Source: Patescibacteria group bacterium
Lineage (GTDB): Bacteria > Patescibacteriota > Patescibacteriia > JBDRGY01
Assembly (NCBI GenBank): GCA_043817315.1
Contig: JBDRGY010000014.1
Coordinates: 8,690-72,689 of the forward strand
Length of the DNA stretch: 64,000 nt
Direction: 5' to 3'
The notes beneath the pieces were generated by a model. The model made no database searches, was not told where the DNA came from, and was given only the letters and a program-made list of their open reading frames with translations. The position numbers were made by a program, and so were the translations under genes. This document shows positions 1 to 64,000 of the stretch, piece after piece (within the stretch, counting starts at the first letter, position 1; each line of letters starts with the position of its first letter).

Positions 1-417
1 TCCCACGATCCAAAATATATCCCCCAGCTGCTTTTAGCAGCCAAGCAATATGATGTAGTTTTGGGATCCAGATACATCCACGGCGGCGGCGTCAGAAATT
101 GGGGTTTATCCCGTCGGCTGATTTCCCAGTTCGGTAATCTGTACGCCAGAGCAATTCTATTGTCACCAGTCAAAGATTTAACAGGGGGTTTTAAATGTTT
201 TAATAAAAAGGTCTTGGAATCTTTAGATTTAGACAATGTAGAATCTTTAGGCTACAACTTTCAGATTGAACTGACTTACAAAACATTAAAAAAAGGTTTT
301 ACCATCAAAGAAATACCTATTATTTTTACGGAAAGAAAAGGCGGTAAGTCCAAGTTTAACATGGGTATTGTTTTAGAAAGTTTTATTAAAGTAATTCAAT
401 TAAGGTTTAAAAAATAG
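1..417 (+). CDS. Glycosyltransferase family 2 (dolichyl-phosphate mannose synthase-like), 5'-truncated at the window edge
   Basis: Frame 1 is open from nt 1 (SHDPKYIPQLLLAAKQYDVVLGSRYIHGGGVRNWGLSRRL...) and continues into the ORF ending at 417. The C-terminal region (GGFKCFNKKVLESLDLD...GYNFQIELTYK) resembles the GT2 DPM1-like family. Confidence 0.55.
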   Translation, partial: SHDPKYIPQLLLAAKQYDVVLGSRYIHGGGVRNWGLSRRLISQFGNLYARAILLSPVKDLTGGFKCFNKKVLESLDLDNVESLGYNFQIELTYKTLKKGFTIKEIPIIFTERKGGKSKFNMGIVLESFIKVIQLRFKK

Positions 418-491
418 TAACACGTAATGAGTAACATGATTTTGTTGCTTTTTTTATTGTCCAAAACGTCTTAAAATGATAAAATTCATTT

Positions 492-2045
492 ATGATTAGC
501 GCCAAAATACGCCAAAACATACCGGAGATATTAAAATATCTCCTTATAGTTGTCTTTATAATAATTTTTTCTTATTTATCGTTTGCTAGGCATGATTCCT
601 TAAAAACATACATGAATGATTTGGGGGCGATTGAACAGGTTATTTGGAACACTCTGAACGGTAATTTTTTTGAAGGCTCTTCGGTGATGTTGGCCGGCAG
701 TGTTGATTACAATTATTTAGGGGCTCATTTTGGGATAATCTTAATTCTGCTAACTCCTTTTTATTGGTTGTTTTCCTCCCCGAAAACTTTACTTTTTATT
801 CAAGTGTTTTTGGTTGGTCTGGCTGGGCTGCCTCTTTATTGGTTAGCCAAGGAAAAGTTGAAAAGCAGTTGGGCGGGGATGGTTTTTCTGATTAGTTATT
901 TATCCTATCCGGCTATTCAAAACGCTTTACTTTACGATTTTCATGAGGTTGTTTTAGCCGCGCCTTTCACAATTTTTGCCTTATACTTCTTAGAAAAAAA
1001 TAAAAAAGTCCCCTTTGTAGTATTTGCTGTTTTGGCCTGCTTGTGCCAGGAGCATATTGCTTTGATTTTTTTCATGGTTGGACTATATATTATTTTTGTC
1101 AAAAAACAAAAACGATTTGGTCTGAAAGTCGCAGCAGCTGCTTTGATTTGGTTTTTACTTTTATTGGGAGTGATCATGCCGGCCCTGTCCACAAGCGGAG
1201 AACCAGAATTAATAAAAGCAGAAACTGAATATTATCCCTCGCGCTATGCTTGGTTAGGAGGTAGTCTTACGGAAGTTGTTAAAAACCTTTTTACTAACCC
1301 CAGCCAAACACTCAGCTACATTTTCCAATACGAAAAAATCAGATATCTTTTTTACTTGCTGATGCCGGTTTTTGGACTTGCTGTTTTTTCACCGATGGTT
1401 TTAGTTGCTTTGCCGATAATCGGGATTAATCTGTTAAGCAGTATCAACATGCCCTATAATTTATATTTTTACCATTCAGCCATTATTACGCCGATGATTA
1501 TGGTGGCAGCTATTTTGGCTTTAAAAAAACATTTTCTGGGCAGTAAATATTTACATTACTTTTTAGCTGCTATTGTTGTAGCCAGTTTGACTATTAATTA
1601 TATTTTTTCTTTGACTCCCTGGACGGCCAGATACAGCCTGGAGGATTTTAGGCCGACTGCTCATGCCAAGAAAATTTCTGAAATTAAGGAATTAATTCCG
1701 GATGAGGCTTCGCTCTCCATTCAACATAATTTAGGTTCCCATTTTACCCAACGCCGGAATATTTTTCGTTTCCCCCTTTCTTACAACGAAGCCGAATATG
1801 TTTTATTGGATTATACTGATCCCTATTACAATAACAGGGAACAGATATTTCATTTTGATTATTCTCTACAAATGCCTAGGAACATTTGGTTTGATTTGAC
1901 TGTAGAATTGATAAATAGCCCGGATTACGGGGTGATTTTTTTTGAGGACGGCTTTTTATTATTCCAAAAAGGAGCAGCCCGAAATCTAAATGACCAGGCC
2001 CACAGCGACATATTCGAGATTATTGATGATGGGGATCGTTTATGA
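492..2045 (+). CDS. Polytopic membrane protein, DUF2079-like
   Basis: 517 aa with more than 10 predicted TM helices. It sits inside a glycosyltransferase/methyltransferase cluster. The family call is by overall architecture only. Confidence 0.4.
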   Translation: MISAKIRQNIPEILKYLLIVVFIIIFSYLSFARHDSLKTYMNDLGAIEQVIWNTLNGNFFEGSSVMLAGSVDYNYLGAHFGIILILLTPFYWLFSSPKTLLFIQVFLVGLAGLPLYWLAKEKLKSSWAGMVFLISYLSYPAIQNALLYDFHEVVLAAPFTIFALYFLEKNKKVPFVVFAVLACLCQEHIALIFFMVGLYIIFVKKQKRFGLKVAAAALIWFLLLLGVIMPALSTSGEPELIKAETEYYPSRYAWLGGSLTEVVKNLFTNPSQTLSYIFQYEKIRYLFYLLMPVFGLAVFSPMVLVALPIIGINLLSSINMPYNLYFYHSAIITPMIMVAAILALKKHFLGSKYLHYFLAAIVVASLTINYIFSLTPWTARYSLEDFRPTAHAKKISEIKELIPDEASLSIQHNLGSHFTQRRNIFRFPLSYNEAEYVLLDYTDPYYNNREQIFHFDYSLQMPRNIWFDLTVELINSPDYGVIFFEDGFLLFQKGAARNLNDQAHSDIFEIIDDGDRL

Positions 2046-2680
2046 AGCCCAATTCTTTTGACGACAGATACAACGAGCAAGTCAAAGATTATTACCGGAA
2101 TATTGAGGATTATGATTGGGTGGAGGTTACTGATAATTGGAAAGGACCAGAATCTATAATTCACAAAAACCGAGAATGGACAATAAAAAAATTGATCAAA
2201 AAATACGGCCAAGGGAAATTTCTGGATGTTGGTTGCGGGGCTGGGCTAATCTTACGCCACCTGCCAAGAGGCTCTCAGGCTATCGATATCAACCCGCGAA
2301 ACATTGCCCGAGTAAAAAAATATGTACCTGATGCCAAAGTAACCCTGGGGGACGCCGAAGATTTACCGTATCAAGATGAACAATTCGATACGGTAATTTG
2401 TACGGAGACTTTAGAGCACCTAGTCAGGCCAGACAGAGCTTTATCAGAAATTCAAAGAGTCCTGAAAACAAACGGCGCTTTGATAGGTTCGGTTCCCCGT
2501 TTGTCGATTATTTGGCGATTCCGTTGGTTGAGCAGCACTCACCCCCATGATGAACCTTTTCACAACGAATACCGAAAAGAAGAATTGAGCAATCTTTTAG
2601 AGATTTTTCCCAAAAATAAAATTTGGAAATCATTAGGTCGAGCCAGCTTTATATTTATTGCGCATAAAAATGACAGTTAG
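2042..2680 (+). CDS. Class I SAM-dependent methyltransferase
   Basis: Motif I LDVGCGAGLILRHL and post-I motif DTVICTETLEHL. The start overlaps the upstream stop (ATGA). Confidence 0.7.
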   Translation: MKPNSFDDRYNEQVKDYYRNIEDYDWVEVTDNWKGPESIIHKNREWTIKKLIKKYGQGKFLDVGCGAGLILRHLPRGSQAIDINPRNIARVKKYVPDAKVTLGDAEDLPYQDEQFDTVICTETLEHLVRPDRALSEIQRVLKTNGALIGSVPRLSIIWRFRWLSSTHPHDEPFHNEYRKEELSNLLEIFPKNKIWKSLGRASFIFIAHKNDS

Positions 2681-4133
2681 ACTTTTCAAACAAAAACATA
2701 TCCTGATATTTATTCTGGTTACCATGGTTTTTCTCATTTGTCTGAAATTGCCCATGGACCCCGATATGGGATGGCACTTACAAGACGGTCAGTTGATCCT
2801 AGCCAACAAAGGAATTCCAGCCACTGATCCTTATTCTTATACCATGCCAGATTTTCCGGTAATTTTTCACGAGTGGTTGACTGATATAATTATGTGGCTG
2901 ATTTATTACCGTCTGGGCCTATTGGTTTTGTCGGTGGTTTTTGCCGCCATCACTTTCTTGGCTTTCATTACGGTAGCTCGGTCCATCCCGGCCAGATTTG
3001 AATATCAGATTTTGGCTGCTCTATTGGGGGCGATCGCTTCTATCCCGATCATTGGTGCTAGGCCTCAGATGATTACTTTATTGGGGCTGGCCATGATCAT
3101 TTATATTTTCTACCGGTTCAAAAACAACCCCCGAAGTAAAATAATCTATTGGTTGCCCCTAATTTTCTTATTTTGGGTCAATTTGCACGGAGGCTTTGTT
3201 ATTGGTTTATTTATTCTTGGTTTATTTTTGGGCCTTGAATTATTAAGACACTGGTTATCCAGGTTTATCAAGAAATTTTCTATTACCATAATGGCCTGGA
3301 GAGATTGGCTGAAATTGGCAATATTAACCGTGGGATCGGCTCTAGTCACTTTGCTAAACCCATATGGTTACAAGATTTATGAAGAAATTTATAGAACTTT
3401 CTTTGACTGTACCTATGCCAGGCAGAATATTTTAGAATGGCTGCCCCTAAAGTTTTTTCAACTAAATGCCACCCAGTTTATTATTTATCTGATTCTTTTT
3501 GTCATCCTTCTTTTGGTGGCTTGGCGCAAGATCGACTTTAGCTATCTGATAGTTACCATAATTTTTGGCGTCTTGGCATTTACCAGCTGGCGCAATGTTC
3601 CATTATTCATTTTAGTTAGTATTCCTTTTTGGGTATATTTTGTGAAAAATTTAACCGGGCAAACTCTGGTCAAATTTATGAGGTCAAAATGGACAATAGT
3701 TGTTTTATTAATCTGTCTATTTTTATTGGGTCAGCAGAAATATAATGAACTTGTTCCTCATACTAAATCTGTGGTAGAATTAGCCAAGAAAGCACATTAT
3801 CCCATTGAATTAACCCAGTGGCTTGCGGATAATCCGCAAGAGGGTAATGTTTTTAACGAATACAATTGGGGAGGGTTCCTTATCTGGCAATTGCCGGAAC
3901 AGAAATTTTTTATTGACGGTCGGATGGCCTGTTGGGAACAAAATGATATTGAGATTTTCCGGATGCATCAGAGGGCTCTAAGGCAAGAAGAAAGTTGGCC
4001 AGAAGTCTTTGACCAGTTTGATATCAAATGGGCCATCTTGGGAAAAAATGATTTGATAGGTGCTATCCTGGTCAGTCAGGGTTGGCAAGAGATTTATGCA
4101 GATGATCTGGCTAAAATATTAAGGAAAGAATAA
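2658..4133 (+). CDS. Polytopic membrane protein, possible GT-C fold glycosyltransferase
   Basis: 491 aa with about 12 TM helices in the N-terminal two-thirds and a soluble C-terminal domain, a topology typical of GT-C family enzymes. The true start may be the ATG at 2670. Confidence 0.35.
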   Translation: MRIKMTVRLFKQKHILIFILVTMVFLICLKLPMDPDMGWHLQDGQLILANKGIPATDPYSYTMPDFPVIFHEWLTDIIMWLIYYRLGLLVLSVVFAAITFLAFITVARSIPARFEYQILAALLGAIASIPIIGARPQMITLLGLAMIIYIFYRFKNNPRSKIIYWLPLIFLFWVNLHGGFVIGLFILGLFLGLELLRHWLSRFIKKFSITIMAWRDWLKLAILTVGSALVTLLNPYGYKIYEEIYRTFFDCTYARQNILEWLPLKFFQLNATQFIIYLILFVILLLVAWRKIDFSYLIVTIIFGVLAFTSWRNVPLFILVSIPFWVYFVKNLTGQTLVKFMRSKWTIVVLLICLFLLGQQKYNELVPHTKSVVELAKKAHYPIELTQWLADNPQEGNVFNEYNWGGFLIWQLPEQKFFIDGRMACWEQNDIEIFRMHQRALRQEESWPEVFDQFDIKWAILGKNDLIGAILVSQGWQEIYADDLAKILRKE

Positions 4134-5879
4134 ATGTTGAAGAATAAAAAACTGTTAATAGTAATCATCGCCGTTTTTTTGTTTTTGCCACAACTAGCCA
4201 GCGCTATTGAGTCGGGCACAATTAGTATCAAGCCGGCTTACCCTGATTCCGATGTCCAGTTTTCTAATAGTTGGTTTATTTACAATTTAGGCCCAGGAGA
4301 AAGCAAAGAAGATGCCTGCCTTATTCTAAATAATGGTGAAGAACCGGTGACGGTCGAGGTTTATTCGGTTGATGCCACTACTACTATTCAGGGTAGCTTT
4401 GCCCCGGGTGATTCCTATACAGAACCGAGCGGAGTCGGTTCCTGGGTAGCAATGTCTGGGCGTGAATTTGTGCTGGAACCAAATTCGGAACTGCTAGTAC
4501 CTTTTACTATTACTATTCCAGAAACAGTGGATGTGGGCGATCATATGGGAGCGGTTATCATTCAGAAAAAAGCGCCGGAACCAACTGAAGCCGGAGGCAC
4601 AGGAGTCAGTATTGTCACCCGAGTTGGGGTCAGGATATACCAGACTGTACCCGGAGAGGTGATCAAAGATCTAGATATCAATAGTCTGACCTGGCGCTAC
4701 GCCGATAGAGTATTATTTGAAGGGGAAGTTTTGAATAACTGGCTGCAATTTAAACGTTATCTGGGCTTTGGCAAGCCAGCCTCGATAGAAGTAGAGATAG
4801 CCAATAAAGGTAATAACAGGCTATTACCAAAAGGCCACTTTACTTTAACCAATATTTTCGGTCAGATCAGCCATAAGCAGGAATCGGATTTGGGAGAGAT
4901 TTTTCCCGGAGAAACTAATAATGTTCCGGTATCTTGGCACAAACCCTGGCCGGCACTTGGCCGTTTTGTCCTCAGGGTTGAAGCCACCTTTGATCAAGAG
5001 TTGCCTCCGGAGGAGAGGGAAATCGTAATTTGGGTTTTGCCGTATAATCTTATTTTTATTCTGATTATTCTGGCGGTACTGATCATCCTGATCCGGCTGA
5101 CCTTTCTACTGGTCATGGTCAAAAAACGCAAAAAGTGGGCTACTCATGTGGTGCAGCCCGAGGAAACTTTGGCCGACATCGCGGTAATGTATTCGGTCAA
5201 ATGGAAAAAAGTGGCTAAGGTCAATAAATTAAAAAAACCATTTAGTTTATCTTCCGGTCAAATTTTGTGGATACCGGGGGTCAAAAAGAAAAAAGAAATG
5301 GAAGAAGTGGGTACTCCTTTACCCCAGGAGGCCAAAGAGGGCAAAACGATTACTATCTGGAAGTGGGATTTGACACCGACTATCTTCTGGTCTAGTTTGT
5401 CGGGATTGATCATAGTGGTGCTGGCCGTTTTATGGTTTGTCTGGCTGGATGATGTTTTCCTGCAACCAACTGTTACTGTCAACGCCAATGTCAATGCCAA
5501 TACTAATGTCAATGTTAACACCTCGTTGATTCCCCAAGAAGCTTTAGATAGAGATATAGTCCGTAAATCTGATTTGGCCGAAATCCAGGAGGCCCTAGAA
5601 AGATATAAAACAGCAGAGGGCCAGTATCCTTTGGCCGAAGACAGAGACAGGACTAACTCCGCCGGGAATCGTTTGCAAGTCGAGCTACAGGACAAAGGTC
5701 ATCTATTGGAGCTACCGGTTGATCCTCTGGATCCCCAATATTATTACGGCTATTTATCAGCAGACGGTTCCAGTTATGAAATTACCGCAGTTTTGGAGAA
5801 CACCGAAGACCCGGAAGGAATCTTAGTCAACGACTTTTATCTCTACCAATTGGCACCAACAGCTTCCGAAGAGATATAA
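4134..5879 (+). CDS. Secreted/membrane protein with a LysM domain and a C-terminal type IV pilin/pseudopilin-like globular domain
   Basis: Signal peptide (MLKNKKLLIVIIAVFLFLPQLASA), TM helix, LysM (HVVQPEETLADIAVMYSVKWKKVAKVNKLKKPFSLSSGQILWIPG), a second TM helix, a NANVNANTNVNVN low-complexity linker, then a GspG-like segment (DLAEIQEALERYKTAEGQYPLAED...LPVDPLDPQYYYGYLSADGSSYEITAVLEN). Confidence 0.55.
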   Translation: MLKNKKLLIVIIAVFLFLPQLASAIESGTISIKPAYPDSDVQFSNSWFIYNLGPGESKEDACLILNNGEEPVTVEVYSVDATTTIQGSFAPGDSYTEPSGVGSWVAMSGREFVLEPNSELLVPFTITIPETVDVGDHMGAVIIQKKAPEPTEAGGTGVSIVTRVGVRIYQTVPGEVIKDLDINSLTWRYADRVLFEGEVLNNWLQFKRYLGFGKPASIEVEIANKGNNRLLPKGHFTLTNIFGQISHKQESDLGEIFPGETNNVPVSWHKPWPALGRFVLRVEATFDQELPPEEREIVIWVLPYNLIFILIILAVLIILIRLTFLLVMVKKRKKWATHVVQPEETLADIAVMYSVKWKKVAKVNKLKKPFSLSSGQILWIPGVKKKKEMEEVGTPLPQEAKEGKTITIWKWDLTPTIFWSSLSGLIIVVLAVLWFVWLDDVFLQPTVTVNANVNANTNVNVNTSLIPQEALDRDIVRKSDLAEIQEALERYKTAEGQYPLAEDRDRTNSAGNRLQVELQDKGHLLELPVDPLDPQYYYGYLSADGSSYEITAVLENTEDPEGILVNDFYLYQLAPTASEEI

Positions 5880-5882
5880 TAT

Positions 5883-8800
5883 ATGAGAGATAAAGTATTT
5901 AAAACAATCAACCTTGTTTGTTTAATTGGCTTGGTTTTATCTACCATACCGAGTGCAGCAATTGATTCCTGGCTCGGTTCTTTTGGTTTAGTGAAGAACG
6001 AAGTACAAGCTGGCATCATTGAACCGCTTATCGAAACGGACTGGCACCCCTTTACTGATAATGCTGTTCGCAAGAAAAATGAAGACGGTACCTGGACCGC
6101 TAATTTCTTCGAGAATAAACGCTATATCGATTATCAGGGTCGTTGGCAGCTGAAGAAAGATTTGTTAACTGTCAAAGTGGGGGATAACGCGGAAATCATC
6201 TTTAATTGGGGAGACAGAGAATTTCAGTTAGTCCCTTATACTTACTTTCATGGAGAAAAATATCGTTACGAAAATCTTAATTCTTTAGTCAAAGAGCAAA
6301 TTGATTTACAGGCAGAGATAAAGGATATTGAGGGTGGGAAAAAGTGGTCGCACACCTTGAATAAAGCTAAGTATTTAGATAAGGTCGGTTTTGTTTTTGA
6401 ACCAGCCGGCCTGATTGTCAAGAAAAATGACACTTTGTTAGCCCTGGATGATTTTTTGTATTTAAGTTTCAACGATTTACTGCAGTCAGGTTACGATATT
6501 GAATTAACCGATCAGGAATTAGTTGTGGCCAATTTGAAAGAAGGTTTAAATATTTTAGATCCCAACTTTAATTCCACAGCAGCGGCTGACGGACAGCTTA
6601 CCAGATCATTCCCCAGCGGCACTAATGATGCCGCTTATCCTTCGGCAGACCCAACTAATATCGGGGACGATCTTGAATTTTTACCCTTTGGAGAAACCAG
6701 CCAATACTTCCGAGGCTATTTTTCTTTTGATACCTCATCTATACCAGACGGCGACTTGTCCAGTATCAGTGGGGCCAGCCTATACACTTATGTAGAGGCT
6801 TTTGTCCGGTCATCCAGATATACCCCTCCCCTTGGTTGGGCTTATGATTACATGTGCGACACTGATGATATCGGTGCCTCGTTAGACACTGGAGACTGGG
6901 ATCTGTCCAGTCCGGTTAATTGTGTTGCTGCCAATAACTGGGGGGGGCCGGGAAATGAAGGCTGGAAAAGCCCAAGCATTGGAGGTGGTAATGTTAATAA
7001 GACCGGAGACACTGATATTGAAATTAAACAGTATTATGGCACCACTGCCGGAAAAAGAGCCTACGCTCAAGTAACCATGACCGAGGACGGCGGGGCCAAT
7101 ATTCCTTATCTGACGGTTACCTACACGGAATACGATCCGGTCCAGAAAAACTGGCGCTGGTATGATGACGAGTGGGACTCTAGAGCAGAGCGGATATATA
7201 TAGTGGATGATTACGATGCCCAGGCTTATGCCAGTTGCGATACAGATGGAACCTTTGCTGGGTCAGAAAGTGAATTTACTTCTGGTGACTACGGCAACAT
7301 TGATGAAGATGACGCCAATCTTGTTCTAGACGGAAATTCAGTAGAGAATGAATACACCTATCACAGATTTGTCTTTACCATTGATGGATCCATTTCGGAC
7401 ATTTATCAGGTTGATGTCACCTGGAAGGGTTATGCCGAGGATGATGATATTAATTATGGCCACTCTTTGTGGATAGAAGAGAACAGTACCTGGACGGAAA
7501 GAGATAGTGGTACCTCTTCCTCCAAAGAGACATTATCATATAGTTATACTTCAGGATTTGGTGACATTATCAGCGGAGGTACCATGGAAGTGGCTGCCCA
7601 GGCCGATGTTACTTCTGGCGGCTTTAATACTTTAAGAAGTTATTACGCTGAAGTCAAAGTTTATTACAACACTTTAAATGAAGATTTAGGAGCGGAAAAT
7701 GCCGAAGCCTACAAAAACCCAATTTTCTGGGATCAAACCCTGAAATTAAGAGTAACCCTGGAGAATGAAGGAGCCATAGCCGGAGATAATATCCGCAAAG
7801 CTTTGCAGTATTCTACGGATGAATCCAGCTGGACTGATGTTTCGGAAAATGACGCCGGAACCCCCAATCTCTGGCGTTACGGCGATCCCATCAAGTGTGG
7901 AGGAACCGATGATGCTGTCCTGCCCGCTTTATTATTAACGGACTCCGATACCTTGGCAACTCATAACGAATCAGGGGATGATGCCTCTACTTATGATCAC
8001 GCCGTGGCGGATTTAGCTGAATACGAATTCTGCTTGGAAAATTACGCAGCTACTCCCGATACGCTTTATTATTTTCGGGTTTATGATAATGGACTGGGAG
8101 AAGAGGTGCCCTTAGACACCAGTGAAACTCATCCCCAATTGACAACCTCTGAGGTGCCGGTCCGCTCCGGACCAGACGGAGTCTTTACCCACTATACTAT
8201 TAATCAAATATATGATAATGACCAACTGGCTATGAAATTCTTGGCTCCGGATGATCTAGCTGACTGGAAAATTGCCTTTTGGGGATCGGAATTCGGTACT
8301 GTCACTGACAGCTTGAAAGTTGATGTTTGTCAGGCCACTGAAGATGATGTTTTTGATGCCAACTGCCTTGTTTTGGACACGGCTTCCATTGACCCATCTG
8401 CAATCAAGGATTGGCAGGCCGATATGGCCTATACTTATGACATTGTTGAAGGTAATTATTACTGGCTGCATTTCTACGAAGATGGCACGGCTGGAGACAG
8501 TACCAATAATTTCCGAGTCAGGAGTGTCAGTTCCCGAATAAAGAAGGAGATTGCTCAGTTTACAACTGACGGTTGGACAGGTACGACCGAAATGGGCAGT
8601 ACAACAATAAGGATAAAAGATGGCAGTGCTACCGATAAAAGGATATACCCGATGTATGTAGGCTCGGATCAGGAATTATATACGGCCGATACTTACCAGA
8701 TATACAGTCCCCGGGCTGATTTAACAGTCAATTACGTCTATTTAAAATTGGCTGGTAGAGATAATACGGGTGGAGATATTTCCCTGAGTATTTGTAATCA

Positions 8801-11021
8801 TGACACCAGCTGTCCCGCCGATTTAGCTACCGGCTCGGCCACTTTTTCCAATACCCAAGGTTATGCCGGTTGGTACCCGATCAAATTGGATGAGGCCATT
8901 ACTCTAGATAGCGACATCAATTACCGGATAAATTTTACGGTTGATACAGCTAGTGATTGGGATATCGGTTATCATATTACTGACCCCAGTACTGAATCAC
9001 TGGAGGGAACTTCTTCTTACGGGGTGTTTGATGGTACTACTTATACTGACCGGGATTGGTCTTTTCGTTTGGCTAATCACGGACTCAACGCCGATGCCGA
9101 ACTGGAAAATCTTAATTCTACTTGGTATAACACGGAAAATGTTCAATCGGGTGCCTTTTTTGGCCGTTGGGCTTTTAAAATCTCGCCGACTGTTAATTCT
9201 ACTTTAAGCTCGGTCAGTTTATACGCCTATAAAGTGGGCAGTCCAACTGATAATTTGGAAGTGGCTATCCAAGCCGATTCATCAGGCAGTCCGGCCGGGA
9301 CCGACTTAGAATTAAAAACAGTGGCTGGCAGCAGCTTGACCACTAGTGCTACTTGGACGGACTGGACCGGCTTTTCTTACAGCCTAACCGCTGGAACTGA
9401 TTATTGGTTAGTGATTACCAGAACCGGTGGAGCCAGTACCGTTAATTACTACCGATTTATTTCCACCATTCATTATAATGATTTATTTCCCTTTAAAATT
9501 TTTAGCGGAGGATCCTGGTCGGGCAACAACACAGCCACTTCCATTGCCTCTAAGGTGACTACTTCCCAAGAAACTTTCAAAAACGAATTTTACAATACTT
9601 CCCAAGCTGTTAACGGTACTGATGAATGGCGTTCCCAGAGCATGGCGCCGGAAGTAGCCAAAAAAGTCAAAGGTTTTTTGGTGCCAGTCGGCGGTTACAA
9701 TTCGAATAATGATGCCACAGCCACCATGAGTTTGTATAGTGATTCCACGGGCAGCCCGGGTTCTGAATTATCCGGTACCAAATCAGAAATCAGACGTCAA
9801 TACCAAGACGATTCTTTGACCGAAACCGGTTTACTGGTTTGGGAGTTTGCTGATACTTACACTATGTCGGCTGATACCCGTTATTGGATTGTCCACAAAG
9901 CGTTAGATGGTACTGCCAGTAACGAAAGTTATTGGCTGGAGGATACTTGGAGGACAGAATCGGATAGTTGGAAAGGGACGACTGAAGGAGCCAAGCATAC
10001 TACCAGTGCAGGGAGTTCTTGGTCCGACCGGGCCTTTGATTTCGATCTTTGGGCGATTGTTGATCCTTATGGCCCCAAATCAGTGGACTGGCGTTTTTAC
10101 GGAGACGAAGCCAGCACTACCCCTAGCTCACCTTACGCGGCGGAAAATACCGCTCCTGACGGGACGATCGGAGACGGCGATGTCTTTAAATTAAGACTAA
10201 CCTTGGATGAGGAAACGGGCACCGGAATTGCTAACAGCAAAAAAAGAATCCAATATGATACGGCTTCCGATTTTTCCGGCACCCCAACTTATGTTGGAGA
10301 GTCCGGTTCGGCAACCATCTGGCGTTATTCCACTTCCTGTGGTGGGGCGGACAATGGTGCCTTAGCCGGTACGGTGATTTCCGGCACCCCAACAGCTGGC
10401 ACTTACAATGAATCTGGCACCAGCACTACTACTTATGACCATGAAGCATCTACCCTGACAGAGTTTGAATTTTGTATTGAAAATAATAGTGCTACGGCCG
10501 CTACCCCATATTATTTTCGGGCTTACGACGTAGCTACGGATGAGGCAATTGATAAAGCTAGCGGAGAAACTTTCCCCAGCCTAACGACGGCCACTTATTC
10601 ACTGCAGATTTTGGCCGAAGACAAAAATATTGGCTTTACCGATTATGGTTTACCGGGCAGTGGTACCTCTACCCATGTTTTTACTTCTGATGAGGAAATT
10701 ATCGCTTCAGACTGGACAGGATCTGGCATCGGTTGGTCAGTTACAGCTTCGGCCACTGATTTGGATAACGGAGAAGAAACAATCGACAACAGCAATATCG
10801 ATTGGACCACTGGCACTATCTGGGCTCTTTATGGAGCTGATACCACCAGTGTGACGACCGCTTGTGCTCCCTGTAATTTAAATTCTGAGCAAACTATTTT
10901 TTCCGCTGCTTCCGGTTACGGGAAAGGCAGTTATTATATCCAACCGACTGTTGTTCTTACCCTCAGTGAAAGTGAATTTATCGGAAACTATGTTTCTGAA
11001 GTAACTTTAACGATTTCTTAG
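5883..11021 (+). CDS. Giant secreted surface protein (1712 aa) with an internally duplicated domain
   Basis: Signal peptide MRDKVFKTINLVCLIGLVLSTIPSAA. Composition is rich in Thr/Ser/Asp/Gly. An approximately 120-aa domain (W.RY....CGG.D...........Y.ESG...TYDH....L.E.EFC.EN...T....YYFR.YD) occurs twice. Confidence 0.6.
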   Translation: MRDKVFKTINLVCLIGLVLSTIPSAAIDSWLGSFGLVKNEVQAGIIEPLIETDWHPFTDNAVRKKNEDGTWTANFFENKRYIDYQGRWQLKKDLLTVKVGDNAEIIFNWGDREFQLVPYTYFHGEKYRYENLNSLVKEQIDLQAEIKDIEGGKKWSHTLNKAKYLDKVGFVFEPAGLIVKKNDTLLALDDFLYLSFNDLLQSGYDIELTDQELVVANLKEGLNILDPNFNSTAAADGQLTRSFPSGTNDAAYPSADPTNIGDDLEFLPFGETSQYFRGYFSFDTSSIPDGDLSSISGASLYTYVEAFVRSSRYTPPLGWAYDYMCDTDDIGASLDTGDWDLSSPVNCVAANNWGGPGNEGWKSPSIGGGNVNKTGDTDIEIKQYYGTTAGKRAYAQVTMTEDGGANIPYLTVTYTEYDPVQKNWRWYDDEWDSRAERIYIVDDYDAQAYASCDTDGTFAGSESEFTSGDYGNIDEDDANLVLDGNSVENEYTYHRFVFTIDGSISDIYQVDVTWKGYAEDDDINYGHSLWIEENSTWTERDSGTSSSKETLSYSYTSGFGDIISGGTMEVAAQADVTSGGFNTLRSYYAEVKVYYNTLNEDLGAENAEAYKNPIFWDQTLKLRVTLENEGAIAGDNIRKALQYSTDESSWTDVSENDAGTPNLWRYGDPIKCGGTDDAVLPALLLTDSDTLATHNESGDDASTYDHAVADLAEYEFCLENYAATPDTLYYFRVYDNGLGEEVPLDTSETHPQLTTSEVPVRSGPDGVFTHYTINQIYDNDQLAMKFLAPDDLADWKIAFWGSEFGTVTDSLKVDVCQATEDDVFDANCLVLDTASIDPSAIKDWQADMAYTYDIVEGNYYWLHFYEDGTAGDSTNNFRVRSVSSRIKKEIAQFTTDGWTGTTEMGSTTIRIKDGSATDKRIYPMYVGSDQELYTADTYQIYSPRADLTVNYVYLKLAGRDNTGGDISLSICNHDTSCPADLATGSATFSNTQGYAGWYPIKLDEAITLDSDINYRINFTVDTASDWDIGYHITDPSTESLEGTSSYGVFDGTTYTDRDWSFRLANHGLNADAELENLNSTWYNTENVQSGAFFGRWAFKISPTVNSTLSSVSLYAYKVGSPTDNLEVAIQADSSGSPAGTDLELKTVAGSSLTTSATWTDWTGFSYSLTAGTDYWLVITRTGGASTVNYYRFISTIHYNDLFPFKIFSGGSWSGNNTATSIASKVTTSQETFKNEFYNTSQAVNGTDEWRSQSMAPEVAKKVKGFLVPVGGYNSNNDATATMSLYSDSTGSPGSELSGTKSEIRRQYQDDSLTETGLLVWEFADTYTMSADTRYWIVHKALDGTASNESYWLEDTWRTESDSWKGTTEGAKHTTSAGSSWSDRAFDFDLWAIVDPYGPKSVDWRFYGDEASTTPSSPYAAENTAPDGTIGDGDVFKLRLTLDEETGTGIANSKKRIQYDTASDFSGTPTYVGESGSATIWRYSTSCGGADNGALAGTVISGTPTAGTYNESGTSTTTYDHEASTLTEFEFCIENNSATAATPYYFRAYDVATDEAIDKASGETFPSLTTATYSLQILAEDKNIGFTDYGLPGSGTSTHVFTSDEEIIASDWTGSGIGWSVTASATDLDNGEETIDNSNIDWTTGTIWALYGADTTSVTTACAPCNLNSEQTIFSAASGYGKGSYYIQPTVVLTLSESEFIGNYVSEVTLTIS

Positions 11022-11054
11022 TTGTCAGGGAGGAATAGCTAAACGAAAGGACCA

Positions 11055-11083
11055 TTGCTTTACCTGTTTTTTTGTGCTAGAAT
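11055..11083 (+). promoter_or_regulatory. Sigma70-type promoter (TTGCTT-17-TAGAAT)
   Basis: TTGCTT followed by a 17-nt spacer ending in TG, then TAGAAT. It is embedded in a 40-nt motif that recurs at 12221-12260. Confidence 0.4.
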
Positions 11084-11105
11084 AATATAACAAGTTGAAT
11101 AAATA

Positions 11106-12047
11106 TTGACTGAATATAAGGATAAGACTATGAAAAGAAAGACAGTTGGGAAAATAATCGTCCTGATGTTGATTATTCTTTTCGGCCTTGTAGGTGTTGC
11201 TCAGGCTTATGATCTCAATGCTTTTGATTTTGTGGTCTATGGTGATTCCCATGCTGGTTATGAACCAGCTGTGCCTATTCATGAGGCAATCCTGGCCGAA
11301 ATCGAGACCATTGAACCAGATCTGATTTTACACACCGGTGATTATACTCATGGCGATGATCCGACAACTTGCGCCATATTCGAAGAAGTTACCCAACGGG
11401 TTAGAAGTAATTACCCATATTATTTGACTACTGGAAACCATGATGAAGATAAAGTGTGCGCTGTAGACTCCTATCATTTCAACTTCAAAGATGCCTTATT
11501 TGTTTCTCTGAAAGTCCCGAAATTTACTGACAAACTCTCCGTTGAAAGGTTTAATTGGCTAAAGAGTCTGATAAAAAATTCGGCCAAACGCTTTAAATTC
11601 GTATTTTTTCACAATCCGCCTTATTCCACAGGAATTAGAGGATGCAATACCACCATTCGAGAACAAATCAGTGATCTTCTGGATAACTACCGGGTAGATG
11701 TAGTTTTCAACGGTCATGCTCATGGTTATGAGCGGTTCACTGTCGGTAATGTTAAATACGTAGTAACCGGAGGAGGTGGAGGAGTGCCCCACGATCTGGG
11801 TACTATTAATTGTACAAACCCGATTAATTCGCTACAGTATTCGGAAGAAACTTATAACTACGTTAAAGTTCAGGTTAAAACTAACAGTTTGACACTAGAG
11901 GCCTATAACACTGATGGGGAAATGATCGATACCATGTCGATAGTCAAGCCGCCAGTTAAGAAAAAAATATTAGCTTCAGCCATTGAAAAACCTCTAACCA
12001 TCTTTAAAAGAGGTTTGACCAAGATCAAGGATATAATGGGATTCTAG
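11106..12047 (+). CDS. Secreted calcineurin-like metallophosphoesterase
   Basis: Motifs GDSHAG, HTGDYTHGDD, TGNHDE and GHAHGYER, with an N-terminal signal/TM segment. Confidence 0.75.
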   Translation: MTEYKDKTMKRKTVGKIIVLMLIILFGLVGVAQAYDLNAFDFVVYGDSHAGYEPAVPIHEAILAEIETIEPDLILHTGDYTHGDDPTTCAIFEEVTQRVRSNYPYYLTTGNHDEDKVCAVDSYHFNFKDALFVSLKVPKFTDKLSVERFNWLKSLIKNSAKRFKFVFFHNPPYSTGIRGCNTTIREQISDLLDNYRVDVVFNGHAHGYERFTVGNVKYVVTGGGGGVPHDLGTINCTNPINSLQYSEETYNYVKVQVKTNSLTLEAYNTDGEMIDTMSIVKPPVKKKILASAIEKPLTIFKRGLTKIKDIMGF

Positions 12048-12225
12048 CCGACGGAGCTTTATCGGGAGGTCGTTTTTATTATAATACAACCCTTGGTTTA
12101 TTCCGGAAGAGTATTTACTTTTTTAGACGGTCTGTTTTAATGGCCCTGAATAGAGTTATAATAAATCTACTGTAGCCATTACGATATTATGATATTATGA
12201 TAAAGAGAAATTTCTCGGGGGACCG

Positions 12226-12254
12226 TTGCTTTCCCTGTTTTTTTATGCTATAAT
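12226..12254 (+). promoter_or_regulatory. Sigma70-type promoter with extended -10 (TTGCTT-17-TGcTATAAT)
   Basis: TTGCTT at 12226-31, a 17-nt spacer, and TATAAT at 12249-54 preceded by TGC. It lies upstream of tRNA-Val and lepB. Confidence 0.45.
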
Positions 12255-12302
12255 ACTATTACTTTTAGCTAATTTAAGGGAAAAAACAGGGAGTTCCAGC
12301 TC

Positions 12303-12379
12303 GGGCGGCTAGCTCAGCTGGTCAGAGCGTACGGTTCACATCCGTAAGGTCACAAGTTCGAGTCTTGTGCCGCCCACCA
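12303..12379 (+). tRNA. tRNA-Val (anticodon CAC)
   Basis: Manual cloverleaf: acceptor GGGCGGC/GCCGCCC, D-stem GCTC/GAGC, anticodon stem TACGG/CCGTA with loop TTCACAT, T-arm ACAAG-TTCGAGT-CTTGT, discriminator A, and an encoded CCA. Confidence 0.85.
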
Positions 12380-12398
12380 TAAATAATATAATAATAAA

Positions 12399-13046
12399 AT
12401 GCTAGGACAGCTAGGCAAACCAAAGAGTTTAGAAAAACAGAAGATAGAGGAAGAGATGTCCAAAGAGGAAATCACTCCTCCTTTTTGGAAATCAGTCAGT
12501 AGTTTCGTTGTCGAAGTATTGAAGATAGTGATTATCTCTCTGGTGATTATTATTCCAATTCGTTATTTCCTGATCAAGCCTTTTTATGTAAAAGGTGCTT
12601 CTATGGAACCCACCTTTTACGATCACGAGTATCTGGTAATTGACGAAATATCCTATCGTTTTAAAGACCCGGCCAGAGGTGATATTGTAGTTTTCCGTTA
12701 TTCAGAAGACACTTCCCAGTTTTTTATCAAAAGATTGATTGGATTGCCTGGAGAGACTGTAGAAATTTCCCAGGGAGAGGTGGTTATTTACAATGGACAT
12801 GACAGTCAAGGCACCACCCTGGATGAGACCGCTTATCTGGATACCAATGTAACTACTTCCGGGGACGTCTTGGTCAATTTGGCCAGCCAAGAATACTTTG
12901 TATTAGGCGATAACAGGCCCTACAGTTTAGACTCCAGGCGCATTGGCAACATCACCCGGGAAGATATCATTGGTAAGACCTGGATAAGAGCCTGGCCTTT
13001 TTACAAATTTAAACATTTTAATAATCCTGAATATAACTTTGAATAA
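12399..13046 (+). CDS. lepB: Signal peptidase I
   Basis: N-terminal TM helix, the GASMEPTF box with catalytic Ser, the RLIGLPGE region containing the catalytic Lys, and GDNRPYSLDSR. Confidence 0.8.
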   Translation: MLGQLGKPKSLEKQKIEEEMSKEEITPPFWKSVSSFVVEVLKIVIISLVIIIPIRYFLIKPFYVKGASMEPTFYDHEYLVIDEISYRFKDPARGDIVVFRYSEDTSQFFIKRLIGLPGETVEISQGEVVIYNGHDSQGTTLDETAYLDTNVTTSGDVLVNLASQEYFVLGDNRPYSLDSRRIGNITREDIIGKTWIRAWPFYKFKHFNNPEYNFE

Positions 13047-13052
13047 GACAGT

Positions 13053-14417
13053 ATGCCACGTAAACCTACAAAAAAAGAAAAGACAGCTCTAGCTAATCTG
13101 GAGACCGAGCCCAAAAACAAAGCACATCAAGCTCATCTCCTAAAAGGGATGAAAGATATCTTGCCGGCCGATCAGAAATATTGGGACTTTATTTTTGATA
13201 AAGTCAGGTCTATGGCCACTGATTATGGATACTCCAGGATTGAGACGCCGATAATGGAAGAAACCGGCTTGTTCGTCCGTGCGGTAGGAAAAGAAACAGA
13301 TATTGTGGAGAAAGAAGTATATTCCTTTGCCGACAAGGGCGAAGAAAACGTAACCCTTAGGCCGGAAAATACAGCGGCAGTTGCCAGGGCCTATATCGAA
13401 CACGGCTTTCTGGCTCAACCCCAACCGGTTAAGCTTTTTTATTTTGGACCCTTTTTCCGCTACAGTCGCCCTCAGTCCGGCCGCTACAGACAGTTTTGGC
13501 AGTTTGGTTTTGAGGTGATTGGCGAAGATCATCCTATTGTCGATGCCCAATTAATATTCCTGGCCTATAAGATTTTAGAAGAGATTGGGTTGAAAGTGTC
13601 TGTTCAGGTAAACAGTATCGGCTGCCCCAGTTGCCGGGAAAACTTTCAGCAGGTATTGATCGAGTATTTCCGCTCCAAACGTAAATCCCTTTGCGAGGAC
13701 TGCAAAAGGAGATTATCGAAAAATCCTTTACGCCTTTTGGATTGCAAGGAACCAGCCTGCCAAGAGGTCGCCCAAGACAGTCCCCAGATTGTCGATTACC
13801 TTTGCGAGGAATGTCGTGAGCATTTTGTTAAAGTCTTGGAATATTTGGACAGCCTAGATATTTCTTATACCCTAAACCCCCATTTAGTGCGAGGATTGGA
13901 TTACTACACTCGTACCGCTTTTGAGATTTGGCCAGAGGGCGAAGACCTAACAGCCCAATCCGCTTTGGGTGGTGGGGGGCGCTATGACAATTTAATTGAA
14001 CAGGTAGGAGGAAGACCAACGTCTGCCTCCGGGTTTGCCTGCGGCATCGAAAGAATAATCATCCGCCTTAAAGACAAGAACATCCCAGTGCCCGGCAAAC
14101 CAGCCCCGGATATTTTTCTGGCCCAACTGGGAGTCTCGGCCCGCAAAGAATGCCTCAAGCTGTATGAGAGAATGCGCAGCGAAAAAATAAAAGTGGCAGA
14201 AGACTTTTCTCAAGACAGTATCAAGGACCAGCTGGCCAGAGCTTCCAAGTTGAAGGCTAAACTATCTTTGATCCTGGGCCAGAAAGAGATTTTAGATGGC
14301 ACCATTCTGGTTCGAGACATGGAAAACGGAATTCAAGAGGTAGTTGACTATTCCAAAATAATTCCCGAAATCCAAAAAAGATTGGACAAAATCAACAATA
14401 CAGCCAACAATAATTAG
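13053..14417 (+). CDS. hisS: Histidyl-tRNA synthetase with a Cys-rich insertion
   Basis: Class II aaRS motifs (FYFGPFFRYSRPQSGRYRQFWQFG, GGGRYDNL) and a C-terminal anticodon-binding domain. The insertion contains four CxxC-like pairs (CPSC, CEDC, CKEPAC, CEEC). The real start may be the internal M at MKDILPAD. Confidence 0.85.
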   Translation: MPRKPTKKEKTALANLETEPKNKAHQAHLLKGMKDILPADQKYWDFIFDKVRSMATDYGYSRIETPIMEETGLFVRAVGKETDIVEKEVYSFADKGEENVTLRPENTAAVARAYIEHGFLAQPQPVKLFYFGPFFRYSRPQSGRYRQFWQFGFEVIGEDHPIVDAQLIFLAYKILEEIGLKVSVQVNSIGCPSCRENFQQVLIEYFRSKRKSLCEDCKRRLSKNPLRLLDCKEPACQEVAQDSPQIVDYLCEECREHFVKVLEYLDSLDISYTLNPHLVRGLDYYTRTAFEIWPEGEDLTAQSALGGGGRYDNLIEQVGGRPTSASGFACGIERIIIRLKDKNIPVPGKPAPDIFLAQLGVSARKECLKLYERMRSEKIKVAEDFSQDSIKDQLARASKLKAKLSLILGQKEILDGTILVRDMENGIQEVVDYSKIIPEIQKRLDKINNTANNN

Positions 14418-14427
14418 CCAGATCAAA

Positions 14428-14766
14428 ATGGCCGATTGTATTTTTTGTCAAATAGTTACCCAAAAGATTCCTGCCCAAATAGTTTACCAGGACGAAAACT
14501 ATTTGGCCTTTTCAGATATTAAACCAGCAGCACCTGTTCATCTGCTAATAATTCCTAAAAAACATTTAGAACTGAAAGATTTTGAAGAAGGACAACCCGA
14601 TTTGCCGGTTGCCGTAGTTAAAATAGCCAAACAGTTAGCCAAGGACCACAACATTGATCAGAGCGGCTACCGTTTGGTAATCAATAACGGTAAAGATGCC
14701 GGGCAAGAAGTAGCCCATCTTCATTGGCATCTCTTGGGCGGCCAGCGCCTAGGGCCGATCACCTAA
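14428..14766 (+). CDS. HIT-family (histidine triad) nucleotide hydrolase
   Basis: HLHWHLLGG histidine-triad motif in a 112-aa protein. Confidence 0.8.
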   Translation: MADCIFCQIVTQKIPAQIVYQDENYLAFSDIKPAAPVHLLIIPKKHLELKDFEEGQPDLPVAVVKIAKQLAKDHNIDQSGYRLVINNGKDAGQEVAHLHWHLLGGQRLGPIT

Positions 14767-14768
14767 CC

Positions 14769-14797
14769 GACGTTGACGAATTTGGAGGAAATTAGTA
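14769..14797 (+). promoter_or_regulatory. Sigma70-type promoter (TTGACG-17-TATACT)
   Basis: TTGACG, a 17-nt spacer, then TATACT, upstream of rpsU. The SD GGGGGTG precedes a TTG start. Confidence 0.35.
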
Positions 14798-14850
14798 TAC
14801 TATAAGAGATAATTCATAAATAAATCTGTAAGTTAGGGGGTGAATATAAC

Positions 14851-15099
14851 TTGGTCGAAGTTAAGAGGAAAGACGGGGAGACCCCGGAGAGCTTGCTGCG
14901 TCGTTTTAGCAAAAAAGTGCAGCAAAGCGGTGTTTTGATACGCGCCAAGAAGAATCGTTTCTACGAACGTCCCAAAAATAGAAGAGCCATTAAGGAAGAC
15001 GCTATCCGCCGCAAGGCTATCCGTGATAAAAAAGACTATTTACGTAAGATTGGCAAGCTAGAGGAGTTTGAAAAAAGCCTGCGCAAGAGGAGAAGCTAA
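14851..15099 (+). CDS. rpsU: 30S ribosomal protein S21 (TTG start)
   Basis: VEVKRKDGETPESLLRRFSKKVQQSGVL...RFYERP matches the S21 family. Confidence 0.85.
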   Translation: MVEVKRKDGETPESLLRRFSKKVQQSGVLIRAKKNRFYERPKNRRAIKEDAIRRKAIRDKKDYLRKIGKLEEFEKSLRKRRS

Positions 15100-15103
15100 A
15101 AAC

Positions 15104-15556
15104 ATGAAAACATCAGAACAAATCGAACAAGATTTGAAAAAAGCTCAAAAAGCCAAAGATGAAGTCAGCCTGACAACCTTGCGTATGCTGAAATCGGCCC
15201 TCCACAACCAGGAGATTAGCCTCAAGCAGAAGGAATTAAAAGACGGAGAGGTGCTTAAGGTAGTGGCTACCGAAGTGAAGAAGCACAAAGACTCTATTGA
15301 GGCCTATCGCCAGGGGGAGCGAGGTGATCTGGCCAAAAAGGAAGAAGTAGAATTAGCCATTTTGGAAAAGTACCTTCCAGAGCAACTGGGTGATGAGGAG
15401 ATCAGGCGGGTGGTGGCTGAAATTTTGGATAAGAATCCAGAACTAAAAGATCCCAAAGCTTTCGGCAAGGTCATGAGTCAAGTGATGGCTCAATTAAAGG
15501 GTCAGGCCGATGGCCAAATAGTTAATCAAATCGTTAAAGAGCTTATCAATTCTTAG
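15104..15556 (+). CDS. yqeY: GatB/YqeY-domain protein
   Basis: MKTSEQIEQDLKKAQKAKDEVSLTTLRMLKSAL..., in the conserved rpsU-yqeY arrangement. The in-frame ATG at 15104 is preferred over the track start at 15068, which overlaps rpsU. Confidence 0.75.
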   Translation: MKTSEQIEQDLKKAQKAKDEVSLTTLRMLKSALHNQEISLKQKELKDGEVLKVVATEVKKHKDSIEAYRQGERGDLAKKEEVELAILEKYLPEQLGDEEIRRVVAEILDKNPELKDPKAFGKVMSQVMAQLKGQADGQIVNQIVKELINS

Positions 15557-15557
15557 T

Positions 15558-18500
15558 ATGACAGGGAGGAATAAAATATTTCAGGGAATTTTGGCTGGGT
15601 TGTTTTTGTCTTCCTTGATTTTAGCTGGCAGCTACTTTGTTTTGCCGGAAACTTCTTTAGCCGGTTCCATAGATATGACAGTCGGGGGCAGTTTAGGATA
15701 CGGCCCCTCTGATTTATTACAGACAGTAGTTTTGATCGTGCGCTGGGCCTTGGGCTTATTGGCTTTAGTGGCGGTCATTTTTATTATATATGGTGGTTAT
15801 CTCTGGCTGTCTTCCCGAGGCAACGAAGAGCAGGTGATGAAGGCCAAGCGGGTGTTACGGGATGCCGTAATCGGTATAGTTATTGTGTTACTAGCCTGGG
15901 CCATTGTTACTTATATTATCGGGGTAGTGGGTAACGCTACCAACGGTGAGGGCGGTTCCTCGGGCTGTGGTCTGCCTGATCAGTGTGTTCATTGTGATAC
16001 TTGGTGTAATGCAGACGGATCCACTTCCTATGATCCAGATAATTGCCATTACTTATGTAATTTACCGTCCAGCGGTTTTAAGGTGCGCTGGACTCAACCC
16101 CGGAATGATGATGAAAACGTAACCATTTGTACTGTGATCCAGGCAGGATTCAACGAGACGGTCAATTCCTCTGCTGCCAGCGTAAACACCGGCACTTTTA
16201 GTATCTACCCCACGGGGTCACCGGCAGATATTATTGATGGCACCTTTACCATAGTAGACAAGGTAATAGATTTCATGCCCACTGACTTTTTGGCCATTAA
16301 TACAGCCTACACTTTTAAAATAGAAGGAGTTCTAAATTTGGACGGTGAAGAGGTGGATCCCAAGACAGTTTATTTTACAACAGGCGAGGAAGTAGATGAG
16401 ATACCTCCCATAGTAAATTTGACTGACCCTATTCACGACCAAGGCGAAGTTTGTACCAATACCAATATAGCAGCTGTCTTTAACGAGCCGATTAGAGTGA
16501 TCACTGTTCATGATGGAGCCGAGGATCCAGAGCCCAGTGTCCGCTTCTTCAAGAATTATGACACCGCAGCAGAACTGGAATTGCCCTATCGCGACAACAT
16601 TCATTTTCCGGATGCCTCCAGCTTTATTGCCAAGCCGTTGGATTTACCCCTAGACTCATTTACCGATTACAGTGCCTATCTGGTAGGCGGCGAAATAAGC
16701 AATGCCATTACGGATGTTTGCGGCAATCAGCTGGATGGAGGTGGCGGTCCTCATTTTGGCGGGGTTCCCAACGGAACAGTGGATCCTCCTGATACGGATC
16801 GCTATGTCTGGGATTTTGAAACCGGTGATAATCCGGAGTGTACGCCGGAGATTACGGGAATTAGTCCCACTGAAGGATATTATACGGAAACTAACGTTAC
16901 TATTGACGGTTATTATTTAGGCATCACTGGCGATGTAGTCTTTAAAAACCGGGTTTATGATAAACAAAACTGTTTTGATGGAGAACACTATCCAACTGAA
17001 GATTGTGTCACTCAGTGGTTTTCCACTCAAATTAAGATAGATACTCCGGTTGGCTCCGAAGACAACGGCAATATTAAAGTAGATAATGGTTTTGAAACAG
17101 CTACTTCAGAACAAACCTACCAAGTGCTCAGTCCCTTTATTAATTGGATCAGCCCAAAACGAGGAGGAGTGGGACAATACGTCACTATCAAGGGGGAGAA
17201 TTTCGGGGATATCAAGGGTAATGTCTGGTTTAGAAGGCCCTCTGACAGAGCCGAAGTGTTGGGTATTTTCCCACCAGAAGCCCAATGCGGTGTTACCTGG
17301 TGGAACGATAAGATAATTATTACTGTACCCCCCGGTTTCAATGTGGATGATGATTTGGTTATTCAGGTGGAAACAGCTCCCGTTGATCCTAAATGGAGCA
17401 ATCAAAAAGATTTTAAATTTACTGATGATCCTCCGGGACCCGGTTTATGTTTAGTGGAACCAGACTGCGGCTCGGCCGGTGAAGAAGTAAGTCTCTATGG
17501 AGAGAAATTCGGTGATTATGAAGATGGAGTAACCGTAGTTAATTACGATGAATATCAAGCAGCAGGCTATCCGGGTGCCGGCTGGAGCGATCAACACATC
17601 AGAGCTCAATCACAAGCTAGTTTAGCCAACGATGGCTATACCTTGCGAGTCTTTAACGCCGCCGGAAACAGCAATCCCATGCCTTATGATATTCCTTGTG
17701 GCGGCGCTCCCTATATAATCAATGACACTTCTTGCGATCCGGATTTAGATCTCTGGCCCTCACCTAATCCCAGGCCCAATTCTACCGATGTCTGCAAAAA
17801 CGCCGTAGTCAACGCCCGTTTTGGTCCCGAGAATCAATGTATCGGCGGAGCTGATGAGGGTGAAACTTGTACTGTCGATGCTGATTGTGACAGCAACCAA
17901 TGCGGTATGGAGATGAATGGAGGTACTCTTGCCGGCAACGTCATTCTAGAAGTGTGTAATGCGGGTGGCAGCTTTGATGCCACTGCCTGTGCTGATTTAG
18001 GCGGCACTCTTACTTTTTACGCCCCCAATCAATTTACCCTAGACCCAGCCGCCGCTTTTGTGGCGGACACTTGGTATCAAGCAACAGTCAATAAAGAAGT
18101 AGAATCCTCAACAGGAGCCAAGATGAACAGTGACTACAGCTGGCACTTCAAGATAAAAGAAGACGGTAGTGACTGCCCGGTAGCCTTTGTCAATTTATAT
18201 GATGACGGCCCTGATCCGGTTGGAGAAATAAATTATATTATTGCAGCCGAAGGAGATAACTTCGAGGATTATCATGCCGCTCCTTTTGCCGAAGATTGTA
18301 CTCCGCTGGCAGCTGGTGGCTACACCTATTTATGGTCTTCTTTCAACACTGGTGTGGCCCAGGTGGCGGCTACCACTGTTCCGGCCAACAAAGCTACGGC
18401 CGTGGCCAACGGCTATACCTATGTCAAAGTAGAAACCGAAGGTAAATCAGACCGGGAAAGGTTAACTGTCAATTACTGCGATGCCTCTACAGATTGTACG

Positions 18501-21500
18501 GATTACGATGGTGATGGCTTCGGCGATGATTGTCCTGATAGTGTTTGTGATTTAGAAACCAATAAATGTACCCCGGACGTTCTCGGCTTAAGTCCGGGAG
18601 ATGGTGCCCCCGGTACTTGTGTCACCATTCCCGGCTGTTATTTCGGGGAAAGCACCGGCACGGTTAAATATACCGATGACGTTACAGCAACTTCCATCAG
18701 ATGCCAGGACGATAATTGGCAGGATCACCAGATAGTTTCCGAAGTGCCAGAAGGAGCAAGTAATGGCTTAGTCACTATCAGGAAGCGAGATGGCCTAGAA
18801 GCTGATTCAGCACCTCAAGAGTTTACGGTTAACGCTACGGTCCGGCCCTGTCTCTGCCGCATTGCTCCAAGCAATGGTGAAGAACATGATAAACCAGAGT
18901 TTTACGGGTACGGATTCACCTCAGCAGCCGGAGATCAACTGGCTTATTACACCTCAGCAGCAGGTGGTTTTATAGAAGCTGCTACTTACGGTTCCTGGAC
19001 CGATACCAGAGCCAGCAACGTAGAAGTACCAGTAGGCGTAGCTGAAGGTGATAACCCAGCCAAGGTAACCATAGACGGCCTTGATAGTAATGAACTAGAT
19101 TTCGGCTTTGATCCTGGTTGGGGTCCTCCCTGCTCTTCAGATCCGGACCCGGCAATCTGTACTCCAGATGATGCTATGTGTCCAGTGGATTCTGAATGTC
19201 GTGATACCTATTGCACCTGTCGCTCCCTGCCCAGTTTGGCTTGCGATTCCCAGATAGCAGTAGCCGGTTGTCAGGAAGATGATACTTTGTGCCCGGTTGA
19301 CCATTATTGTGATGCTGCTGATTGTCTCTGCAAGGAAGGATCCGGTCCAGAAGGTGAAGAAGGTGATCCTTGCGATAGCGATGACAGTACGCCAGAATGT
19401 GATCCTGAGGATGCCTTGTGCAACCATGTTGATTTAGTGTGTAACCCTGGTAATTGCGAATGCCGCTGGAAACCGTTTGAGATGCTTCCTTTTTTGATGG
19501 ACGAGGGGTGTACTTCTTCTTTGGTGGTGTTTGAATTCAACCAAAGGGTGGATGCTGCTACAGCCACAGTTAAGGACGCAGATGATGAGTATATTAATAT
19601 TAGGATAGCCGATTTACTTACAGCAGAATATGTTCCGGGCCAACTATCAGTTTATGGCAAGAAGGTAATCTTTAACCCGGACGGATTATTTAAAGAAGAT
19701 GGTCGCTATCAATACGCGATTCAAGCCGGGCCAGGCGGAGTTCTCAGTGAACATGGTGGTGAATTGGAAGCTACCTATCAAGGTGCTTTTGACATTGAGG
19801 GTCCTTGTACTTTGAGTAAGATTAAATTTTTCATGAGTGATGAGCAGGAAGATAATTATGGACCGCCTGATCTTTTTACCTGTAATTATGATTCAGGCTG
19901 TGGGGATGATTTTGATGACGCGGCCACCGGTAACCAGCACGCCCTTTTGGGACTGGGATATGACAATGTAGGCAGAGTGGTCAGCGCGGACTTTACCAGC
20001 TTTGATCGCTATGCTGGAAGTGACGATGTGGTGGTCTGGAACGATCCTTCACCCGTAGCTCCGCCCCCCTCAACTAACCCCTTTTGGTACGGCTATATTG
20101 AGCCCAAATCCGGTACCGACATTGGCACTGCTCAGATAGATGTTGAAGCCACTGATGAGCCCTGGACACCGGTCGGAGAAGAGCCCAATGTGGTCAATAC
20201 CGCTTTTTCAGTGAAAGTCTTTATTTGTGAACATCCTTGGCCCACGGACACCTTCCCCTTTAGAGACCCGGCTCATAATTGGGAAACTTTCTATTGCATG
20301 GACGGTGGCTTGCCGGATTTTACAAACAGAACATCAGTGGTGCCACCTGATCCTGATATCTTGGGTGAATATTTATTAACCAAAGCGGAAGGGGCGGACG
20401 TTATTGGTATCCGGATGATGAAGAATTTTGAACACTATTCACCTTCCGAGTGGTACGCTAAGAAATTCGGGCCCAACACGGGACATCCTATGTCTCTTTC
20501 CATTGACGGTTACCAAGCAGTCAAAGATGGGCGCACAATTTATATCAACGGAGCTAATCTGGGAGGCACCCTTTATTCCAATATGTATATTATCTCCTAC
20601 GACGAAGAAGAGTCTAGTTGTAATATTGCCAAGAACCCCAGCTTTGAAAGCGGCCTGGACGATTGGTCCTCTCAGGGGGGCACGGTCACTATTGACAGCG
20701 GAGTGGGAGCTCAGATTGATGATTCTAGCTCCGTCAAACTGTATTCACCCAACGGTATCCAATCTTTTGTAATGCAGGAATTTGATAACCTAGAGATCGG
20801 AAAATCCTACACTATCTCTGGTTGGGTCAAGGCCGAGTTTGCCGCCAGCAACAAGGGTAGGGTAGGAATTATTACCCAATGTTATGGACTAAGGTGCGAC
20901 GATGGATCTAATGTTGGCAAAAAATGCAAGATTAATGATGACTGTCCCGACAGTAGCTGCGGCATGGGCATAGTCAATGACACTCAGTGCGGATTCCATA
21001 AGTCCTCTTATCCGCTTTGGGGTGATGCCGATGATATTATTCTGGTTAATGATGAAGAAAATGGGGGACATGGTTCCGTACTGCCTTGGACCAAGGTAAA
21101 TGTAACGGTCAAATACGATTCACCCGGGTATACTTTAAGAGTGCTCTGCGTTAATTCAACCACAGAGGCAGACACCGGTATAGCAGGAGGATCTGGTGAG
21201 GGCAATTCCTGGTGCGATTTTATCCAGCTAGAACCCAGAGGTTCTTGTAATCAGTCTTTTGTGCGACAAGTTTACGATGAATTGATAGACAACTGGGCCT
21301 TCAATACTAATGAGGGTAGTTTTGCCGAGGGAGCCCTGGGAGTGGCTCGGGTAAAAAGAGATATTGGTAGATTAGGCGATCTGATGTATGTCAGGAATCG
21401 TTTGATTGACTATGCTGTTATCAATAACAGCTACCCTGACCTGGAAGCCGGTTCCTATATGCGTAATATTTCTTCGTCTCTGTGGCCTTCTTGGCAAGCC

Positions 21501-21830
21501 CGACTGGGTAATGCTCTGGGCAAAGGTTTGCCGTCTGACCCTTTACAAACCACAGCCATTTGTGCCCCTCCATATGATACTGACACCTGCTGGGATGAAG
21601 AGGCCAAGATATTTACCTGTCCGGGAAATGTGTATTCCTATGGCTATCGGGCTTTTGATATCGAAGCCTCAGGCGCTCTCAGGAGCAAATTGTATGGTCA
21701 CCTGGAATATACTGCCGCTGGATGGCAAGATCCAGTCAGTAATTATTCCGGGGATCTTTGTCAGGATCGACAGTGCAGTGATGTTAGTTGTTTCAATAAA
21801 GAGATTAATGTTGGCGACATTACTTTATAA
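15558..21830 (+). CDS. Giant (2090 aa) surface protein: N-terminal VirB2/TrbC-like pilin domain, IPT/TIG domains, Cys-rich repeats and a C-terminal CBM4/9-like carbohydrate-binding domain
   Basis: N-terminus has two long hydrophobic helices flanking a short polar loop (VVLIVRWALGLLALVAVIFIIYGGYLWLSSRGNEEQVMKAKRVLRDAVIGIVIVLLAWAIV), like type IV secretion pilins. At least five IPT/TIG-like units (for example CTPEITGISPTEGYYTETNVTIDGYYLG and PFINWISPKRGGVGQYVTIKGENFGD). A Cys-rich segment (CTPDDAMCPVDSECRDTYCTC...). The C-terminal NPSFESGLDDWSSQGG...YTISGWVKAE is CBM4/9-like. Confidence 0.6.
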   Translation: MTGRNKIFQGILAGLFLSSLILAGSYFVLPETSLAGSIDMTVGGSLGYGPSDLLQTVVLIVRWALGLLALVAVIFIIYGGYLWLSSRGNEEQVMKAKRVLRDAVIGIVIVLLAWAIVTYIIGVVGNATNGEGGSSGCGLPDQCVHCDTWCNADGSTSYDPDNCHYLCNLPSSGFKVRWTQPRNDDENVTICTVIQAGFNETVNSSAASVNTGTFSIYPTGSPADIIDGTFTIVDKVIDFMPTDFLAINTAYTFKIEGVLNLDGEEVDPKTVYFTTGEEVDEIPPIVNLTDPIHDQGEVCTNTNIAAVFNEPIRVITVHDGAEDPEPSVRFFKNYDTAAELELPYRDNIHFPDASSFIAKPLDLPLDSFTDYSAYLVGGEISNAITDVCGNQLDGGGGPHFGGVPNGTVDPPDTDRYVWDFETGDNPECTPEITGISPTEGYYTETNVTIDGYYLGITGDVVFKNRVYDKQNCFDGEHYPTEDCVTQWFSTQIKIDTPVGSEDNGNIKVDNGFETATSEQTYQVLSPFINWISPKRGGVGQYVTIKGENFGDIKGNVWFRRPSDRAEVLGIFPPEAQCGVTWWNDKIIITVPPGFNVDDDLVIQVETAPVDPKWSNQKDFKFTDDPPGPGLCLVEPDCGSAGEEVSLYGEKFGDYEDGVTVVNYDEYQAAGYPGAGWSDQHIRAQSQASLANDGYTLRVFNAAGNSNPMPYDIPCGGAPYIINDTSCDPDLDLWPSPNPRPNSTDVCKNAVVNARFGPENQCIGGADEGETCTVDADCDSNQCGMEMNGGTLAGNVILEVCNAGGSFDATACADLGGTLTFYAPNQFTLDPAAAFVADTWYQATVNKEVESSTGAKMNSDYSWHFKIKEDGSDCPVAFVNLYDDGPDPVGEINYIIAAEGDNFEDYHAAPFAEDCTPLAAGGYTYLWSSFNTGVAQVAATTVPANKATAVANGYTYVKVETEGKSDRERLTVNYCDASTDCTDYDGDGFGDDCPDSVCDLETNKCTPDVLGLSPGDGAPGTCVTIPGCYFGESTGTVKYTDDVTATSIRCQDDNWQDHQIVSEVPEGASNGLVTIRKRDGLEADSAPQEFTVNATVRPCLCRIAPSNGEEHDKPEFYGYGFTSAAGDQLAYYTSAAGGFIEAATYGSWTDTRASNVEVPVGVAEGDNPAKVTIDGLDSNELDFGFDPGWGPPCSSDPDPAICTPDDAMCPVDSECRDTYCTCRSLPSLACDSQIAVAGCQEDDTLCPVDHYCDAADCLCKEGSGPEGEEGDPCDSDDSTPECDPEDALCNHVDLVCNPGNCECRWKPFEMLPFLMDEGCTSSLVVFEFNQRVDAATATVKDADDEYINIRIADLLTAEYVPGQLSVYGKKVIFNPDGLFKEDGRYQYAIQAGPGGVLSEHGGELEATYQGAFDIEGPCTLSKIKFFMSDEQEDNYGPPDLFTCNYDSGCGDDFDDAATGNQHALLGLGYDNVGRVVSADFTSFDRYAGSDDVVVWNDPSPVAPPPSTNPFWYGYIEPKSGTDIGTAQIDVEATDEPWTPVGEEPNVVNTAFSVKVFICEHPWPTDTFPFRDPAHNWETFYCMDGGLPDFTNRTSVVPPDPDILGEYLLTKAEGADVIGIRMMKNFEHYSPSEWYAKKFGPNTGHPMSLSIDGYQAVKDGRTIYINGANLGGTLYSNMYIISYDEEESSCNIAKNPSFESGLDDWSSQGGTVTIDSGVGAQIDDSSSVKLYSPNGIQSFVMQEFDNLEIGKSYTISGWVKAEFAASNKGRVGIITQCYGLRCDDGSNVGKKCKINDDCPDSSCGMGIVNDTQCGFHKSSYPLWGDADDIILVNDEENGGHGSVLPWTKVNVTVKYDSPGYTLRVLCVNSTTEADTGIAGGSGEGNSWCDFIQLEPRGSCNQSFVRQVYDELIDNWAFNTNEGSFAEGALGVARVKRDIGRLGDLMYVRNRLIDYAVINNSYPDLEAGSYMRNISSSLWPSWQARLGNALGKGLPSDPLQTTAICAPPYDTDTCWDEEAKIFTCPGNVYSYGYRAFDIEASGALRSKLYGHLEYTAAGWQDPVSNYSGDLCQDRQCSDVSCFNKEINVGDITL

Positions 21831-21849
21831 TTAAGATATTTAGGATAGT

Positions 21850-22629
21850 ATGCCAGAAGAAAATATAAACCACCCCCCAAAGCAAGTAGAAGATATTTTT
21901 GAAGATGTGGATCAAAGTCCAGTTGCGGCTGGACCTCCGCCAGCTCCACCAGTTTCACCAGCAGAACCAGTATCTACTCCACCCGCTCAGCCGATGTCAG
22001 CTCCAGCTGCCCCCAAACAAGATGTTGGTTTTCCCTCTCCTGTGGCGGGCGGAACTCCCAAACCACCCAAAATTCCTATGTCATCCGGGCTCAGATGGAT
22101 AATCATAATTGTGGTGGGTGTAGCCATAATCATTTTGGGCTTAGGTGTTTATTATTATTTTGTGAGACAGACTGAAAATGATAATATTAATAATGTTAAT
22201 GACAACCTTAACTCGACAACGGCCAGTGTCAATACCAACTTGAACACAAACCTAAACACCAATGTCAACGGGAATGTTAACCAGAACACCAATCAGACAG
22301 TTACCAATCTAAATCAAAACACCAACCTTAACATCAACACTAATACCAATGTCAATACTAATACCAACCTTAATGCCAACACCAACCAGGCCCCAGACCA
22401 AGATCAAGACGGATTGACTGATGCTGAAGAAAAGCAGTTGGGAACTGACCCCGAAGTTGTTGATTCAGACGGTGACGGGTTATATGATTATGAGGAAGTG
22501 AAAATTTATACCACGGATCCCTTGGACGCAGACACAGACGGTGATGGTTTCGAAGATGGTCAAGAAGTGCAAAATGGTTACAATCCCAAAGGTGATGGTA
22601 AAATTATAAATACCAACATTAATAGCTAA
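21850..22629 (+). CDS. Membrane-anchored protein with a Pro-rich N-terminus, an N/T-rich linker and thrombospondin type-3-like Asp-rich calcium-binding repeats
   Basis: TM helix IIIIVVGVAIIILGLGVYYYFV, NTNLNTNVN repeats, and DQDQDGLTDAEEKQLGTDPEVVDSDGDGLYDYEE...DADTDGDGFEDGQEVQNGYNPKGDG. Confidence 0.5.
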   Translation: MPEENINHPPKQVEDIFEDVDQSPVAAGPPPAPPVSPAEPVSTPPAQPMSAPAAPKQDVGFPSPVAGGTPKPPKIPMSSGLRWIIIIVVGVAIIILGLGVYYYFVRQTENDNINNVNDNLNSTTASVNTNLNTNLNTNVNGNVNQNTNQTVTNLNQNTNLNINTNTNVNTNTNLNANTNQAPDQDQDGLTDAEEKQLGTDPEVVDSDGDGLYDYEEVKIYTTDPLDADTDGDGFEDGQEVQNGYNPKGDGKIINTNINS

Positions 22630-22646
22630 ATAAAAGGAAAAAGATA

Positions 22647-24302
22647 ATGGCATTTTCTGATGAAAACAAACAAGATAGTCTAGGCTCCACTCCTCTAGGG
22701 CCCGGCCAGAGCGTCCAGCCCGATATTGAGGGAGGAGACTTTGAGCTTCCCACGCCCCCCAGCCAGGAAGATGATAGAGCAGAGGAACCGGTTCAAAGGG
22801 CAGCAGTTGGTACGGTTTCGGAGCCAATAATGCACACTATGCCCAGTAAGTTTTTATCAGGAAAGTCCAGCAAGGGAAGCGAGCAGAAGAAAAAGGGTTC
22901 ACCCAAGAAAATCATTATATGGGGCGCAATTATTTTTGTCGTCCTGGTTGGTCTAGTTTTGGGAGCCATCCTTCTGTTTAATAACGCAGTCAATACAAAT
23001 AACGTTAATAGTAATGTGACAGTTAATGCCAACAGCAATTCGACAGGTCAGTTGGATCGGGCAGCGGTGGTCAAGGAAATTGATGCCGACGATAGCCTGG
23101 CCGGCTATTTGTCGGACAATAACTGCATTTCGGTGAATGAAGATCTGAGCGGTTACATCGCCAAAATGGTAGAAGTGCGCTTGGGAATTATTAACGATTA
23201 TATTGCTTATGATGGTTCTGGTTTGTCAGTCAGCATGCTAAGAAGCTCTTATCCTACTGGCACTTTTATTTCCACATTTAAGTTGTATGCCAAAGGAAAC
23301 GGATACGAAGTTCCCGATATGGAAGATTTTTGGTATGTGGGCATGACCTTTGGTGATACCTGTAATAAACAAGTAGAAGTTTGGGTTGACCTCGACCAAC
23401 CTGACCAGGTCTATTACGGTGATTTGCACGATTCTGAGGATTGGATTATGACCAATGTCGGTACCAACACCAACACCAATCAGAATGTTAACGCGAATAG
23501 CAACATAAACCAAAACACTAATACCAATCAGAATAGTAATACCAACACCAACGTCAATCTAAATACCCCGGTTTCCGACAGCGAGGACACTGATAACGAC
23601 AGCCTGACCGATGTAGAGGAAATTGCCTACGGTACTCAGGACAATTTGCCCGATACTGATGGTGATGGTTACACCGATGGCACCGAGGTGCAAAATGGTT
23701 ATAACCCCAAAGGCAGCGGTTCTTTGTCCAGCTCTGATTTGGTTGAGACTTATACCAATGATGTCCAAAACTACACTATTTTGTATCCTCGCGCCCTCCT
23801 AGATCAACCTACCAGCGTAGAAACAAAAAAAGAAGTTGTTTTCTTGGCGCCTTCCGGCGAGTTTATTGAAGTAACGGTCCAAGATAACCCCTCTCAGCTG
23901 GCTGCCTCGGCCTGGTATATGGCTCGTAATCCAGGAGTCGATATGACTACTCTAGATAGTATTACCGTAAACGGGCTGAAGGGAATTCTCAGTCCTGATA
24001 AATTAGCTGCCTACTTGGCCCAAGATGAAAAAATCTTTGTCATATCATATGATCGAGGCACCAAGACAGAAATCGGCTATCGCACCACTTTCAAAATGAT
24101 GTATAAAAGTTTTGTGGCAGAATCAGTACCTATTAACAGCAATACTAATCAAAATCTGAATACCAATATTAATACCAATTCCAACAGCAATGTAAATACC
24201 AATACTAACAGTAATTCCAACACCAACACCAATACCAACACCAATACCAATACCAACACCAACTCAAACATTAATCAAAACAGCAACACTAATTCCTTGT
24301 AG
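22647..24302 (+). CDS. Membrane-anchored paralog-like protein with N/T-rich linkers, a globular domain and TSP3-like calcium-binding repeats
   Basis: TM helix IIIWGAIIFVVLVGLVLGAILLF, repeats DSEDTDNDSLTDVEEIAYGTQDNLPDTDGDGYTDGTEVQNGYNPKGSG, and a long C-terminal NTNTNTN tract. Confidence 0.5.
   Translation: MAFSDENKQDSLGSTPLGPGQSVQPDIEGGDFELPTPPSQEDDRAEEPVQRAAVGTVSEPIMHTMPSKFLSGKSSKGSEQKKKGSPKKIIIWGAIIFVVLVGLVLGAILLFNNAVNTNNVNSNVTVNANSNSTGQLDRAAVVKEIDADDSLAGYLSDNNCISVNEDLSGYIAKMVEVRLGIINDYIAYDGSGLSVSMLRSSYPTGTFISTFKLYAKGNGYEVPDMEDFWYVGMTFGDTCNKQVEVWVDLDQPDQVYYGDLHDSEDWIMTNVGTNTNTNQNVNANSNINQNTNTNQNSNTNTNVNLNTPVSDSEDTDNDSLTDVEEIAYGTQDNLPDTDGDGYTDGTEVQNGYNPKGSGSLSSSDLVETYTNDVQNYTILYPRALLDQPTSVETKKEVVFLAPSGEFIEVTVQDNPSQLAASAWYMARNPGVDMTTLDSITVNGLKGILSPDKLAAYLAQDEKIFVISYDRGTKTEIGYRTTFKMMYKSFVAESVPINSNTNQNLNTNINTNSNSNVNTNTNSNSNTNTNTNTNTNTNTNSNINQNSNTNSL
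24130..24298 (+). repeat. Hexanucleotide tandem repeat (AATACC/AACACC and variants) encoding poly(Asn-Thr/Asn-Ser)
   Basis: aataccaacaccaataccaacaccaataccaataccaacacc... Similar tracts occur at 22190-22390, 23461-23570, 5470-5525 and, on the minus strand, around 53650-53700. Confidence 0.6.
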
Positions 24303-24325
24303 GGATTTTTGTAATTGTTCTTTTT

Positions 24326-24727
24326 ATGCCAGTTGCCATTAATAACACCATAAAGCAGGAAATTGATAAGCGCTTTTTCCAGAAGACGGCTCGGTCAGTT
24401 TTTCGGGTCTGCAAAAAGTCCCTATCAAAGTACCAACTTTCAATTGCCCTGGTCGACAATCGAACGATCAGGCGGCTGAATAAACAATATCGAAATAAAA
24501 ACAAAATAACTACTGTCTTATCCTTTTCTTTCTCGGAAGAATCAGGTGAAATTGTTTTAGCTGTTCCTGAAATCAGAAAAAAAAGCCAGGAGGAGGGGAT
24601 AAGCTTTAAAAACAACCTGCAGAGAATACTGGTGCATGGTCTTTTGCATCTTTGTGGTTATCATCATGGCAATCAAAAAGAAGCCAGGAGGGCGGAGGCG
24701 CTAGAATATAAAATATTAGCCAGATAA
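24326..24727 (+). CDS. ybeY: rRNA maturation endoribonuclease YbeY
   Basis: HGLLHLCGYHH zinc-binding motif. Confidence 0.8.
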   Translation: MPVAINNTIKQEIDKRFFQKTARSVFRVCKKSLSKYQLSIALVDNRTIRRLNKQYRNKNKITTVLSFSFSEESGEIVLAVPEIRKKSQEEGISFKNNLQRILVHGLLHLCGYHHGNQKEARRAEALEYKILAR

Positions 24728-25093
24728 ATGCCTGTTTTTAACATCAAAACTCTACTTAAAAGCTTTACCTATGCTTGGCGCGGCTTTCGTTACGCCACTC
24801 GCCGGGAGCAAAATTTTAGGATTCATTTGGTTTCAACGGTGGTGGTGATACTATTAATGATATTTTTCAGCGTAACTCTATACGAAGCCATTATTTTGAC
24901 TATAGCCATTATGTTCGTTTTGATCCTAGAGCTGGTAAACATAATATTTGAGAGACTGGTTGATATGTTGCAGCCTCGCATTCACCATTATGCCGAAATT
25001 ATCAAGGATTTGATGGCCACTGCTGTTCTGGTAGCCTCTGCCGGGGCCCTGATTGTAGGCATATTAGTGTTCTATCCCTACCTTTTTTCTTAA
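24728..25093 (+). CDS. dgkA: Diacylglycerol/undecaprenol kinase, DgkA family
   Basis: 121 aa with three TM helices and the conserved E..N..FE..VD core (ELVNIIFERLVDML). Confidence 0.75.
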   Translation: MPVFNIKTLLKSFTYAWRGFRYATRREQNFRIHLVSTVVVILLMIFFSVTLYEAIILTIAIMFVLILELVNIIFERLVDMLQPRIHHYAEIIKDLMATAVLVASAGALIVGILVFYPYLFS

Positions 25094-25155
25094 GTTGCAC
25101 ATAATCAGTAAATACTTTATAATAAAAATAAATATTTCAGAAGGAAGAAACAAGA

Positions 25156-26403
25156 ATGGCAAGAGAATCAATTATCACTGGAGTTGATATCGGCTCGAAC
25201 GCAGTCCGGGTAATGGTGGGACAGAGAAACGCAGTAGAAGAGCCACTGCAGATTATCGGAGTAGGCGAGGTCCCCTCAGAAGGGATCAGTAAAGGTGTGG
25301 TCACAAGTATTGAAGACGCCGTTTCTTCTATTTCTAAAGGCCTGGAGAAGGCGGAGAGGATGACGGGTATTCCCATCGAACATGCCTATATTGGCATTGG
25401 TGGAACTCATGTTATTTCTCAGGACAGCCACGGTGTGATAGCCGTTTCCAAGGCTGACGGAGAAATTAAGGAAGAAGATGTAGAAAGAGTGATTGAAGCG
25501 GCTCAAGCAGTTGCCACTCCGCCCAACTACGAAATCCTTCATGTTATCCCCAGAAGTTTTACCGTGGATGACCAAAAAGGAATAAAAGATCCGATCGGTA
25601 TGTCGGGAATCAGGCTGGAAGTTGACGCTCAAATTATTCAGGGTTTAACCGCTCAAATAAAAAATTTAACCAAATCAGTTTACCGCACTTCAGTTGATAT
25701 TGATGATTTAGTCTTGGGCATATTGGCCTCAGCCGAAGCCTGTATTAGCAAGAGACAAAAAGAACTGGGAGTGGTCTTGGTCAATATCGGCAGTGCTACT
25801 AGTTCCTTGATGGTCTTTGAAGAGGGTGACGTATTGCATACAGCCATTCTGCCAATTGGGGCCGGCCATATTACCAATGACATTGCTATCGGGTTACGTA
25901 CTTCCATCGAGATTGCCGAAAAAATAAAGTTGGATTACGGCTCAGCCCTGCCTAAAGATATCAGTAAACATCAGGAAATTGATCTTTCCAACATCGAAGA
26001 ATCAGAAGAGGGATTGGTTTCCCAAAAACAGGTGGCCGAGATTATTGAAGCCAGGCTAGAGGAGATATATAAAATGGTAGATAAAGAGCTAAAAGAAATT
26101 GATCGCTCAGGCTTATTGCCGGCGGGAGTAGTATTATCGGGCGGAGGATCCAAACTGCCCGGAGCTGTCGAAGTAGCCAAACGAATATTTAAACTGCCCA
26201 GCACTATTGGTTATCCCTCAGAGATAATTACAGCCATTGATAAAGTTAAAGATCCCTCCTTTACTGTAGCTGTCGGTTTAGTCTTGTGGGGATCTCAGAT
26301 GGAAGATAAGGTGGGTGGTCGCAAGATTTTCAGTACTGATTTCTCTTCTGTCTCCAAGGCAACAGATAAGATGAAGAGCTGGTTTAAGTCGCTAATGCCA
26401 TAG
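25156..26403 (+). CDS. ftsA: Cell division protein FtsA
   Basis: Actin-like ATPase (ITGVDIGSNAVRV, GGGSKLPG), immediately upstream of ftsZ. Confidence 0.9.
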   Translation: MARESIITGVDIGSNAVRVMVGQRNAVEEPLQIIGVGEVPSEGISKGVVTSIEDAVSSISKGLEKAERMTGIPIEHAYIGIGGTHVISQDSHGVIAVSKADGEIKEEDVERVIEAAQAVATPPNYEILHVIPRSFTVDDQKGIKDPIGMSGIRLEVDAQIIQGLTAQIKNLTKSVYRTSVDIDDLVLGILASAEACISKRQKELGVVLVNIGSATSSLMVFEEGDVLHTAILPIGAGHITNDIAIGLRTSIEIAEKIKLDYGSALPKDISKHQEIDLSNIEESEEGLVSQKQVAEIIEARLEEIYKMVDKELKEIDRSGLLPAGVVLSGGGSKLPGAVEVAKRIFKLPSTIGYPSEIITAIDKVKDPSFTVAVGLVLWGSQMEDKVGGRKIFSTDFSSVSKATDKMKSWFKSLMP

Positions 26404-26405
26404 TC

Positions 26406-27590
26406 ATGGCCCCAAATAATATTAAGAAAGATAAATCTATGGAAATTAAACCGGAAATTGAAACTTTCGCCAAGATCCAAGTAATTGGCGTAGGAGGAAG
26501 TGGCAATGCCGCAATTAATAGAATGATTTCTTCGAAAATCAGAGGTGTTGATTTTGTGGCCATTAATACCGATGCTCAAGCCCTTCATCATTCCAGGGCC
26601 GGAACCAAATTACACATAGGAAAAATGACTACCAAAGGCTTGGGAGCTGGCATGGACCCAGAATTGGGACTAAAGGCAGCCGAAGAGAATCAGGACGAAT
26701 TACATGAGATGATTAAGGGATCCGATATGGTATTTATCACTTGTGGCCTGGGAGGAGGAACTGGTACCGGAGCCTCACCAGTCATCGCTGATATCGCCAA
26801 AGACGTTGGAGCCTTAACCGTGGGAGTGGTCACTAAACCATTTGGTTTTGAAGGAGAACAGAGGAGACTTCTAGCCGACAGGGGATTGTCTGATTTAGCT
26901 GAAAAGGTTGATTCAATCATCACAATTCCCAATGACCGCATTTTACAAATTATTGATAAGAAAACTTCTTTGTTAGATTCTTTTGCAATTGTTGATGATG
27001 TTCTCCGTCAAGGCGTCCAGGGTATTTCCGATTTGATTACGGTGCCAGGATTGATTAACGTTGACTTTGCTGATGTCAAAGCCATTATGGAGAACACGGG
27101 TTCAGCCCTGATGGGAATCGGTAATGCCACTGGAGAGAATCGGGCCATAGAAGCGGCCAAGTCCGCCATCGACAGCCCCTTGCTGGAATTGTCTATTGAC
27201 GGAGCCAAAGGCATCCTGTTTACCATATCGGGTGGTCCGGGATTGGGTATGTATGAAGTTAACGAGGCGGCTAAAGTGATTACTTCCAACGCCGACGCCA
27301 ATGCTAAGGTTATATTCGGTGCAGTCATCGATGAAAATATGAAAGATCAGATCTCCATAACCGTTATTGCTACAGGTTTCGGAGAAAAGGGCAGAAAAGC
27401 TGCCAGGAAGGTATCAGCAACTCGGTTAACTCCATTTGAAGAGGAAAAACCTGAAAGAAATGAAAAGAAAAAGCCGGCCTTTGAACCGGTGCCTCCAGTA
27501 TTAGGAGCAACACCAGACCAAGACGACATTAAGAAAAAAGAGGAAGAAGAACTAGAAATTCCGGCCTTTATCCGGAAAAAGATGATGTAG
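26406..27590 (+). CDS. ftsZ: Cell division protein FtsZ
   Basis: GVGGSGNAAINRM and the tubulin signature GGGTGTGASPVIA. Confidence 0.95.
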   Translation: MAPNNIKKDKSMEIKPEIETFAKIQVIGVGGSGNAAINRMISSKIRGVDFVAINTDAQALHHSRAGTKLHIGKMTTKGLGAGMDPELGLKAAEENQDELHEMIKGSDMVFITCGLGGGTGTGASPVIADIAKDVGALTVGVVTKPFGFEGEQRRLLADRGLSDLAEKVDSIITIPNDRILQIIDKKTSLLDSFAIVDDVLRQGVQGISDLITVPGLINVDFADVKAIMENTGSALMGIGNATGENRAIEAAKSAIDSPLLELSIDGAKGILFTISGGPGLGMYEVNEAAKVITSNADANAKVIFGAVIDENMKDQISITVIATGFGEKGRKAARKVSATRLTPFEEEKPERNEKKKPAFEPVPPVLGATPDQDDIKKKEEEELEIPAFIRKKMM

Positions 27591-27632
27591 TCCCCTTTTC
27601 GCAAACTTTTTTGATATAAAATAAAACAAAAT

Positions 27633-27664
27633 ACTGAAAGTTTTTTGAGTCTTTCAGTTTTTTT
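27633..27664 (+). terminator. Rho-independent terminator after ftsZ
   Basis: Stem CTGAAAG...CTTTCAG followed by TTTTTTT. Confidence 0.5.
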
Positions 27665-27680
27665 ACCGACTATTCTAACA

Positions 27681-29966
27681 ATGTCAGAGGCAATTACTCA
27701 GATTAGGAAGAGGGACGGCAGAGTAGTCCCTTTTGATCAGAAGAAGGTCTACGAAGCAATTCGTAAGGCTACAATTGGAGTTGGAAAAGAAAATAAAAGC
27801 CAGGCCAAAAAACTGTCCAAACAAGTTACAGAGCTGATGAAAGAACGGTATCAGGGGGGGGTAATTCCCACCGTGGAAAATGTGCAGGATGTAGTTGAAG
27901 AGATATTGATCAAGAATGAACAAGTGCAGATGGCCCGGGCTTTTATTATTTATAGGCAGAAACACAAAGAAATCAGAGAAATGAAAGCCACTTTGGTAAC
28001 TGATGGTGAAAAAGTGTCAGCCACCTCTAATTCTCTAATTGTCTTGCGCAAAAGATATCTTAAAAAGGATGAAAACGGTAAGCCGACTGAAACCCCCGTA
28101 GATTTATTTAGAAGAGTAGCCAATAATATCGCTTTTGCTGATGAGATGTACAAGACTCTCTACAATCGTGATATAAATGTGGAAGAAACTGCTCGAGCCT
28201 TCTTTAAAATGATGGCCCACCTAGAATTTATGCCCAATTCGCCGACCCTAATGAATGCGGGTCGTGATTTGCAGCAGCTTTCCGCTTGTTTTGTATTACC
28301 GGTGGATGATTCCATAGAGGGAATATTTGAAACCATAAAAAATACAGCTTTAATACACCAATCAGGCGGGGGCACCGGCTTTTCCTTTTCCAGGCTGAGA
28401 CCCAGTGGTGATCGGGTAAAAAGCACCGGAGGTGTCGCCTCAGGACCGGTCTCCTTTATGAAAGTATTTAATTCGGCTACTGAAGCTATAAAGCAAGGAG
28501 GGACCAGAAGGGGAGCCAACATGGGAATACTGAAAGTAGAGCACCCCGATATTCTAGAATTTATTACATCCAAAGCTGACTGTAGCGAATTGAATAATTT
28601 TAACATCTCGGTAGCCCTGACTGACAAGTTTATGAAAGCCCTGGACAAAGATGAAGAGTACGAGCTGATCAATCCCTCCAACAAAGAGATAGCCGATAAA
28701 CTAAAAGCCTCCAAAGTTTTTGATCTAATAGTCGATGGAGCCTGGAAAAACGGTGATCCCGGAATCATTTTTTCCGATCGCATTAACCAGTTTAATCCCA
28801 CTCCGCAAGTAGGTGAGCTTGAATCTACCAATCCTTGCGGCGAACAGCCACTATTGCCTTTTGAATCCTGTAATTTGGGCTCAATCAATCTAGCCAAGAT
28901 GGTCTTGGGGGAAGAGATTGATTGGGAGAAATTAAGGAAGACTGTTCGCAAAGCCGTTCACTTCTTGGATAACGTCATCGATATGAGTCGTTTCCCTCTG
29001 GAAAAAATAGAAGAGATGGTGGAAAGAAATCGAAAGATCGGTCTGGGAGTGATGGGCTGGGCTGATATGCTAGTGCAGCTGGAAATACCTTACAATTCTG
29101 ACAAAGCCTTCAAAATTGCTGAGAAGGTCATGAAATTTATCGACGATACGGCCAAAGAGAAATCGTCTGAATTGGCTGAAGAGAGAGGAATCTTTCCCAA
29201 CTACCCTGGCAGTACTTATGACAAGAAGAAGGACGGGCGAAAAATGCGAAATGCCACAGTCACCACCATTGCCCCTACCGGTACTATTTCCATCATTTCC
29301 GGATGCAGCTCTGGGATTGAACCGTTCTTTGCCATTTCTTTTGTCAGGAAGAATTTATTGGACGAGGGAGATGAGCTGCTCGATGTTAATCCATATTTTG
29401 AGAGAGTAGCCAAGAAAGAAGGATTTTATTCGGAAGAATTGATGCGACGTATCGCTAAGAAGGGGACTATTCACGATTTCGAAGAGATACCAGAGAAATG
29501 GCGTAAAATATTTGTAACCGCTCATGACATTGCTCCTGAGGAACATGTTAAGATGCAAGCCGCTTTCCAAAAATATACGGATAATGCAGTTTCCAAAACC
29601 GTAAATTTTCCCCATGAAGCTACACCCGAAGATGTGCGCAAAGTTTATCTCCTGGCCTATAAATCAGGCTGTAAAGGAGTGACCATTTATCGAGACCGCA
29701 GTCGTGATTTGCAAGTATTAAACATTGAACATGGAGATGACAAGAAAGAGAAAGAAGCCCCGGTCCAGGTTCCTGAGGGAGATGAAGTGACTCTTGATGA
29801 GGTAGCTGTTCCTAAGGCACCGGACCTTAAAGTGAACAACAACAACCATGATCAGCCAATCGATGTTCATAAATTAAAAGTCTGCCCTGAATGCGGAACT
29901 GATCTGCAAATTGCAGAAGGTTGTATCACTTGCCCTTCTTGTGGTTATTCAGCTTGCAGTCTGTAA
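27681..29966 (+). CDS. nrdJ: Class II adenosylcobalamin-dependent ribonucleotide reductase with an N-terminal ATP-cone and a C-terminal zinc ribbon
   Basis: ATP-cone ([22 protein letters not shown]), the class II core ([17 protein letters not shown]) and a C-terminal CPECG...CITCPSCG. The ATG at 27681 is preferred because the track start at 27645 lies inside the upstream terminator. Confidence 0.85.
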
Positions 29967-29977
29967 GTATCTTTAAT

Positions 29978-30493
29978 ATGAAAAAAGGTCTAGTCCACAT
30001 TTATACAGGAAACGGAAAAGGAAAGACTACAGCTGCCCTGGGCTTAGCCTTAAGGGCCCTGGGACATAAACAGAAAGTTTGCCTGATTCAGTTTATGAAG
30101 AAGGGTAGTTACGGCGAACTGCGCTCCTTGCAGAAGTTACAGGGGATTACAATAAGACAGTTCGGCACCTCTCAGTTGATCAAAAAGGGCAAAGTAACTG
30201 ATAGAGACAAGAAAGAAGCAGCCGCCGCCCTTAGGTTCGCTGCCAAAACCATCAGTCAAAAGTTTGACCTGGTGATCCTAGATGAAATAATTGTAGCTAT
30301 CCACTTTGGACTGATAGAAGAGCCAAAGGTACTTGAGCTAATTAAGGAAAAACCAAAAACCCTAGAGTTGGTCTTGACAGGACGTAAAGTTTCTGCTAAG
30401 ATAATATCTACCGCTGATTTAGTGACGGAAATGAAGGAAATCAAGCATTATTACCGCCAAGGAGTTACCGCCAGAAAGGGCATAGAATACTAG
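29978..30493 (+). CDS. cobO: Cob(I)alamin adenosyltransferase, CobA/CobO/BtuR family
   Basis: P-loop VHIYTGNGKGKTTAALGLALRALG. The ATG at 29978 is preferred over the track start at 29921, which overlaps the nrdJ 3' end. Confidence 0.75.
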   Translation: MKKGLVHIYTGNGKGKTTAALGLALRALGHKQKVCLIQFMKKGSYGELRSLQKLQGITIRQFGTSQLIKKGKVTDRDKKEAAAALRFAAKTISQKFDLVILDEIIVAIHFGLIEEPKVLELIKEKPKTLELVLTGRKVSAKIISTADLVTEMKEIKHYYRQGVTARKGIEY

Positions 30494-30509
30494 CATCATT
30501 AACAAATAA

Positions 30510-30685
30510 GATAAGGGAAACCGGTGTATCCTGTCATTCGGCAGGAGAGTCCGGTGCGGTCCCGCCACTGTAATCTCGTCTCTTCCTGGGAGGGAAGGAG
30601 GAACCCATTAACCAGCAAGCCACTGTCCGCTCCAGGCGGATGGGAAGGCGGTTAAAGGGACGGGGAAGCCAGGACACCTAAGTTT
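30510..30685 (+). promoter_or_regulatory. Cobalamin (B12) riboswitch aptamer
   Basis: AAGGGAAACCGGTGTATCCTG, then GGTGCGGTCCCGCCACTGTAATC (the conserved CCCGCCACUGU core), then a B12-box-like GAAGCCAGGACACCTAAG, which is the RF00174 arrangement. A decisive test is cmsearch with RF00174. Confidence 0.7.
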
Positions 30686-30696
30686 TTCTCTCTACC

Positions 30697-30755
30697 TTCG
30701 GTCGAAAGGTAAAGCAATTTAGAGACCTTGCTTAAACCGAAGTAAGGTTTTTTTA
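30697..30755 (+). terminator. Riboswitch expression platform: alternative hairpins ending in a terminator-like stem plus U-tract
   Basis: TACCTTCGGTCGAAAGGTA hairpin. CTTCGGT can alternatively pair with ACCGAAG, which is followed by GGTTTTTTT. Confidence 0.4.
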
Positions 30756-30768
30756 AAGGATTAAAGAA

Positions 30769-31233
30769 ATGAAACACAATCTGAAATTTCTCTTTATCAC
30801 TGTCATTGTAGCTGCTGCTGGTTTGGCTGTTATCGGAGGAACCAGTATTCAGGTTAGCAATCAATTAGCAACACTGGTTGACGATGAAGTCGGCCCAATC
30901 GGGGCAGTTGCTGGAGCAGCTGTCAAGGGCCAAGCCAGCTTTATCATCAACTTTGGTGACAAGAGTCGCAGTTTCCAGTTTGAGGTGGATCAGAAAACAA
31001 CTGCCTATCAGTTATTACAAAGGGCCAGCATCAGAGAAAACCTGGTTTTAGAAACTGAAGAGTATAAGGATCTGGGCACAATCGTTGACGGCATCAGCGA
31101 TTACAAAGGCGGCCAAGATGACAATTACTGGATACTGTATGTCAATGGTAAAATGGCCCAAGCTGCTATTGATAAAACCATGGTCAACCCCGACGACAAA
31201 GTGGAACTACGATTTGAACCGAGTCCCTATTAA
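30769..31233 (+). CDS. Secreted DUF4430-like (transcobalamin-like) putative B12-binding protein
   Basis: Signal peptide. The C-terminal YWILYVNGKMAQAAIDKTMVNPDDKVELRFE matches the DUF4430 pattern. It lies directly downstream of the B12 riboswitch. Confidence 0.5.
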   Translation: MKHNLKFLFITVIVAAAGLAVIGGTSIQVSNQLATLVDDEVGPIGAVAGAAVKGQASFIINFGDKSRSFQFEVDQKTTAYQLLQRASIRENLVLETEEYKDLGTIVDGISDYKGGQDDNYWILYVNGKMAQAAIDKTMVNPDDKVELRFEPSPY

Positions 31234-31250
31234 TATTTAAATCGGAGGAA

Positions 31251-31814
31251 ATGATAAATAAAAACAAGCTAATTTTTTCTATCGCCATCATTATCTTTGC
31301 GGTACTATCCCGCATTCTGTTGCGCGATATCCCCAACATAGAAACTATCACTATTACCGCCTTGCTGGCCGGTTCTATTTTAGGCGGAGCCTATGCAGTA
31401 GTAATTCCTCTATCGGCCATTGCCCTAACTGATATCTGGATCGGCAATAATTCTATTATGCTTTTTACTTGGTCGGCCTGGGCCCTAATCGGGCTGATTG
31501 GTTTGATAGCCAAGAAGGACAGAAAAGATTCTTTTAAATACGCTTTCAAATTAACCGGGCTGGGAATGGGTGCCTCGTTGCTTTTTTATTTATGGACCAA
31601 TTTCGGAGTCTGGCTAATGTGGCCCCAGATGTACCCCACTACTTTATCTGGTTTGGGCCAGTGTTATATCATGGGCTTACCATTTCTGAGATACAGCCTA
31701 ATCAGCAATCTTATTTTTATTCCGAGCGTTTCTTTTTGTCTGGTAGCCTGTTTCAAATGGCTGAAGGTTAGAAACAAACTGCCCGAATTAGTTAAATCTA
31801 AAAGAGATATCTAG
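31251..31814 (+). CDS. Small polytopic membrane protein, possible ECF-type S component for cobalamin or a precursor
   Basis: 187 aa with 5-6 TM helices, co-transcribed behind the riboswitch-controlled DUF4430 gene. The assignment is from context only. Confidence 0.3.
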   Translation: MINKNKLIFSIAIIIFAVLSRILLRDIPNIETITITALLAGSILGGAYAVVIPLSAIALTDIWIGNNSIMLFTWSAWALIGLIGLIAKKDRKDSFKYAFKLTGLGMGASLLFYLWTNFGVWLMWPQMYPTTLSGLGQCYIMGLPFLRYSLISNLIFIPSVSFCLVACFKWLKVRNKLPELVKSKRDI

Positions 31815-31816
31815 TT

Positions 31817-32986
31817 ATGCTAAAGAAGAGAGACAATAATAGTGTTTTAGTTTTAGCCCTGATAATCAGTTTTGTAGTAGGGGGGGTATCGGGAGGTGTT
31901 ATCGGATCTCTTACTTCAGGTGTTTTTACAGCCAATAATCAGACCACTACCTCGACCAACAAACAGGTAACTGTTCAAGAAAATTCAGCTACAATCGACG
32001 TAGTTAAAGCAGTTAGCCCCTCGGTGGTTAGTATTGTTATAAGTAAGGACCTGAGCGAAATTTATAGCTTAAATGATCCCTTTGGTTTTTACTACGGATA
32101 TGATATACCCCAAGGACAAACTGAAATAGGGGGAGGAACCGGCTTTATCATCAGTTCCGATGGATTAATCTTGACTAACAGGCATGTGATATCCGACACC
32201 GAGGCAGATTATACAGTGATTACCAACAGTGGGGATAGCTATGAGGCAACTGTTATTGGTACGGACCCTTTTAATGATATTGGAGTGGTTAAGATTGAAG
32301 CTCCCGGATTGGTTCCAGTTCAACTGGGGGATTCAAATGATATCCAGATCGGCCAAACAGTGATTGCCATAGGAAACGCCCTGGCTGAATATAGCAACAC
32401 AGTAACCCGGGGAGTGATTTCCGGTATTAACAGAACTATCACGGCAGGTGACGCCTCGGGCCAGTCTGAAGTTATAGAAGAAGCGATTCAGACTGATGCC
32501 GCTATCAATCCTGGTAATTCAGGCGGTCCTTTGCTTAACATAGAGGGTCAAGTGATTGGTATAAATACAGCCATTAATCAAGCAGGGGAGGCGGTTGGTT
32601 TTGCCATCCCTATCAACGTGGCCAAACCGGTAGTTACCAGTGTAGAACTGTACGGGAGAATCATCAGGCCGATGCTGGGAATTCGTTATCGAGTAATCAC
32701 TTCGGAATTAGCTGAGGCCAATGAATTGTCAGTAGATTACGGAGCCCTCCTAATAACTGGTGATAGCCCGGCCCAAGTAGCGGTTTTACCTGATAGCCCG
32801 GCAGACCTGGCCGGATTAAAAGAGGGTGATATCATTTTAGAGTTTAACGAGCAGCGGATTGACAGCGACAATACCATTGGTGATGAGATTGCCAAATATC
32901 AAGTAGACGAGCAGATAACCCTGAAAGTGCTACGAGATGGCCAGGAATTTGAAGTTAAAGTTACTTTGGCAGAATACGATTTCTAA
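31817..32986 (+). CDS. htrA: HtrA/DegP-family serine protease with a PDZ domain
   Basis: Trypsin-like catalytic triad context (TNRHV, D, GNSGGPL) and a C-terminal PDZ domain. Confidence 0.8.
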   Translation: MLKKRDNNSVLVLALIISFVVGGVSGGVIGSLTSGVFTANNQTTTSTNKQVTVQENSATIDVVKAVSPSVVSIVISKDLSEIYSLNDPFGFYYGYDIPQGQTEIGGGTGFIISSDGLILTNRHVISDTEADYTVITNSGDSYEATVIGTDPFNDIGVVKIEAPGLVPVQLGDSNDIQIGQTVIAIGNALAEYSNTVTRGVISGINRTITAGDASGQSEVIEEAIQTDAAINPGNSGGPLLNIEGQVIGINTAINQAGEAVGFAIPINVAKPVVTSVELYGRIIRPMLGIRYRVITSELAEANELSVDYGALLITGDSPAQVAVLPDSPADLAGLKEGDIILEFNEQRIDSDNTIGDEIAKYQVDEQITLKVLRDGQEFEVKVTLAEYDF

Positions 32987-33068
32987 CAGTCATTTTCTAT
33001 AAATAACCCGACCAGACAGTGGGGTTATTATTATTGTCAAACAGTCAAAAAGATGATAGTTTATAGGT

Positions 33069-34161
33069 ATGAAAGACCTGATAGAAAAAATTAAGGAGTT
33101 GCAGGAAAAAATCTCCAAATTACGGAGGTTACTTTGACCTTGCCAAGAAACAGACTGAACTGAAGGCTCTGGCTATAGAAATGAGCCAGCCTGATTTCTG
33201 GAATAACCCTCAGAAGGCCAAGTCAGTTTCCGAAAAGTTTAACCAGCTAGATGAGGAGGTCAACACTTGGAAAAAGATCGAGCAGGAAACAGATTCGTTG
33301 TTAGGGTTGGCTGAGACTTCGGAACAGGAAAGCGATGATTCGCTAAAAAAAGAGATTACCAGGAAATATCAAGAACTTAATAAGAAATTCAATGACTTAG
33401 AATTTCTTATTTTATTATCCGGCCCCTATGATTCTCATAACGTAATCATGGCTATTCATGCCGGGGCCGGCGGAGTCGATGCCCAGGATTGGGCAGAGAT
33501 GCTGCTGCGTATGTTTTTGCGTTTTGCCGAAAAGAAAAAATGGCCGGTTACTGTATTAGACAAATCTAGCGGTGCCGAGGCTGGTCTCAAATCAGTTTCC
33601 TTAGAAATTAAAGGTCATTACGCCTATGGTTTTCTAAGGAGTGAGGCAGGTGTCCATCGCCTGGTGCGCATCTCTCCCTTTGATGCTGAAAAGATGCGCC
33701 ACACCTCTTTTGCCCTGGTGGAGGTTCTGCCCGAGCTGGAAGAGGTTAATGAAGTTGAGATCAAGCCAGAAGATTTGCGGATAGATGTTTTTCGCTCTTC
33801 AGGACACGGCGGGCAAAGCGTCAACACCACAGATTCGGCTGTTCGCATAGTGCATTTGCCAACTGAGATTACCGTGGTTTGCCGCAACGAGCGCTCCCAG
33901 TCTCAAAACAAGGAAAACGCCATGAAGTATCTAAAAAGCAAGCTACATAAGTTTTATTCGGAAAAAAAGCAGCAGGAGAAGCAGAAAATCAGGGGCGACT
34001 ATCAATCTGCGGAGTGGGGGAGCCAAATTCGCTCTTACGTATTACATCCCTATAAAATGGTTAAAGATCACAGAACCAATCAGGAAACGTCCGATGTTAA
34101 CAAGGTGCTAGATGGCCAAATTGACGACTTTATGGAAGCTTACCTCAGAAAACAACAATAG
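33069..34161 (+). CDS. prfB: Peptide chain release factor 2 with a programmed +1 frameshift at CUU UGA C (33132-33138)
   Basis: Frame 0 reads MKDLIEKIKELQEKISKLRRLL then TGA at 33135-33137. The +1 frame from 33136 continues DLAKKQTELKALAIEMSQPDFW... into the 326-aa ORF with the SPF motif and GGQ (SSGHGGQSVNTT). An SD-like CGGAGG precedes the slippery CTT TGA C. Confidence 0.85.
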
Positions 34162-34294
34162 TGTAGACAGAAAACTGACAGATTATGGCCATTTTTTTTA
34201 CTAAAATTAGCGCAAATATTACATTATCATATTGTTGTGTAGAAAGAAGTTTGACAATTAACTTCAAAAAATTATAATTAAAACAACGAAATAT

Positions 34295-35545
34295 ATGACT
34301 ATTTGCATCTTCGAAGATCAACAATATCAGAAACTTCTCCCACTTTGTTACGGAAGGCCGGTTTACGAGCTTAAAGTGGGGGCCTTTACTTTATTGGAAA
34401 GAATTCTTAACGTTTATCCCAAGGCTAAGTTTTCCCTGCAGAGCCGCCCCTATTTAGCCAACAGCTTAAAGCAACGCTACGGTGATTTATCCATTAATAA
34501 GCTGAGAAATGACGACTATCTATTTATTAACGGATCAATAATCGCTGATAGCAAGCTGCCCAACAAGGTAAAGGAAAAAGGGGCAAATTGTTGTTATCTC
34601 AAAGGCAAAGACCTAATAGCGGCCAGGCTGGACAAAGAAGCCGTTGCTAAGATTGACATGAAAAGAGATTTAGCAGAACAGTTACGGAAACTACCCAAAA
34701 AGAAAATTGCAATTAACAGAATAGAATATCTTTGGGATTTACTCGGCTGGCACCAACAGTTGCTGGCTGAAGATATTAATAACTTGCTCAAAGGCAAAAA
34801 ACCGGCCACCAGGTATCGGGAAGGGGTATTTGTTGTTAATTCCAAAAAAGTGTTCATTGATCGTAACTGTGATATCAAACCAGGTGCCGTCTTGGATGCG
34901 TCAGAGGGGCCCATCTATATCGAGGAGGGAGTGACCATCGGGGCCAATTCAGTATTAACCGGTCCGGTCTACATAGGCTATGATTCCATTATCAATCCTT
35001 TGGCCAGAATTGATCACCATACTTATATCGGACCACTTTGCAAAATCGGCGGAGAAGTTGGCAAGTCAATTATCCAGAGCTATTCCAATAAGCAGCATGA
35101 CGGACATTTGGGTCATGCCTATATTGGTTCCTGGTGTAACTTGGGAGCGGATAGTACAAACTCCGACATGAAAAACAATTACAGTTCGGTAAAAGTGTGG
35201 ACCAACGGCCAGATGCAAGATTCTAAACAAACCTTTGTGGGATTATTTATGGCTGACCACGGCAAATCAGGAATTGGCACCCTGTTTAATACCGGAACAG
35301 TGGTAGGATTCTCCAGCAACGTGGTGGGAGCTGCCGTAACTCCCAAAGCCGTTCCCTCTTTTGGCTGGATAAACCTAGAGGGCCAATCCCAAGAATATGA
35401 TTTAACTAAAGCGATAAAAACAGCAGAAGCAGCCATGAAAAGACGAAAGCAAAAGATGACACCGGCCCTGAGGAGGCTATTCAAAGAAATATTCCAGCTT
35501 TCCCAAGCCGAAAGGAAACAATTACTTCCTAAAATCAATAAGTAG
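34295..35545 (+). CDS. Putative sugar-phosphate nucleotidyltransferase/acyltransferase with a left-handed beta-helix (hexapeptide) domain, GlmU-like
   Basis: Hexapeptide repeats (IGANSVLTGPVYIGYDSIINPLARIDHHTYIGPLCKIGGEVG), immediately upstream of glmS. Confidence 0.45.
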   Translation: MTICIFEDQQYQKLLPLCYGRPVYELKVGAFTLLERILNVYPKAKFSLQSRPYLANSLKQRYGDLSINKLRNDDYLFINGSIIADSKLPNKVKEKGANCCYLKGKDLIAARLDKEAVAKIDMKRDLAEQLRKLPKKKIAINRIEYLWDLLGWHQQLLAEDINNLLKGKKPATRYREGVFVVNSKKVFIDRNCDIKPGAVLDASEGPIYIEEGVTIGANSVLTGPVYIGYDSIINPLARIDHHTYIGPLCKIGGEVGKSIIQSYSNKQHDGHLGHAYIGSWCNLGADSTNSDMKNNYSSVKVWTNGQMQDSKQTFVGLFMADHGKSGIGTLFNTGTVVGFSSNVVGAAVTPKAVPSFGWINLEGQSQEYDLTKAIKTAEAAMKRRKQKMTPALRRLFKEIFQLSQAERKQLLPKINK

Positions 35546-37432
35546 ATGTGCGGAATAATCGGTTACGTCGGTAACCAAAAAACATTACCAGTCTTAATCG
35601 AGGGGTTAAAACGACTAGAATATCGCGGCTACGATTCAGCCGGAGTAGCCTTAACTGATGCCGGCAATATTTTTATTACCAGGTCAGAGGGAAAGATAGC
35701 AGAATTGGAAAAGAAATTAGTAAACAAGGAACAAGACAGTGTTTCGGGCATTGCTCATACTCGTTGGGCCACTCATGGTATTCCTTCCGAAGCGAATGCC
35801 CATCCGCAAACCGATTGCCAAGAGGAAATCGCCGTGGTTCATAACGGCATCGTGGAAAACTACGAGGAATTAAAAACCGGATTAATCAAGAACGGGCACC
35901 AGTTTAATAGTGAAACAGATACAGAGGTGCTGGCTCATTTGATAGAGGAGGCTTATCAGGAAGGAGTTCCTCTGGAAAAAGCGGTAACCTGTGCCTTGGT
36001 GGGAGAATCGGGCCGTAGAGTAATCGGTACCTATGGCTTGGTGGTAACTTCAAAAAGGGAGCCGGGTAAACTGGTAGCGGCTCGTTTGGGCAGTCCCTTG
36101 GTTTTGGGCGTAGGACCAGATGGCAGCCATTTTATTGCCTCAGATATTTCGGCTTTTCTGGAACACACTGACCAGGTGGTTTATTTAGAAGATGGAGACA
36201 TCGTAGTCATAGAAGCGGATCGGCACAAAGTCATTCACCAGGAAAACGGATCTGCCCTAAGGTGCATCAATAAGATTGATTGGGACTTAGCTCAGATCCA
36301 AAAGGGCGGCTACGACCATTTTATGTTGAAAGAGATTATGGAACAGCCCGCCAGCATTGCCAGGACTATAACTGGCCGGTTATTGGGCAAGGAAGGTCGG
36401 GTTCGGCTGGGTGGAATTGAACGAGCCCAACAAAAAGAATATCAGAAAAAATTAATCAACCTGGAAAGTATAGACAAGATAGATCTTCTGGCTTGTGGCA
36501 CCTCTTGGCATGCCGGACTTATTGGCTCTTTTATATTTGAGAGGATGCTGGGAATCCCTTGTTCGGCCCAGTATGCTTCCGAATATCGTTATCGTCAGCC
36601 TGTGATTGATGATAAAACACTTGCTATAGCTATTTCTCAATCGGGCGAGACTACCGATACTCTAGAGGCCCTGAGGGAGGCCAAGAAAAAGGGGGCGGTT
36701 CCTTTTGGTATCGTCAATGTGGTTGGTTCCACTATTGCCCGGGAAACTGGTATCGGAATCTATACTCACGCCGGTCCGGAAATCGGGGTTGCCTCCACCA
36801 AAGCCTTCACCTCCCAGGTGGTTACTTTGCTATTACTGGCTTTGTATTGGGGCAGAAACAGAAACAACCTGACAGCTCATCGAGCCAAAGAAATTATTAA
36901 GGCTCTGCAGCAGTTACCAGACCAGGCAAAAAGTATTCTGGATAATCATCAAAAGGTTAAAGAGTTGGCTAAGAAATTTAAAGATTTTCATAACTTTCTT
37001 TACCTGGGGCGAGGCTATAACTATCCAACTGCTCTAGAAGGCGCTTTGAAATTAAAAGAGATTTCCTACATTCACGCTGAGGGTTATCCAGCGGCCGAGA
37101 TGAAACATGGTCCCATTGCCCTGATTGATCCCCGAATGCCGGTGGTTTTCATTGCCCCCAAAGACAACGAAGGCCCCACTTACGAAAAGATATTGAGCAA
37201 TATTGAAGAGGTTAAAGCCAGAAAAGGCACGGTGATTGCCGTAGCCACCGAGGGAGATAAATTAATCGCCGATAAAGTTGATGACGTCATTTACATCCCC
37301 AGTACTGAAGCGATGTTGACCCCAATTTTGGCAGTTATCCCTTTACAACTTTTAGCTTATTATATTGCCGTATCCAGGGGCTGTGATGTGGATCAGCCCA
37401 GGAATTTGGCTAAAAGTGTGACAGTGGAATAA
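35546..37432 (+). CDS. glmS: Glutamine--fructose-6-phosphate aminotransferase
   Basis: N-terminal MCGIIGYVG (Ntn Cys), two SIS domains and a C-terminal ...KSVTVE. Confidence 0.95.
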   Translation: MCGIIGYVGNQKTLPVLIEGLKRLEYRGYDSAGVALTDAGNIFITRSEGKIAELEKKLVNKEQDSVSGIAHTRWATHGIPSEANAHPQTDCQEEIAVVHNGIVENYEELKTGLIKNGHQFNSETDTEVLAHLIEEAYQEGVPLEKAVTCALVGESGRRVIGTYGLVVTSKREPGKLVAARLGSPLVLGVGPDGSHFIASDISAFLEHTDQVVYLEDGDIVVIEADRHKVIHQENGSALRCINKIDWDLAQIQKGGYDHFMLKEIMEQPASIARTITGRLLGKEGRVRLGGIERAQQKEYQKKLINLESIDKIDLLACGTSWHAGLIGSFIFERMLGIPCSAQYASEYRYRQPVIDDKTLAIAISQSGETTDTLEALREAKKKGAVPFGIVNVVGSTIARETGIGIYTHAGPEIGVASTKAFTSQVVTLLLLALYWGRNRNNLTAHRAKEIIKALQQLPDQAKSILDNHQKVKELAKKFKDFHNFLYLGRGYNYPTALEGALKLKEISYIHAEGYPAAEMKHGPIALIDPRMPVVFIAPKDNEGPTYEKILSNIEEVKARKGTVIAVATEGDKLIADKVDDVIYIPSTEAMLTPILAVIPLQLLAYYIAVSRGCDVDQPRNLAKSVTVE

Positions 37433-37457
37433 AAAATAATTTTCTATTGCCTGACAG

Positions 37458-37478
37458 AACCCCATTTAGGGGTTTTTT
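37458..37478 (+). terminator. Rho-independent terminator after glmS
   Basis: AACCCC-ATTTA-GGGGTT followed by TTTTT. Confidence 0.5.
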
Positions 37479-37561
37479 GGTTAATTATTGACAAATTAGC
37501 AATAAGAGTTAAGATATTAAACCCACCAGTTAGAATTGGGCATCCAAAAAGGAGGTGTACC

Positions 37562-38389
37562 TTGAAGCTGAAGATCGGGCTAGTCGTAGTCGTTGCTCTT
37601 GTTTCGATCATCTTAGTTAGCTGCTCCCAACAGACAGAACCAAAGTTGACGGTTCGGGAAAGGCAGCTGATTGAATCGAGCCGATCCAGTCTGGCTCAAT
37701 TGGCTGAAACGAGCCAGGCGGCAAAGGAACTGCTTCTCTTTTTCGACAACGAGGCAACTTTAGCCAAGTACATCGACAAAGAGACGTTCCAGGTGGTTGA
37801 AGATCCCCAGAGTCCTCATTTCTTCTACGTAGTGGCGGATACAACCAAGCCTGTACTGGGAGAACAAAGATCGTACGTGGCAGCCGAGTTTGATATAGGG
37901 ATTCGTTGTCTGACTCTGTACGACTATCAGTTTTCCGGGCTGGTGCAGGGGCTTTTCCTGGCACACGAGCTGCAACACGCCATGGACTGTGTATTGGGAG
38001 GCGAAAAGGTAAGCACCTTTATATCAGTTGAATGGCTGATGGGTGAATACCACGCTCTCTGGACAGTCAAGGAGATTCTCAATCAGCATACGGAAGGAGA
38101 GTGGGAGGAAATCGCCCTGACCAGCCGGGCAAAACGAGAATCACTGTCAATTGCCCTTGGCCATGATACCTCTTCCTTTACCTTTGGACCGGCGCCTGGT
38201 GATTCCAGCCGGATTGTCGCTCTTTTCGGAAACTTGGCCCCAGATGACTACAATTCCCTGGTAACTCAGATGATCATTGATGCCAATATGTACAATGTCA
38301 AAGAAATAGCCGGGGCCGACACTATGCTCTTTTTCAATGGAGCTTTGGATTTCCTAGAGACGTTCTACTCTACATATGGAGCCCACTAG
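37562..38389 (+). CDS. Lipoprotein with an HExxH motif (putative zinc metallopeptidase-like) in a higher-GC cassette
   Basis: Lipobox LVSCSQ and LAHELQHAMDC. GC is about 50% against about 40% in the flanks, and codon usage is GC-shifted (CTG, GCC). It has its own TTGACA-17-TAAGAT promoter at about 37490-37518 and a terminator at 38402-38435. Confidence 0.5.
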   Translation: MKLKIGLVVVVALVSIILVSCSQQTEPKLTVRERQLIESSRSSLAQLAETSQAAKELLLFFDNEATLAKYIDKETFQVVEDPQSPHFFYVVADTTKPVLGEQRSYVAAEFDIGIRCLTLYDYQFSGLVQGLFLAHELQHAMDCVLGGEKVSTFISVEWLMGEYHALWTVKEILNQHTEGEWEEIALTSRAKRESLSIALGHDTSSFTFGPAPGDSSRIVALFGNLAPDDYNSLVTQMIIDANMYNVKEIAGADTMLFFNGALDFLETFYSTYGAH

Positions 38390-38401
38390 TCACATCCCGC
38401 C

Positions 38402-38435
38402 AAGGTCTCTTATATAAGAGACCTTTTTATTTTTG
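38402..38435 (+). terminator. Rho-independent terminator (perfect 24-nt palindrome plus T-tract)
   Basis: AAGGTCTCTTATATAAGAGACCTT followed by TTTATTTTTG. Confidence 0.55.
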
Positions 38436-38531
38436 TTGACAATTCTAATCAATATTGTAAGCTATGGTCAGACGGGACAAGATCATTGGCCCGTTTTTCA
38501 ATTGCCAGCTAAATATTTTAAAGCCAGCTTA

Positions 38532-39962
38532 ATGGGGTTTATCTTAGGAACGGGGCTGGCTTCTTTTTATTCGCTTGATCACCAGATGTTGTATCTGCTC
38601 GTTGGCTTGGGATTAGTTTTTTTGATTCCCCAAAGAAGCAGAATGATCGGATTGGTCCTTATTCTAGCTAGTCTAGCAGTTTTTAGATGGCAGCTGGTGG
38701 CCGACCCAGACCTCTCTTCAGAATATGACAAGGAGGTAAGTTTTACGGCCACAATTGACAGGGAGGTGGATTTAAGACTGAACCAGCAACGTTTAACGGT
38801 ATTGGCTAAAGAATATAACACTCATTTTTTGATTACCACCTACTTATATCCCAGATTCTCCTACGGTGATCAACTAGAAATCAGCGGCAGGTTGCAAGAG
38901 CCTGAAGCCTTTTCCGATTTCGATTACCAAGGTTATTTAGAGCGCTACGGTATTCACGGTATCATTTATCGTCCTTGGATTGAAAAAACTGGAGAAGACA
39001 GCTCGTTTCGGAGATACTTGTTTCAATTTAAGGGCCTGGTCAAGAACAAATTAGACCAGTATCTTGTGGAACCGACCAGTTCTTTGGTCAAAGCCATTAT
39101 TCTGGCAACTAAAGGAACTGTACCCTCGGAAATAAAAGAGAATTTCAGCAAAGCTGGAACCAGCCACATTATTGCCATTTCCGGAATGCACATTACCATC
39201 ATATCTGGATTAATATTAAACCTTCTATTGGGAGCGGGCCTAAATCGCAAGCAGGCCTTTTGGGCAGCTACTCTGATACTGCTTATCTATCTGTTTATCA
39301 TTGGTTTTCCGGCTTCAGCAGTCAGGGCAACTTTTATGGGTTTTTTAGTGATGTGGGCTATGTATTTGGGTCGGCTCAATAATTCCCTAAACGCCATTCT
39401 ATTAACTGCTTCAGTAATGTTGCTGTTAAACCCCAGGTTATTGAGAAACGATATTGGCTTTCAGCTTTCTTTTGCTGCTGTTATTGGCATAATATACTTC
39501 AAACCCTGGTTCGATAAACTTTTCGAGAAGTTATCCAGCCGTTTTCAGATCAAGGAAGCGATTGCCATGACTTTAGCGGCTCAGGTCACTACCTTTCCCT
39601 TAATAATTTACTATTTTGATAGGTTTTCTCTGGTGGCACCCCTGGCCAATATCTTAGTGGTGCCGGTTTTGCCCTTTATATTGATTTTGGGCATCGTCGG
39701 TATCGGTCTCAGTTTTATAATTCCCTTTTTGGCTCCAGTGGTTTTTGGAACGCTGTCTCTGTTGGTCACCTATGTGATTAAAGTAATTGAACTTCTGAGT
39801 GGCTTTTCATTTTCATACATGATGGTTGATAATTTTACGGGTACACATATTCTTGTGTCCTATTTTGTAGTTTCTACTGGACTTCTGCTTATAAATAAAT
39901 ATAGACGTAGACAGATAACCATTGCGAGCCCCGACGAGGGGCGTGACAATCCCGATAATTAG
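38532..39962 (+). CDS. comEC: ComEC/Rec2 N-terminal part (DUF4131 plus the competence channel domain), separate ORF
   Basis: DUF4131-like OB region followed by a polytopic competence domain with TSHIIAISGMHITII. The ATG at 38532 is preferred because the track start at 38433 overlaps the upstream terminator and promoter. Confidence 0.7.
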   Translation: MGFILGTGLASFYSLDHQMLYLLVGLGLVFLIPQRSRMIGLVLILASLAVFRWQLVADPDLSSEYDKEVSFTATIDREVDLRLNQQRLTVLAKEYNTHFLITTYLYPRFSYGDQLEISGRLQEPEAFSDFDYQGYLERYGIHGIIYRPWIEKTGEDSSFRRYLFQFKGLVKNKLDQYLVEPTSSLVKAIILATKGTVPSEIKENFSKAGTSHIIAISGMHITIISGLILNLLLGAGLNRKQAFWAATLILLIYLFIIGFPASAVRATFMGFLVMWAMYLGRLNNSLNAILLTASVMLLLNPRLLRNDIGFQLSFAAVIGIIYFKPWFDKLFEKLSSRFQIKEAIAMTLAAQVTTFPLIIYYFDRFSLVAPLANILVVPVLPFILILGIVGIGLSFIIPFLAPVVFGTLSLLVTYVIKVIELLSGFSFSYMMVDNFTGTHILVSYFVVSTGLLLINKYRRRQITIASPDEGRDNPDN

Positions 39963-39997
39963 CTGCCAGGGGAAAGAAGAATTACTACATCTATATC

Positions 39998-40261
39998 ATG
40001 ACTAATAATAGAAACACGGTCTTATATGTGGGTATGACCAGTAATTTGGTAAGACGAGTTGAGTCGCACAAAGATAAAATTGTTAAGGGGTTTACAAAAA
40101 GATATAATATAGATAAATTGGTGTATTTTGAGGAAAGTAATGATCGGTGGGGTGCAATTACTAGAGAAAAGCAAATAAAGGCAGGGTCGAGGGCCAAGAA
40201 AGAGAAAATGATTAATAAAATGAACCCTGGATGGCGGGACCTATGCCACATATTTTACTAA
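39998..40261 (+). CDS. GIY-YIG nuclease family protein (UPF0213/YhbQ-like)
   Basis: VLYVGMTSNLVRRVESHK...KLVYFEE in an 87-aa protein, inserted between the two comEC ORFs. Confidence 0.7.
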   Translation: MTNNRNTVLYVGMTSNLVRRVESHKDKIVKGFTKRYNIDKLVYFEESNDRWGAITREKQIKAGSRAKKEKMINKMNPGWRDLCHIFY

Positions 40262-40264
40262 TCA

Positions 40265-41167
40265 ATGGGATTGCTTCGTCACTACGCTCCTCGCAATGGT
40301 AATGAATTAAAAATGAACAGCCCAAAAAAATTATTAATAATCATTATTATCCTGACTGCCCTGGGTATGGCCGCTTGCCTTTTTCTTTACCAAGAAAAGG
40401 AAAAGTTGTTGGAAGTAGTTTTTATGGACGTGGGTCAAGGCGATGCCATTTTGATAAAAACTCCTTACGATCAGCAAATCTTAATAGACGGGGGGCCAGA
40501 CAACCAGGTGCTTCAGAAATTGGGTCAGCATATGCCTTTTTGGGACCGCTCGATTGATCTGTTGATCTTGACTCATCCCCATTCTGATCACGTGGGCGGC
40601 TTGCCAGCAGTTATGGATCGCTATCAGGTTGAGCAGATATTTTATACGGGTGTACTGCATACCTCACCCGATTATTTAGCTTGGTTGCAAAAGATAGAGG
40701 AGCAAGCCGTCGATCTAAAAATTACCAAATCAGGTGACAGAGTTAATTTAGGTAACGATCTTTATTTAGACACTTTATTTCCCCTGGAGGATTACACTAA
40801 CCAAGAAGTGGAGGATTTGAACGGGACTTCTGTTGTTAATAAATTGGTTTACGGCCAACACGCCTTCTTGCTGACCGGCGATTTACCCGCGGAGCAGGAA
40901 CTGGCAGTTTTGAACCAGGGAATCAATGTGACCGCTGACGTTTTAAAAGTAGGACATCATGGATCCAAATATTCTTCTTCTTCAGAATTCTTGTCAGACG
41001 TCGACCCTCAATACGCCATTGTTCAAGTGGGCCAAGACAACAAATTTGGTCATCCTCATCTGGTTGCTTTAAACAATATAGAGAGTTCGGGGGCGGTGAT
41101 TCTGCGTAGTGATAAATTGGGTGATATTAAATGCCAATCAGACAAATCGGTTTTATCTTGTTTCTAG
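40265..41167 (+). CDS. ComEC C-terminal metallo-beta-lactamase domain protein (separate ORF with its own TM anchor)
   Basis: DVGQGDAILIK, LILTHPHSDHVGG and KVGHHGSKYSS. The alternative start MNSPKK is at 40313. Confidence 0.75.
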   Translation: MGLLRHYAPRNGNELKMNSPKKLLIIIIILTALGMAACLFLYQEKEKLLEVVFMDVGQGDAILIKTPYDQQILIDGGPDNQVLQKLGQHMPFWDRSIDLLILTHPHSDHVGGLPAVMDRYQVEQIFYTGVLHTSPDYLAWLQKIEEQAVDLKITKSGDRVNLGNDLYLDTLFPLEDYTNQEVEDLNGTSVVNKLVYGQHAFLLTGDLPAEQELAVLNQGINVTADVLKVGHHGSKYSSSSEFLSDVDPQYAIVQVGQDNKFGHPHLVALNNIESSGAVILRSDKLGDIKCQSDKSVLSCF

Positions 41168-41187
41168 TTTGTGATATAATTTGATAT

Positions 41188-41865
41188 ATGGCGGAAAGTG
41201 AAAAAATCGATCAGGCAATTAGACCTTGGTATTTAAAGGGCTGGGGCTTGGTTTTTTCCATAGCCTTGATAGCTGTTTTGATCTGGCTGATCGGCCTGGT
41301 AATGTGGCTTTATAACCCTTTTGCTGAGTTGGGAGGAACCAGCCGGCAAGCGGTTAATCCCCTGAGTGTTGATGAAGATGATGATCCGGCCTGGGGAAGT
41401 GTCTATGCCAAAGTGACCATTATCTCCTTTGAGGATTACACCTGCCCGGTTTGCGGTGAGGCCTACGAGGCTATAAAACAGATACGGGAAAACTACTACG
41501 ACGATGTATATATTGTCTTCCGCGATTTCCCTATTTTGGGTCCGACTTCTACCACAGCGGCTTTGGCAGCGGAGTGTGCCGAGGATCAAGGGAAATTTTG
41601 GGAGATGCACGATAAGCTTTTTGAGAACCAAACTTTAATTTCTGAAGAATACGTAAAAGCTTTTGCAGCCCAAATCGGTCTGGATTTGAACACCTTTACT
41701 GATTGTTTGTACGACAACGAGCATCGGGCCGAGATCCAAAGTGATTTAAGTGAAGGTATTGCGGCCGGAGTTGAGGGGACACCGACTTGGTTTATTGAAG
41801 GAACCAGGTTAGAGGGGGCGATTCCTTACGAGGTTTGGGAACAAATAATAGATAGTTATATATAA
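41188..41865 (+). CDS. Membrane-anchored thioredoxin-fold DsbA-like thiol:disulfide oxidoreductase
   Basis: TM anchor and a CPVC active site (YTCPVCGE). Confidence 0.65.
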   Translation: MAESEKIDQAIRPWYLKGWGLVFSIALIAVLIWLIGLVMWLYNPFAELGGTSRQAVNPLSVDEDDDPAWGSVYAKVTIISFEDYTCPVCGEAYEAIKQIRENYYDDVYIVFRDFPILGPTSTTAALAAECAEDQGKFWEMHDKLFENQTLISEEYVKAFAAQIGLDLNTFTDCLYDNEHRAEIQSDLSEGIAAGVEGTPTWFIEGTRLEGAIPYEVWEQIIDSYI

Positions 41866-41905
41866 AGGAAAGACAAATTAACCAACAGTAGGTTTATATT
41901 TTTTT

Positions 41906-42889
41906 ATGCCGATTATCGAAGTAAACAATCTAACTAAGAAGTTCAAATCGTTGGTGGCCGTCAATGACGTATCCTTTACTGTAAGCCAGGGAGAGATATT
42001 TGGTTTTTTGGGACCCAACGGAGCGGGCAAGACAACCACTATCAATATCTTAACCACCTTGCTGCAACCAACATCAGGATCGGCCACTGTCAATCAGTTT
42101 GATGTGGTCAAAAACAAAGAACAAGTCAGAGAGAGTATTGGTTTGATTTTTCAGGACCCCTCATTGGATGACAAACTGTCGGCCTTGGAAAATCTCAAAT
42201 TTCATGCTTGGCTCTACCGGGTGGATAAAGCCGTGCAACAGCAGAGGATGTCTGAGATGCTAAAGATGGTCGGCCTATATAGCAGAAAGAAAGATCGAGT
42301 GGATACCTTTTCGGGGGGGATGAAAAGGAGGCTGGAAATTGCCAGGGGACTTATCCATCACCCCAAAGTATTATTTTTAGACGAACCGACCATCGGCCTG
42401 GATCCCCAAACCCGTAATCATATTTGGGAATATGTCCTACAGTTGAGAGCCAGGGAGAATATTACTATGTTTTTAACCACCCACTACATGGATGAAGCTG
42501 AATACTGTGATCGGGTAGCAATTATCGATGAAGGTAAAATTATAGCCCTGGATACGGTGGCCAACTTGAAGAAGTTGATCGGCGGTGACGTTATTATTAT
42601 CAAAACCAGTGATAACCAAAAAGCCCAAGAAGAAATCCAGCAGAAGTGGCAATTGGAAGCCAAGCCCAAAGATGACCAGTTGATGATAAATAAACCGGGG
42701 GGCGAAAAGTTTATCCCCGACTTGTTTAAGAATATCAGTCCCGCCATTGAAAGTGTGGCCCTGCGGCAGCCGACTCTCAATGATGTATTTCTGAAATTAA
42801 CCGGCAAAGAAATTCGTGATGAAGAAGTTTCCAAGAAAGATAAAATGAAAAGACATTTAAAAATGAGAAGCAGGATGGGACCCCACTAA
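41906..42889 (+). CDS. ABC transporter ATP-binding protein
   Basis: Walker A GPNGAGKTT, signature SGGMKRRL and Walker B LFLDEPT. Confidence 0.85.
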   Translation: MPIIEVNNLTKKFKSLVAVNDVSFTVSQGEIFGFLGPNGAGKTTTINILTTLLQPTSGSATVNQFDVVKNKEQVRESIGLIFQDPSLDDKLSALENLKFHAWLYRVDKAVQQQRMSEMLKMVGLYSRKKDRVDTFSGGMKRRLEIARGLIHHPKVLFLDEPTIGLDPQTRNHIWEYVLQLRARENITMFLTTHYMDEAEYCDRVAIIDEGKIIALDTVANLKKLIGGDVIIIKTSDNQKAQEEIQQKWQLEAKPKDDQLMINKPGGEKFIPDLFKNISPAIESVALRQPTLNDVFLKLTGKEIRDEEVSKKDKMKRHLKMRSRMGPH

Positions 42890-42890
42890 G

Positions 42891-43709
42891 ATGAAACACC
42901 TCAAAGCAATTTATATTATTTGGTACCGGGATATCCTGCGCTACTGGCGCAACCGGGCCAGGATTATCACTTCCCTGGCCATGCCCTTCTTGTGGTTAGT
43001 GATGTTTGGTTCAGGAATTAAAGGTTCACTTTCTTTTGGTGCCGGGGGATTAGATGGAGCCAATTTTGACTACGTTCAGTTTCTCTTCCCCGGAGTGCTG
43101 GGCATGACTATTTTATTCACCTCTATCTTTGCCGCCATCTCTATAGTGACTGATCGGGAATTTGGTTTTATGAAAGAGATTTTAGTCGCTCCGGTTTCTA
43201 GGACGGCAGTGGCTTTGGGCAAGATCTTGGGTGGTTCGACCATAGCCATGGTTCAGGCTTCTCTGATGATGGTCTTAGCTCCTTTAGTCGGGGTGCAACT
43301 GTCCTGGGGGTTGGTGTTGGGCTTATTACCGGTAATGTTTTTGGTGGCTTTTTCCCTAAACTCGCTGGGGATTTTAGTGGCCTCTCGCCTCAAATCTACC
43401 GAAGCCTTTTCTATGGTAATGCAGTTTATTATGATGCCCATGTTTTTCTTGTCAGGAGCCCTTTTTCCGCTGAATAATTTGCCGGGCTGGATGACATTTT
43501 TGAGCAAAATAAATCCTGCTTCCTACGGTATAGATAGTTTGCGCCAGGTGGCCTTTAGGTATTTAGAGGTACCGGAGACGATAGCTGATTATTTCAAGAT
43601 GGAACTATTCGGCAATAAATTGAGCTTAGGATACGACCTATTGTTGGTGGGCGCCTTTGGTTTAGTGATGCTGCTGGCGGCAGTACTGGCCTTTCGCCGC
43701 AGTCAATAA
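42891..43709 (+). CDS. ABC-2 type transporter permease
   Basis: Six TM helices. Start codon overlaps the upstream ATPase gene stop (TAAGATG). Confidence 0.75.
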   Translation: MKHLKAIYIIWYRDILRYWRNRARIITSLAMPFLWLVMFGSGIKGSLSFGAGGLDGANFDYVQFLFPGVLGMTILFTSIFAAISIVTDREFGFMKEILVAPVSRTAVALGKILGGSTIAMVQASLMMVLAPLVGVQLSWGLVLGLLPVMFLVAFSLNSLGILVASRLKSTEAFSMVMQFIMMPMFFLSGALFPLNNLPGWMTFLSKINPASYGIDSLRQVAFRYLEVPETIADYFKMELFGNKLSLGYDLLLVGAFGLVMLLAAVLAFRRSQ

Positions 43710-43786
43710 AGGGATTCTTGACAAATTTTTCAATCATGATAAACTTTCTTAACCGGATAAATATTAATTAATAAAGGATAAAAAAG

Positions 43787-44554
43787 ATGAATGAAGGATC
43801 ACCAGAAGGAAAAGGTATTTTCAAAAACCCATCGAAACAAACCTTTTTACTGGGTTTATTCATAGGCATTTCGGTCATCACAACCTTTGCCTTTTTCTTT
43901 ACCCTGGCCATGGCTTTAGACAATGGTTCCCTGGGTGGAGACGATGCCAAAGTGGCTGATAGCGGCAACGTAGCTGGTCAACAGGATGCCGTCGTAGATC
44001 CTGCTGCTGGGGTTGCTCCCACTCCCACTCCTACTCCAGTTGACATCGAACAGATCGTTAGCCTGGATGGAGCTCACATCAAAGGAGCCGAGAACGCTAC
44101 TGTTACCATGATCGAGTATTCTGATTTTGAGTGTCCTTACTGCTCAAAGCACCAGGAAACTCTAACTCAGATTTTAGATGAATATCCCAACGACGTCAGA
44201 TTAGTTTATAAACATTTCCCCTTGTCTTTTCATGCCAACGCCCAAAAGGCCGGTGAAGCCTCTGAATGTGCCGGTGATCAAGACAAATTTTGGGAGATGC
44301 ACGACCTGATCTATGCCGCTGAAGCCTTCAGTATCGATACCTTCAAACAGTTTGCCAAAGATCTGGGTCTGGATACCAGCAAGTTTAACACTTGTTTGGA
44401 TGACGGTACTCACGCTTCCACAGTGCAATCTGACATGGTAGAGGGACAAGCCGCCGGAGTCGAAGGAACTCCAGCCACCTTTGTAAACGGCACCCTAATC
44501 TCAGGTGCTATTCCCTACGATTCTTTCAAGGCGGTTATCGATGCCGAGCTCTAA
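43787..44554 (+). CDS. DsbA-like thioredoxin-domain protein (secreted/anchored)
   Basis: CPYC active site (FECPYCSKH) and an N-terminal TM helix. Confidence 0.7.
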   Translation: MNEGSPEGKGIFKNPSKQTFLLGLFIGISVITTFAFFFTLAMALDNGSLGGDDAKVADSGNVAGQQDAVVDPAAGVAPTPTPTPVDIEQIVSLDGAHIKGAENATVTMIEYSDFECPYCSKHQETLTQILDEYPNDVRLVYKHFPLSFHANAQKAGEASECAGDQDKFWEMHDLIYAAEAFSIDTFKQFAKDLGLDTSKFNTCLDDGTHASTVQSDMVEGQAAGVEGTPATFVNGTLISGAIPYDSFKAVIDAEL

Positions 44555-45322
44555 ATGATTCCCTGGTTTCAATTCACACAGTTTTCCATAGGACCCCTGA
44601 CCATCCAGGTCTGGGGTCTTTTTCTGGCCCTAGCTTTTTTGGTCAGCATCATCGCCAGTGGCTATGAATTAAAAAGAAAAGGTTTGCAGCATCGGATAAT
44701 CTTGGATCTATCAGTCTGGGTAATCATTGGAGCTATTGTGGGCGGCCGCTTGTTCTATGTTCTTAATGAGTGGTCCCGGTTCCAAGAGCAGCTGGTTGAT
44801 ATCTTCAAATTGTGGCAAGGAGGCATGGCCTTGTACGGTGGAGTGATTGGCGGCAGTCTTGCTGCTTGGCTTTTTATCAAACGCAAGAAACTGAAGTTCG
44901 GACCTTATGCTGATGCTGTTTTGTTTACTCTTCCCTTGGGGCTCTTTGTCGGCAGGATTGGTTGTCTGATGATTCACGATCATCTGGGTTCAGTGACCAC
45001 AGTGCCTTGGGGCATAGAGTATTTAGGGCAGGTGAGACACGAAACTGCTTTATACAGCCTGGTACTCAATTTAGTCTTGTTTATAGTCTTATTCTTTCTG
45101 CGCAAAGCCAAGTTTAATTTTACCGGTTTAGTTTCTTCAATATTCCTGATTGGTTACGGTTTGGGGCGCTTTGTTATTGATATTTTTAGGGCTCAGGATT
45201 TGCCCTTTTCTGATCCCAGATTTGGCGGTTTAACCCCTTCACAGTATGTTAGTATTTTACTAGTGATTATGGGGATCTGGTTATGGATCAGGATAAAGAA
45301 ACAGAGATTAGACGACAAGTAA
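44555..45322 (+). CDS. lgt: Prolipoprotein diacylglyceryl transferase
   Basis: Similarity to E. coli Lgt: FSIGP..W.G, GGRLFYVL, W.GGMALYGG.IG and GRIGC. Confidence 0.75.
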   Translation: MIPWFQFTQFSIGPLTIQVWGLFLALAFLVSIIASGYELKRKGLQHRIILDLSVWVIIGAIVGGRLFYVLNEWSRFQEQLVDIFKLWQGGMALYGGVIGGSLAAWLFIKRKKLKFGPYADAVLFTLPLGLFVGRIGCLMIHDHLGSVTTVPWGIEYLGQVRHETALYSLVLNLVLFIVLFFLRKAKFNFTGLVSSIFLIGYGLGRFVIDIFRAQDLPFSDPRFGGLTPSQYVSILLVIMGIWLWIRIKKQRLDDK

Positions 45323-45343
45323 TAAGAGAATAGCTAATATTAG

Positions 45344-45366
45344 ACTCCGACATTGGAGTTTTTTTG
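45344..45366 (+). terminator. Rho-independent terminator after lgt
   Basis: ACTCC-GACAT-TGGAGT followed by TTTTTTT. Confidence 0.5.
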
Positions 45367-45403
45367 GTTTTGGTCCTACAATTTAGCTGTCTGGGCTCTA
45401 GCC

Positions 45404-45432
45404 TTGACAAATAGGCGTTTTTGTGATAGTAT
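45404..45432 (+). promoter_or_regulatory. Consensus sigma70 promoter (TTGACA-17-TAGTAT) driving the GC-rich cassette
   Basis: TTGACA at 45404-09, a 17-nt spacer, and TAGTAT at 45427-32. A 130-nt leader with two hairpins follows, then GGAGG and an ATG at 45568. Confidence 0.5.
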
Positions 45433-45567
45433 GGCCTGTTAACCTGAGGCAGATTCTAGCCTCTGGCTGACCTACCTGTGAATTAGGTAGTTGTTTAGTA
45501 CATTGACAACCTGTTCTGAGTGAGATAACGAAAGCAAACAGAGCCAAGGACGAGAGGAGGTAGTACC

Positions 45568-46908
45568 ATGATTGCGGCATTTATTGCCCTGTCGGGACTG
45601 GTAGCGGCGGCGATCTACATCGTTGCCTACTACATTCCCAAGCAGAATGGTGATTTCGAGGCCCCCCCGTTACCGCCCCTGAAGACCGAGGGTGTCGATG
45701 GAGCTGATGGCGACGAGCTTACCCCCGAGTACCTCGAGAATGAAGTCGAAGCCCTTCTGACTGAGTTACTGGGAGAAGAAGCGGCTAAGGGAGTCAACTT
45801 GATTCCGCCCAAAACACCGGCTTATCGTGAGGGGTCGATTCCCAAGAAAGCCTGTCATTACCGGGTCGGTGGCAAGTGGACTCTGCTGATTCTCTGGATG
45901 GCCGCTGGTCTGTTCCCGCTGGTCGGTTGGCTGACTCGTGGTGGTATGGGAGCTGGAATCGGGGTATTGATTTCGGTATTCGGCTACTACGTCGTCAGCA
46001 ACTACAGCTATGGTAAGAACGATGCTCAAATCTATCGGGGAGTTGAATTCCTTGGTGATCCAGCTGCCATTGTGCCACCTGGACCCTTCTTCCTGCATCC
46101 TTTCGTGGAGAAGCTGGCTCCACGGGTGGCCAATACCAGGCTGCTTAGTATCAACAAGATCCTGGAAGATGTGCACAGCCGCGGAGCTATCCCGGCCCAC
46201 ATCCAGCTGGGGCTGATGGCCCAGATCGTCAATTCGCCACGGGCCATTGCCGCCTATGTCTGGGGTTTCCAAGGCGATGACGTATCGGCAATGTTGCAGT
46301 CGGTGCGTTCGGCCACTACGGACTTTGTCGGTCAGATTCACTTGATTGACATGTCCAGGCTGCAGTCCTTGCTCCAGATGTTCACCATGTGGTATCTGCG
46401 CTGCCTGCGTTTCTACGAGCGTCTTGGCATCGAAGTGATCATGCCTGAGTACATGGGTTACATCCCTGACGGCGACGAGTATCAAACTGCTCTGTCCGCC
46501 AAGCAGGTCAAGACCCATGAAGGCGAAGGCGTGATTGCTATGGCCGAGAAGCAGAAGGCAGCGGATAAGTTCGCTGGCGAAGGACGTGAGTCCTACTTGA
46601 CTGCTGAAGCTAAGGGTGAGCAGGCGTTGGCCGAGGCGTTGGTCGGAGTCTATAAAGACCCCACCATTGCCGAACGTCACGTCGATCATCGAGGCCGCAA
46701 CACCGCTCTGCTGGCTGCCCAGGATAATGAACGAGTGATTCTGATGTCGGACAACTCTGGTGGTGAGTCTGGCGGCTTGGCAGCCGGTGCCCGGAAGTCA
46801 CTCATGTTCAAGATAATTGGTGACGTGGTCAAGAGAAACCTCCAGGATGCCGGGATTCTTCCCAAGTCCGACGACGATGATCACGCTGCCATCTCTGGTG
46901 CTGAGTAG
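45568..46908 (+). CDS. SPFH/band-7 (stomatin/prohibitin/flotillin-like) membrane protein, high GC
   Basis: N-terminal TM helices, an SPFH-like core (PFVEKLAPRVANTRLLSINK...IPAHIQLGLMAQIVNSPRAIAAYVWGF) and a flotillin-like C-terminus (EAKGEQALAEALVGV). The gene is about 57% GC. Confidence 0.45.
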   Translation: MIAAFIALSGLVAAAIYIVAYYIPKQNGDFEAPPLPPLKTEGVDGADGDELTPEYLENEVEALLTELLGEEAAKGVNLIPPKTPAYREGSIPKKACHYRVGGKWTLLILWMAAGLFPLVGWLTRGGMGAGIGVLISVFGYYVVSNYSYGKNDAQIYRGVEFLGDPAAIVPPGPFFLHPFVEKLAPRVANTRLLSINKILEDVHSRGAIPAHIQLGLMAQIVNSPRAIAAYVWGFQGDDVSAMLQSVRSATTDFVGQIHLIDMSRLQSLLQMFTMWYLRCLRFYERLGIEVIMPEYMGYIPDGDEYQTALSAKQVKTHEGEGVIAMAEKQKAADKFAGEGRESYLTAEAKGEQALAEALVGVYKDPTIAERHVDHRGRNTALLAAQDNERVILMSDNSGGESGGLAAGARKSLMFKIIGDVVKRNLQDAGILPKSDDDDHAAISGAE

Positions 46909-46953
46909 TATCTAATCGGGGGCGCCCTCGGACGCCCCCACTAACACTAAGAG

Positions 46954-48120
46954 GTGATAACTATGGCCAAAGGACCGAAGAAACAGAAAGGCCAGCAGGT
47001 AGTCAAGCCACCCGAGGTACCGAAAGGTCCTGATCGAGTTCAGCAGAAGCTGGTGCGCAAGAGGACTGAAGTTGACACAGACACTCGGGTCGGTTCCGTC
47101 GAAGAAAAGACGGAAATCACAAGATCCAAGGGTTCAACTATACTGGTTCGTCTGGCGCTTCTGGCCGGTATCCTGCTGATACTGTTTCGTGAAGGATCCT
47201 GGGTGATCAAGGGATGGCCGGTACCTGTTGGTCTGATCTGGGGCGTGGCCGTGCTTATGGCCCTGATCATGCTACTGCCTCTGATTCCCAAGAAGGCCGG
47301 CAAGAAGTTCAGCTTCCCCATGGCAGCAGTGGCCGGAATCGTCTTTCTGTTGGCGATGCTGGCTATACCATTGCTGATAGCTCCGGACCAGGTCGATACC
47401 CTCTGGACCGAGGCTCGCAACTGGCTGTATGCTATTGTGGGGATCACTGTGATCGGGGCGGTCTGTAGTACCCTGACCAAGAAGAAGGCCTATCTGGTCT
47501 TCGGAGTGATCATCTCAGTGGGCTTACTGATCTATGGACCACTGCCCATCCTGACAGCGGGACAGGCAGGCAAGTCGGTAATCAGTGAGGCCCCCACCTA
47601 CTCCAGATATCTGTGTGAGGACATCACCAAGGACGGAGCCATCTGGGCCAAAGAGGTCCGGATTTCTCCGCTGCCTGATGGTGAAGCTCTGGAGATCCTG
47701 ATCAACAAGAGGGACGCCGGCAACTGGCTGATGCTGCAGACCAAGACGGGTCTAGTAGACGTTGGCGACGGCCTGTTTGGTCCTCGGGGCAATCCAGACA
47801 AGGACCCCTACGTCGACAGTACGTTCGATCGTAGCAAGGCCGGTCTGGAAGCCCGTGTCTGTTCCAGTGAGGCAGCTGCCATCACCTGGTTCATGCACAA
47901 GCGAGCGGCTCCTGGTGTGTTCACCAGTCGTATCGTCAGGAAGGACATCCCGGTAGTCATCGCCATTCTGGAAGAGTGGTTCGACAAAGCAGGCTCTGAT
48001 AACATCACCCTGTGGCTGCGGATCGTTCACCGTCCTGAGGAATGTAATGACGGTAACGACCGTGGTTCTTTCACCGCTCACGTCTGGATGGCAGAGGAGC
48101 CGCCGATCGGTTCTTCGTAA
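46954..48120 (+). CDS. Membrane protein with four TM helices and a soluble C-terminal domain, possible NfeD-like partner of the SPFH protein, high GC
   Basis: 388 aa. Same GC-rich cassette and likely co-transcribed. No recognisable motif. Confidence 0.4.
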   Translation: MITMAKGPKKQKGQQVVKPPEVPKGPDRVQQKLVRKRTEVDTDTRVGSVEEKTEITRSKGSTILVRLALLAGILLILFREGSWVIKGWPVPVGLIWGVAVLMALIMLLPLIPKKAGKKFSFPMAAVAGIVFLLAMLAIPLLIAPDQVDTLWTEARNWLYAIVGITVIGAVCSTLTKKKAYLVFGVIISVGLLIYGPLPILTAGQAGKSVISEAPTYSRYLCEDITKDGAIWAKEVRISPLPDGEALEILINKRDAGNWLMLQTKTGLVDVGDGLFGPRGNPDKDPYVDSTFDRSKAGLEARVCSSEAAAITWFMHKRAAPGVFTSRIVRKDIPVVIAILEEWFDKAGSDNITLWLRIVHRPEECNDGNDRGSFTAHVWMAEEPPIGSS

Positions 48121-48141
48121 CACTCAGAAACAGGTTCATTG

Positions 48142-48174
48142 AGGGAGCGCCTTGTGTGCTCCCTCTTTTCTTTT
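48142..48174 (+). terminator. Rho-independent terminator closing the GC-rich cassette
   Basis: AGGGAGC-gccttgtgt-GCTCCCT followed by CTTTTCTTTTCC. Confidence 0.55.
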
Positions 48175-48228
48175 CCCAAAAAAACCAATTTCCGTTATAA
48201 TTAGATTATAATTTCTAATCATAAAAAA

Positions 48229-51200
48229 ATGAGAAAACAACTTAGTTTTGTAGTAATGATTAGTCTGATTGCTACTTTTTTCCCCCTGACTGATTCTCAA
48301 GCCACTTACGGTGATGTTTCTAAATATTTAGGCCACATTTATGCCGGAGATGGGGGAACAGCTGCTGCCGCCTATTTTGATTTCCCGGAAGATATCGAAG
48401 TAGATAGCTCTGGGAATTTTTTTGTTGCTGATACCTATAATAACGTTATCCGTAAAATTAGTTCTGCAGGAACTGTTTCCACCTTAGCCGGCACTGGCTC
48501 TTACGGCCTGACCAATGGGGCTACTACCGCTGCTGAATTTGCCCTACCTCGAGGAATAACCATTGATGCCTCGGGCAATATCTATGTGGCTGATACTGCC
48601 AACAATGCCGTCAGGAAAATCGCTGGCAGTACAGTGACCACCTTGGTCGGCGAAGGCTTATCAGCCCCTGAAGGCTTGATTATATATGGCTCCACTTTGT
48701 ATATAGCTGATACTGGTAACGATGCTATTAAATCAGTGTCCACGGCTGGCGGCACAGTAACCACCTTGGCTGGTTCTGGATTAAGTTCACCCAAGAAACT
48801 AGAAGTAGCAGCAGACGGAAGTTTGCTCTATGTTTCTGATGCCGGTAGTTACCGGGTATTAAAAGTTAACATTAGTACCGGAACGGTGTCTGTTTTGGCT
48901 GGCTCGGGTACAGCTGGCTATGCTGAAGGAACAGGCACAGCTGCCCAGTTTGAAAACATCTGGGGAGTGGAGTTGTATGGTGATTATCTTTATGTTGCCG
49001 ACGGGGATGGTTTTGATGACATGATCCGTAAGATAAATGTAACTACCGGAGAAACTTCTTCGTTTGCCACTGACAGCAATATGATGGCCATCAATTTCGG
49101 AGCAGGGCTACGGGTCTATAATGGCTATATTTATTTATGTAACCAGGGAATAGGAACTATTCATAAATTCAACGTGGACGATGATTCCGATAATGAAACC
49201 TTTGCTGGCTATGAGCGCTTTGGCCATCGAAACGGTACTAACCCACTTTTCGGCCGACCTCATGATATGGCGATGACTCAGGACGGTACCACTTTCTATT
49301 TAGCCGACAATAATAAGATAAGGAAGATTGTTAAAGCAACAGGAAATACCACCTATGTGACGGGTTCATCTGTTGACAACTACCGGGAAGGCTTGCCGGT
49401 AGGAGCCCCGGGCGGTATCGGTGCTGAAGCCCGCTTTTCCACTATTGCCTCAGTTGCGGTTAATAACGCGGGCACTGCTCTTTATCTGGTGGATCGCTGG
49501 AATAACCGGGTGCGCAAGGTTGATTTATCCGACCCTGATTATCAAACATACTTAATTTCAGGCGCTGGGCGAATTAATACCACTGGCACCCAGAGAAATG
49601 GTTATCAGGAAGGAATTAAGTGCGATTCGGTCAAAAATAAAGATGAATCATTTACCAAGCAATCGGGCTGTGCCTACTTTGATAATCCGGCTGGTATTGT
49701 TATCTCTCCTGATAATGCTTATTTGTATGTTTCTGACACCAACAACCAAAGAATCAGAAAGGTGAGAATTGCTGATGGTCAAACTTCTTTAGTGGCCGGT
49801 TCGGGCACAGCAGGCTACTTAAATGGGGAGGCTACCACTGCCCAGTTCCATACGCCCTACGGCTTAACCATAGATGCAAACGGAGATTTTCTTTATGTGG
49901 CTGATAGAGACAATCATGTCATTAGAAAAATAGACACAGCAACTGGTTTTGTTTCCACTCTGGCGGGCAAGGGCAGCGCTGGATATCTAGACGCCATTGG
50001 CACCTCGGCCTATTTTTCCTATCCGGAATATATCAAAATGGGAGCCGATGGTAATTTGTATGTAACTGAAGTTGGTTCGCAACGAGTCAGAGTAATTGAT
50101 ACGGTATCTGGTGACACCAGGCTAGTAGCCGGATCAGGCTACCGGGGTTATAAAAATGGGGCTAAAGAAGAAGCTGAATTCAATAATCCGGAAGGGTTGG
50201 TACCAGATACCGCTAATAATTCTGTTTATGTATTGGATTCTTGGAACGATGTGATCCGCCAGGTCGATATCGAAGGGGAAATCCCTCACACCGAACCGGC
50301 TCCGACAGTGACCGCTGTGATTCCTGATTTTGTAGAGCCCAAATGGGATGACGGTAGTGGGTTACGGGTAAGGATTACTGGTACCAATTTCCGACACGGA
50401 GCCGTTACTCATTTTTATACTTATCAAGCCTCAGCCACTTATGTGGTTTCCGACACAGAATTGGTAGCCGAATTACCCCTATCACAAATGTCAGCCGGCT
50501 ATTATGATGTGACAGTAACCAATTTGGACGGTCAAGCCGCTTATCTGTCCAAAGGGATAGGAATTTCTGATAATCTGGGCAATGTGCCAGGGGAACACTT
50601 CTCGGTACCGGGAGCGGAGACTGAGGAAGCGACAGAAGTAAGCATTGCCCCGGGTAACAGCTTTTATGCTTATTCGGAAACGATTCGGGGTGGCTTTTAT
50701 GTAGCTGTGGGTAATGTCCAGGGAGATGGACGGGAGGAAATTCTTACCGGCACCGGCATTGGGTTAGGTCCCCAGGTGAGAATATTTGATTTAGAGGGAG
50801 GTTTAAAAACCACTTTCTTTGCCTATGCGGAACATCTGCGATCAGGAGTCAGAGTGGCAGTGGGGGACCTAAACGGTGATGGTTACAATGAAATAATAAC
50901 AGCCCCAGGTCCGGGAGGCCGGCCCCATATCAGGACTTTTTCAGGAGACGGACAAGCCCTAAATGCCGGATTTTTCGCTCTGGATGGGCAGTTCCAGGGG
51001 GGTGCCTTCGTAGCCTGTGGAGATGTAAACGGTGACGGGCAAGATGAAATTATAGTGACAGCTGGTCCGGGAGGTGGACCCCACGTTACTGTCCACAATG
51101 GAGATGGTGATCTTTTAGCCACTTTCTTTGCCTATGACCAGCATACTTTCCGTTATGGTATTCGTCCTGCAGTTTTAGACGTCGATGGTGACGGCCATAT

Positions 51201-51591
51201 GGAGATTCTTACCGGACCGGAAACCGGATCACCACACATTCAAACCTTTCAAATTAGGCCGGGTGAAATCAGACAACTCAATCCAGGTTTTTACGCATAT
51301 GACCCAGATTACAAAGGAGGAGTAGCAGTGACCGGTGGTGATATGGACGGTGACGGAGCTGATGAGATTATTGCTGGAGTGGGTGATGCCGCCTCTCCAC
51401 TGGTTAGATTGTTTTACAGTGATGGGTCCGGATATCTCCGTAAAGAGTTTTACGCTTATCCCACTACATTTTTATCAGGAGTCAATGTGGCCTCAGGTGA
51501 TGTTGATGGTGATGATATTGATGAAGTAATAACTTCTCCTCGGGCTGATGGGGGTCCTCAAATCAGGATTATTGAAGTTGATCGATTATAA
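48229..51591 (+). CDS. Secreted NHL-repeat beta-propeller / IPT-TIG / FG-GAP repeat protein (1120 aa)
   Basis: Signal peptide. Several NHL repeats (SGNFFVADTYNNVIRKI, SGNIYVADTANNAVRKI, YLYVSDTNNQRIRKV), an IPT-like domain (PTVTAVIP...RVRITGTNF), and at least five C-terminal FG-GAP/VCBS-like repeats (GDLNGDGYNEIITAPGPGG, GDVNGDGQDEIIVTAGPGG). Confidence 0.7.
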   Translation: MRKQLSFVVMISLIATFFPLTDSQATYGDVSKYLGHIYAGDGGTAAAAYFDFPEDIEVDSSGNFFVADTYNNVIRKISSAGTVSTLAGTGSYGLTNGATTAAEFALPRGITIDASGNIYVADTANNAVRKIAGSTVTTLVGEGLSAPEGLIIYGSTLYIADTGNDAIKSVSTAGGTVTTLAGSGLSSPKKLEVAADGSLLYVSDAGSYRVLKVNISTGTVSVLAGSGTAGYAEGTGTAAQFENIWGVELYGDYLYVADGDGFDDMIRKINVTTGETSSFATDSNMMAINFGAGLRVYNGYIYLCNQGIGTIHKFNVDDDSDNETFAGYERFGHRNGTNPLFGRPHDMAMTQDGTTFYLADNNKIRKIVKATGNTTYVTGSSVDNYREGLPVGAPGGIGAEARFSTIASVAVNNAGTALYLVDRWNNRVRKVDLSDPDYQTYLISGAGRINTTGTQRNGYQEGIKCDSVKNKDESFTKQSGCAYFDNPAGIVISPDNAYLYVSDTNNQRIRKVRIADGQTSLVAGSGTAGYLNGEATTAQFHTPYGLTIDANGDFLYVADRDNHVIRKIDTATGFVSTLAGKGSAGYLDAIGTSAYFSYPEYIKMGADGNLYVTEVGSQRVRVIDTVSGDTRLVAGSGYRGYKNGAKEEAEFNNPEGLVPDTANNSVYVLDSWNDVIRQVDIEGEIPHTEPAPTVTAVIPDFVEPKWDDGSGLRVRITGTNFRHGAVTHFYTYQASATYVVSDTELVAELPLSQMSAGYYDVTVTNLDGQAAYLSKGIGISDNLGNVPGEHFSVPGAETEEATEVSIAPGNSFYAYSETIRGGFYVAVGNVQGDGREEILTGTGIGLGPQVRIFDLEGGLKTTFFAYAEHLRSGVRVAVGDLNGDGYNEIITAPGPGGRPHIRTFSGDGQALNAGFFALDGQFQGGAFVACGDVNGDGQDEIIVTAGPGGGPHVTVHNGDGDLLATFFAYDQHTFRYGIRPAVLDVDGDGHMEILTGPETGSPHIQTFQIRPGEIRQLNPGFYAYDPDYKGGVAVTGGDMDGDGADEIIAGVGDAASPLVRLFYSDGSGYLRKEFYAYPTTFLSGVNVASGDVDGDDIDEVITSPRADGGPQIRIIEVDRL

Positions 51592-51638
51592 TACTCCCTG
51601 GTTACATTTCTTGGGGAATTAAGATATAATTTATTACT

Positions 51639-52331
51639 ATGCCGTTGACCTTATTTAAAACTATTTCTGGTCGTGATAAGAATAAGAGTTTAGAAAAGCT
51701 CATCAGTTATTCCCTGCCGGATCAGGATCTGATATTGATGGCGATTTTGTCTATTATTATGGCCACTCTGGCGTTTTTGCTGGACAATATGGCAGTATTG
51801 ATCGGCAGTATGCTGATTGCTCCTATTATTTATCCCATCATGAGTTGCGGCATGTCCTTTGCCGTTTTAGACGTTAAGTTATTTCTCCGGTCATTAGGAA
51901 CTATTTCAATTTTTGCAATATTAGGAATTACTTCTGCCATACTAGTTACTATTTTGTTCAGCTCTTACCGGGTTGACTTTTCCAGTGACTTAATCTCTCA
52001 TATGCAGCCTTCCTGGTTGTATTTTGCTGTTGCCATTGTAGCCGGACTGGCTGCTTCTTTTGCCCTGGTCAAGCCTGAACTAAACGAAATGTTTCCCGGT
52101 ATCGCCGTATCGGTTGCTCTTATTCCCCCCTTGTCTGTTATCGGAATAGGGTTGGCCAATGGTAAAACAGAGATTGTCGCTGATGCAATCCATCTTTTTC
52201 TAAGCAACGCGGGGGGGATTATTCTGGCTTCTCTGATAATTTTTACTTTTATGCGTTTTCGTCTAAAGAGAAGAATAGCCCAAAAGGTGCTGGCTCAGGA
52301 GGAAAAAGAATTGGAAAACGGATTAACCTAG
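51639..52331 (+). CDS. Polytopic membrane protein, DUF389-like
   Basis: 230 aa with about six TM helices. No catalytic motif identified. Confidence 0.4.
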   Translation: MPLTLFKTISGRDKNKSLEKLISYSLPDQDLILMAILSIIMATLAFLLDNMAVLIGSMLIAPIIYPIMSCGMSFAVLDVKLFLRSLGTISIFAILGITSAILVTILFSSYRVDFSSDLISHMQPSWLYFAVAIVAGLAASFALVKPELNEMFPGIAVSVALIPPLSVIGIGLANGKTEIVADAIHLFLSNAGGIILASLIIFTFMRFRLKRRIAQKVLAQEEKELENGLT

Positions 52332-52365
52332 AATATTAGAAAAAAGATAATTAATATTTATCAAT

Positions 52366-52740
52366 ATGAATGAAAAACCCAAAGTATTGATAATAGACGA
52401 CGAAGAACCCTTTTTATTAGTAATGACAGAAAAGCTGTCAGACTATTTTCAGGTTACTGTGGCCAAAGACGGCCAGGCGGGACTAGAAAGAGCTTTGGCA
52501 GAACATCCCGATCTGATCTTATTAGATATTGTGATGCCCAAGATGCACGGCTGGGACGTTTACGAAAAGCTGCGGCGTGATGACTGGGGTAAATGGGTTC
52601 CGGTGGTAATAATGACCAACGTGGCCAATAAATACAAAGCGGAACAAGGGGCCAAATCCGGTGAGTTTGATTATTGTGTTAAATCGGACTATAATCTAGA
52701 AGAGATAGTTGAAAAGATAAAAGATAAGTTAAAAAAATAA
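52366..52740 (+). CDS. Stand-alone response regulator receiver (CheY-like) domain protein
   Basis: KVLIIDDEEPF...LILLDIVMPKMHGW, with the conserved Asp and Lys positions. Confidence 0.8.
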   Translation: MNEKPKVLIIDDEEPFLLVMTEKLSDYFQVTVAKDGQAGLERALAEHPDLILLDIVMPKMHGWDVYEKLRRDDWGKWVPVVIMTNVANKYKAEQGAKSGEFDYCVKSDYNLEEIVEKIKDKLKK

Positions 52741-52750
52741 CTAATAACCT

Positions 52751-53128
52751 ATGACCGCTAAAAAAAAGGTGCTGGTGATTGATGATGAACAACCTTTCTT
52801 GGATATTATGCAGGAGAAATTAGGCAAAGAAGGATTAGAGCCTTTATTGGCCATGGGGGGGGAGAAGGGAATAGAAGTTGCCCTCAAAGAACATCCTGAC
52901 CTTATCGTTTTAGACGTTCTAATGCCGGGGATGCACGGGTGGTCGGTTTACGAAAAATTAAGACAAGACGATTGGGGCCGGGGTGTGCCCGTTATTATCT
53001 TAACCAACGTGACTGATAAATACCGTAAAGAGCAGGGTGAGAAAACCGGGGGTTACGAATATCTGGTTAAGACGGATGTTTCTCTGGAAGAGGTGATTAG
53101 AAAGATAAGGGAAAAAGCCGGCGCTTAA
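52751..53128 (+). CDS. Stand-alone response regulator receiver domain protein (tandem paralog)
   Basis: KVLVIDDEQPF...LIVLDVLMPGMHGW. It shares EHPDL, MHGW.VYEKLR.DDWG and VPV.I.TNV with the upstream gene. Confidence 0.8.
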   Translation: MTAKKKVLVIDDEQPFLDIMQEKLGKEGLEPLLAMGGEKGIEVALKEHPDLIVLDVLMPGMHGWSVYEKLRQDDWGRGVPVIILTNVTDKYRKEQGEKTGGYEYLVKTDVSLEEVIRKIREKAGA

Positions 53129-53133
53129 GAAAT

Positions 53134-53166
53134 AAAAAATCCAAGCGAAAACAGCTTGGATTTTTT
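53134..53166. terminator. Bidirectional rho-independent terminator between convergent genes
   Basis: AAAAAATCCAAGC-gaaaaca-GCTTGGATTTTTT. Confidence 0.55.
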
Positions 53167-53173
53167 GGTTATA

Positions 53174-53857
53174 CTATTCGGTGCCGGTTTGGGAAGTAAA
53201 GTGGAAATATTTTAGCATGTTCTCAAAGACATCGGTATTTTGGGAGCCGCGCAGGCCGATAGAATAAACGTAATCATCCACTTCGGCATAAATTATATTA
53301 TCGGTTGTGTCGTGATAACTCGGGTTATTAGACAAGATGTAGCTGGTTCCGCTGGTCTTGGCATCTTGGTATAAATCCCAGACCGGTTTGTGGATTTCAA
53401 TAAAAACAGACCCTTGGTAATTGGGTGCTTTGCCCGAAGAAATTGATTGATAGTCATCAAAGGAATAAAAAGCAAATAGCTTGGAAATATCACCGTTGCC
53501 TAAATCCTGTTCTGAGTACTCTTTGACTATCCACTTGGTTTTATAAATAGTGGAAAAATTGTATTCTTCACTCTTGAAAAAAGAATAACCGGGGACGTTG
53601 TATTGATCAGAGCCGAGATCACCCAGAGCTTCTTGGTCAGTTGCTGAATTAGTATTTTGGTTGAGGTTGGAATTTTGGGTAACTACCTGACCTTCTTCTG
53701 ACTCGGTTTTAGTCAAAAACCACCAAGCTCCATATCCAATACCTGCCACCAACACTACTAATACAATAATCACCACTTTATTTACCGGTTTCCTGGGCGG
53801 TTTTTCTGGTTTACCAGTGGGTAGTTTTTCTTCTGGTTTTAAATCTGTGATTGCCAT
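53174..53857 (-). CDS. Membrane-anchored hypothetical protein with an Asn-rich linker
   Basis: TM helix VVIIVLVVLVAGIGYGAWWFL and an NSNLNQNTNS tract. It is the only ORF covering this interval, and a terminator follows its 3' end. Confidence 0.5.
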   Translation of the reverse strand: MAITDLKPEEKLPTGKPEKPPRKPVNKVVIIVLVVLVAGIGYGAWWFLTKTESEEGQVVTQNSNLNQNTNSATDQEALGDLGSDQYNVPGYSFFKSEEYNFSTIYKTKWIVKEYSEQDLGNGDISKLFAFYSFDDYQSISSGKAPNYQGSVFIEIHKPVWDLYQDAKTSGTSYILSNNPSYHDTTDNIIYAEVDDYVYSIGLRGSQNTDVFENMLKYFHFTSQTGTE

Positions 53858-53903
53858 ATTCCGATTATAGGATATTTTGTTAAATTAAACAAACTGTTTA
53901 ACT

Positions 53904-53931
53904 TTGTCAAAATGAGTGTCTATGTTATAAT
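53904..53931 (+). promoter_or_regulatory. Sigma70-type promoter (TTGTCA-16-TGtTATAAT) for the tRNA-Asp locus
   Basis: TTGTCA at 53904-09 and TATAAT at 53926-31 preceded by TGT. Confidence 0.35.
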
Positions 53932-53948
53932 GTCTTTACTTAAATCGC

Positions 53949-53972
53949 GAACCGGTGGTGTAGCCCGGTTAA
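53949..53972 (+). repeat. Partial copy of the 5' part of tRNA-Asp (acceptor 5' strand plus D-arm)
   Basis: gaACCGGTGGTGTAGCCCGGTTAA: 22 of 22 identical to positions 3-24 of the tRNA-Asp 90 nt downstream, followed by a 7-bp hairpin TCCCGCA...TGCGGGA. Confidence 0.45.
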
Positions 53973-54038
53973 TCCCGCAACTATTTTTAACAGGAAGTGC
54001 GGGACAGGCACGCCACAAGCAATTTGGAAAATGGTGGT

Positions 54039-54116
54039 GGACCGGTGGTGTAGCCCGGTTAACACGCCTCCCTGTCACGGAGGAGATCGAGGGTTCAAAT
54101 CCCTTCCGGTCCGCCA
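54039..54116 (+). tRNA. tRNA-Asp (anticodon GUC)
   Basis: Acceptor GGACCGG/CCGGTCC, D-stem GTGT/ACAC, anticodon stem CCTCC/GGAGG with loop CTGTCAC, T-arm GAGGG-TTCAAAT-CCCTT, discriminator G, and an encoded CCA. Confidence 0.85.
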
Positions 54117-54255
54117 CCATTTTCCAAACACTGTCTCCCTGCTTGCCCCGCAGAACGAAACGCTAGTGAAGCTTCTTGCGGGGTCACGGATAAAATTGTG
54201 GGTTCTCCGCCACTTAAATTTTATGTTAATGTACGGCGGATCCCCCGCAGGGGGA

Positions 54256-54276
54256 AAATCCCTTCCGGTCTGCCAC
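54256..54276 (+). repeat. Partial copy of the 3' part of tRNA-Asp (T-loop, T-stem and acceptor 3' strand, one mismatch)
   Basis: AAATCCCTTCCGGTCtGCCAC against AAATCCCTTCCGGTCcGCCAC in the tRNA. It is preceded by a CCCCCGCAGGGGG hairpin. Confidence 0.45.
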
Positions 54277-54367
54277 TAGTTTCAAACCCACAGCCGCCCT
54301 TGCCCGTCCCATAGGACTGAAAAATTGAATAAATTTTCATTAAATAATTTAACATTAATAATCAAAT

Positions 54368-54787
54368 ATGTCCAAATTTGAGAGGTGGTCGGGTGTAGAG
54401 GGTAAAGAAGGCACAGGAATTGACGATAAAGCAAAAGATACGACAACAACGGAAGTTGTTGAAATCGAGAGTGATATACCAAAAGAAGTTATTGAAAGAG
54501 GCGACACAAGTGAAATCCGTAGTTCGAGAAGAGAAAAATTTGCCGGTCATCTTGAGAAAGCTGGTCCTCGCACCCTGATTGAATACATTAAAAAAGGGGG
54601 AATTGATCTTGAGAATGTCAAAGGGTTACGCCAAGAATGGAAAGGAATAATCGAGAGAATCAAAGAAAAAGGAGGAGGAATCCATTGGCAAAATCCAAAA
54701 ATGTATTTTTTATCTAAAAGGGAAGCAGCCAATATGGCTTTAGAAGAACTGCAGGACAGATTTGCCCGCGGTCAAATTAAATATTAA
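54368..54787 (+). CDS. Hypothetical protein
   Basis: 139-aa charged soluble protein, the only ORF in the interval. No recognisable motifs. Confidence 0.35.
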   Translation: MSKFERWSGVEGKEGTGIDDKAKDTTTTEVVEIESDIPKEVIERGDTSEIRSSRREKFAGHLEKAGPRTLIEYIKKGGIDLENVKGLRQEWKGIIERIKEKGGGIHWQNPKMYFLSKREAANMALEELQDRFARGQIKY

Positions 54788-54903
54788 CTGATTTTGTCGG
54801 CAAATCATACAAAATTTTTTTTGGTAAGCCACCAATTTTTAATACCAGGAGATCATCCCGTGGCCGTGGGATCCGGTCCGCAAGATAGCAGGTTATTTAA
54901 GAG

Positions 54904-55284
54904 ATGAATAAATTAAAGATATTTTCTAAATATTGGCTACCGGTTATTTTATGGGCTGGAGTCATTTTTTATTTTTCCTCAATTCCCCATTTGCAGATTG
55001 AGGCGTTGGGAGTTTGGGATATTATTTTAAGGAAGATAGCTCATGCCACTGAATATGGTGTATTGGCCTTTTTGGCTCTGCGGCTAGGATTAAGAGAAAA
55101 CAAGAAGGGGACCGTAACTTTGGTAACGGTAATTATTTTCTGTGCTCTATATGCCTGGTCTGATGAATGGCATCAATCTTTTGTGGAAGGCCGCACCTTT
55201 GCTGTTTGGGATATTGCTATCGATTCATTGGGCGCCTCAGTTTTTGCTTTACTTTATTACCGAAACAAAAAACAGCCTAAATAA
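54904..55284 (+). CDS. VanZ-like family membrane protein
   Basis: WSDEWHQSFVEGRTFAVWDIAIDSLGA matches the VanZ-like pattern, with four TM helices. Confidence 0.6.
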   Translation: MNKLKIFSKYWLPVILWAGVIFYFSSIPHLQIEALGVWDIILRKIAHATEYGVLAFLALRLGLRENKKGTVTLVTVIIFCALYAWSDEWHQSFVEGRTFAVWDIAIDSLGASVFALLYYRNKKQPK

Positions 55285-55304
55285 ATAGCTGCCTTTTGTT
55301 GGTC

Positions 55305-55652
55305 TTATTTTTTGACTTCTTGAACAATCGCTTTAAATACCTTGGGGTGATTTTCCGCAAAATCAGCCAAGATTTTTCGGTCCAGCTCAATTTTATTCTT
55401 TTTCAATAAGTCGATGAAATTAGAATAAGTCAGATCTTCCTGACGGCAAGCGGCATTGATTTTTATCTGCCACAGCTTGCGAAATTCTCTTTTTTTGGTT
55501 CGTCTATCACGATAGGCATAGACGCCGGCTTTCAACTGAGCAGGCCGGGCTAATTTAATTTTCTTTTTTCTACCCCAACGATAACCTTTGGTTGTTTTTA
55601 ACAACCTTTTTCGTTTTTGGAGATGGGTTTTTCCTCGTTTTACACGTGACAT
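55305..55652 (-). CDS. rplT: 50S ribosomal protein L20
   Basis: MSRVKRGKTHLQKRKRLLKTTKGYRWGRKK... Confidence 0.9.
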   Translation of the reverse strand: MSRVKRGKTHLQKRKRLLKTTKGYRWGRKKKIKLARPAQLKAGVYAYRDRRTKKREFRKLWQIKINAACRQEDLTYSNFIDLLKKNKIELDRKILADFAENHPKVFKAIVQEVKK

Positions 55653-55655
55653 AGA

Positions 55656-55847
55656 TTATCCCACTAATTTCTTAATTGCTTTTACGTTAGCCTTGTTAAT
55701 GGTACGGTCTCTTCTTTTCTTTTTAGTGATCCGGCCCGATTCCCGAGCATTAAAATGATCTTGACCCGATCGGCGCTGCATCATTTTCTTGCCCCGGGTT
55801 ATTTTGATTCGTTTGGCTGTTGCTTTATGTGTCTTTATTTTCGGCAT
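55656..55847 (-). CDS. rpmI: 50S ribosomal protein L35
   Basis: MPKIKTHKATAKRIKITRGKK... Its start overlaps the infC stop (TAATG). Confidence 0.9.
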   Translation of the reverse strand: MPKIKTHKATAKRIKITRGKKMMQRRSGQDHFNARESGRITKKKRRDRTINKANVKAIKKLVG

Positions 55848-56350
55848 TATTGCTTCTTATTAATAATTACGGAATACAGCCTGCCCTGTCTGGTTAGGGG
55901 CTGTTCGATTTTTATATCTCCCAGGGCTTCGATAAACTTGGTAATTTTCTCCTTGGCTAAATCCTGGTGAGCCATTTCTCGACCCCTTAGCCTCATTTCA
56001 ATCTTGACTTTGTCGCCTTTAGTCAAGAACTTAGTAGTCTGCTTACTGCGCACTTCCATATCATGATCGCCCATCTTTAAGGTTAGGCGCAATCCTTTGA
56101 GTTCAACTTTCTTTTGCTTGTGCTTCGATTTCTGCTCAGCCTTTTCTTGCTGGTATTTAAATTTCCCAAAGTCTATGAATTTACAGACAGGCGGTTGGGA
56201 AAGCGGTGATACCTCGACCAGGTCCAATCCTTTCTCTCTGGCCTGGTTGAGAGCATCTAAAGTATCAATCTCTCCTTGATGGTTGCCTCTTTCGTCGATT
56301 AGAACGACCTTGGGAACTCGAATTTGTTGATTCTTACGAAATTTTTTAAT
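55847..56350 (-). CDS. infC: Translation initiation factor IF-3 with a non-canonical AUU start codon
   Basis: The track ORF (55847-56227) holds only the C-terminal domain. The frame stays open upstream to a TAA at 56371-56369 and encodes the IF3 N-domain (KNQQIRVPKVVLIDERGNHQGEIDTLDALNQAREKGLDLVEVSP). No ATG/GTG/TTG is available, and there is an in-frame ATT at 56350-56348. The AUU start is the classical autoregulated infC start. Confidence 0.75.
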   Translation of the reverse strand: MKKFRKNQQIRVPKVVLIDERGNHQGEIDTLDALNQAREKGLDLVEVSPLSQPPVCKFIDFGKFKYQQEKAEQKSKHKQKKVELKGLRLTLKMGDHDMEVRSKQTTKFLTKGDKVKIEMRLRGREMAHQDLAKEKITKFIEALGDIKIEQPLTRQGRLYSVIINKKQ

Positions 56351-56445
56351 TGTTTGTTGGATTAAAGATTAGTAATGTGTAATGCGAGATGCGTAATGCG
56401 AAGCAATTCTCATTACCCATTACTCATTTCGCGTTACGTTTTTGT

Positions 56446-56839
56446 TGGTGGAGGTGAGGGGCTTTTCACCCCTGTCTAGCCAGCTCCTAAAATAATTATC
56501 TACCTACTTAGTCTGTTTAAGTTGTTCGAGCCGATCAGTATAAACAGACAAAATCTGATTAGCTCTAGTCCATTTTGGTTTCGATAATTCTACCTGGACA
56601 CGCGAATTATCTATCCTAATAAGTTGACACCCAAACTTGCCTATTAGGAGTCGGCAAATCCAGATGGCAGTAGATATTAAGCTACTGCAGGTGCAAGACT
56701 GAAGCTAGCAAAAGCTGCTTTAACCTTGCTGACAAGTGATTTGGCACTTATCGGTTTCTCCGATTATTTTACGAGTCTTCGGAGACTACTCGGAAGGCAA
56801 ATTATTTCAGGCTCAAACCATCGATTTTATAACACCCCC
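56446..56839 (-). ncRNA. ssrA: tmRNA (ssrA)
   Basis: On the minus strand, immediately downstream of smpB. The 5' end is GGGGGTGTTATAAAATCGATGG (tRNA-like, as in GGGGcUGauucuGGAUUCGACGG). The 3' end is ...CAGGGG-TGAAAAG-CCCCT-CACCTCC-A-CCA. The acceptor stem GGGGGTG/CACCTCC carries the G3:U70 wobble, the alanine identity element. A candidate tag reading frame ends ...AAFASFSLAPAVA-TAA, with the stop codon in the loop of hairpin GCAGTAG-cttaatat-CTACTGC (+ strand 56667-56688), as in helix 5 of known tmRNAs. Confidence 0.65.
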
Positions 56840-56844
56840 GTGTT

Positions 56845-57297
56845 TTATCTTTTTAAGGCTTTTCTGATTCGTCTGGCAACTTCCTTCTTTTTGATGTATT
56901 CGCGCTTATCGTACTTCTTCCTGCCCTTGCCAATTCCAAAATCGATTTTAATGAAGCCTTTCTTATTATAAACAGATAAGGGCACTAATGTCAAGCCTGA
57001 TTTACGGCCCCTCAGCTTCCCGGAGATTTTTCTCAACTCCGATTTGTGTACCAAAAGCAAGCGGGATCTGACGGGATCATAGTCCTTTTGAGCCTGACCA
57101 GCCTTTTGATACGGGGCAATGCGGGAATTGATCAAAAACAGGTTTCCTTGGCGGGGAGAGATATAGCTGCCCTTTAAGTTGAAATGTCCCAATTTAGCCG
57201 ATTTTACTTCAGGACCGGTTAAAACTATGCCGGCCTCCCATTTATCTAGAATTTCGTAGTCTAGATTGGCCCTTTTATTGCGAGCGATAGTTGGCAT
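56845..57297 (-). CDS. smpB: SsrA-binding protein SmpB
   Basis: MPTIARNKRANLDYEILDKWEAGIVLTGPEVKS... Confidence 0.9.
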   Translation of the reverse strand: MPTIARNKRANLDYEILDKWEAGIVLTGPEVKSAKLGHFNLKGSYISPRQGNLFLINSRIAPYQKAGQAQKDYDPVRSRLLLVHKSELRKISGKLRGRKSGLTLVPLSVYNKKGFIKIDFGIGKGRKKYDKREYIKKKEVARRIRKALKR

Positions 57298-57337
57298 TTT
57301 TTTGTGGTTATCTGATAAATAGATTATAATTTATACT

Positions 57338-58999
57338 ATGAAAACAGTAAAATCAAACATTGTTAGGGATGTCAGAAGGGTCTTCAATAATCTTTGGCCC
57401 CAGTTATTGGAAAAGGAGATTGAAGCGGAAGTGGATCATCCCCAGGAAGTCATACATGGTGATTATTCGACCAACGTGGCCCTAAGATTGGCATCTGAGC
57501 TAGGAGAAAGTCCCATGGTAATCGGTAATAAGATTATTACCGGTGGCTTGAAAATTGCGGGCTTAGAGAGGGCAGAAGTGGTGCCCCCAGGCTTTATTAA
57601 TTTTTATTTAAATGCAACTTGGCTTGGCCGACAGGTTAGGAAAGTCCTGGACCAGGGTAGTGATTTTGCTAGTTCTAATTTAGGAAAAAACCAGAAGGTG
57701 CAAGTAGAGTTTATCTCGGCTAATCCGACTGGACCGCTGCATGTGGGTAACGGACGAGGTGCTTTTACCGGTGACGCCCTGGCCAATGTATTCGATAAAC
57801 TGGGCTACAAAGTACAACGTGAGTATTACGTCAATGATATCGGAAAGCAGGTTGATCGCTTGGCTGAGTCAGTCACCAGACGCTATTTGAAACAGCAGGG
57901 GATCTCTGTTGATTATCCGGACTATTGCTACAAAGGTAAGTACATTGACCAATTGGCCAAAGAATTGAATCTGCATAAGTATAAACTGACCAACATCAAC
58001 TTATTGAAGTCTAGAATTCGTTACCGGGCTTTGCAGATGATGATTAAGGATATGAAGAAGACGGTGACCGAGAAACTTAAGATCAAATTTGATAATTGGT
58101 TTTCCGAGAAATCCTTGTACAAATCTGGTGCTGTTGATCAAGTATTAACCGACCTCAAAAAAAAAGACCTCTTATATAAAAAAGACGGAGCCATCTGGGT
58201 TAAAACCTCGAAGTACGGAGATGACAAGGATAGAGTAGTGGTCAAAGCAAGCGAAGACCAAACCTATTTTCTTTCTGATATCGCTTACCTTTGGAATAAA
58301 TTAGAAGTTAGAAAGTTTGATAAGGTGATAGATATCTGGGGAGCGGATCATCACGGCTATGTCAATAGGATGTTGAGCATGACCAAAGCTCTGGACCATC
58401 AAGGGAAATTTGATATTATTATTGTCCAGCTGGTCCGTCTGATGGAGGGAGGAGTGGAAATTAGGATGGCCAAAAGAACCGGTACCTATGTTACTCTGGA
58501 TGAATTGGTGTCCGAAGTGGGGTTGGATGCTACACGTTTCTTCTTTTTGATGCACGCCTTTGATACTCATATGGATTTTGATATGACTTTGGCCAAGAAG
58601 AAATCTGATAAAAACCCGGTCTATTACGTCCAATATGCTCATGCCAGGATATGTAGTATAATTAATAAGGTTGCCAAAGAAACCAAGCAGACCAAAAAGA
58701 AACCCAAAAAAACAGAACAAAAAAAGATCTATTTGCGAGAAGGGGCAGAAACTGCCCTGGCCAAGATGCTGTTGCGATTTCCGGAAGTCTTGGAGGAAGT
58801 GGTTATTACCTATCAAGTTCATAAATTACCCAACTATTGCAGAGAACTTGCTTCCTCTTTCCATGACTTTTATACTCAATGCAGGGTGATCGAGGCCGAG
58901 GGTATCAATTGGAGCCGGGTCAGACTGATTAAAGCAACTCAGATTGTTCTGGAAGAAAGTTTAAGGGTAATGGGCATTAGCGCCCCTAAAAAGATGTAA
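57338..58999 (+). CDS. argS: Arginyl-tRNA synthetase
   Basis: Class I HIGH-type motif (PTGPLHVGNGRG), a KMSK-like RMAKRTG, and a DALR anticodon-binding C-terminus. Confidence 0.9.
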   Translation: MKTVKSNIVRDVRRVFNNLWPQLLEKEIEAEVDHPQEVIHGDYSTNVALRLASELGESPMVIGNKIITGGLKIAGLERAEVVPPGFINFYLNATWLGRQVRKVLDQGSDFASSNLGKNQKVQVEFISANPTGPLHVGNGRGAFTGDALANVFDKLGYKVQREYYVNDIGKQVDRLAESVTRRYLKQQGISVDYPDYCYKGKYIDQLAKELNLHKYKLTNINLLKSRIRYRALQMMIKDMKKTVTEKLKIKFDNWFSEKSLYKSGAVDQVLTDLKKKDLLYKKDGAIWVKTSKYGDDKDRVVVKASEDQTYFLSDIAYLWNKLEVRKFDKVIDIWGADHHGYVNRMLSMTKALDHQGKFDIIIVQLVRLMEGGVEIRMAKRTGTYVTLDELVSEVGLDATRFFFLMHAFDTHMDFDMTLAKKKSDKNPVYYVQYAHARICSIINKVAKETKQTKKKPKKTEQKKIYLREGAETALAKMLLRFPEVLEEVVITYQVHKLPNYCRELASSFHDFYTQCRVIEAEGINWSRVRLIKATQIVLEESLRVMGISAPKKM

Positions 59000-59004
59000 A
59001 AACT

Positions 59005-60204
59005 ATGAGAATTGGTATAGATTGTCGAACAATTTTAAATCCAGGCAAAGGCGAACAAGCTGGAGTCGGCCATTATACTTATTATTTGATCAAGAATCTA
59101 CTAAAGAACGACAAAAAGAATCAGTACGTCCTTTTCTTTGATTACCGGGTGACTAAGACTAGAGAGTTTAAGCAAAAGAACGTTGAGGTCAAGTACTTCC
59201 CTTTTTCTGAGTACAAGAAGTTTCTTCCCTTTTCCTACTCTCACATGTTGATCTCCGCTTTTATATCTAGGGCCAAGCTGGATATCTATCATTCACCGGC
59301 TAATGTCATCCCCTATACCTATTCCGGCCCCTCGGTTATTACGGTGCACGACTTGGCAATCTACAAACATCCAGAATGGTTCCCCCGGGGCCAGAAATTC
59401 AGCACCAGGCTTTTGGTACCCAAGAGCTTGCATAAAGCCAAAAGGATAATCGCTGTTTCTCAAGCTACCAAAAAAGACATCATCAAACTATTTAAAATAC
59501 CGGCCCACAAAATTGATGTGATTTACGAAGGAGTTTTTCGAGAGAAACCCAAAGTCGGCTTCCAAGCTGTTAAGAAAAAGCACGGTTTAGCTGATGATTA
59601 CATTTTATTCTTGGGCACTATCGAACCTCGCAAAAATCTAATCGGTTTGGTTCATGCCTATGCTGAACTAATCAAGAATAAACGATTTAGCAAATACCAA
59701 TTGGTGATTGCTGGTGCCAAGGGCTGGAAAGAGGGAGAGGTTTTCAAAACTATCAGAAAGATGAAGCTCGAAGATAGAGTACTTTATCTGGGCTATGTAG
59801 CCCACCAGGATAAATTAAGCTTGATTTCCAACGCCAAGGTATTTATCTTTCCATCATACTATGAGGGTTTCGGCTTACCAATTTTAGAAGCCATGGAATT
59901 GGGCGCACCGGTTATTACCAGCAATGTTTCCTCTATTCCTGAAGTGACCAATCATTCAGCTGTTCATATCAACCCCACCAAAGAAAAAGAAATTGTCCAG
60001 GCCCTGGCCAAAGTTTTGGGCAGTGCTGTAGTCAGGAGAAAACTGCGGGCTGCCGGTATCAATAAGGCCAAGCAGTTTTCTTGGCAGAAGTGTGCCCAGC
60101 AGACCGGTGCAGTTTACCGAAAGGTATATCAAGAGATAAAAAGGGAAGCCAAAGCCAAAGAGGCCAGAAAAAAGAAGTCCAAGCAGCCTAAAAAGAAAAA
60201 ATAG
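59005..60204 (+). CDS. Glycosyltransferase family 4 (GT-B fold) with a Lys-rich C-terminal tail
   Basis: EGFGLPILEAMELGAPVITSN, the GT4 E-X7-E region. Confidence 0.75.
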   Translation: MRIGIDCRTILNPGKGEQAGVGHYTYYLIKNLLKNDKKNQYVLFFDYRVTKTREFKQKNVEVKYFPFSEYKKFLPFSYSHMLISAFISRAKLDIYHSPANVIPYTYSGPSVITVHDLAIYKHPEWFPRGQKFSTRLLVPKSLHKAKRIIAVSQATKKDIIKLFKIPAHKIDVIYEGVFREKPKVGFQAVKKKHGLADDYILFLGTIEPRKNLIGLVHAYAELIKNKRFSKYQLVIAGAKGWKEGEVFKTIRKMKLEDRVLYLGYVAHQDKLSLISNAKVFIFPSYYEGFGLPILEAMELGAPVITSNVSSIPEVTNHSAVHINPTKEKEIVQALAKVLGSAVVRRKLRAAGINKAKQFSWQKCAQQTGAVYRKVYQEIKREAKAKEARKKKSKQPKKKK

Positions 60205-60216
60205 TTTTTTATTTAG

Positions 60217-60441
60217 ATGGAATTCCGAGTCAAAGTCATTAGCAATGCCGATAGAAATGAAATCATCGAAGTAGACGATGATTTTTTAAAAGTGAAAATA
60301 ACCGCTTCACCGGCCAAGGGGAAAGCCAATCAGGCTTTGATAAAGCTATTGGCCAAAGAGTTTGGAGTACCCCCATCAGAAATTATAATACTAAAAGGGC
60401 TAAAAGCCCGAGATAAAGTCGTAGTCATCGGTTTGACTTAA
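60217..60441 (+). CDS. DUF167/YggU (UPF0235) family protein
   Basis: 74 aa: FRVKVISNADRNEI...LKVKITASPAKGKANQALIKLLAKEFGV. Confidence 0.6.
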   Translation: MEFRVKVISNADRNEIIEVDDDFLKVKITASPAKGKANQALIKLLAKEFGVPPSEIIILKGLKARDKVVVIGLT

Positions 60442-60471
60442 AGCCGAAATTGCCTTAAATTAAAGGGTAGA

Positions 60472-63363
60472 ATGCTAGACAAACCGAATTTCCCGGAGCT
60501 GGAAGAAGAAGTCCTTAAATTCTGGGAAGACAACCAAATATTCCAACAATCCTTGGACAAGAAATCACCCAAGGGTGATTTTATCTTTTATGAAGGACCG
60601 CCGACAGCTAACGGCCGACCTCACATTGGCCATGTTTTAGCGCGAGCTTTCAAGGATTTATTTCCCCGCTACAAAACGATGCAGGGTTATCACGTGGCCA
60701 GAAAAGCTGGTTGGGATACCCACGGTTTGCCGGTTGAATTGGAGGTTGAGAAAGCCATCAACATTTCTGGCAAGAAACAAATTGAGGAGTTTGGAGTAGA
60801 GAAATTCAACAAGCAGTGTAAAGATTCCGTCTGGAAATACAAAGGAGAATGGGAAAAAATGACCAAAAGGATCGGATTCTGGATAGATTTGGAACATCCC
60901 TATGTTACTTACGACAATGAATACATTGAATCTGTCTGGTGGATTCTAAAACAGATTTGGGACAAGCAGCTTTTATACAAAGGTCATAAGGTAGTGCCCC
61001 AATGTCCGAGATGCGGGACTGCCTTGTCGTCACATGAAGTAGCTCAAGGTTATAAATCAATTACTGAAGAGTCAGTTTACCTCAAATTCAAATTAGTTGA
61101 TCAAAAAAACACTTATGTCTTAGCCTGGACTACTACTCCCTGGACTTTACCGGGTAATGTAGCCTTGGCCCTGGGTCCTAAAGTAACTTATGTCAAAGTT
61201 AAACAAGGAAATGAGTATTACATTTTAGCCAAAGACCGTTTAGATATTTTAGAAAGTAAATACGAAATTGTTGAAGAGTATAAAGCTAAGGATTTGGACG
61301 GTAAAAGGTACCAACCACTGTTCGATTTCTTGGATTTGGAAAAGGTAACAGGCAAATCCGGCTACCGATTGGCCTTGGCTGATTTTGTGACCGTGGAAGA
61401 TGGCACTGGAGTGGTACACACCGCCGTGATGTACGGAGAAGATGATTACAATCTGGGAGAGGAAATAGGTTTACCCAAACAACATACGGTCAATGACGAC
61501 GGCACCTTTACCGATTTGGTAAAACCGTGGGCCGGTAAGTTCGTTAAGGATGCGGAAGCAGAAATCACCCAACACTTAAAGGACAAGGGCTTGTTATATA
61601 AAACTGAACAAACTACGCATGATTATCCTTTTTGCTGGCGCTGTGAAACACCACTGCTTTATTACGCTAAGGATTCCTGGTTTATCAAAATGTCAGCGTT
61701 GCGCAGCGAATTAATCGCTAATAACAAGAAGATTAATTGGATTCCGGAATACATCAAAGAAGGTAGATTCGGTGAATGGTTAAACGAAGTAAAAGACTGG
61801 GCCATATCGAGAGAAAGATACTGGGGAACTCCTTTGCCCATTTGGCAGTGTACCAGTTGTCACCAGAATGAATGTCTGGGCTCTATCGAAGAGCTGACTA
61901 AAAAAGTGAATAAGTCGAAAATCAAAGGCCAGGAGGCCAAACTAACCAAACTTGATTTACACCGACCTTATGTAGATGAATTGGTCTGGAAATGTGATTG
62001 TGGTGGAGAGATGAGAAGAGTCTCGGAGGTGATCGACTGCTGGTTTGATTCTGGATCCATGCCCTTTGCCCAATGGCACTATCCTTTTGAAAACGAAGAT
62101 CTAATCGATAAAGGCAAAGCCTATCCCGCCGATTTTATTGCTGAAGCTATTGATCAAACTAGAGGTTGGTTCTATACCTTATTGGCCATTGGAACTTTAT
62201 TAGGCAAAGGAAGTCCCTATAAAAACGTGATCTGTCACGGTCACGTAATGGATGCCAAGGGCCAAAAAATGTCCAAACGTTTAGGGAACGTGATTTCACC
62301 CTGGGAAATGATCGATAAATTCGGTGCTGATGCTATCCGCTGGTTTCTCTACACCGTTAACCAGCCCGGGGAACCAAAGAATTTTGATCCCAAAGCAGTT
62401 GAAGATGTCATCAAAAAGAATTTTCTGTTACTGTGGAATGTTTTGTCGTTTTATAAAACCTACGAGGATGAGGTTAAATCAGATAAATTGAAACCAAAGC
62501 ATGTTCTGGATTTGTGGGTGTTGGCCAAGCTGGATCTATTAGTTAAAGAAGTTACCGAAGAACTAGACAGATATCAAGTGGCCGGGTCAGCCAGAAAGAT
62601 CACAGCTTTTATCAATCAACTTTCTACCTGGTATCTAAGAAGATCTCGAGACAGGTTTAAAGGTGATGACCAAAAGGATAAGGATCAGGCCATCTTAACC
62701 TTGCAACATTGCCTGGTAACCCTGAATAAAGTGTTGGCTCCGTTTGCCCCGATGATCAGTGAAGCCTTTTATCAGGAATTGAATGAAGAGCAGCGATCGA
62801 TTCATCTGGAAGACTGGCCAGAGCCAGCCAAAAAGGTAGATGAAGAATTATTGACCGAAATGGAAACAGTCAGGTTATTGGTGGAAAAAGTTTTAGCCAT
62901 CAGAAAAGAGGCTGGTATCAAAGTGAGACAACCCCTGGCCTCTGTTCAAGTCAAGGGTAAAGCCATCAAGGATCAGCTGTTGGATTTAGCCAAAGATGAA
63001 TTGAATGTAAAGGAAGTGAACTTTGTTAAGCAATTGGAGCCAGGGGCCAAGTGGGCAGTTAAGGAAAACGTAGCCCTTAATACAGAGGTTAGCGATGTCT
63101 TGGCAGAAGAGGGAACAGTCAGGGAAATCATCCGTTCTGTTAATCAGCTGCGCAAGAAACAGAAACTAACCGTTTCCGATCAGATAAAGGTTATTTATCA
63201 GGCAGATAGTGATCAGCTGGCTAAGCTGGTAGATAATAATAAAGAAGAAATATTAAAATCGACCATTAGTTTTGCCCTTGAAAAGGGCACAGTGGCAGAT
63301 GACAGTCAAGAAGTTAAGGTGCCACAAGGTAAAATCAGGATTTCAATACAGAGCAAGCAATAA
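60472..63363 (+). CDS. ileS: Isoleucyl-tRNA synthetase (type 2-like)
   Basis: PPTANGRPHIGH (HIGH motif), KMSKRLGN (KMSKS motif) and the IleRS-type CP1 editing region. Confidence 0.85.
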   Translation: MLDKPNFPELEEEVLKFWEDNQIFQQSLDKKSPKGDFIFYEGPPTANGRPHIGHVLARAFKDLFPRYKTMQGYHVARKAGWDTHGLPVELEVEKAINISGKKQIEEFGVEKFNKQCKDSVWKYKGEWEKMTKRIGFWIDLEHPYVTYDNEYIESVWWILKQIWDKQLLYKGHKVVPQCPRCGTALSSHEVAQGYKSITEESVYLKFKLVDQKNTYVLAWTTTPWTLPGNVALALGPKVTYVKVKQGNEYYILAKDRLDILESKYEIVEEYKAKDLDGKRYQPLFDFLDLEKVTGKSGYRLALADFVTVEDGTGVVHTAVMYGEDDYNLGEEIGLPKQHTVNDDGTFTDLVKPWAGKFVKDAEAEITQHLKDKGLLYKTEQTTHDYPFCWRCETPLLYYAKDSWFIKMSALRSELIANNKKINWIPEYIKEGRFGEWLNEVKDWAISRERYWGTPLPIWQCTSCHQNECLGSIEELTKKVNKSKIKGQEAKLTKLDLHRPYVDELVWKCDCGGEMRRVSEVIDCWFDSGSMPFAQWHYPFENEDLIDKGKAYPADFIAEAIDQTRGWFYTLLAIGTLLGKGSPYKNVICHGHVMDAKGQKMSKRLGNVISPWEMIDKFGADAIRWFLYTVNQPGEPKNFDPKAVEDVIKKNFLLLWNVLSFYKTYEDEVKSDKLKPKHVLDLWVLAKLDLLVKEVTEELDRYQVAGSARKITAFINQLSTWYLRRSRDRFKGDDQKDKDQAILTLQHCLVTLNKVLAPFAPMISEAFYQELNEEQRSIHLEDWPEPAKKVDEELLTEMETVRLLVEKVLAIRKEAGIKVRQPLASVQVKGKAIKDQLLDLAKDELNVKEVNFVKQLEPGAKWAVKENVALNTEVSDVLAEEGTVREIIRSVNQLRKKQKLTVSDQIKVIYQADSDQLAKLVDNNKEEILKSTISFALEKGTVADDSQEVKVPQGKIRISIQSKQ

Positions 63364-63410
63364 GCGCTTGAATTTTATCATTAATATTGGTAAAATAGTC
63401 GAGCGTTTTT

Positions 63411-64000
63411 ATGATTGAAGACAATAAAAAATACGACGTTTTGATTGTTGGCGCAGGACCTGCGGGTCTTTTTGCCGCTTATGAAATAGTCCAAAAAAGC
63501 CCCAAAACTTCAGTTTGCCTGGTGGATATGGGTAAATCGATCAAGAAGAGGAGCAAAAAAGATGTAATGACCGGAGTGGGCGGGGCAGGCACTTTTTCCG
63601 ACGGCAAACTGCATTTTACCCCGGTTTTGTCTCATGAAAAGATGTTTCATCTGTATCCGATTGCTGAATACCAGAAATACATCGATTATGTCGATAAGTT
63701 ATTTACTGATTTCGGGGTAGATTCTCCTTACACCCCGGAAAATTATAGCGAAGTCAACAAACTGGTGGATGACTGTAAAAGGAACGGTATCCATTTGTTT
63801 ATCCGTAAAGCCAGACATGTGGGGACCGATGTTCTGTCTAAAATCATCGGTGACTTCGAAGATGATTTGAGAAAGAAGAAGGTTGAATTCAAGACTGAAA
63901 CAGAAGTTACTGATCTGATTGTCAAAGATGACCGATGCCAAGGTGTTATAACCAAAGAAGGCAAAGAGATTCTGGCTGTCAAAGTAATCCTGGCTCCGGG
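63411..64000 (+). CDS. FAD-dependent oxidoreductase (COG2509-like), 3'-truncated at the window edge
   Basis: ATG at 63411. Rossmann GxGxxG (DVLIVGAGPAGLFAAYEI) and GVGGAGTFSDGKL. The frame is open to the end of the window, so this ORF is absent from the supplied ORF track. Confidence 0.6.
   Translation, partial: MIEDNKKYDVLIVGAGPAGLFAAYEIVQKSPKTSVCLVDMGKSIKKRSKKDVMTGVGGAGTFSDGKLHFTPVLSHEKMFHLYPIAEYQKYIDYVDKLFTDFGVDSPYTPENYSEVNKLVDDCKRNGIHLFIRKARHVGTDVLSKIIGDFEDDLRKKKVEFKTETEVTDLIVKDDRCQGVITKEGKEILAVKVILAP

What the first reader, a model, noticed from the sequence alone, without database searches (positions are those of the whole stretch)
4134..5879. Unusual fusion of a LysM domain and a type IV pilin/pseudopilin-like globular domain, without a prepilin leader
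The protein has a cleavable signal peptide and a beta-rich N-domain. A TM helix, a LysM peptidoglycan-binding motif, a second TM helix, an NANVNANTNVN spacer and then a segment closely resembling the GspG/type IV pilin core follow (EALERYKTAEGQYPLAE...LPVDPLDPQYYYGY). No class III (G/A)FTLIE leader is present, so it cannot be a PilD substrate. It may act as a peptidoglycan-tethered pilus-associated or minor-pilin-like adaptor. It directly precedes a 1712-aa secreted giant with a 3-nt gap, which suggests a functional pair.
Basis: partly seen in the sequence, partly recalled or inferred. Interest (0 to 1): 0.55.

Follow-up and report, generated by a model that had tools for sequence, protein, structure and literature searches.

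The report
Elaborated WxL-interacting surface anchor in Patescibacteria
The gene encodes a membrane anchor of the WxL-interacting family, so far described almost only in lactobacilli and enterococci. It is found here in an ultrasmall candidate-phyla bacterium with a LysM loop predicted to face the cytoplasm and a leaderless pilin-like head outside, paired with a giant surface protein that carries the matching WxL-like tail.

Summary
ORF 4134..5879 (581 aa) has a signal peptide, a beta-rich ectodomain, TM1, a LysM above the Pfam threshold, TM2, an Asn-rich linker and a GspG-like head with no prepilin leader.

The N-terminal ectodomain is a WxL-interacting protein (WxLIP, DUF916). Pfam PF06030 scores E 3.8e-10. 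The best structural match of the AF2 model is E. faecium WxLIP bound to a long WxL protein (9i25, E 1e-16, TM 0.72).

The 1712-aa neighbour ends in a WxL-like domain and is conserved next to the orthologues. This is therefore a Patescibacteria version of the Gram-positive WxL surface cluster, not a pilus accessory. The 64-kb window holds no pilus genes and no prepilin leader.

By topology the LysM lies between two TM helices on the K/R-rich side, so it is predicted to be cytoplasmic. "Peptidoglycan-tethered" is therefore doubtful.

The core of WxLIP, TM helix and LysM is common in Patescibacteria. The C-terminal outside module varies between pilin-like and LytR_C. The leaderless GspG-like head is itself a large family: 5122 clusters, with no leader among the top 148 checked.

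Verdict: a new variant of a known kind, of moderate interest.

The parts
4134..5879 (+). Gene for the 581-aa WxLIP-LysM-pilin-head protein
   Evidence: ORF. The identical protein is in NCBI as 'MAG: DUF916 domain-containing protein [Patescibacteria group bacterium]'.
4134..4205 (+). Sec-type signal peptide (aa 1-24, cleavage after LASA)
   Evidence: Read from the sequence. AF2 helix 5-21. Hydrophobic peak at 7-25.
4224..4565 (+). WxLIP PGBD / DUF916 Ig-like domain (aa 31-144 by Pfam; the strands continue to about aa 172)
   Evidence: PF06030, E 3.8e-10, above GA. Profile A2 hits the EfmWxLIP1 chains 9i25_C and 9i1y_A at E 3.5e-6.
4671..5036 (+). Second Ig-like domain, in the position of the WxLIP HBD (aa about 180-301)
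   Evidence: No Pfam hit for it. The AF2 model aligns over 280 columns with the two-domain E. faecium WxLIP 9i25_C, TM 0.72, E 1.2e-16.
5043..5132 (+). TM1 (aa 304-333), followed by KKRKK
   Evidence: Hydropathy 3.2. AF2 helix. Across 118 relatives there are 5.1 K/R in the 18 residues after it against 2.0 before it.
5145..5276 (+). LysM domain (aa 338-381), in the loop between TM1 and TM2, predicted cytoplasmic
   Evidence: PF01476, E 6.6e-9. The AF2 elements strand 335-339, helices 346-352 and 357-363 and strand 377-384 fit a beta-alpha-alpha-beta fold, pLDDT above 90. The loop holds 19 K/R against 9 D/E.
5376..5459 (+). TM2 (aa 415-442), an ordinary TM helix and not a prepilin alpha1N
   Evidence: No prepilin motif.
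5460..5534 (+). Asn-rich disordered linker (aa 443-467)
   Evidence: pLDDT below 50 at 442-463. It is replaced by K/E/Q-rich linkers in the 36-38% identical orthologues.
5535..5858 (+). Leaderless GspG/pilin-like head domain (aa 468-575): one long helix followed by beta-strands
   Evidence: T2SSG 24.1 bits, above GA 21. PDB profile hits are all GspG. AF2 pLDDT 89. Foldseek top hits are PulG, EpsG, PilW, PilE and PilA1.
5883..11021 (+). 1712-aa secreted giant, read as the 'large WxL' partner
   Evidence: Homologous to the 1478-aa neighbour of the 38%-identical orthologue (E 2e-40), and the same gene follows the 62%-identical orthologue. Weak NCBIfam hit to choice-of-anchor R.
10515..11018 (+). 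WxL-like C-terminal domain of the giant (aa 1545-1712; GWSVT motif; ends ...VTLTIS)
   Evidence: BLASTP E 2e-15 to small proteins in L001 that pass the Pfam WxL GA. Its own WxL score is 19-20 bits, below GA 25. 15 of 18 aligned family members hit PF13731.
1..4133 (+). Conserved upstream block: GT2 (cut by the window start), DUF2079, SAM methyltransferase and a 491-aa polytopic membrane protein
   Evidence: The same order lies upstream of the orthologues in L003, L004, L007, L008 and L037. L009 shows only DUF2079 and the 491-aa membrane protein there.

Best explanation
The protein is a Patescibacteria member of the WxL-interacting protein family (WxLIP; DUF916, CscA, DufA). It works as the membrane-anchored partner of the adjacent giant protein.

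Shown:
- After Sec export, the tandem Ig-like ectodomain (aa 25-303) has the WxLIP fold and sequence signature.
- The giant ends in a domain homologous to WxL domains.
- The two genes are adjacent, 3 nt apart, and remain adjacent in the orthologues.

Inferred from the E. faecium WxLIP-long WxL complex and the published AlphaFold2 model:
- The DUF916 domain docks the WxL-like C-terminus of the giant, possibly by beta-strand insertion.
- This holds a large, variable, adhesin-like protein non-covalently on the cell surface.

Inferred from topology:
- TM1 leads into a basic cytoplasmic loop that folds as a LysM.
- TM2 brings the chain out again.
- A flexible Asn-rich stalk then presents a GspG-like head as a second outside module.
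- This module is exchangeable. Sister clades carry one or two LytR_C domains in its place, or nothing. It is therefore most likely an accessory binding or docking domain and not a filament subunit.

The role of the cytoplasmic LysM is unknown. I guess that it tethers or positions the complex from inside, through a cell-wall precursor or a protein partner.
For: WxLIP identity:
- PF06030 above GA.
- Foldseek of the AF2 model (pLDDT 85.5) gives 9i25_C and 9i1y (E. faecium WxLIP, one bound to a long WxL) as the top three hits, E 1e-16, TM 0.65-0.72 over 280 columns.
- The family profile hits EfmWxLIP1 by sequence, E 3.5e-6.

Partner:
- The giant's C-terminus matches small Pfam-WxL proteins of L001 at E 2e-11 to 2e-15.
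- 15 of 18 aligned members hit PF13731.
- An HMM of this domain finds a WxL-like ORF within 6 kb of the WxLIP gene in 38 of 65 loci. Many of those loci show the classic triad of small WxL, WxLIP and large WxL.
- Giant homologues follow the orthologues in L001 and L003.

Topology:
- Signal peptide, then TM1, the KKRKK stretch, the loop and TM2.
- 5.1 K/R after TM1 against 2.0 before it in 118 relatives.
- The LysM segment carries +14.6 net charge per 100 aa, against -3.4 for the ectodomain.
- In the roughly 400-aa forms the LysM is the tail after the only TM helix.

Module swapping: the C-termini after TM2 are pilin-like (13 proteins) or LytR_C.

Published definition of WxLIP and of the WxL cluster: PMC10599100.
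Against: - The giant's own WxL score is below the Pfam threshold (19-20 bits against 25). Its second W-x-L motif is missing (it ends TLTIS). The profile of the domain finds no PDB chain, not even the long WxL of 9i25.
- No small WxL gene is inside the window. In relatives it lies upstream of the GT2 gene, which is where the window begins.
- The second Ig domain gets no Pfam HBD hit.
- No complex prediction could be run, so the docking is by analogy only.
- The topology rests on hydropathy and the positive-inside rule, not on a dedicated predictor or an experiment.
- The function of the pilin-like head is not established by anything here.
Confidence: 0.7

Rival explanations
1. One reading: a peptidoglycan-tethered adaptor associated with a pilus or pseudopilus. 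It would use the pilin-like head to dock on, or cap, a type IV filament and the LysM to hold on to the wall.
For: The head domain is truly GspG-like. Type IV pili are common in Patescibacteria (titles and abstracts listed).
Against: - No prepilin leader.
- The head helix is cut off from TM2 by a disordered linker, so it cannot pack like alpha1N in a filament.
- No PilB, PilC, PilD or prepilin ORFs in the 64-kb window.
- A stand-alone member of the leaderless family sits among housekeeping genes.
- The LysM is on the predicted cytoplasmic side.
- The conserved neighbours are WxL-type proteins, not pilus genes.
Confidence: 0.07
2. The topology inference is wrong and the LysM is outside. It would then bind peptidoglycan as a classical wall anchor, reinforcing the WxLIP ectodomain.
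For: The LysM is canonical in sequence and predicted fold. Basic LysM tails are typical of wall-binding proteins (my own knowledge).
Against: - With a cleaved signal peptide and an external ectodomain, the chain after TM1 must be inside.
- In about 60 relatives of roughly 400-470 aa the LysM follows the only TM helix.
- The K/R distribution fits the positive-inside rule at TM1 and at TM2.
Confidence: 0.1
3. The protein is primarily part of a surface glycan or glycoprotein assembly line, together with the four conserved upstream genes (GT2, DUF2079, a methyltransferase and the 491-aa membrane protein). It would act as a chaperone-like scaffold that presents the giant for modification rather than as a static anchor.
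For: - Gene order is tight and conserved, with overlapping or abutting genes.
- DUF2079 weakly matches a 'cell surface glycopolymer formation' family.
- The next-best structural matches of the ectodomain are chaperone-usher chaperones.
Against: - The glycosyl block is absent from many WxLIP loci that keep the WxL triad.
- No enzymatic domain lies in the protein itself.
- This view is compatible with the main explanation rather than an alternative to it.
Confidence: 0.13

Closest known systems
WxL-interacting proteins of Lactobacillales and Bacillales (EfmWxLIP1/DufA of E. faecium, CscA of L. plantarum; PDB 9i25, 9i1y; PMC10599100)
   Same: Signal peptide, a DUF916 Ig-like domain, a second Ig-like domain and a TM helix. 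The gene lies next to a large protein with a C-terminal WxL-type domain. Small WxL genes occur in the cluster in relatives.
   Different: - The host is a Patescibacteria MAG.
- 581 aa rather than 320-380 aa.
- The chain continues after the TM helix with a LysM, a second TM helix and a pilin-like head.
- Only 13-14% identity to the solved structure.
- The second domain has no Pfam HBD hit.
- The partner's WxL domain keeps only the first Trp motif.
GspG / PulG major pseudopilins and type IV pilin heads (PF08334; PDB 1t92, 2kep, 3fu1, 4lw9)
   Same: A long amphipathic helix followed by beta-strands, and the sequence pattern D..RK.DL..I..AL..Y....G.YP ... DP...Y.Y.
   Different: - No class III leader and no Glu5.
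- No hydrophobic alpha1N contiguous with the helix.
- Tethered to an unrelated TM helix by a disordered linker.
- Sits at the C-terminus of a multidomain protein.
- No secretion or pilus genes nearby.
Sister architectures in Patescibacteria: WxLIP-TM-LysM (about 400-470 aa) and WxLIP-TM-LysM-TM-LytR_C (about 650-720 aa)
   Same: The same WxLIP ectodomain, TM1 and basic LysM (30-43% identity). In several of them the same upstream gene block is present.
   Different: The module after TM2 is LytR_C (PF13399, one or two copies) or is absent. The downstream gene in L004 is not homologous to the giant.
LysM domains that work inside the cell: E. coli Kbp/YgaU, B. subtilis SafA and SpoVID (my own knowledge; Kbp and SafA chains appear among the PDB hits)
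   Same: A LysM fold in a protein that is not exported.
   Different: Those are soluble or coat proteins. Here the LysM is a loop or tail of a membrane protein whose other domains are outside.

Membership tests
WxLIP (WxL-interacting protein; DUF916-DUF3324-TMH) | N-terminal signal peptide | tested here: met
   MLKNKKLLIVIIAVFLFLPQLASA|IE, with hydrophobic peak at 7-25 and AF2 helix 5-21. No dedicated signal-peptide predictor was available.
WxLIP (WxL-interacting protein; DUF916-DUF3324-TMH) | PGBD / DUF916 domain (PF06030) | tested here: met
   E 3.8e-10, 40.3 bits against GA 27.3. The family profile hits EfmWxLIP1 at E 3.5e-6.
WxLIP (WxL-interacting protein; DUF916-DUF3324-TMH) | Second Ig-like HBD / DUF3324 domain directly after the PGBD | tested here: inconclusive
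   No Pfam HBD hit. The two-domain AF2 model aligns over 280 columns with 9i25_C at TM 0.72.
WxLIP (WxL-interacting protein; DUF916-DUF3324-TMH) | TM helix after the HBD that ends the protein; total length 320-380 aa | tested here: not met
   TM1 is in the right place (aa 304-333), but the chain continues for 248 more residues, giving 581 aa. Short forms of 320-340 aa do exist in other Patescibacteria.
WxLIP (WxL-interacting protein; DUF916-DUF3324-TMH) | [quoted passage not shown] | tested here: inconclusive
   A large WxL-like protein is adjacent, but scores below the Pfam GA. No small WxL is in the window. In L003, L004 and L008 it lies upstream of the GT2 gene, beyond the window start.
WxLIP (WxL-interacting protein; DUF916-DUF3324-TMH) | Physical binding to a WxL domain | not testable with these tools
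   No multimer prediction or experiment was available.
WxL domain (PF13731), for the giant's C-terminus | Pfam match above the gathering score and two W-x-L motifs | tested here: not met
   19.3-20.4 bits against GA 25. The first motif is GWSV; the second is missing (it ends VTLTIS). Homology is supported transitively: BLASTP E 2e-15 to L001 proteins that do pass the GA.
LysM (PF01476) | Sequence match and beta-alpha-alpha-beta fold | tested here: met
   E 6.6e-9, 36 bits against GA 20.9. AF2 places a strand at 335-339, helices at 346-352 and 357-363 and a strand at 377-384.
LysM (PF01476) | Extracytoplasmic location with access to peptidoglycan | tested here: not met
   The loop lies between TM1 and TM2 on the K/R-rich side. 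This is a prediction only.
Type IV pilin / pseudopilin (class III signal peptide proteins) | Prepilin leader G|[FM][ST]L[IL]E with Glu5, making the protein a PilD substrate | tested here: not met
   No match anywhere in the protein, and none in the top 148 relatives of the head domain that were checked.
Type IV pilin / pseudopilin (class III signal peptide proteins) | Continuous alpha1 helix whose N-terminal half is the hydrophobic polymerisation segment | tested here: not met
   TM2 (415-442) and the head helix (468-495) are separated by a linker with pLDDT below 50.
Type IV pilin / pseudopilin (class III signal peptide proteins) | Pilin-type alpha/beta head (T2SSG, PF08334) | tested here: met
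   24.1 bits against GA 21 on the isolated domain. PDB GspG chains at E 2e-5 to 7e-3. The Foldseek top 11 are all pilins, but weakly, with best E 1.2e-2 and TM 0.47-0.54.
Type IV pilin / pseudopilin (class III signal peptide proteins) | Genomic association with an assembly ATPase, a platform protein or a prepilin peptidase | tested here: not met
   Pfam scans of 36 of the 37 ORFs of 150 aa or more at 12-64 kb, and of the large + strand ORFs at 1-12 kb, found none. HisRS 13053..14417 was named only by synteny with L001. No prepilin-like leaders were found. ORFs shorter than 150 aa were checked only for leaders (60 aa and longer), not with Pfam.

The most novel reading that the evidence does not exclude
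Patescibacteria have turned the WxL/WxLIP surface-display system into a through-membrane device. An external WxLIP that holds a giant adhesin is wired by TM1 to a cytoplasmic, very basic LysM. That LysM would read or bind something inside the cell, such as a lipid-linked GlcNAc-MurNAc precursor or a protein partner. TM2 then leads to a leaderless pseudopilin head, which belongs to a large surface-module family not described in the literature I could search (more than 5000 sequence clusters). If so, both LysM and the pilin head have jobs here that differ from their textbook ones, and the locus would be a candidate host-attachment apparatus of episymbiotic ultrasmall bacteria.
Probability: 0.25. 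Interest if true: 0.7.

Novelty: new variant of a known kind. Interest (0 to 1): 0.5.

Why it matters
WxL clusters are described as surface-display and adhesion systems found 'almost entirely' in Lactobacillales and Bacillales (PMC10599100). Here they appear across Patescibacteria lineages: 59 genome loci were found, nearly all with Patescibacteria titles.

These versions have elaborated anchors. How the ultrasmall, mostly episymbiotic cells of this group display giant surface proteins and attach to hosts is poorly understood. A named anchor-partner pair gives a concrete, testable candidate.

Two side results have wider use. A LysM is systematically placed on the predicted cytoplasmic side of a membrane protein family. 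There is also a very large family of GspG-like heads without prepilin leaders, at least one of which automatic annotation labels 'GspG'.

Tried and rejected
- A word-indexed homologue search with the C-terminal 129 aa returned nothing, not even the protein itself. It was replaced by the exhaustive profile search.
- Exact look-ups of the window's own proteins (the WxLIP, the giant and DUF2079) found no contig on record. The DNA upstream of the window, where a small WxL gene is expected, could not be read.
- The profile of the WxL-like domain found no PDB chain.
- The 491-aa upstream membrane protein has no Pfam, NCBIfam or PDB match and is not a detectable paralogue of DUF2079.
- I considered and rejected a gene-fusion or assembly artefact, because the architecture is conserved among the 36-82% identical relatives from several sources.
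- I considered and rejected a true pilin with a degenerate leader, because neither the leader nor a continuous alpha1 helix is present.
- The top hit P0121 of the representative search is repetitive, with 15 partial stretches. I ignored it as probably compositional.
- Literature searches found no paper that links WxL with Patescibacteria and nothing useful on cytoplasmic LysM.
Full report
**1. Observation**

ORF 4134..5879 (+) encodes 581 aa. Its ATG directly follows the stop codon of the upstream gene, and an AGGAAAG sequence lies just upstream. The next ORF (5883..11021, 1712 aa) starts 3 nt after its stop.

- An N-terminal Sec-type signal peptide (…LASA|IE).
- A beta-rich region.
- A strongly hydrophobic helix at aa 304-333 followed by KKRKK.
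- A LysM at aa 338-381 (PF01476, E 6.6e-9, above threshold).
- A second hydrophobic helix at aa 415-442.
- An Asn-rich stretch.
- A C-terminal segment that matches T2SSG (PF08334). It scores 20.4 bits in the whole protein, just below the gathering score of 21. It scores 24.1 bits (E 3.9e-5) when the last 141 aa are scanned alone.

No prepilin motif occurs anywhere in the protein. The identical protein is in NCBI as 'MAG: DUF916 domain-containing protein [Patescibacteria group bacterium]'. Thirteen relatives of 36-82% identity, among hits drawn from NCBI, ENA, JGI and Logan, keep the full architecture. The fusion is therefore real and conserved, not an assembly artefact.

**2. What the N-terminal domain is**

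- Pfam places WxLIP_PGBD (DUF916, PF06030) at aa 31-144 (E 3.8e-10, 40.3 bits against 27.3).
- An AlphaFold2 model built on 96 homologues has mean pLDDT 85.5. It shows two beta-sandwich domains at aa 30-301.
- Foldseek against the PDB returns as its three best matches the E. faecium WxL-interacting protein, alone (9i1y) and 'bound to long WxL' (9i25_C). The values are E 1.2e-16, TM 0.72 on the target and 280 aligned columns.
- The next matches are RbmA and chaperone-usher chaperones, with much lower TM scores.
- The family profile also finds EfmWxLIP1 by sequence, at E 3.5e-6.

Hassan, Chaudhuri and Williamson (PMC10599100) define WxLIP as signal peptide, DUF916, DUF3324 and a TM helix, 320-380 aa in all. 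It occurs in clusters with a small and a large WxL protein. They describe WxL proteins as 'almost entirely' restricted to Lactobacillales and Bacillales.

**3. The partner**

The C-terminal 212 aa of the giant hit Pfam WxL weakly (E 1.2e-3, 19.3 bits, below the 25-bit threshold). Stronger support comes from relatives.
- In L001, whose WxLIP is 38% identical, three small proteins of 192-196 aa pass the WxL threshold (25.1-28.7 bits). The giant's last 142 residues match them by BLASTP at E 2e-11 to 2e-15.
- In an alignment of 18 such domains, 15 hit PF13731, the best at 6.4e-8.
- An HMM of that alignment finds a WxL-like ORF within 6 kb of the WxLIP gene in 38 of 65 loci. Many of these loci were not used to build the HMM. 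Several show the textbook triad of small WxL, WxLIP and large WxL (for example L023, L026 and L031).

The giant itself is conserved next to the orthologues. The 1478-aa neighbour in L001 shares the N-terminal region (27% over 368 aa), an internal repeat (41% over 245 aa, E 2e-40) and the C-terminus. In L003 the neighbour matches the giant's N-terminal 450 aa at a BLASTP E-value reported as 0.

There are four caveats.
- The giant's domain keeps only the first Trp motif (GWSVT) and ends …VTLTIS.
- Its own Pfam score is sub-threshold.
- The domain profile finds no PDB chain.
- No small WxL gene lies in the window. In L003, L004 and L008 it sits just upstream of the GT2 gene, and that is where the window begins. 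I could not fetch the upstream DNA.

**4. Topology and the LysM**

With a cleaved signal peptide and an external ectodomain, the chain after TM1 must be cytoplasmic, and TM2 takes it out again. The charge distribution agrees with this.
- Across 118 relatives there are 5.1 K/R in the 18 residues after TM1 against 2.0 before it.
- The LysM segment carries +14.6 net charge per 100 aa, against -3.4 for the ectodomain.
- In this protein the loop holds 19 K/R and 9 D/E. The ectodomain holds 21 and 38, and the C-terminal part 9 and 25.
- In the commonest relatives (about 400-470 aa) there is no second TM helix. The LysM is simply the tail after the single anchor, followed by a basic P/A/K-rich extension.

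The LysM is therefore predicted to be inside the cell, and 'peptidoglycan-tethered' is unlikely in the usual sense. The domain itself is canonical in sequence and in predicted fold. From my own knowledge, LysM domains in non-exported proteins are known (Kbp, SafA, SpoVID). Kbp and SafA chains appear among the weaker PDB hits. The topology here is inferred, not measured, and no dedicated predictor was available.

**5. The pilin-like head**

It is not a pilin in the functional sense.
- It has no leader.
- TM2 is an ordinary TM helix.
- TM2 is separated from the head helix by a disordered linker, Asn-rich here and K/E/Q-rich in more distant orthologues.

The exhaustive profile search shows that this is a general phenomenon. 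There are 5122 representative clusters at E ≤ 1e-3 and 622 at E ≤ 1e-10. None of the top 148 representatives I checked has a credible prepilin leader. Most are bitopic proteins with a disordered N-terminus, one TM helix, a spacer and then this domain at or near the C-terminus. Several pass the T2SSG threshold, and one is annotated 'GspG' by NCBI. The one stand-alone example whose context I read lies among housekeeping genes.

In the window, Pfam scans of 36 of the 37 ORFs of 150 aa or more at 12-64 kb, and of the large + strand ORFs at 1-12 kb, found no PilB, PilC or PilD. A motif scan found no prepilin leader.

**6. Family picture**

The core of WxLIP, TM helix and LysM is widespread in Patescibacteria. 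A scan of species-representative genomes gave 59 loci. They come from Moranbacteria, Komeilibacteria, Kerfeldbacteria, Saccharibacteria, Parcubacteria, Microgenomates, Levybacteria and Gottesmanbacteria, plus a few contigs with other taxon labels.

The part after the LysM is modular. It can be absent, or it can be TM2 followed by one or two LytR_C domains, or TM2 followed by the pilin-like head. Among the fetched loci the pilin-like version occurs only in the window, L001/L002, L003 and L006.

In all three independent pilin-type loci where the downstream gene is visible, that gene is a homologue of the giant. In the LytR_C-type locus L004 it is not. This hints that the outside module goes with the partner, but three loci are too few to conclude.

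**7. Mechanism proposed**

Shown: the domain identities, the gene adjacency and its conservation, and the family-level association of WxLIP with WxL-like proteins.

Inferred from the E. faecium complex and the published AlphaFold2 model: the DUF916 domain docks the giant's WxL-like C-terminus and so retains a large, variable, probably adhesive protein on the surface.

Inferred from topology: the LysM loop is inside, and the pilin-like head sits outside on a flexible stalk as an exchangeable accessory binding module.

Unknown: what the LysM and the head bind.

The conserved upstream block suggests that surface glycan chemistry is coupled to the system. The block comprises GT2, DUF2079 (a weak match to a 'cell surface glycopolymer formation' family), a methyltransferase and a 491-aa polytopic protein.

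**8. Comparison and novelty**

The protein works like a WxLIP and meets the family's sequence and fold criteria. It fails the architectural criterion, because the TM helix does not end the protein and the length is not 320-380 aa. The cluster criterion is only partly verifiable here.

It is not a pilin, because three of five defining features were tested and not met.

I found no paper that links WxL with Patescibacteria.

I rate it a new variant of a known kind. The family is known, and automatic annotation already labels the gene 'DUF916 domain-containing'. What has not been described is the link to WxL clusters in Patescibacteria, the inside LysM and the leaderless pilin-head module.

Interest is 0.5. 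The result is moderately surprising to specialists in Gram-positive surface proteins and in candidate-phyla biology. It offers a concrete candidate for how these cells display giant surface proteins, but there is no functional evidence.

Noticed in passing
window 1-4133: GT2 (cut by the window start), DUF2079, a SAM methyltransferase and a 491-aa polytopic membrane protein with no Pfam, NCBIfam or PDB match form a tight block. The block is conserved directly upstream of the WxLIP forms that have LysM and TM2, and it sits between the small WxL genes and the WxLIP gene in relatives. It may reflect a coupled glycosylation or glycopolymer step.
   Followed up: partly
window 15558-21830: A second giant (2090 aa) has an N-terminal T4SS_pilin domain (PF18895) followed by Big_5, TIG and CBM_4_9 domains. 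It is syntenic with a 1480-aa protein in L001. Two TSP3-repeat proteins follow it (21850-24302).
   Followed up: no
window 27645-31814: A ribonucleotide reductase with an ATP-cone, then the corrinoid adenosyltransferase BtuR, then a cobalamin riboswitch (30471-30699), then DUF4430 and DUF6580 genes. This looks like a B12 uptake and use cluster.
   Followed up: no
window 45568-48120: A GC-rich island (0.558 against about 0.43 in the rest of the window). It holds two membrane-associated ORFs of 446 and 388 aa with no Pfam match, and may have been acquired horizontally.
   Followed up: no
window 48229-51591: A 1120-aa protein with NHL, FG-GAP and TIG repeats, another large predicted surface protein.
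   Followed up: no
proteins P0122-P0268: Leaderless GspG-like heads form a very large family (5122 clusters at 50% identity). Most are bitopic proteins with a disordered N-terminus and a single ordinary TM helix. At least one is annotated as 'type II secretion system protein GspG'.
   Followed up: partly
L065/L066 11854-13314: A diversity-generating retroelement signature (bAvd plus a reverse transcriptase) lies 2 kb downstream of a stand-alone leaderless GspG-like protein (P0132).
   Followed up: no
L006 (contig JAIWBS010000068.1): A 3.5-kb contig filed under a Pirellulales MAG carries an 81% identical copy of this gene and of its upstream neighbour. It is probably a mis-binned Patescibacteria contig. 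Several 'uncultured Gammaproteobacteria' titles among the loci look similarly mislabelled.
   Followed up: no
L032, L040 and L051, at about 9900-13550: Kerfeldbacteria and Microgenomates loci carry two WxLIP-LysM paralogues about 1 kb apart.
   Followed up: no
proteins P0041, P0044, P0047, P0056, P0065, P0076, P0079 and P0116: The roughly 400-470-aa WxLIP-LysM forms end in long, very basic P/A/K-rich tails after the LysM, on the predicted cytoplasmic side.
   Followed up: partly
window 5883-11021: The source database lists a Pfam family PF27237 for the giant. That family is absent from the Pfam copy I searched, so I could not look up its meaning. NCBIfam gives a sub-threshold 'choice-of-anchor R' match in three stretches.
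   Followed up: no

Follow-up and report, generated by a model that had tools for sequence, protein, structure and literature searches.

The three genes described here, in a 64-kb stretch of DNA (the window) from an uncultured, ultra-small patescibacterium, on balance probably encode an adhesive fibre complex of the cell surface that is constitutive, anchored in the membrane and dependent on calcium. The product of gene A would be exported by Sec, with its signal peptide probably cleaved at about SLA/G, and held in the membrane by a VirB2-type hairpin, so oriented that both the mature N-terminus and the C-terminus lie outside and the basic loop SRGNEEQVMKAKRVLRD lies inside. Its ectodomain of about 1960 residues would form a stalk, built from Big_5, TIG and Cys-knot-like modules, that holds out a distal head of PsbP/Mog1-like and pilin-like domains, in which, in the source organism, a putative sugar-binding sandwich of CBM4/9 type is inserted. 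The products of genes B and C would display calcium-binding TSP3 repeats on long N/T-rich tethers, C adding a copy of the PsbP-like domain, and may form a calcium-dependent association with the giant. The complex would bind a glycan-bearing surface, most likely that of a host or partner cell. In CPR bacteria a part in host attachment has already been proposed for giant membrane proteins (PMC8080830), and a Saccharibacterium requires glycan-binding envelope proteins for its epibiotic growth (PMC10633639). The self-anchored attachment organelle of the earlier note accords with the architecture, the hairpin family and the synteny; adhesion, glycan binding and a role as anchor rather than pilus subunit are what we infer. 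A literature search found no published description of the gene trio.

The three closely packed plus-strand ORFs lie where they had been placed before (Table 1), and the deposited counterpart of the giant is titled 'MAG: Ig-like domain-containing protein [Patescibacteria group bacterium]'. The gaps in the series yqeY-A-B-C-ybeY are 1 nt (the gene A start codon stands 1 nt past the yqeY stop), 19, 17 and 23 nt. A promoter-like site is present at 14773-14801, upstream of rpsU, and a sequence scan gave no terminator-like site in any of these gaps, in agreement with the small, terminator-free gap described earlier after gene A. Probably, rpsU and yqeY are co-transcribed with gene A. GC across the locus is 44-48%, near that of the flanks.

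Table 1. Features of the locus in window coordinates; aa, residues of the encoded protein.
Feature	Coordinates	Strand	Evidence
rpsU (S21) and yqeY, immediately 5' of gene A	14851..15556	+	ORFs, synteny
Gene A, 2090-aa giant surface protein	15558..21830	+	ORF; 100% identical to NCBI MFH1598401.1
A: signal peptide, aa 1-35	15558..15662	+	Hydrophobic aa 6-30; AF2 helix aa 4-28; alignment with relatives
A: VirB2-like pilin hairpin (PF18895), aa 52-128: helix, SRGN turn, helix	15711..15941	+	Pfam, AF2, identity
A: first Cys-rich linker, aa 130-172	15945..16073	+	Read from translation
A: two Big_5 Ig-like domains, aa 174-275 and ~280-400	16077..16757	+	Pfam Big_5
A: TIG/IPT domains 1 and 2, aa 430-522 and 526-621	16845..17420	+	Pfam TIG 28.3 and 30.6 bits
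A: Big_5 domain 3, aa 787-865	17916..18152	+	Pfam Big_5 29.3 bits
A: TIG domain 3, aa 1009-1074	18582..18779	+	Pfam TIG 21.2 bits
A: Cys-rich array, ~aa 1195-1320, three C-x-D-rich repeats	19140..19517	+	Read from translation
A: head part i, aa 1557-1688: CEHPWP motif and most of PsbP/Mog1/LpqN-like domain	20226..20621	+	
A: CBM4/9-like beta-sandwich, aa 1689-1896	20622..21245	+	Pfam, Foldseek
A: head part ii, aa 1897-2085: PsbP-like terminal helix, then pilin/pseudopilin-like domain	21246..21812	+	
Gene B, 259-aa type II membrane protein	21850..22629	+	ORF; TM segment; TSP3_bac
Gene C, 551-aa type II membrane protein	22647..24302	+	ORF; TM segment; TSP3_bac
C: C-terminal domain, paralogue of the giant's PsbP-like head domain	23739..24122	+	hhalign
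ybeY, dgkA, ftsA, ftsZ, conserved 3' neighbours	24326..27590	+	ORFs, synteny

Hydrophobic segments of the gene A protein are found at aa 6-30, 52-86 and 98-128 and nowhere else in its 2090 residues. The signal peptide aligns with the A-x-A-Q signal-peptide ends of relatives. The hairpin that follows is modelled by AF2 as helices at aa 50-85 and 90-129 (pLDDT 81-94), and aa 54-120 match T4SS_pilin PF18895 with 41.9 bits in the whole protein and 46.9 bits in the N-terminus alone (curated cut-off 26.6 bits). It is 40-53% identical to stand-alone pilins of 113-178 aa encoded in tandem pilin arrays, the pilins P0012-P0018 reaching 53%, and the consensus iiYGG..W.T..GNE...KAK....IGL.I is common to giants and free pilins. 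The proposal of two VirB2/TrbC-like hydrophobic helices with a short polar loop is therefore upheld in sequence and in predicted structure. A generic signal anchor was considered for the N-terminus and ruled out by the PF18895 score above cut-off, the pilin identity and the common consensus. PF18895 pilins and arrays are described from the Southlakia epibionticum T4SS cluster and Nanosynbacter TM7x (PMC12102498, PMC10633639). Array pilins of this family share with the giant a signal peptide, a helix, a short basic turn and a second helix, with the pattern IIYGG..W.T..GN.E...KAK, but they are 110-180 aa long and stand in tandem, often near virB4, whereas the giant has about 1960 extra residues and is a single gene in a housekeeping operon away from T4SS genes. 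A 2025 survey scored PF18895 matches by HMM coverage, protein length being unreported in the passages covered (PMC12102498), and giants may have been counted there as ordinary VirB2. Strong conservation of the hairpin and its loop suggests that pilin-specific contacts have been kept, the partner being another pilin or an assembly machine, and the hairpin is probably more than a passive anchor.

Pfam matches in gene A run in the order T4SS_pilin, Big_5, TIG, CBM_4_9, with three matched stretches each for Big_5 and TIG. For Big_5 the whole protein scores 72.2 bits, and the first two domains, searched as fragments, 35.2 and 24.3 bits, the second match spanning only aa 280-319. At least five IPT/TIG units had been proposed, of which three pass the Pfam cut-off (20.9 bits) and the other two are read from a sequence pattern. 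The Cys-rich array at ~aa 1195-1320 is without a Pfam match; the protein contains 76 Cys in total.

The conserved head is a PsbP/Mog1-like domain followed by a domain with weak type-IV-pilin likeness, and the CBM is an accessory insertion. The second part of the head carries the motif RD..R..DL...Y...YP...WPSWQ..LG..LP.DP...CW...LEY. Unlike type IV pilins and the T2SS major pseudopilins (GspG, EpsG), its pilin-like domain has neither a prepilin signal nor a hydrophobic N-terminal helix, is C-terminal in the protein, and in the giant itself matches no Pfam pilin model. The CBM, with a Cys-rich loop of its own, is inserted ahead of the last helix of the PsbP-like domain. Its Pfam CBM_4_9 match (aa 1689-1760, 31-35 bits, cut-off 25.9) spans only model positions 2-74 of 136, and the best Foldseek matches, from a model with pLDDT <50, are to CBM16, 35 and 22 (E 4e-3, probability 1.0). 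The module is thus of CBM4/9 type, as the earlier note had it, but internal instead of C-terminal. Insertion at the aa-1689 site is found only in the window protein and in P0019; a CBM-like homologue occurs in at least 13 representatives, at three insertion points within the head or as a separate domain upstream of it. Among giants the accessory domains of the head are swapped, for example CBM and NHL. The two-part head is present in at least 769 protein clusters, and many family members lack the CBM, so glycan binding cannot be a universal function. The pilin-CBM combination singled out in the earlier note is not the hallmark of the family, the CBM being accessory; what is conserved is the hairpin, the Ig-like stalk and the two-domain head, which the note had overlooked.

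The two downstream genes encode single-pass membrane proteins with TSP3-like calcium repeats, as had been recognised from the translations. Gene B combines a cytoplasmic EDIF motif and a TM helix (~aa 82-106) with an N/T-rich linker and, at aa 183-247, three TSP3 calcium repeats (TSP3_bac 68 bits, cut-off 25); its orthologues are 34-43% identical (alignment A5). In gene C a cytoplasmic HTMP..F motif and a TM helix (~aa 89-113) are followed by a variable domain (~aa 135-290), TSP3 repeats (aa 314-354; 29.7 bits against the same cut-off) and a conserved C-terminal domain (aa 365-492), with orthologues 28-41% identical (A4). Comparison of A4 with A3 by hhalign ties this domain to the head of the giant (probability 97%, E 1e-10, 93 columns, gene C aa 395-492). 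Direct fusions of the head to TSP_3 repeats are seen in 5 of 10 other proteins sampled. With bacterial TSP3-repeat surface proteins (PF18884; the Myxococcus CglD and MtsD families, NCBIfam) B and C have in common their Asp-rich calcium-binding repeats, which exceed the Pfam cut-off, but B and C are far shorter, single-pass type II proteins with N/T-rich tethers. Gene B matches the MtsD and CglD models weakly, and membership of these families was rejected for B and C at ~30 bits against equivalog cut-offs of 400-800.

The N-terminal hairpin is present in 76 of 81 representative head-bearing giants and is their best-conserved region, with a median core identity among giants of 47%; median identity to the window protein is 34.5% over the head and 26% over the stalk. 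Giants range widely in length, from 1348 to 4605 aa. The conserved gene order is LepB-HisRS-(HIT)-S21-YqeY-giant-TSP3 protein(s)-YbeY-DagK-FtsA-FtsZ. All five close relatives keep the trio and its neighbours, and so does each locus of the genome scan whose flank is long enough, except for two copies of a variant locus (L021 and L024); apart from these, the upstream rpsU-yqeY order holds wherever the flank reaches that far. The same chromosomal position among housekeeping genes is found in relatives only 26-33% identical, which argues for vertical inheritance. The giants are thus no one-off fusion but a large family that is inherited vertically and fixed in a housekeeping operon. A generic anchor, a domain other than a CBM and a lack of co-conservation had been named beforehand as speaking against the reading; a pilin-family hairpin, a CBM-type sandwich and a trio co-conserved in every relative with enough flank were found instead.

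Conjugative pili grow from the base; if pili of the VirB2 type considered here do the same, a giant that initiated such a pilus would end at its tip as a built-in tip adhesin, in the role of VirB5 in Gram-negative systems. Gene A could accordingly encode a specialised VirB2-type pilus subunit whose hairpin packs with free PF18895 pilins from elsewhere in the genome, a reading that we consider unlikely. In its favour, solved conjugative pili expose both pilin termini at the outer surface, F pilin displays short fusions made to its C-terminus, and the predicted topology places the C-terminal extension of the giant outside. The hairpin, the best-conserved part, retains the full free-pilin consensus, turn and KAK loop included, and its nearest stand-alone relatives stand in tandem arrays, of a kind reported essential in Southlakia (PMC12102498, PMC10633639). 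Shorter in-array fusions also occur, such as a 376-aa pilin with PG_binding_1, and a PrgB-like T4SS adhesin went undetected in Patescibacteria (PMC12102498). However, the window contains neither VirB4 nor VirB6 nor a further pilin gene, and in all relatives the gene is in the housekeeping operon and not in a T4SS cluster. Some assemblies of Kerfeldbacteria and Uhrbacteria, the groups of GTDB class ABY1 into which the named relatives fall, are listed without VirB4 in Table S1 of PMC12102498, a listing confounded by incomplete MAGs. Pilus formation by PF18895 proteins is itself putative, and an extension of 1960 residues on every subunit is unfit for a homopolymer, so only rare incorporation would be possible. 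It is very improbable that the locus belongs to a conjugation or T4SS apparatus or a mobile element, with the giant as a mating adhesin. The PF18895 match and a sub-threshold one to NF045849, a family of pilin-like conjugal transfer proteins of Mycoplasma elements (30.3 bits, cut-off 40), point that way, but relaxase, VirB4, VirD4 and integrase are missing among the large ORFs of the 64-kb window, GC is close to that of the flanks, and the housekeeping position is identical in distant relatives. A Pfam search of every window ORF of at least 446 aa found no VirB4 or VirD4 domain, in line with the earlier observation that no secretion ATPase is nearby.

S-layer systems commonly feature calcium-binding repeats and long N/T-rich tethers that are probably glycosylated. 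The trio might form an S-layer-like or cell-wall-spanning scaffold of the envelope, with the giant as canopy or spacer and B and C as calcium-binding pillars, perhaps comparable to membrane-anchored archaeal S-layer stalk proteins; we think this quite improbable. A core, syntenic gene, probably co-transcribed with rpsU and yqeY and lying directly 5' of ybeY, dgkA, ftsA and ftsZ in each sufficiently flanked related locus (bar the variant L021), would suit it, as would the short conserved cytoplasmic motifs of B and C and the occurrence of the head in so many clusters. A core gene present as a single copy among ribosomal and cell-division genes is as much to be expected of a structural envelope component as of an adhesin. 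Synteny in small CPR genomes, however, may be historical and not functional, and domain scans of the trio detected no lattice-forming or SLH domain. The wide variation in length and the swapping of head accessory domains are more typical under host-interaction pressure, and a sugar-binding module at the membrane-distal end fits outward binding.

As a membrane-anchored adhesive fibre, the giant may be likened to two kinds of known adhesins. On pili, tip adhesion is served by VirB5 in T4SS and by minor pilins with large C-terminal domains in type IV systems, and a functional analogy is possible in that an adhesive module is placed by a pilin-type membrane segment; the giant differs in lacking VirB5 homology and in having a VirB2-type instead of a type IV pilin segment, and its incorporation into a pilus is putative. 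Gram-positive fibrillar adhesins such as SasG and the Mobiluncus giant adhesin (PMC4458895, PMC10619420) similarly have a long stalk of Ig-like repeats and a ligand-binding module far from the anchor; they are linked to the wall by a C-terminal LPXTG, in contrast to the N-terminal membrane pilin hairpin, the Cys-rich stalk and the PsbP-like and pilin-like tip with swappable inserts of the giant. The conservation of the hairpin exceeds the need of a plain anchor and points beyond anchoring.

Three consecutive open reading frames, genes A, B and C (together the trio), lie exactly where the earlier note had placed them on the forward strand (Table). Gene A, the giant, starts one base after the stop of a yqeY-like gene, and each of genes A, B and C is followed by a short gap, of 19, 17 and 23 nt, respectively. 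A consensus scan detected no terminator-like hairpins in these gaps, in line with the terminator-free arrangement described before, and found a promoter-like site upstream of rpsU; the trio and the housekeeping genes probably form one operon. The remaining genes of the window are ordinary small-genome housekeeping genes, nearly all on the same strand: LepB, HisRS, HIT, S21, YqeY, YbeY, DagK, FtsA, FtsZ, ribonucleotide reductase, RF, GlmS, ComEC, ArgRS, and another class I tRNA synthetase. No T4SS ATPase was found by a Pfam scan among the window ORFs of at least 446 aa, which agrees with the previous statement that no secretion ATPase, VirB4 or VirD4 is nearby, and the window contains no second pilin ORF besides gene A. 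The gene A protein is identical to NCBI MFH1598401.1, encoded on a 106,924-bp contig and titled ‘MAG: Ig-like domain-containing protein [Patescibacteria group bacterium]’.

Positions of the trio, of the features of gene A (in residues), and of neighboring and related loci
Feature	Position	Strand	Length	Remark
Gene A ORF	15558-21830	+	2090 aa	
Gene B ORF	21850-22629	+	259 aa	
Gene C ORF	22647-24302	+	551 aa	
EDIF motif	21850-21900			gene B
(V/I)HTMP..F motif	22647-22850			gene C
Promoter-like site	14773-14801			
LysM protein	4134-5879	+	581 aa	signal peptide, WxLIP_PGBD, LysM, membrane segment, N/T-rich linker
ORF after LysM protein	5883-11021	+	1712 aa	zero Pfam matches
ComEC	38433-39962	+		Competence + DUF4131
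GC-rich stretch	45568-48120	+		
NHL protein	48229-51591	+	1120 aa	large surface-type protein; NHL, FG-GAP, TIG repeats
Hydrophobic segments, gene A	aa 6-30, 52-86, 98-128			
Signal-peptide helix (AF2)	aa 4-28			
Hairpin helices (AF2)	aa 50-85, 90-129			
PF18895 match	aa 54-120			
Big_5	aa 174-275, ~280-319, 787-865			Pfam on fragments
Big_5, extra copy	near aa 1325-1406			sub-threshold
TIG	aa 430-522, 526-621, 1009-1074			Pfam on fragments
CBM_4_9	aa 1689-1760			
Stretch splitting the head	aa 1689-1896			
Pilin-like head domain	aa 1917-2085			
Pilin array, L006	1-3059			
Pilin array, L007	6592-8465			
Pilin array, L008	1021-5342			
Variant locus L021	927-14417			
Variant locus L024	902-13774			

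Gene A has three hydrophobic segments only, all near the N-terminus, and the last two correspond to a two-helix segment (the hairpin) matched by PF18895 (T4SS_pilin). The match scores 41.9 bits for the whole protein against a cut-off of 26.6, and 46.9 bits for the first 140 aa, and covers profile positions 5–71 of 71. The pilin-type N-terminus proposed from the sequence thus passes the curated cut-off of PF18895, while the older TrbC/VirB2 model, PF04956, gives 18.6 bits and stays under its cut-off of 27.9; a sub-threshold NCBIfam match is to a pilin-like conjugal transfer family from Mycoplasma elements. In an AF2 model built from a 26-sequence alignment, a signal-peptide helix is followed by the two hairpin helices, which are connected by the four-residue turn SRGN and have pLDDT of 81–94. 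The layout is that of a signal peptide and two hydrophobic helices with a short basic turn, and the hydrophobic segments match those of stand-alone PF18895 proteins (free pilins) column by column in the alignment. The signal peptide ends with SLA|G, aligned with A-x-A-Q ends in the relatives. Cleaved gene A protein would accordingly be oriented N-out, basic loop in and C-out, and with this topology the remaining ~1960 residues would be extracellular. Judged by sequence, gene A is a member of PF18895. Free relatives (P0012–P0018) are 113–178 aa long and typical pilin precursors are small stand-alone subunits of ~110–180 aa, to be compared with the 2090 aa of gene A; its neighbors are housekeeping genes in all relatives, not T4SS genes or pilin arrays. 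Gene A is therefore not filed as a functional pilin.

With the N-terminal 140 aa of gene A as a query, only free-standing PF18895 proteins were retrieved (33–53% identity), and three of them belong to arrays in which three to about nine pilin genes stand in tandem. No VirB4 was called within ~9–20 kb around these arrays (L006, L007, and L008), which contain the free pilins closest to the gene A hairpin. An SBP_bac_1 gene adjoins the array in two of the three loci, and mid-size fusions, a 376-aa pilin with PG_binding_1 and a 268-aa pilin, are found inside the arrays. Tandem PF18895 arrays have been described in Patescibacteria and are reportedly essential in Southlakia (PMC12102498, PMC10633639, PMC12857230). 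In this literature the pilins are predicted, and an observed pilus is not reported for any PF18895 protein. PDB sequence searches with profiles of the pilin domain, of gene C, and of the conserved C-proximal module of gene A described below gave nothing significant.

Behind the hairpin, Big_5 and TIG domains are arranged with Cys-rich stretches between them, and the total number of Cys in gene A is 76. While at least five TIG units had been counted before, three pass Pfam and the other two are recognized by pattern. Fibrillar adhesins in general are already known, and gene A has their tandem Ig-like stalk and, within its last 400 residues, a predicted ligand-binding domain (CBM_4_9) far from the anchor. 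The C-terminus (...EINVGDITL) contains no hydrophobic segment, and searches of Pfam and NCBIfam detected no LPXTG sortase signal, T1SS retention or autotransporter barrel in gene A. The anchor of gene A is the N-terminal hairpin. Gene A would work as fibrillar adhesins do, but both its anchor and its tip are of a new kind.

The tip, hereafter the head, is a conserved C-proximal module that was missed in the earlier note and became visible by reading the sequences of homologous proteins P0002–P0011. Its consensus runs CENPWP ... GIRV.N...SP..WY ... DGY.A...GRT.YV ... N.YL.SY.E, continues with IY.Q...W.FN.N ... RD..R..DL ... Y...YP ... S.WPSWQ..LG..LG..LP.DP, and ends with CW ... F.CP ... LEY ... 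C.CFNY. Two halves of the head are contiguous in the relatives and ~210 residues apart in gene A, and the stretch separating them is the CBM_4_9 match according to both the domain tables and the alignment. The C-terminal CBM4/9 domain claimed earlier is indeed above the Pfam cut-off (PF02018, 31.4–35.2 bits against 25.9, with only profile positions 2–74 of 136 matched), but it is an internal insert with the conserved head around it. An exhaustive search with aa 1681–2090 against 1.84 billion representative proteins gave 769 clusters (E ≤ 1e-3), of which 438 also pass E ≤ 1e-10; in nearly all of them the match is confined to the non-CBM part. This search was the useful one; the head alignment against a word-indexed database found two proteins only.

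An AF2 model of aa 1540–2090 from 27 sequences has pLDDT of 77–95 over most of the conserved module and, owing to coverage by just two sequences, below 50 over the greater part of the CBM insert. The modeled head consists of a beta-rich domain with two helices, followed by a 32-residue helix and then four strands. The first domain is structurally similar to solved members of the PsbP/Mog1/LpqN-like fold. For the insert, the Foldseek matches in PDB are all to CBM16, CBM35 or CBM22 modules, at E 4e-3 with a probability of 1.0 and a target TM of about 0.4, and lie on the part of the model with pLDDT below 50. The second domain of the head is internal and has neither a hydrophobic segment nor a class III (prepilin) signal. 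None of the Pfam pilin families matches aa 1451–2090 of gene A even at E ≤ 10; for this reason, the model-based term “pilin-like” is kept as a weak structural statement. A hint of relationship to pilins, indirect and the only one at the level of sequence, comes from the neighboring LysM protein encoded in the same window, whose C-terminus is a pilin-head-like domain, also devoid of a prepilin signal: aa 446–501 match the gene A head HMM (E 2.4e-5), and the overlapping aa 478–552 match Pfam T2SSG with 20.4 bits against a cut-off of 21. An orthologue of this LysM protein is present at the matching relative position in the related locus L002.

The CBM is not confined to one site. An iterative search seeded with the insert found homologues in at least 13 of the collected representatives, whereas single-sequence phmmer retrieved P0019 and P0027 only. 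The CBM is located at the same site as in gene A in P0019, inside the PsbP-like domain in P0063, P0082, and P0039, after the pilin-like domain's long helix in P0137 and P0027, and as a separate domain 200–300 residues upstream of the head in P0022, P0025, P0037, P0056, P0064, and P0069. CBM_4_9 is undetected by Pfam in P0063 and P0137. In P0002, NHL repeats, which also occur in the 1120-aa protein of the window, fill an insertion site of the head, and P0161 has a similar-looking insert as judged by eye. With these varied CBM and NHL insertions, the head behaves as a scaffold repeatedly acquiring binding modules, and such repeated gain argues for an outward-facing recognition role of the head.

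Genes B and C, described earlier as two membrane-anchored proteins with calcium repeats, are indeed type II membrane proteins with one hydrophobic segment each, preceded by basic residues, and each carries an N/T-rich low-complexity tether and TSP3_bac repeats (PF18884, cut-off 25; 68 bits in three stretches in gene B and 29.7 bits in gene C). Their orthologues in five relatives are 28–43% identical (alignments A4 for gene C and A5 for gene B), and the Asp ladder is invariant. Two short cytoplasmic motifs at the N-termini are invariant, too (EDIF for gene B, (V/I)HTMP..F for gene C), which suggests that a conserved partner exists in the cytoplasm. Gene C has in addition a conserved C-terminal domain of ~130 residues, and some orthologues a variable extra domain. 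Profile–profile comparison relates this C-terminal domain to the first domain of the head (probability 97%, E 1e-10, 93 columns), and since the alignment runs across the point where the CBM is inserted, the CBM is located immediately ahead of the final helix in the PsbP-like domain. Genes B and C are just upstream of ftsA and ftsZ.

The giant belongs to a family. Homologues P0002–P0011 are 1348–3260 aa long and 26–33% identical to gene A, and most of them share the N-terminal PF18895 and the Big_5/TIG stalk (no PF18895 match is recorded for P0007 and P0008, and no TIG match for P0009). Among the best 150 representatives of the head search, the head lies more than 900 residues from the start in 81, and 76 of these have a pilin-domain HMM match at the N-terminus; of the other five, at least two are fragments without the initial Met and two have a different two-helix hydrophobic N-terminus. 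These giants are 1348–4605 aa long (median 2068). Median identity is 47% among the giants for the hairpin core (72 columns), and 34.5% and 26% to gene A for the head and the stalk, respectively. The giants and the free pilins have a common consensus, which extends to the turn and the KAK loop, and the nearest hairpin is another giant's in 76 of 77 giants. This pattern indicates a single, old fusion which has remained under pilin-type constraint; the fusion is a family and not an accident. In 61 of the 150 representatives, proteins of up to ~2000 aa, the head is close to the N-terminus, directly after the signal peptide in the examples examined by sequence. Thrombospondin type 3 repeats immediately follow such an N-terminal head in five of 10 sampled proteins, so that head and TSP3, encoded by adjacent genes here, are fused in some proteins.

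The gene order is conserved as well. In five close relatives, followed as far as the contigs extend, Peptidase_S26, HisRS, (HIT), S21, and YqeY precede the giant, and the TSP3 protein, a 384–588-aa protein, YbeY, DagK, FtsA, and FtsZ follow it. A scan of one genome per species with a narrow alignment biased to one motif (A7) gave 18 loci, two of them duplicates of earlier ones, titled Patescibacteria, Uhrbacteria, Kerfeldbacteria, and several “uncultured Gammaproteobacteria.” HMM and phmmer mapping showed that the order is kept in every scan locus with enough flank except for two variants, and at least one TSP3 gene, in most cases two or three, comes directly after the giant in every locus with enough flank. 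Co-conservation of the trio, for which the earlier note had called, is thus observed in the five close relatives and in the scan loci with enough flank, and the trio is vertically inherited. In the variants (L021 and L024), two consecutive large pilin-fused proteins (901 and 1925 aa) are followed by a separate protein of 802–1011 aa that bears the head and then by B- and C-like TSP3 genes, with no YbeY or FtsA/FtsZ downstream; the arrangement resembles a split or a paralogous form of the trio system. L023 has an additional 637-aa pilin fusion. Six loci titled “uncultured Gammaproteobacteria bacterium” (L010, L012, L014, L016, L018, and L024) have the giant and the full Patescibacteria-type synteny, and the labels of these third-party assemblies look wrong. 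Kerfeldbacteria and Uhrbacteria belong to the GTDB class ABY1, and Table S1 of the 2025 survey includes assemblies of both with and without VirB4 and does not list the giant-locus genomes (PMC12102498).

Gene A combines an N-terminal pilin-family hairpin, an extracellular multi-domain stalk, and a two-domain head with a CBM-type insert, and two TSP3 membrane proteins, one with a shared head domain, are co-conserved with it. On balance, the trio probably constitutes a constitutive, membrane-anchored adhesive fiber complex. The three proteins are inferred to contact one another and to be exposed at the surface, and the complex to depend on calcium, bind glycans, and adhere. The hairpin is conserved more than an anchor requires, which leaves room for an alternative in which it would pack against free pilins or interact with a T4SS and might bring the giant to a filament tip; with the size of gene A and its housekeeping neighborhood, this alternative is unlikely. 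A core envelope scaffold or S-layer-like structure, the other serious rival, is somewhat less probable still. A role in conjugation or in a mobile element is very unlikely and was rejected, as gene content, composition, and synteny all speak against it.

The pilus-related alternative has consequences of its own. To our knowledge, other monoderm T4SSs have no pilins, and the VirB2-like pilins of Patescibacteria are an acknowledged oddity. If the hairpin were an assembly module, which is unlikely, with the ~2000-residue adhesin starting or capping a monoderm VirB2-type filament, gene A would be without precedent as a conjugative-type pilin that carries its own giant tip adhesin, the conserved trio beside ftsA/ftsZ would be the core attachment organelle of the lineage (the named relatives are ABY1), and the retention of VirB2-like pilins here would be accounted for.

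A large part of uncultured bacterial diversity belongs to the Patescibacteria, which presumably live attached to other cells. In one lineage, the trio is a defined candidate for the structure behind host recognition or for an envelope structure. Here a pilin module is reused at the membrane-proximal end of giant surface proteins, which form a large, vertically inherited family with fixed partner proteins and a conserved head accepting sugar-binding inserts. Whether the PF18895 hairpin is an anchor or a filament subunit becomes a testable question, and the discrete domains (CBM insert, PsbP-like domain, and TSP3 repeats) are accessible to expression and assay with no need to grow the organism. 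Giant membrane proteins of CPR have already been proposed as attachment factors (PMC8080830), glycan-binding envelope proteins are essential for epibiotic growth (PMC10633639), and VirB2-like pilins are reportedly essential in the one model tested, Southlakia (PMC12102498, PMC10633639). No description of PF18895 fused to a giant ectodomain, of the conserved head or of the trio was found in the literature; a “giant genes” preprint deals with unrelated Omnitrophota proteins. The 2025 survey scored PF18895 matches by HMM coverage, with protein length unreported in its accessible part (PMC12102498), and with such scoring the giants may have been counted as VirB2. Where “VirB2 pilins” of these genomes are counted by HMM, proteins several thousand residues long may be among them.

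Several other genes of the window are worth describing. The ORF directly after the LysM protein has a counterpart of 1496 aa at the equivalent position in L002, also without Pfam matches, and is a second conserved giant in the neighborhood of gene A, its nature unassigned by Pfam. The GC-rich stretch, with local GC of up to 55.8% against ~43% in the flanks, covers two membrane-protein ORFs, one of 446 aa that weakly matches SPFH/Band_7 and one of 388 aa that has no match in Pfam, together with long antisense ORFs. A protein with a metallo-beta-lactamase fold comes after the ComEC competence channel, and this finding agrees with reports of natural competence in Patescibacteria.

Follow-up and report, generated by a model that had tools for sequence, protein, structure and literature searches.

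A 64-kb stretch of DNA from the tiny genome of a Patescibacteria (CPR) bacterium, hereafter the window, contains a real and coherent B12 salvage module, with all described parts in place, far beyond chance. Very probably it forms a self-contained, riboswitch-gated unit for the salvage of vitamin B12 (corrinoid). The gene order, all on the + strand, is nrdJ, cobA, an RF00174 riboswitch, a terminator-like hairpin, a DUF4430 gene and a DUF6580 gene, and sequence comparison suggests that the last two, not labelled as such until now, are remotely related to the CbrS-CbrT genes for B12 uptake in Lactobacillus. A first-pass annotation had proposed B12 salvage from a riboswitch, a transcobalamin-like binder, a small membrane transporter, nrdJ and an adenosyltransferase. 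Family assignments and comparative genomics agree with this reading, and every element was found where it had been placed or within a few bases.

Genes of the module

The nrdJ gene (27645..29966, + strand) encodes a class II (adenosylcobalamin-dependent) ribonucleotide reductase of 773 aa, with an N-terminal ATP-cone and a C-terminal Zn-ribbon. Its product scored above the cutoffs of NCBIfam NF006417, 'vitamin B12-dependent ribonucleotide reductase' (1051.5 bits, cutoff 961), and TIGR02504 NrdJ_Z (747.8 bits, cutoff 400), and contains the Pfam domains ATP-cone, Ribonuc_red_lgN and Ribonuc_red_lgC. The enzyme had been named correctly, but the start assigned to it, ATG 27681, is an internal, alternative start within an ORF that begins at 27645. 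Next is a gene for a cobA/btuR-type ATP:cob(I)alamin adenosyltransferase, most likely spanning 29978..30493 (+ strand, 171 aa) and beginning 11 nt past the nrdJ stop. The protein carries a GNGKGKTT P-loop and matched PF02572 (CobA_CobO_BtuR) with 215 bits; its TIGR00708 score (163.3 bits) was slightly below the cutoff of 167.75. We favour ATG 29978 as the start because the PF02572 match (profile 1-172) begins at residue 2 of that product and the closest orthologue (L003), also of 171 aa, starts at the equivalent ATG. The overlap with the nrdJ 3' end that had been annotated needs an upstream TTG (29921 or 29930); these longer versions are not conserved, and the overlap is probably an ORF-extension artefact.

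No cob/cbi gene, BtuCDF, EcfT/CbiQ or other B12 enzyme was found in the 64-kb window, of which 56 selected ORFs were read and ~45 scanned with Pfam, consistent with the earlier view that B12 biosynthesis genes are missing and that neither BtuCDF nor an ECF module lies nearby. The lone ABC system of the window (41906..43709) comprises DrrA and an ABC-2 permease. Corrinoid-remodelling and nucleotide-loop assembly genes (cobS/U/T, cbiB/Z) were absent from the window, and none recurred in the 80 related loci described below.

Riboswitch and expression platform

As had been annotated, a cobalamin riboswitch lies between cobA and the DUF4430 gene. The RF00174 aptamer (30471..30699, + strand) scored 57.9 bits (gathering 31.5; E 9.3e-12 for the whole window) and matched the model over its full length (1-189), including the peripheral extension. 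Contrary to the earlier placement, it does not lie strictly downstream of cobA: its first nucleotides fall within the 3' end of that gene, from 23 nt ahead of the stop codon, and the last cobA codons double as the 5' strand of P1. A small hairpin, UACCUUCGGUCGAAAGGUA (30693..30711, + strand), separates the aptamer from the terminator; its sequence is kept in five relatives (L003, L025, L028, L041 and L061), and the hairpin may belong to the expression platform or act as a partner in a kissing loop.

The intrinsic-terminator-like hairpin itself (30725..30754, + strand) has a 9-bp stem, ACCUUGCUU/AAGUAAGGU, with the loop AAACCG, and ends in U7. The stem is weak and AU-rich (-8.4 kcal/mol), and a simple terminator scanner did not flag it. 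After the U-tract come an SD-like AAGGA (30756..30760), unpaired in the predicted fold, and the ATG at 30769. Of 16 loci with a riboswitch (window counted), 14 have a hairpin followed by T5-7 at the equivalent position despite sequence divergence, and it is this conservation, not the single sequence alone, that supports the proposed terminator-type platform. A candidate sigma-70-like promoter inside cobA (30374..30402, + strand; TTGACA-17-TAAGAT, TG-extended, 10/12 match), about 70 nt upstream of the aptamer, is suggestive only, as promoter-like sites in the region do not exceed the number expected from shuffling.

The switch shares with classical cobalamin riboswitch uptake operons (btuB leader, BtuFCD) the RF00174 aptamer, the B12 box, the full peripheral extension and what would be an OFF-type platform ahead of uptake genes. 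It differs from them in being embedded between cofactor-using and cofactor-activating genes, on the constitutive side, and the uptake genes, in the overlap of the P1 5' strand with upstream coding sequence, and in its cargo, DUF4430 and DUF6580 rather than BtuB or BtuFCD.

DUF4430 and DUF6580 proteins

The first gene behind the riboswitch (30769..31233, + strand) encodes a CbrS-like DUF4430 protein of 154 aa (SLBB, transcobalamin (TC) beta-domain-like) with an N-terminal hydrophobic signal anchor. The annotation of a secreted, transcobalamin-like protein was borne out by PF14478 (33.8 bits, cutoff 23.8), a match that spans only the C-terminal half of the domain. A profile built from 44 syntenic orthologues matched the beta-domains of TC (5NO0, E 6.4e-5), haptocorrin and intrinsic factor, with E values from 6e-5 to 1e-3, as well as 3U7Z, and the single invariant Trp of the CPR proteins aligns with the TC 'FWQL' loop. 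Like bacterial SLBB/DUF4430 surface proteins, the CPR proteins are secreted or anchored, and many orthologues have lipoboxes. Unlike transcobalamin, the window protein is a beta-domain alone, without the alpha/alpha-toroid alpha-domain; full toroid+DUF4430 versions are present in two loci (L006 and L035). From its sequence, we predict that the protein is an extracytoplasmic corrinoid binder. On its own, the TC beta-domain can bind both Cbl and Cbi (PMC5599065), and bacterial SLBB proteins were earlier predicted to scavenge B12, in non-producers (Burroughs et al. 2007, PMC1796856). The window DUF4430 gene is paired with a single S-component gene, not placed in an operon containing CbiO/CbiQ.

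That partner (31251..31814, + strand) encodes a 187-aa DUF6580 membrane protein (PF20221, 116 bits) with an ECF S-component fold. Its AF2 model (pLDDT 94.2) has 6-7 helices, and the top Foldseek matches were all S-components, including BtuM (8c7p, TM 0.64/0.66); with the metal S-components CbiM/NikM, Foldseek indicated a common fold but no further likeness. The DUF6580 profile matched CbrT (6fnp_A) at E 0.003, and hhalign aligned it with the CbrT family over 157 columns (96.3%, E 1.7e-9), at a sequence identity of only ~20%. CbrT homologues grade into PF20221 (P0201, P0202, P0237 and P0242). Thus, the product described earlier as a protein with 5-6 TM helices is indeed a small, S-component-like membrane protein, but not an orphan, being a remote CbrT homologue. 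Sequence and model together point to a putative corrinoid translocator.

Conservation and relation to known systems

To assess conservation, we compared 80 related loci from CPR, one DPANN archaeon and Actinobacteria. DUF4430 lies immediately upstream of DUF6580 in 61 of these, and the neighbourhood includes nrdJ (45 loci), an adenosyltransferase (43; CobA in 30 and PduO in 13) and NrdR (24), with at least one B12 link in 53. Cobalamin-clan riboswitches, 21 in total, were detected in 20 loci; every one shares its strand with DUF6580, and 15 lie directly upstream of the operon. A riboswitch was not detected in 60 loci, and in 27 no neighbour within about 6 kb is linked to B12; specificity for B12 need not extend to the whole family.

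A prediction on the Lactobacillales nrdJ-cbrS-cbrT-pduO cluster was reportedly made by Rodionov in 2009. In L. helveticus the order is NrdJ-DUF4430-CbrT(PF12822)-PduO, which identifies 'CbrS' as the DUF4430 protein. This cluster is cited for ECF-CbrT, an experimentally proven B12 transporter (PMC5997447; structure PDB 6FNP, Santos et al. 2018). We regard the window as the CPR form of this module, in which the DUF4430/DUF6580 pair corresponds to cbrS-cbrT, so that the system has a clear precedent. The two clusters are alike in gene content and logic, each with a class II RNR, a DUF4430 protein, an S-component-fold protein and a cobalamin adenosyltransferase. CbrT and DUF6580 are homologous over about 157 residues and share an R..(D/P)IPNV(E/Q).VT motif and a conserved GNL motif near the C-terminus. 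They differ in family (PF12822 and PF20221, at about 20% identity), in the EcfT-docking AxxxA motif, which is absent from DUF6580, and in adenosyltransferase, which is CobA-type in the window and PduO-type in Lactobacillales; Gottesmanbacteria-type loci also use PduO. The window cluster contains a cobalamin riboswitch; the Lactobacillus loci (L083 and L084) were compared by genes alone.

A second comparable system is BtuM-BtuR of Proteobacteria, a solitary S-component B12 transporter (Rempel et al. 2018, PDB 6FFV/8C7P) encoded next to btuR, a CobA/BtuR-type adenosyltransferase gene, an arrangement that suggests metabolic trapping (PMC6072759). The small S-component fold, the adenosyltransferase neighbour and the lack of a nearby ECF module are common to both. 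However, no sequence similarity was detectable, as the DUF6580 profile did not match BtuM; BtuM ligates cobalt via Cys, whereas DUF6580 has no invariant Cys or His; and BtuM works behind outer-membrane BtuB, without a DUF4430 partner.

Alternative explanations

For energy coupling, our slight preference is for a putative facilitated uptake of the BtuM kind, independent of ECF and driven by metabolic trapping, which has about an even chance of being correct. No ECF module was seen in the 64-kb window or in any sampled locus, and the helix-1 AxxxA motif is present in just 5 of 68 DUF6580 proteins, making a solitary mode plausible. The equivalent positions are 99-100% small residues in CbrT homologues, and the motif is needed for EcfT docking of S-components (PMC11109136). 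A serious competitor, somewhat short of an even chance, is that DUF6580 is a conventional group-II ECF S-component that docks a shared EcfAA'T encoded elsewhere and is ATP-driven, as Lactobacillus ECF-CbrT is. The closest characterised homologue, CbrT, depends on just such a remote module (PMC5997447), the identical Lactobacillus cluster also has no adjacent ECF module, and SLBB proteins are commonly found in operons with CbiO/CbiQ-like genes (Burroughs 2007, PMC1796856). Each locus, moreover, covers only about 1% of a genome, which makes the absence of the module uninformative, and DUF6580 helix 1 keeps two conserved small residues, -11 and -4 from an invariant Arg, that could form an alternative docking groove. 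Against ATP-driven uptake stand the rarity of AxxxA, the lack of EcfT/CbiQ in the window and the scores of the 7 ABC ATPases in the sampled sequence (about 0.93 Mb), all below any ECF-ATPase cutoff. The 'minimal (ATPase-free)' uptake system is a live hypothesis, of which a missing AxxxA is not proof.

Regulation might instead act at translation initiation, or a kissing loop could mask the RBS; alternatively, the switch could act on read-through from nrdJ-cobA and be modulated by ribosomes that terminate at the cobA stop codon. The overlap of P1 with cobA, the weak stem, a post-aptamer hairpin that abuts the start codon without a T-run in L044 and an aptamer-to-ATG spacing of just 26 nt in L074 would fit such control; we consider it unlikely given the conserved hairpin and T-run and an SD-like sequence that lies unpaired 3' of the U-tract. 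Cobalamin riboswitches in other bacteria also control cobalt and precursor transporters, and the pair could import cobinamide, another incomplete corrinoid, a non-DMB cobamide or cobalt rather than complete cobalamin. Cobinamide is accepted by CbrT (PMC5997447) and by the TC beta-domain (PMC5599065), and Burroughs 2007 left 'B12 or its precursors' open (PMC1796856). This seems improbable, however, as the partners that are conserved, an AdoCbl-using enzyme and an adenosyltransferase, both need the complete cofactor, remodelling genes are absent from the window and do not recur in the 80 loci, and the resemblance to metal S-components ends at the fold. Least probable is that the pair is no transporter at all but serves, for example, as a membrane receptor or sensor, or retains B12 at the surface. 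The transport role of DUF6580 is a prediction, and the S-component fold is also used in sensor kinases and is found in non-transport proteins lacking AxxxA (PMC11109136), but here a bare 187-aa S-component, with neither a fused nor a neighbouring signalling domain, has a proven B12 transporter subunit as its homologue, and putative riboswitch-OFF control beside the consuming enzyme is the classic signature of uptake genes.

Proposed mechanism

In the mechanism that we propose, the DUF4430 protein, which is anchored in the membrane, consists of a lone transcobalamin beta-domain and is the counterpart of 'CbrS', would bind corrinoid at the cell surface and hand it to the DUF6580 protein. This distant relative of CbrT, a six-helix translocator with the S-component fold, would move the corrinoid across the membrane. 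CobA would then adenosylate the corrinoid, both trapping it in the cell and making the cofactor, and NrdJ would use the resulting AdoCbl for deoxyribonucleotide synthesis. Once AdoCbl suffices, it would bind the riboswitch between cobA and the uptake genes, the terminator hairpin with U7 would form, and transcription would halt before the DUF4430 and DUF6580 genes, while nrdJ and cobA, upstream of the switch, would stay on.

A probable cobalamin salvage module in the window

The window derives from a metagenome-assembled genome of Patescibacteria (CPR). Its 27.6-31.8 kb region has a head-to-tail series of five features, all co-directional on the forward strand. The first, nrdJ (27645..29966), encodes a class II ribonucleotide reductase with an ATP-cone and, at the C-terminus, a zinc ribbon; its product exceeds equivalog-level NCBIfam cutoffs (NF006417, 1051.5 bits against 961; TIGR02504, 747.8 bits against 399.95), in agreement with the B12-dependent reductase proposed in the first-pass annotation. 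The next gene was also correctly recognized as encoding a CobA/CobO-type adenosyltransferase. Its product matches PF02572 (CobA/CobO/BtuR) over the full length of the profile (215.3 bits, positions 1-172 of 172), carries the P-loop GNGKGKTT and falls marginally under the NCBIfam equivalog cutoffs (TIGR00708, 163.3 bits against 167.75; NF004637, 179 bits against 185). The overlap of cobA with the 3' end of nrdJ probably does not hold, as it arises only with an upstream TTG start. Because the PF02572 match covers the product read from the ATG at 29978 from residue 2 onwards, and because the closest orthologue (in the related locus L003) is 171 aa long, cobA most likely starts at this ATG, 11 nt past the nrdJ stop. 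Apart from such small corrections of coordinates, the earlier observation as a whole was confirmed.

A search with the Rfam model RF00174 placed a full-length cobalamin riboswitch at 30471..30699 (57.9 bits, gathering threshold 31.5; model 1-189 of 189; E = 9.3e-12 over the 64-kb window). The aptamer starts 23 nt ahead of the cobA stop codon, and the 5' strand of P1 is therefore built of cobA codons. Downstream lies a terminator-like hairpin (30725..30754) of 9 bp with a U7 tail, followed by a Shine-Dalgarno-like AAGGA and the ATG at 30769. This hairpin is weak and was not flagged by a simple scanner, but a stem-loop with T5-7 separates the aptamer from the first gene in 14 of 16 riboswitch-bearing operons (the window counted), which makes the terminator-type platform suggested earlier firmer than the window hairpin alone would. 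AdoCbl-dependent gene control is thus predicted, presumably in the OFF direction. A small hairpin at 30693..30711, between aptamer and terminator hairpin, has a sequence (CUUCGGUCGAAAG) kept at equivalent places in five further loci (L003, L025, L028, L041 and L061), several of them otherwise divergent, and may be a platform loop that kisses the aptamer.

The two genes behind the riboswitch encode a 154-aa protein (30769..31233) with an N-terminal hydrophobic anchor, in which PF14478 confirms the expected DUF4430 domain (33.8 bits, cutoff 23.8), and a 187-aa membrane protein (31251..31814) of the DUF6580 family (PF20221, 116 bits). The latter is 100% identical to the NCBI entry 'DUF6580 family putative transport protein [Patescibacteria group bacterium]'. 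Neither protein is covered by an NCBIfam model, and single-sequence phmmer searches with each against PDB sequences gave no match, so that profiles were needed.

DUF6580 proteins are distant relatives of CbrT

A profile of 31 DUF6580 members had one real target among PDB sequences, 6FNP chain A, which it matched near end-to-end (E = 0.003). This 182-aa chain, labelled 'membrane protein', belongs to the ECF-CbrT vitamin B12 transporter of Lactobacillus delbrueckii (PMC5997447). Aligned profile to profile with hhalign, DUF6580 and 21 CbrT homologues from Lactobacillales gave a probability of 96.3% (E = 1.7e-9, 157 columns, ~20% identity), indicating sequence homology to the characterized CbrT. 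Structure prediction pointed the same way: an AF2 model with the 31-member alignment as input (pLDDT 94.2, pTM 0.87) has the six-helix S-component fold, and the PDB structures that Foldseek ranked highest against it were all S-components (the ECF proteins ThiT, RibU, FolT and PanT, and the solitary B12 transporter BtuM; probabilities 0.9-0.99, TM up to 0.66, BtuM 0.64/0.66).

The window protein matches PF20221 only and not PF12822 (ECF_trnsprt), the family of the characterized CbrT (51 bits). The two families grade into each other, with several CbrT or DUF6580 relatives matching both models and one relative, 37% identical to CbrT, matching PF20221 alone. On sequence grounds, DUF6580 forms its own, remote branch of the CbrT lineage; the family is large, with 4,760 representatives at 50% identity (E<=1e-3). 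Three archaeal contigs with MCM (L085-L087, around 7337-8657) encode a pair of DUF4430 (a faint match) and DUF6580 with neither nrdJ nor an adenosyltransferase nearby; the DUF6580 protein of this pair shares 37% identity with Lactobacillus CbrT and links the two Pfam families.

The DUF4430 partner resembles the transcobalamin beta-domain

The DUF4430 protein diverges quickly, a homologue search with the window copy returning 2 sequences only, and orthologues were for this reason taken from syntenic loci. A profile built from 44 aligned syntenic orthologues matched 5NO0, the isolated human transcobalamin beta-domain (E = 6.4e-5), as well as haptocorrin, full-length transcobalamin and intrinsic factor (4kki, 4zrp and 3kq4 among the PDB matches) and 3U7Z, a bacterial DUF4430 structure. 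The sole invariant residue of the aligned orthologues, W121, aligns with the Trp of the 'FWQL' loop of transcobalamin. A single-sequence AF2 model of the window protein reached a pLDDT of 34 and was set aside. Corrinoid binding by the DUF4430 protein is predicted by analogy to the isolated transcobalamin beta-domain, which alone binds cyanocobalamin and cobinamide (PMC5599065). Bacterial transcobalamin-like SLBB proteins were proposed by Burroughs et al. in 2007 as B12 scavengers in non-producers (PMC1796856). By inspection, the window protein has a hydrophobic segment at residues 7-24, and many orthologues carry lipoboxes, both of which indicate an extracytoplasmic location; the window copy has no Cys and would therefore be signal-anchored or secreted.

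Several DUF4430 proteins have other domain layouts. In L006 (3163-4995), DUF4430 is fused to a prenyltransferase-like alpha/alpha toroid, giving the full two-domain layout of a transcobalamin, and an AdoCbl riboswitch lies directly ahead of this gene. One member of the DUF4430 cluster (L035:2365-4641) has a weak, sub-threshold toroid match and no Pfam DUF4430 match, and two others (L038:4995-5933 and L064:5138-5995) are fused to DUF5667.

The same pairing has a precedent in Lactobacillus, in which Santos et al. place CbrT in an nrdJ-cbrS-cbrT-pduO cluster (PMC5997447). We found that the CbrT orthologue locus of Lactobacillus helveticus encodes a class II ribonucleotide reductase, a DUF4430 protein (136 aa), CbrT (PF12822) and a PduO-type adenosyltransferase. 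From this gene order and that of the described cluster, it follows that 'CbrS' is the DUF4430 protein, on which our literature searches returned nothing beyond Santos 2018. The window thus has the same four-part module, its adenosyltransferase being of CobA type and its S-component of DUF6580 type where Lactobacillus has a PduO-type enzyme and a PF12822 CbrT.

The pair is widespread in CPR genomes

To assess its conservation, we scanned one genome per species and collected 80 loci with DUF6580 relatives. Most were from CPR (Kerfeld-, Gottesman-, Falkow-, Beckwith- and Dojkabacteria, Saccharibacteria and Paceibacterota), with one DPANN archaeon and four Actinobacteria outside this group. Gene counts were taken from ORF clustering with Pfam identities added. 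DUF4430 was encoded immediately upstream of DUF6580 on the same strand in 61 of the 80 loci, and nrdJ was found in 45, CobA in 30, a PduO-type adenosyltransferase in 13 and NrdR in 24; 53 of the 80 had at least one B12 link. An apparent DUF4430-DUF6580 fusion in Actinobacteria (L081, 356-aa ORF) was merely GC-rich upstream read-through.

Rfam scans of all 80 loci identified 21 cobalamin-clan riboswitches, distributed over 20 loci and invariably on the strand that encodes DUF6580; Rfam models were used to locate them, MAFFT having misaligned their variable peripheral stems. Fifteen of the 21 lie directly upstream of an (X-)DUF4430-DUF6580 operon. The other six form a second class just downstream of DUF6580, ahead of another ORF (L036:6573-6627, L038:6496-6615, L064:6457-6588, L070:5946-6015, L071:6527-6685 and L074:3076-3147). 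An orphan ORF of 300-659 aa comes next in five of these six loci, and in L070 no ORF of at least 60 aa follows. The four orphan products scanned matched no Pfam family, and the orphan ORFs had no mutual similarity.

Other neighbours recur. Ten loci (L021, L026, L030, L033, L039, L046, L049, L051, L055 and L060; for example, L030:2963-5449) encode members of a protein family of 700-877 aa that matches nothing in Pfam and lacks an obvious signal peptide, the gene lying between the PduO gene and DUF4430 in Gottesmanbacteria-type loci and downstream of DUF6580 in L055. A cobalamin riboswitch directly precedes the gene in 3 of the 10 (L030, L039 and L051), making this a candidate B12-regulated protein family. 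In six further loci (L015, L017, L020, L052, L058 and L059), NusG and ribosomal protein L11 genes are followed by DUF4430-DUF6580, with nrdJ absent nearby and with two or three thymidylate-synthase-like paralogues (PF00303, 53 bits) after DUF6580; the latter may represent a further link to nucleotide metabolism. A group I catalytic intron (RF00028, 67.8 bits) was found at L074:4142-4328, ~1 kb downstream of the DUF6580 gene on a Patescibacteria contig.

Energy coupling of the S-component

The nearest characterized relative of DUF6580, CbrT, is ECF-dependent, and Lactobacillus likewise encodes its ECF module away from the nrdJ-DUF4430-cbrT-pduO cluster, so a DUF6580 protein working as CbrT does, with an EcfAA'T module, is a serious alternative that we rate somewhat below an even chance. 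Against it, association with EcfT requires an AxxxA motif in helix 1 (PMC11109136), which just 5 of 68 DUF6580 proteins possess, small residues instead occupying positions -11 and -4 from an invariant Arg. Relative to the conserved Arg, 99-100% of 81 CbrT homologues have small residues at -10 and -6, and AxxxA is essentially invariant among them; these alignments indicate that the EcfT-docking motif is lost in DUF6580. Neither the 64-kb window nor any of the 80 loci was found to encode an EcfA/EcfA'/EcfT module, and none of seven ABC ATPases in the ~0.93 Mb of sampled sequence, which amounts to only ~1% of each genome, was EcfA-like. We give about an even chance, slightly ahead of the ECF-dependent alternative, to solitary, ECF-independent uptake by DUF6580, with metabolic trapping of the kind proposed for BtuM-BtuR (PMC6072759).

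Such uptake would be BtuM-like in mechanism, and BtuM proteins are recognized by their occurrence in genomes without an ECF module (PMC6072759). Membership of DUF6580 in the BtuM family itself was rejected. The DUF6580 profile matched no BtuM at E<=10, with no sequence similarity detected, and the cobalt-ligating Cys (plus His) conserved in BtuM has no counterpart in DUF6580, in which no Cys or His is invariant among the 31 aligned sequences.

We likewise rejected the possibility that the window encodes BtuCDF or an ECF module. As the first-pass annotation had stated, no canonical system of either type is nearby; the sole ABC system pairs DrrA (345.6 bits, cutoff 312.45) with ABC2_membrane, and a DrrA-type ATPase with an ABC-2 permease denotes an exporter. 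In one related locus, an ABC ATPase on the reverse strand (L065:10102-10941), 4 kb from DUF6580 and on the opposite strand to it, has its best similarities, all sub-threshold, to heme, metal and corrinoid type-II importer ATPases (BtuD/FhuC-like).

Genomic surroundings of the module

All 56 selected ORFs of the window were listed and ~45 were scanned against Pfam. The scanned ORFs included no cobalamin biosynthesis gene, BtuCDF, EcfT/CbiQ or other B12-dependent enzyme, upholding the claim that the window has no B12 biosynthesis genes. An HtrA-like serine protease gene (Trypsin_2 and PDZ; 31817-32986) starts 2 nt past the DUF6580 stop and may therefore be co-transcribed under the riboswitch. 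Its adjacency is probably incidental, because the same-strand arrangement recurs in the closest relatives only (L003 and L031). The prfB gene (RF2; 33070-34161) has a canonical programmed +1 frameshift site (GGAGG, then CUU UGA C, 33131-33137) that explains the apparent N-truncation of the 326-aa ORF. A tmRNA gene on the reverse strand (56446-56839, 119 bits) adjoins a SmpB-looking 150-aa ORF (56845-57297, reverse strand), and tRNAs lie at 12303-12376 and 54039-54113; like prfB and the tmRNA, these are ordinary housekeeping features. The window also encodes very large predicted surface proteins (5883-11021, 15558-21830, 21850-24302 and 48229-51591), of which one has 1712 aa and no Pfam match and another 2090 aa with an N-terminal T4SS-pilin-like segment and Big_5/TIG/CBM domains; others are Asn/Thr-rich TSP3-repeat proteins and a 1120-aa NHL/FG-GAP protein. 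Such proteins are typical of CPR episymbiont surfaces.

A proposed route for B12 into CPR cells

The identities, homologies and associations of the module's components, all directly observed, are best accounted for by the following pathway. A surface-exposed DUF4430 protein would capture the corrinoid by predicted binding, and the DUF6580 S-component would accept it and translocate it, with corrinoids as its predicted substrates. CobA would then adenosylate the corrinoid and NrdJ would use the resulting AdoCbl. AdoCbl would in turn act back on the riboswitch, probably causing termination before the two uptake genes, with nrdJ-cobA remaining expressed.

We tentatively extend this to a broader model, which we judge well short of an even bet: DUF4430 and DUF6580 may constitute an ATPase-independent two-protein B12 importer, in which a surface-anchored binder resembling the transcobalamin beta-domain feeds a solitary S-component, net uptake is driven only by adenosylation (CobA/PduO) and NrdJ consumption, and the pair serves as the principal cobamide route of CPR, and also of some DPANN archaea and Actinobacteria. 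If true, it would add a third independent case of a solitary S-component transporter to those of BioY and BtuM, and would be the first of the three to have a dedicated partner outside the cell.

As a type, the system is not new: a B12 uptake operon under riboswitch control, in which an S-component is paired with a transcobalamin-like protein and the genes are linked to nrdJ and an adenosyltransferase. New here are the predicted role of DUF6580, the recognition that CbrS is a DUF4430 protein, the breadth of lineages (CPR, DPANN and Actinobacteria) that use the pair, and the loss of the EcfT-docking motif; full-text searches found nothing on DUF6580, nor on ECF transporters in Patescibacteria. 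To our knowledge, the bacterial 'CbrS'/DUF4430 partner has never been characterized biochemically. Both it and the DUF6580 family gain a concrete, testable predicted function, tied to an experimentally proven transporter family, and the loss of AxxxA makes DUF6580 a good candidate for studying S-components without the ECF motor.

CPR bacteria, or Patescibacteria, are ultra-small episymbionts, largely uncultured and unable to make most cofactors, and we know of essentially no documentation of their route to B12 for DNA-precursor synthesis. If the B12 dependence of NrdJ is general in CPR lineages, B12 supplied by a host or community could be a factor to control when cultivating them.
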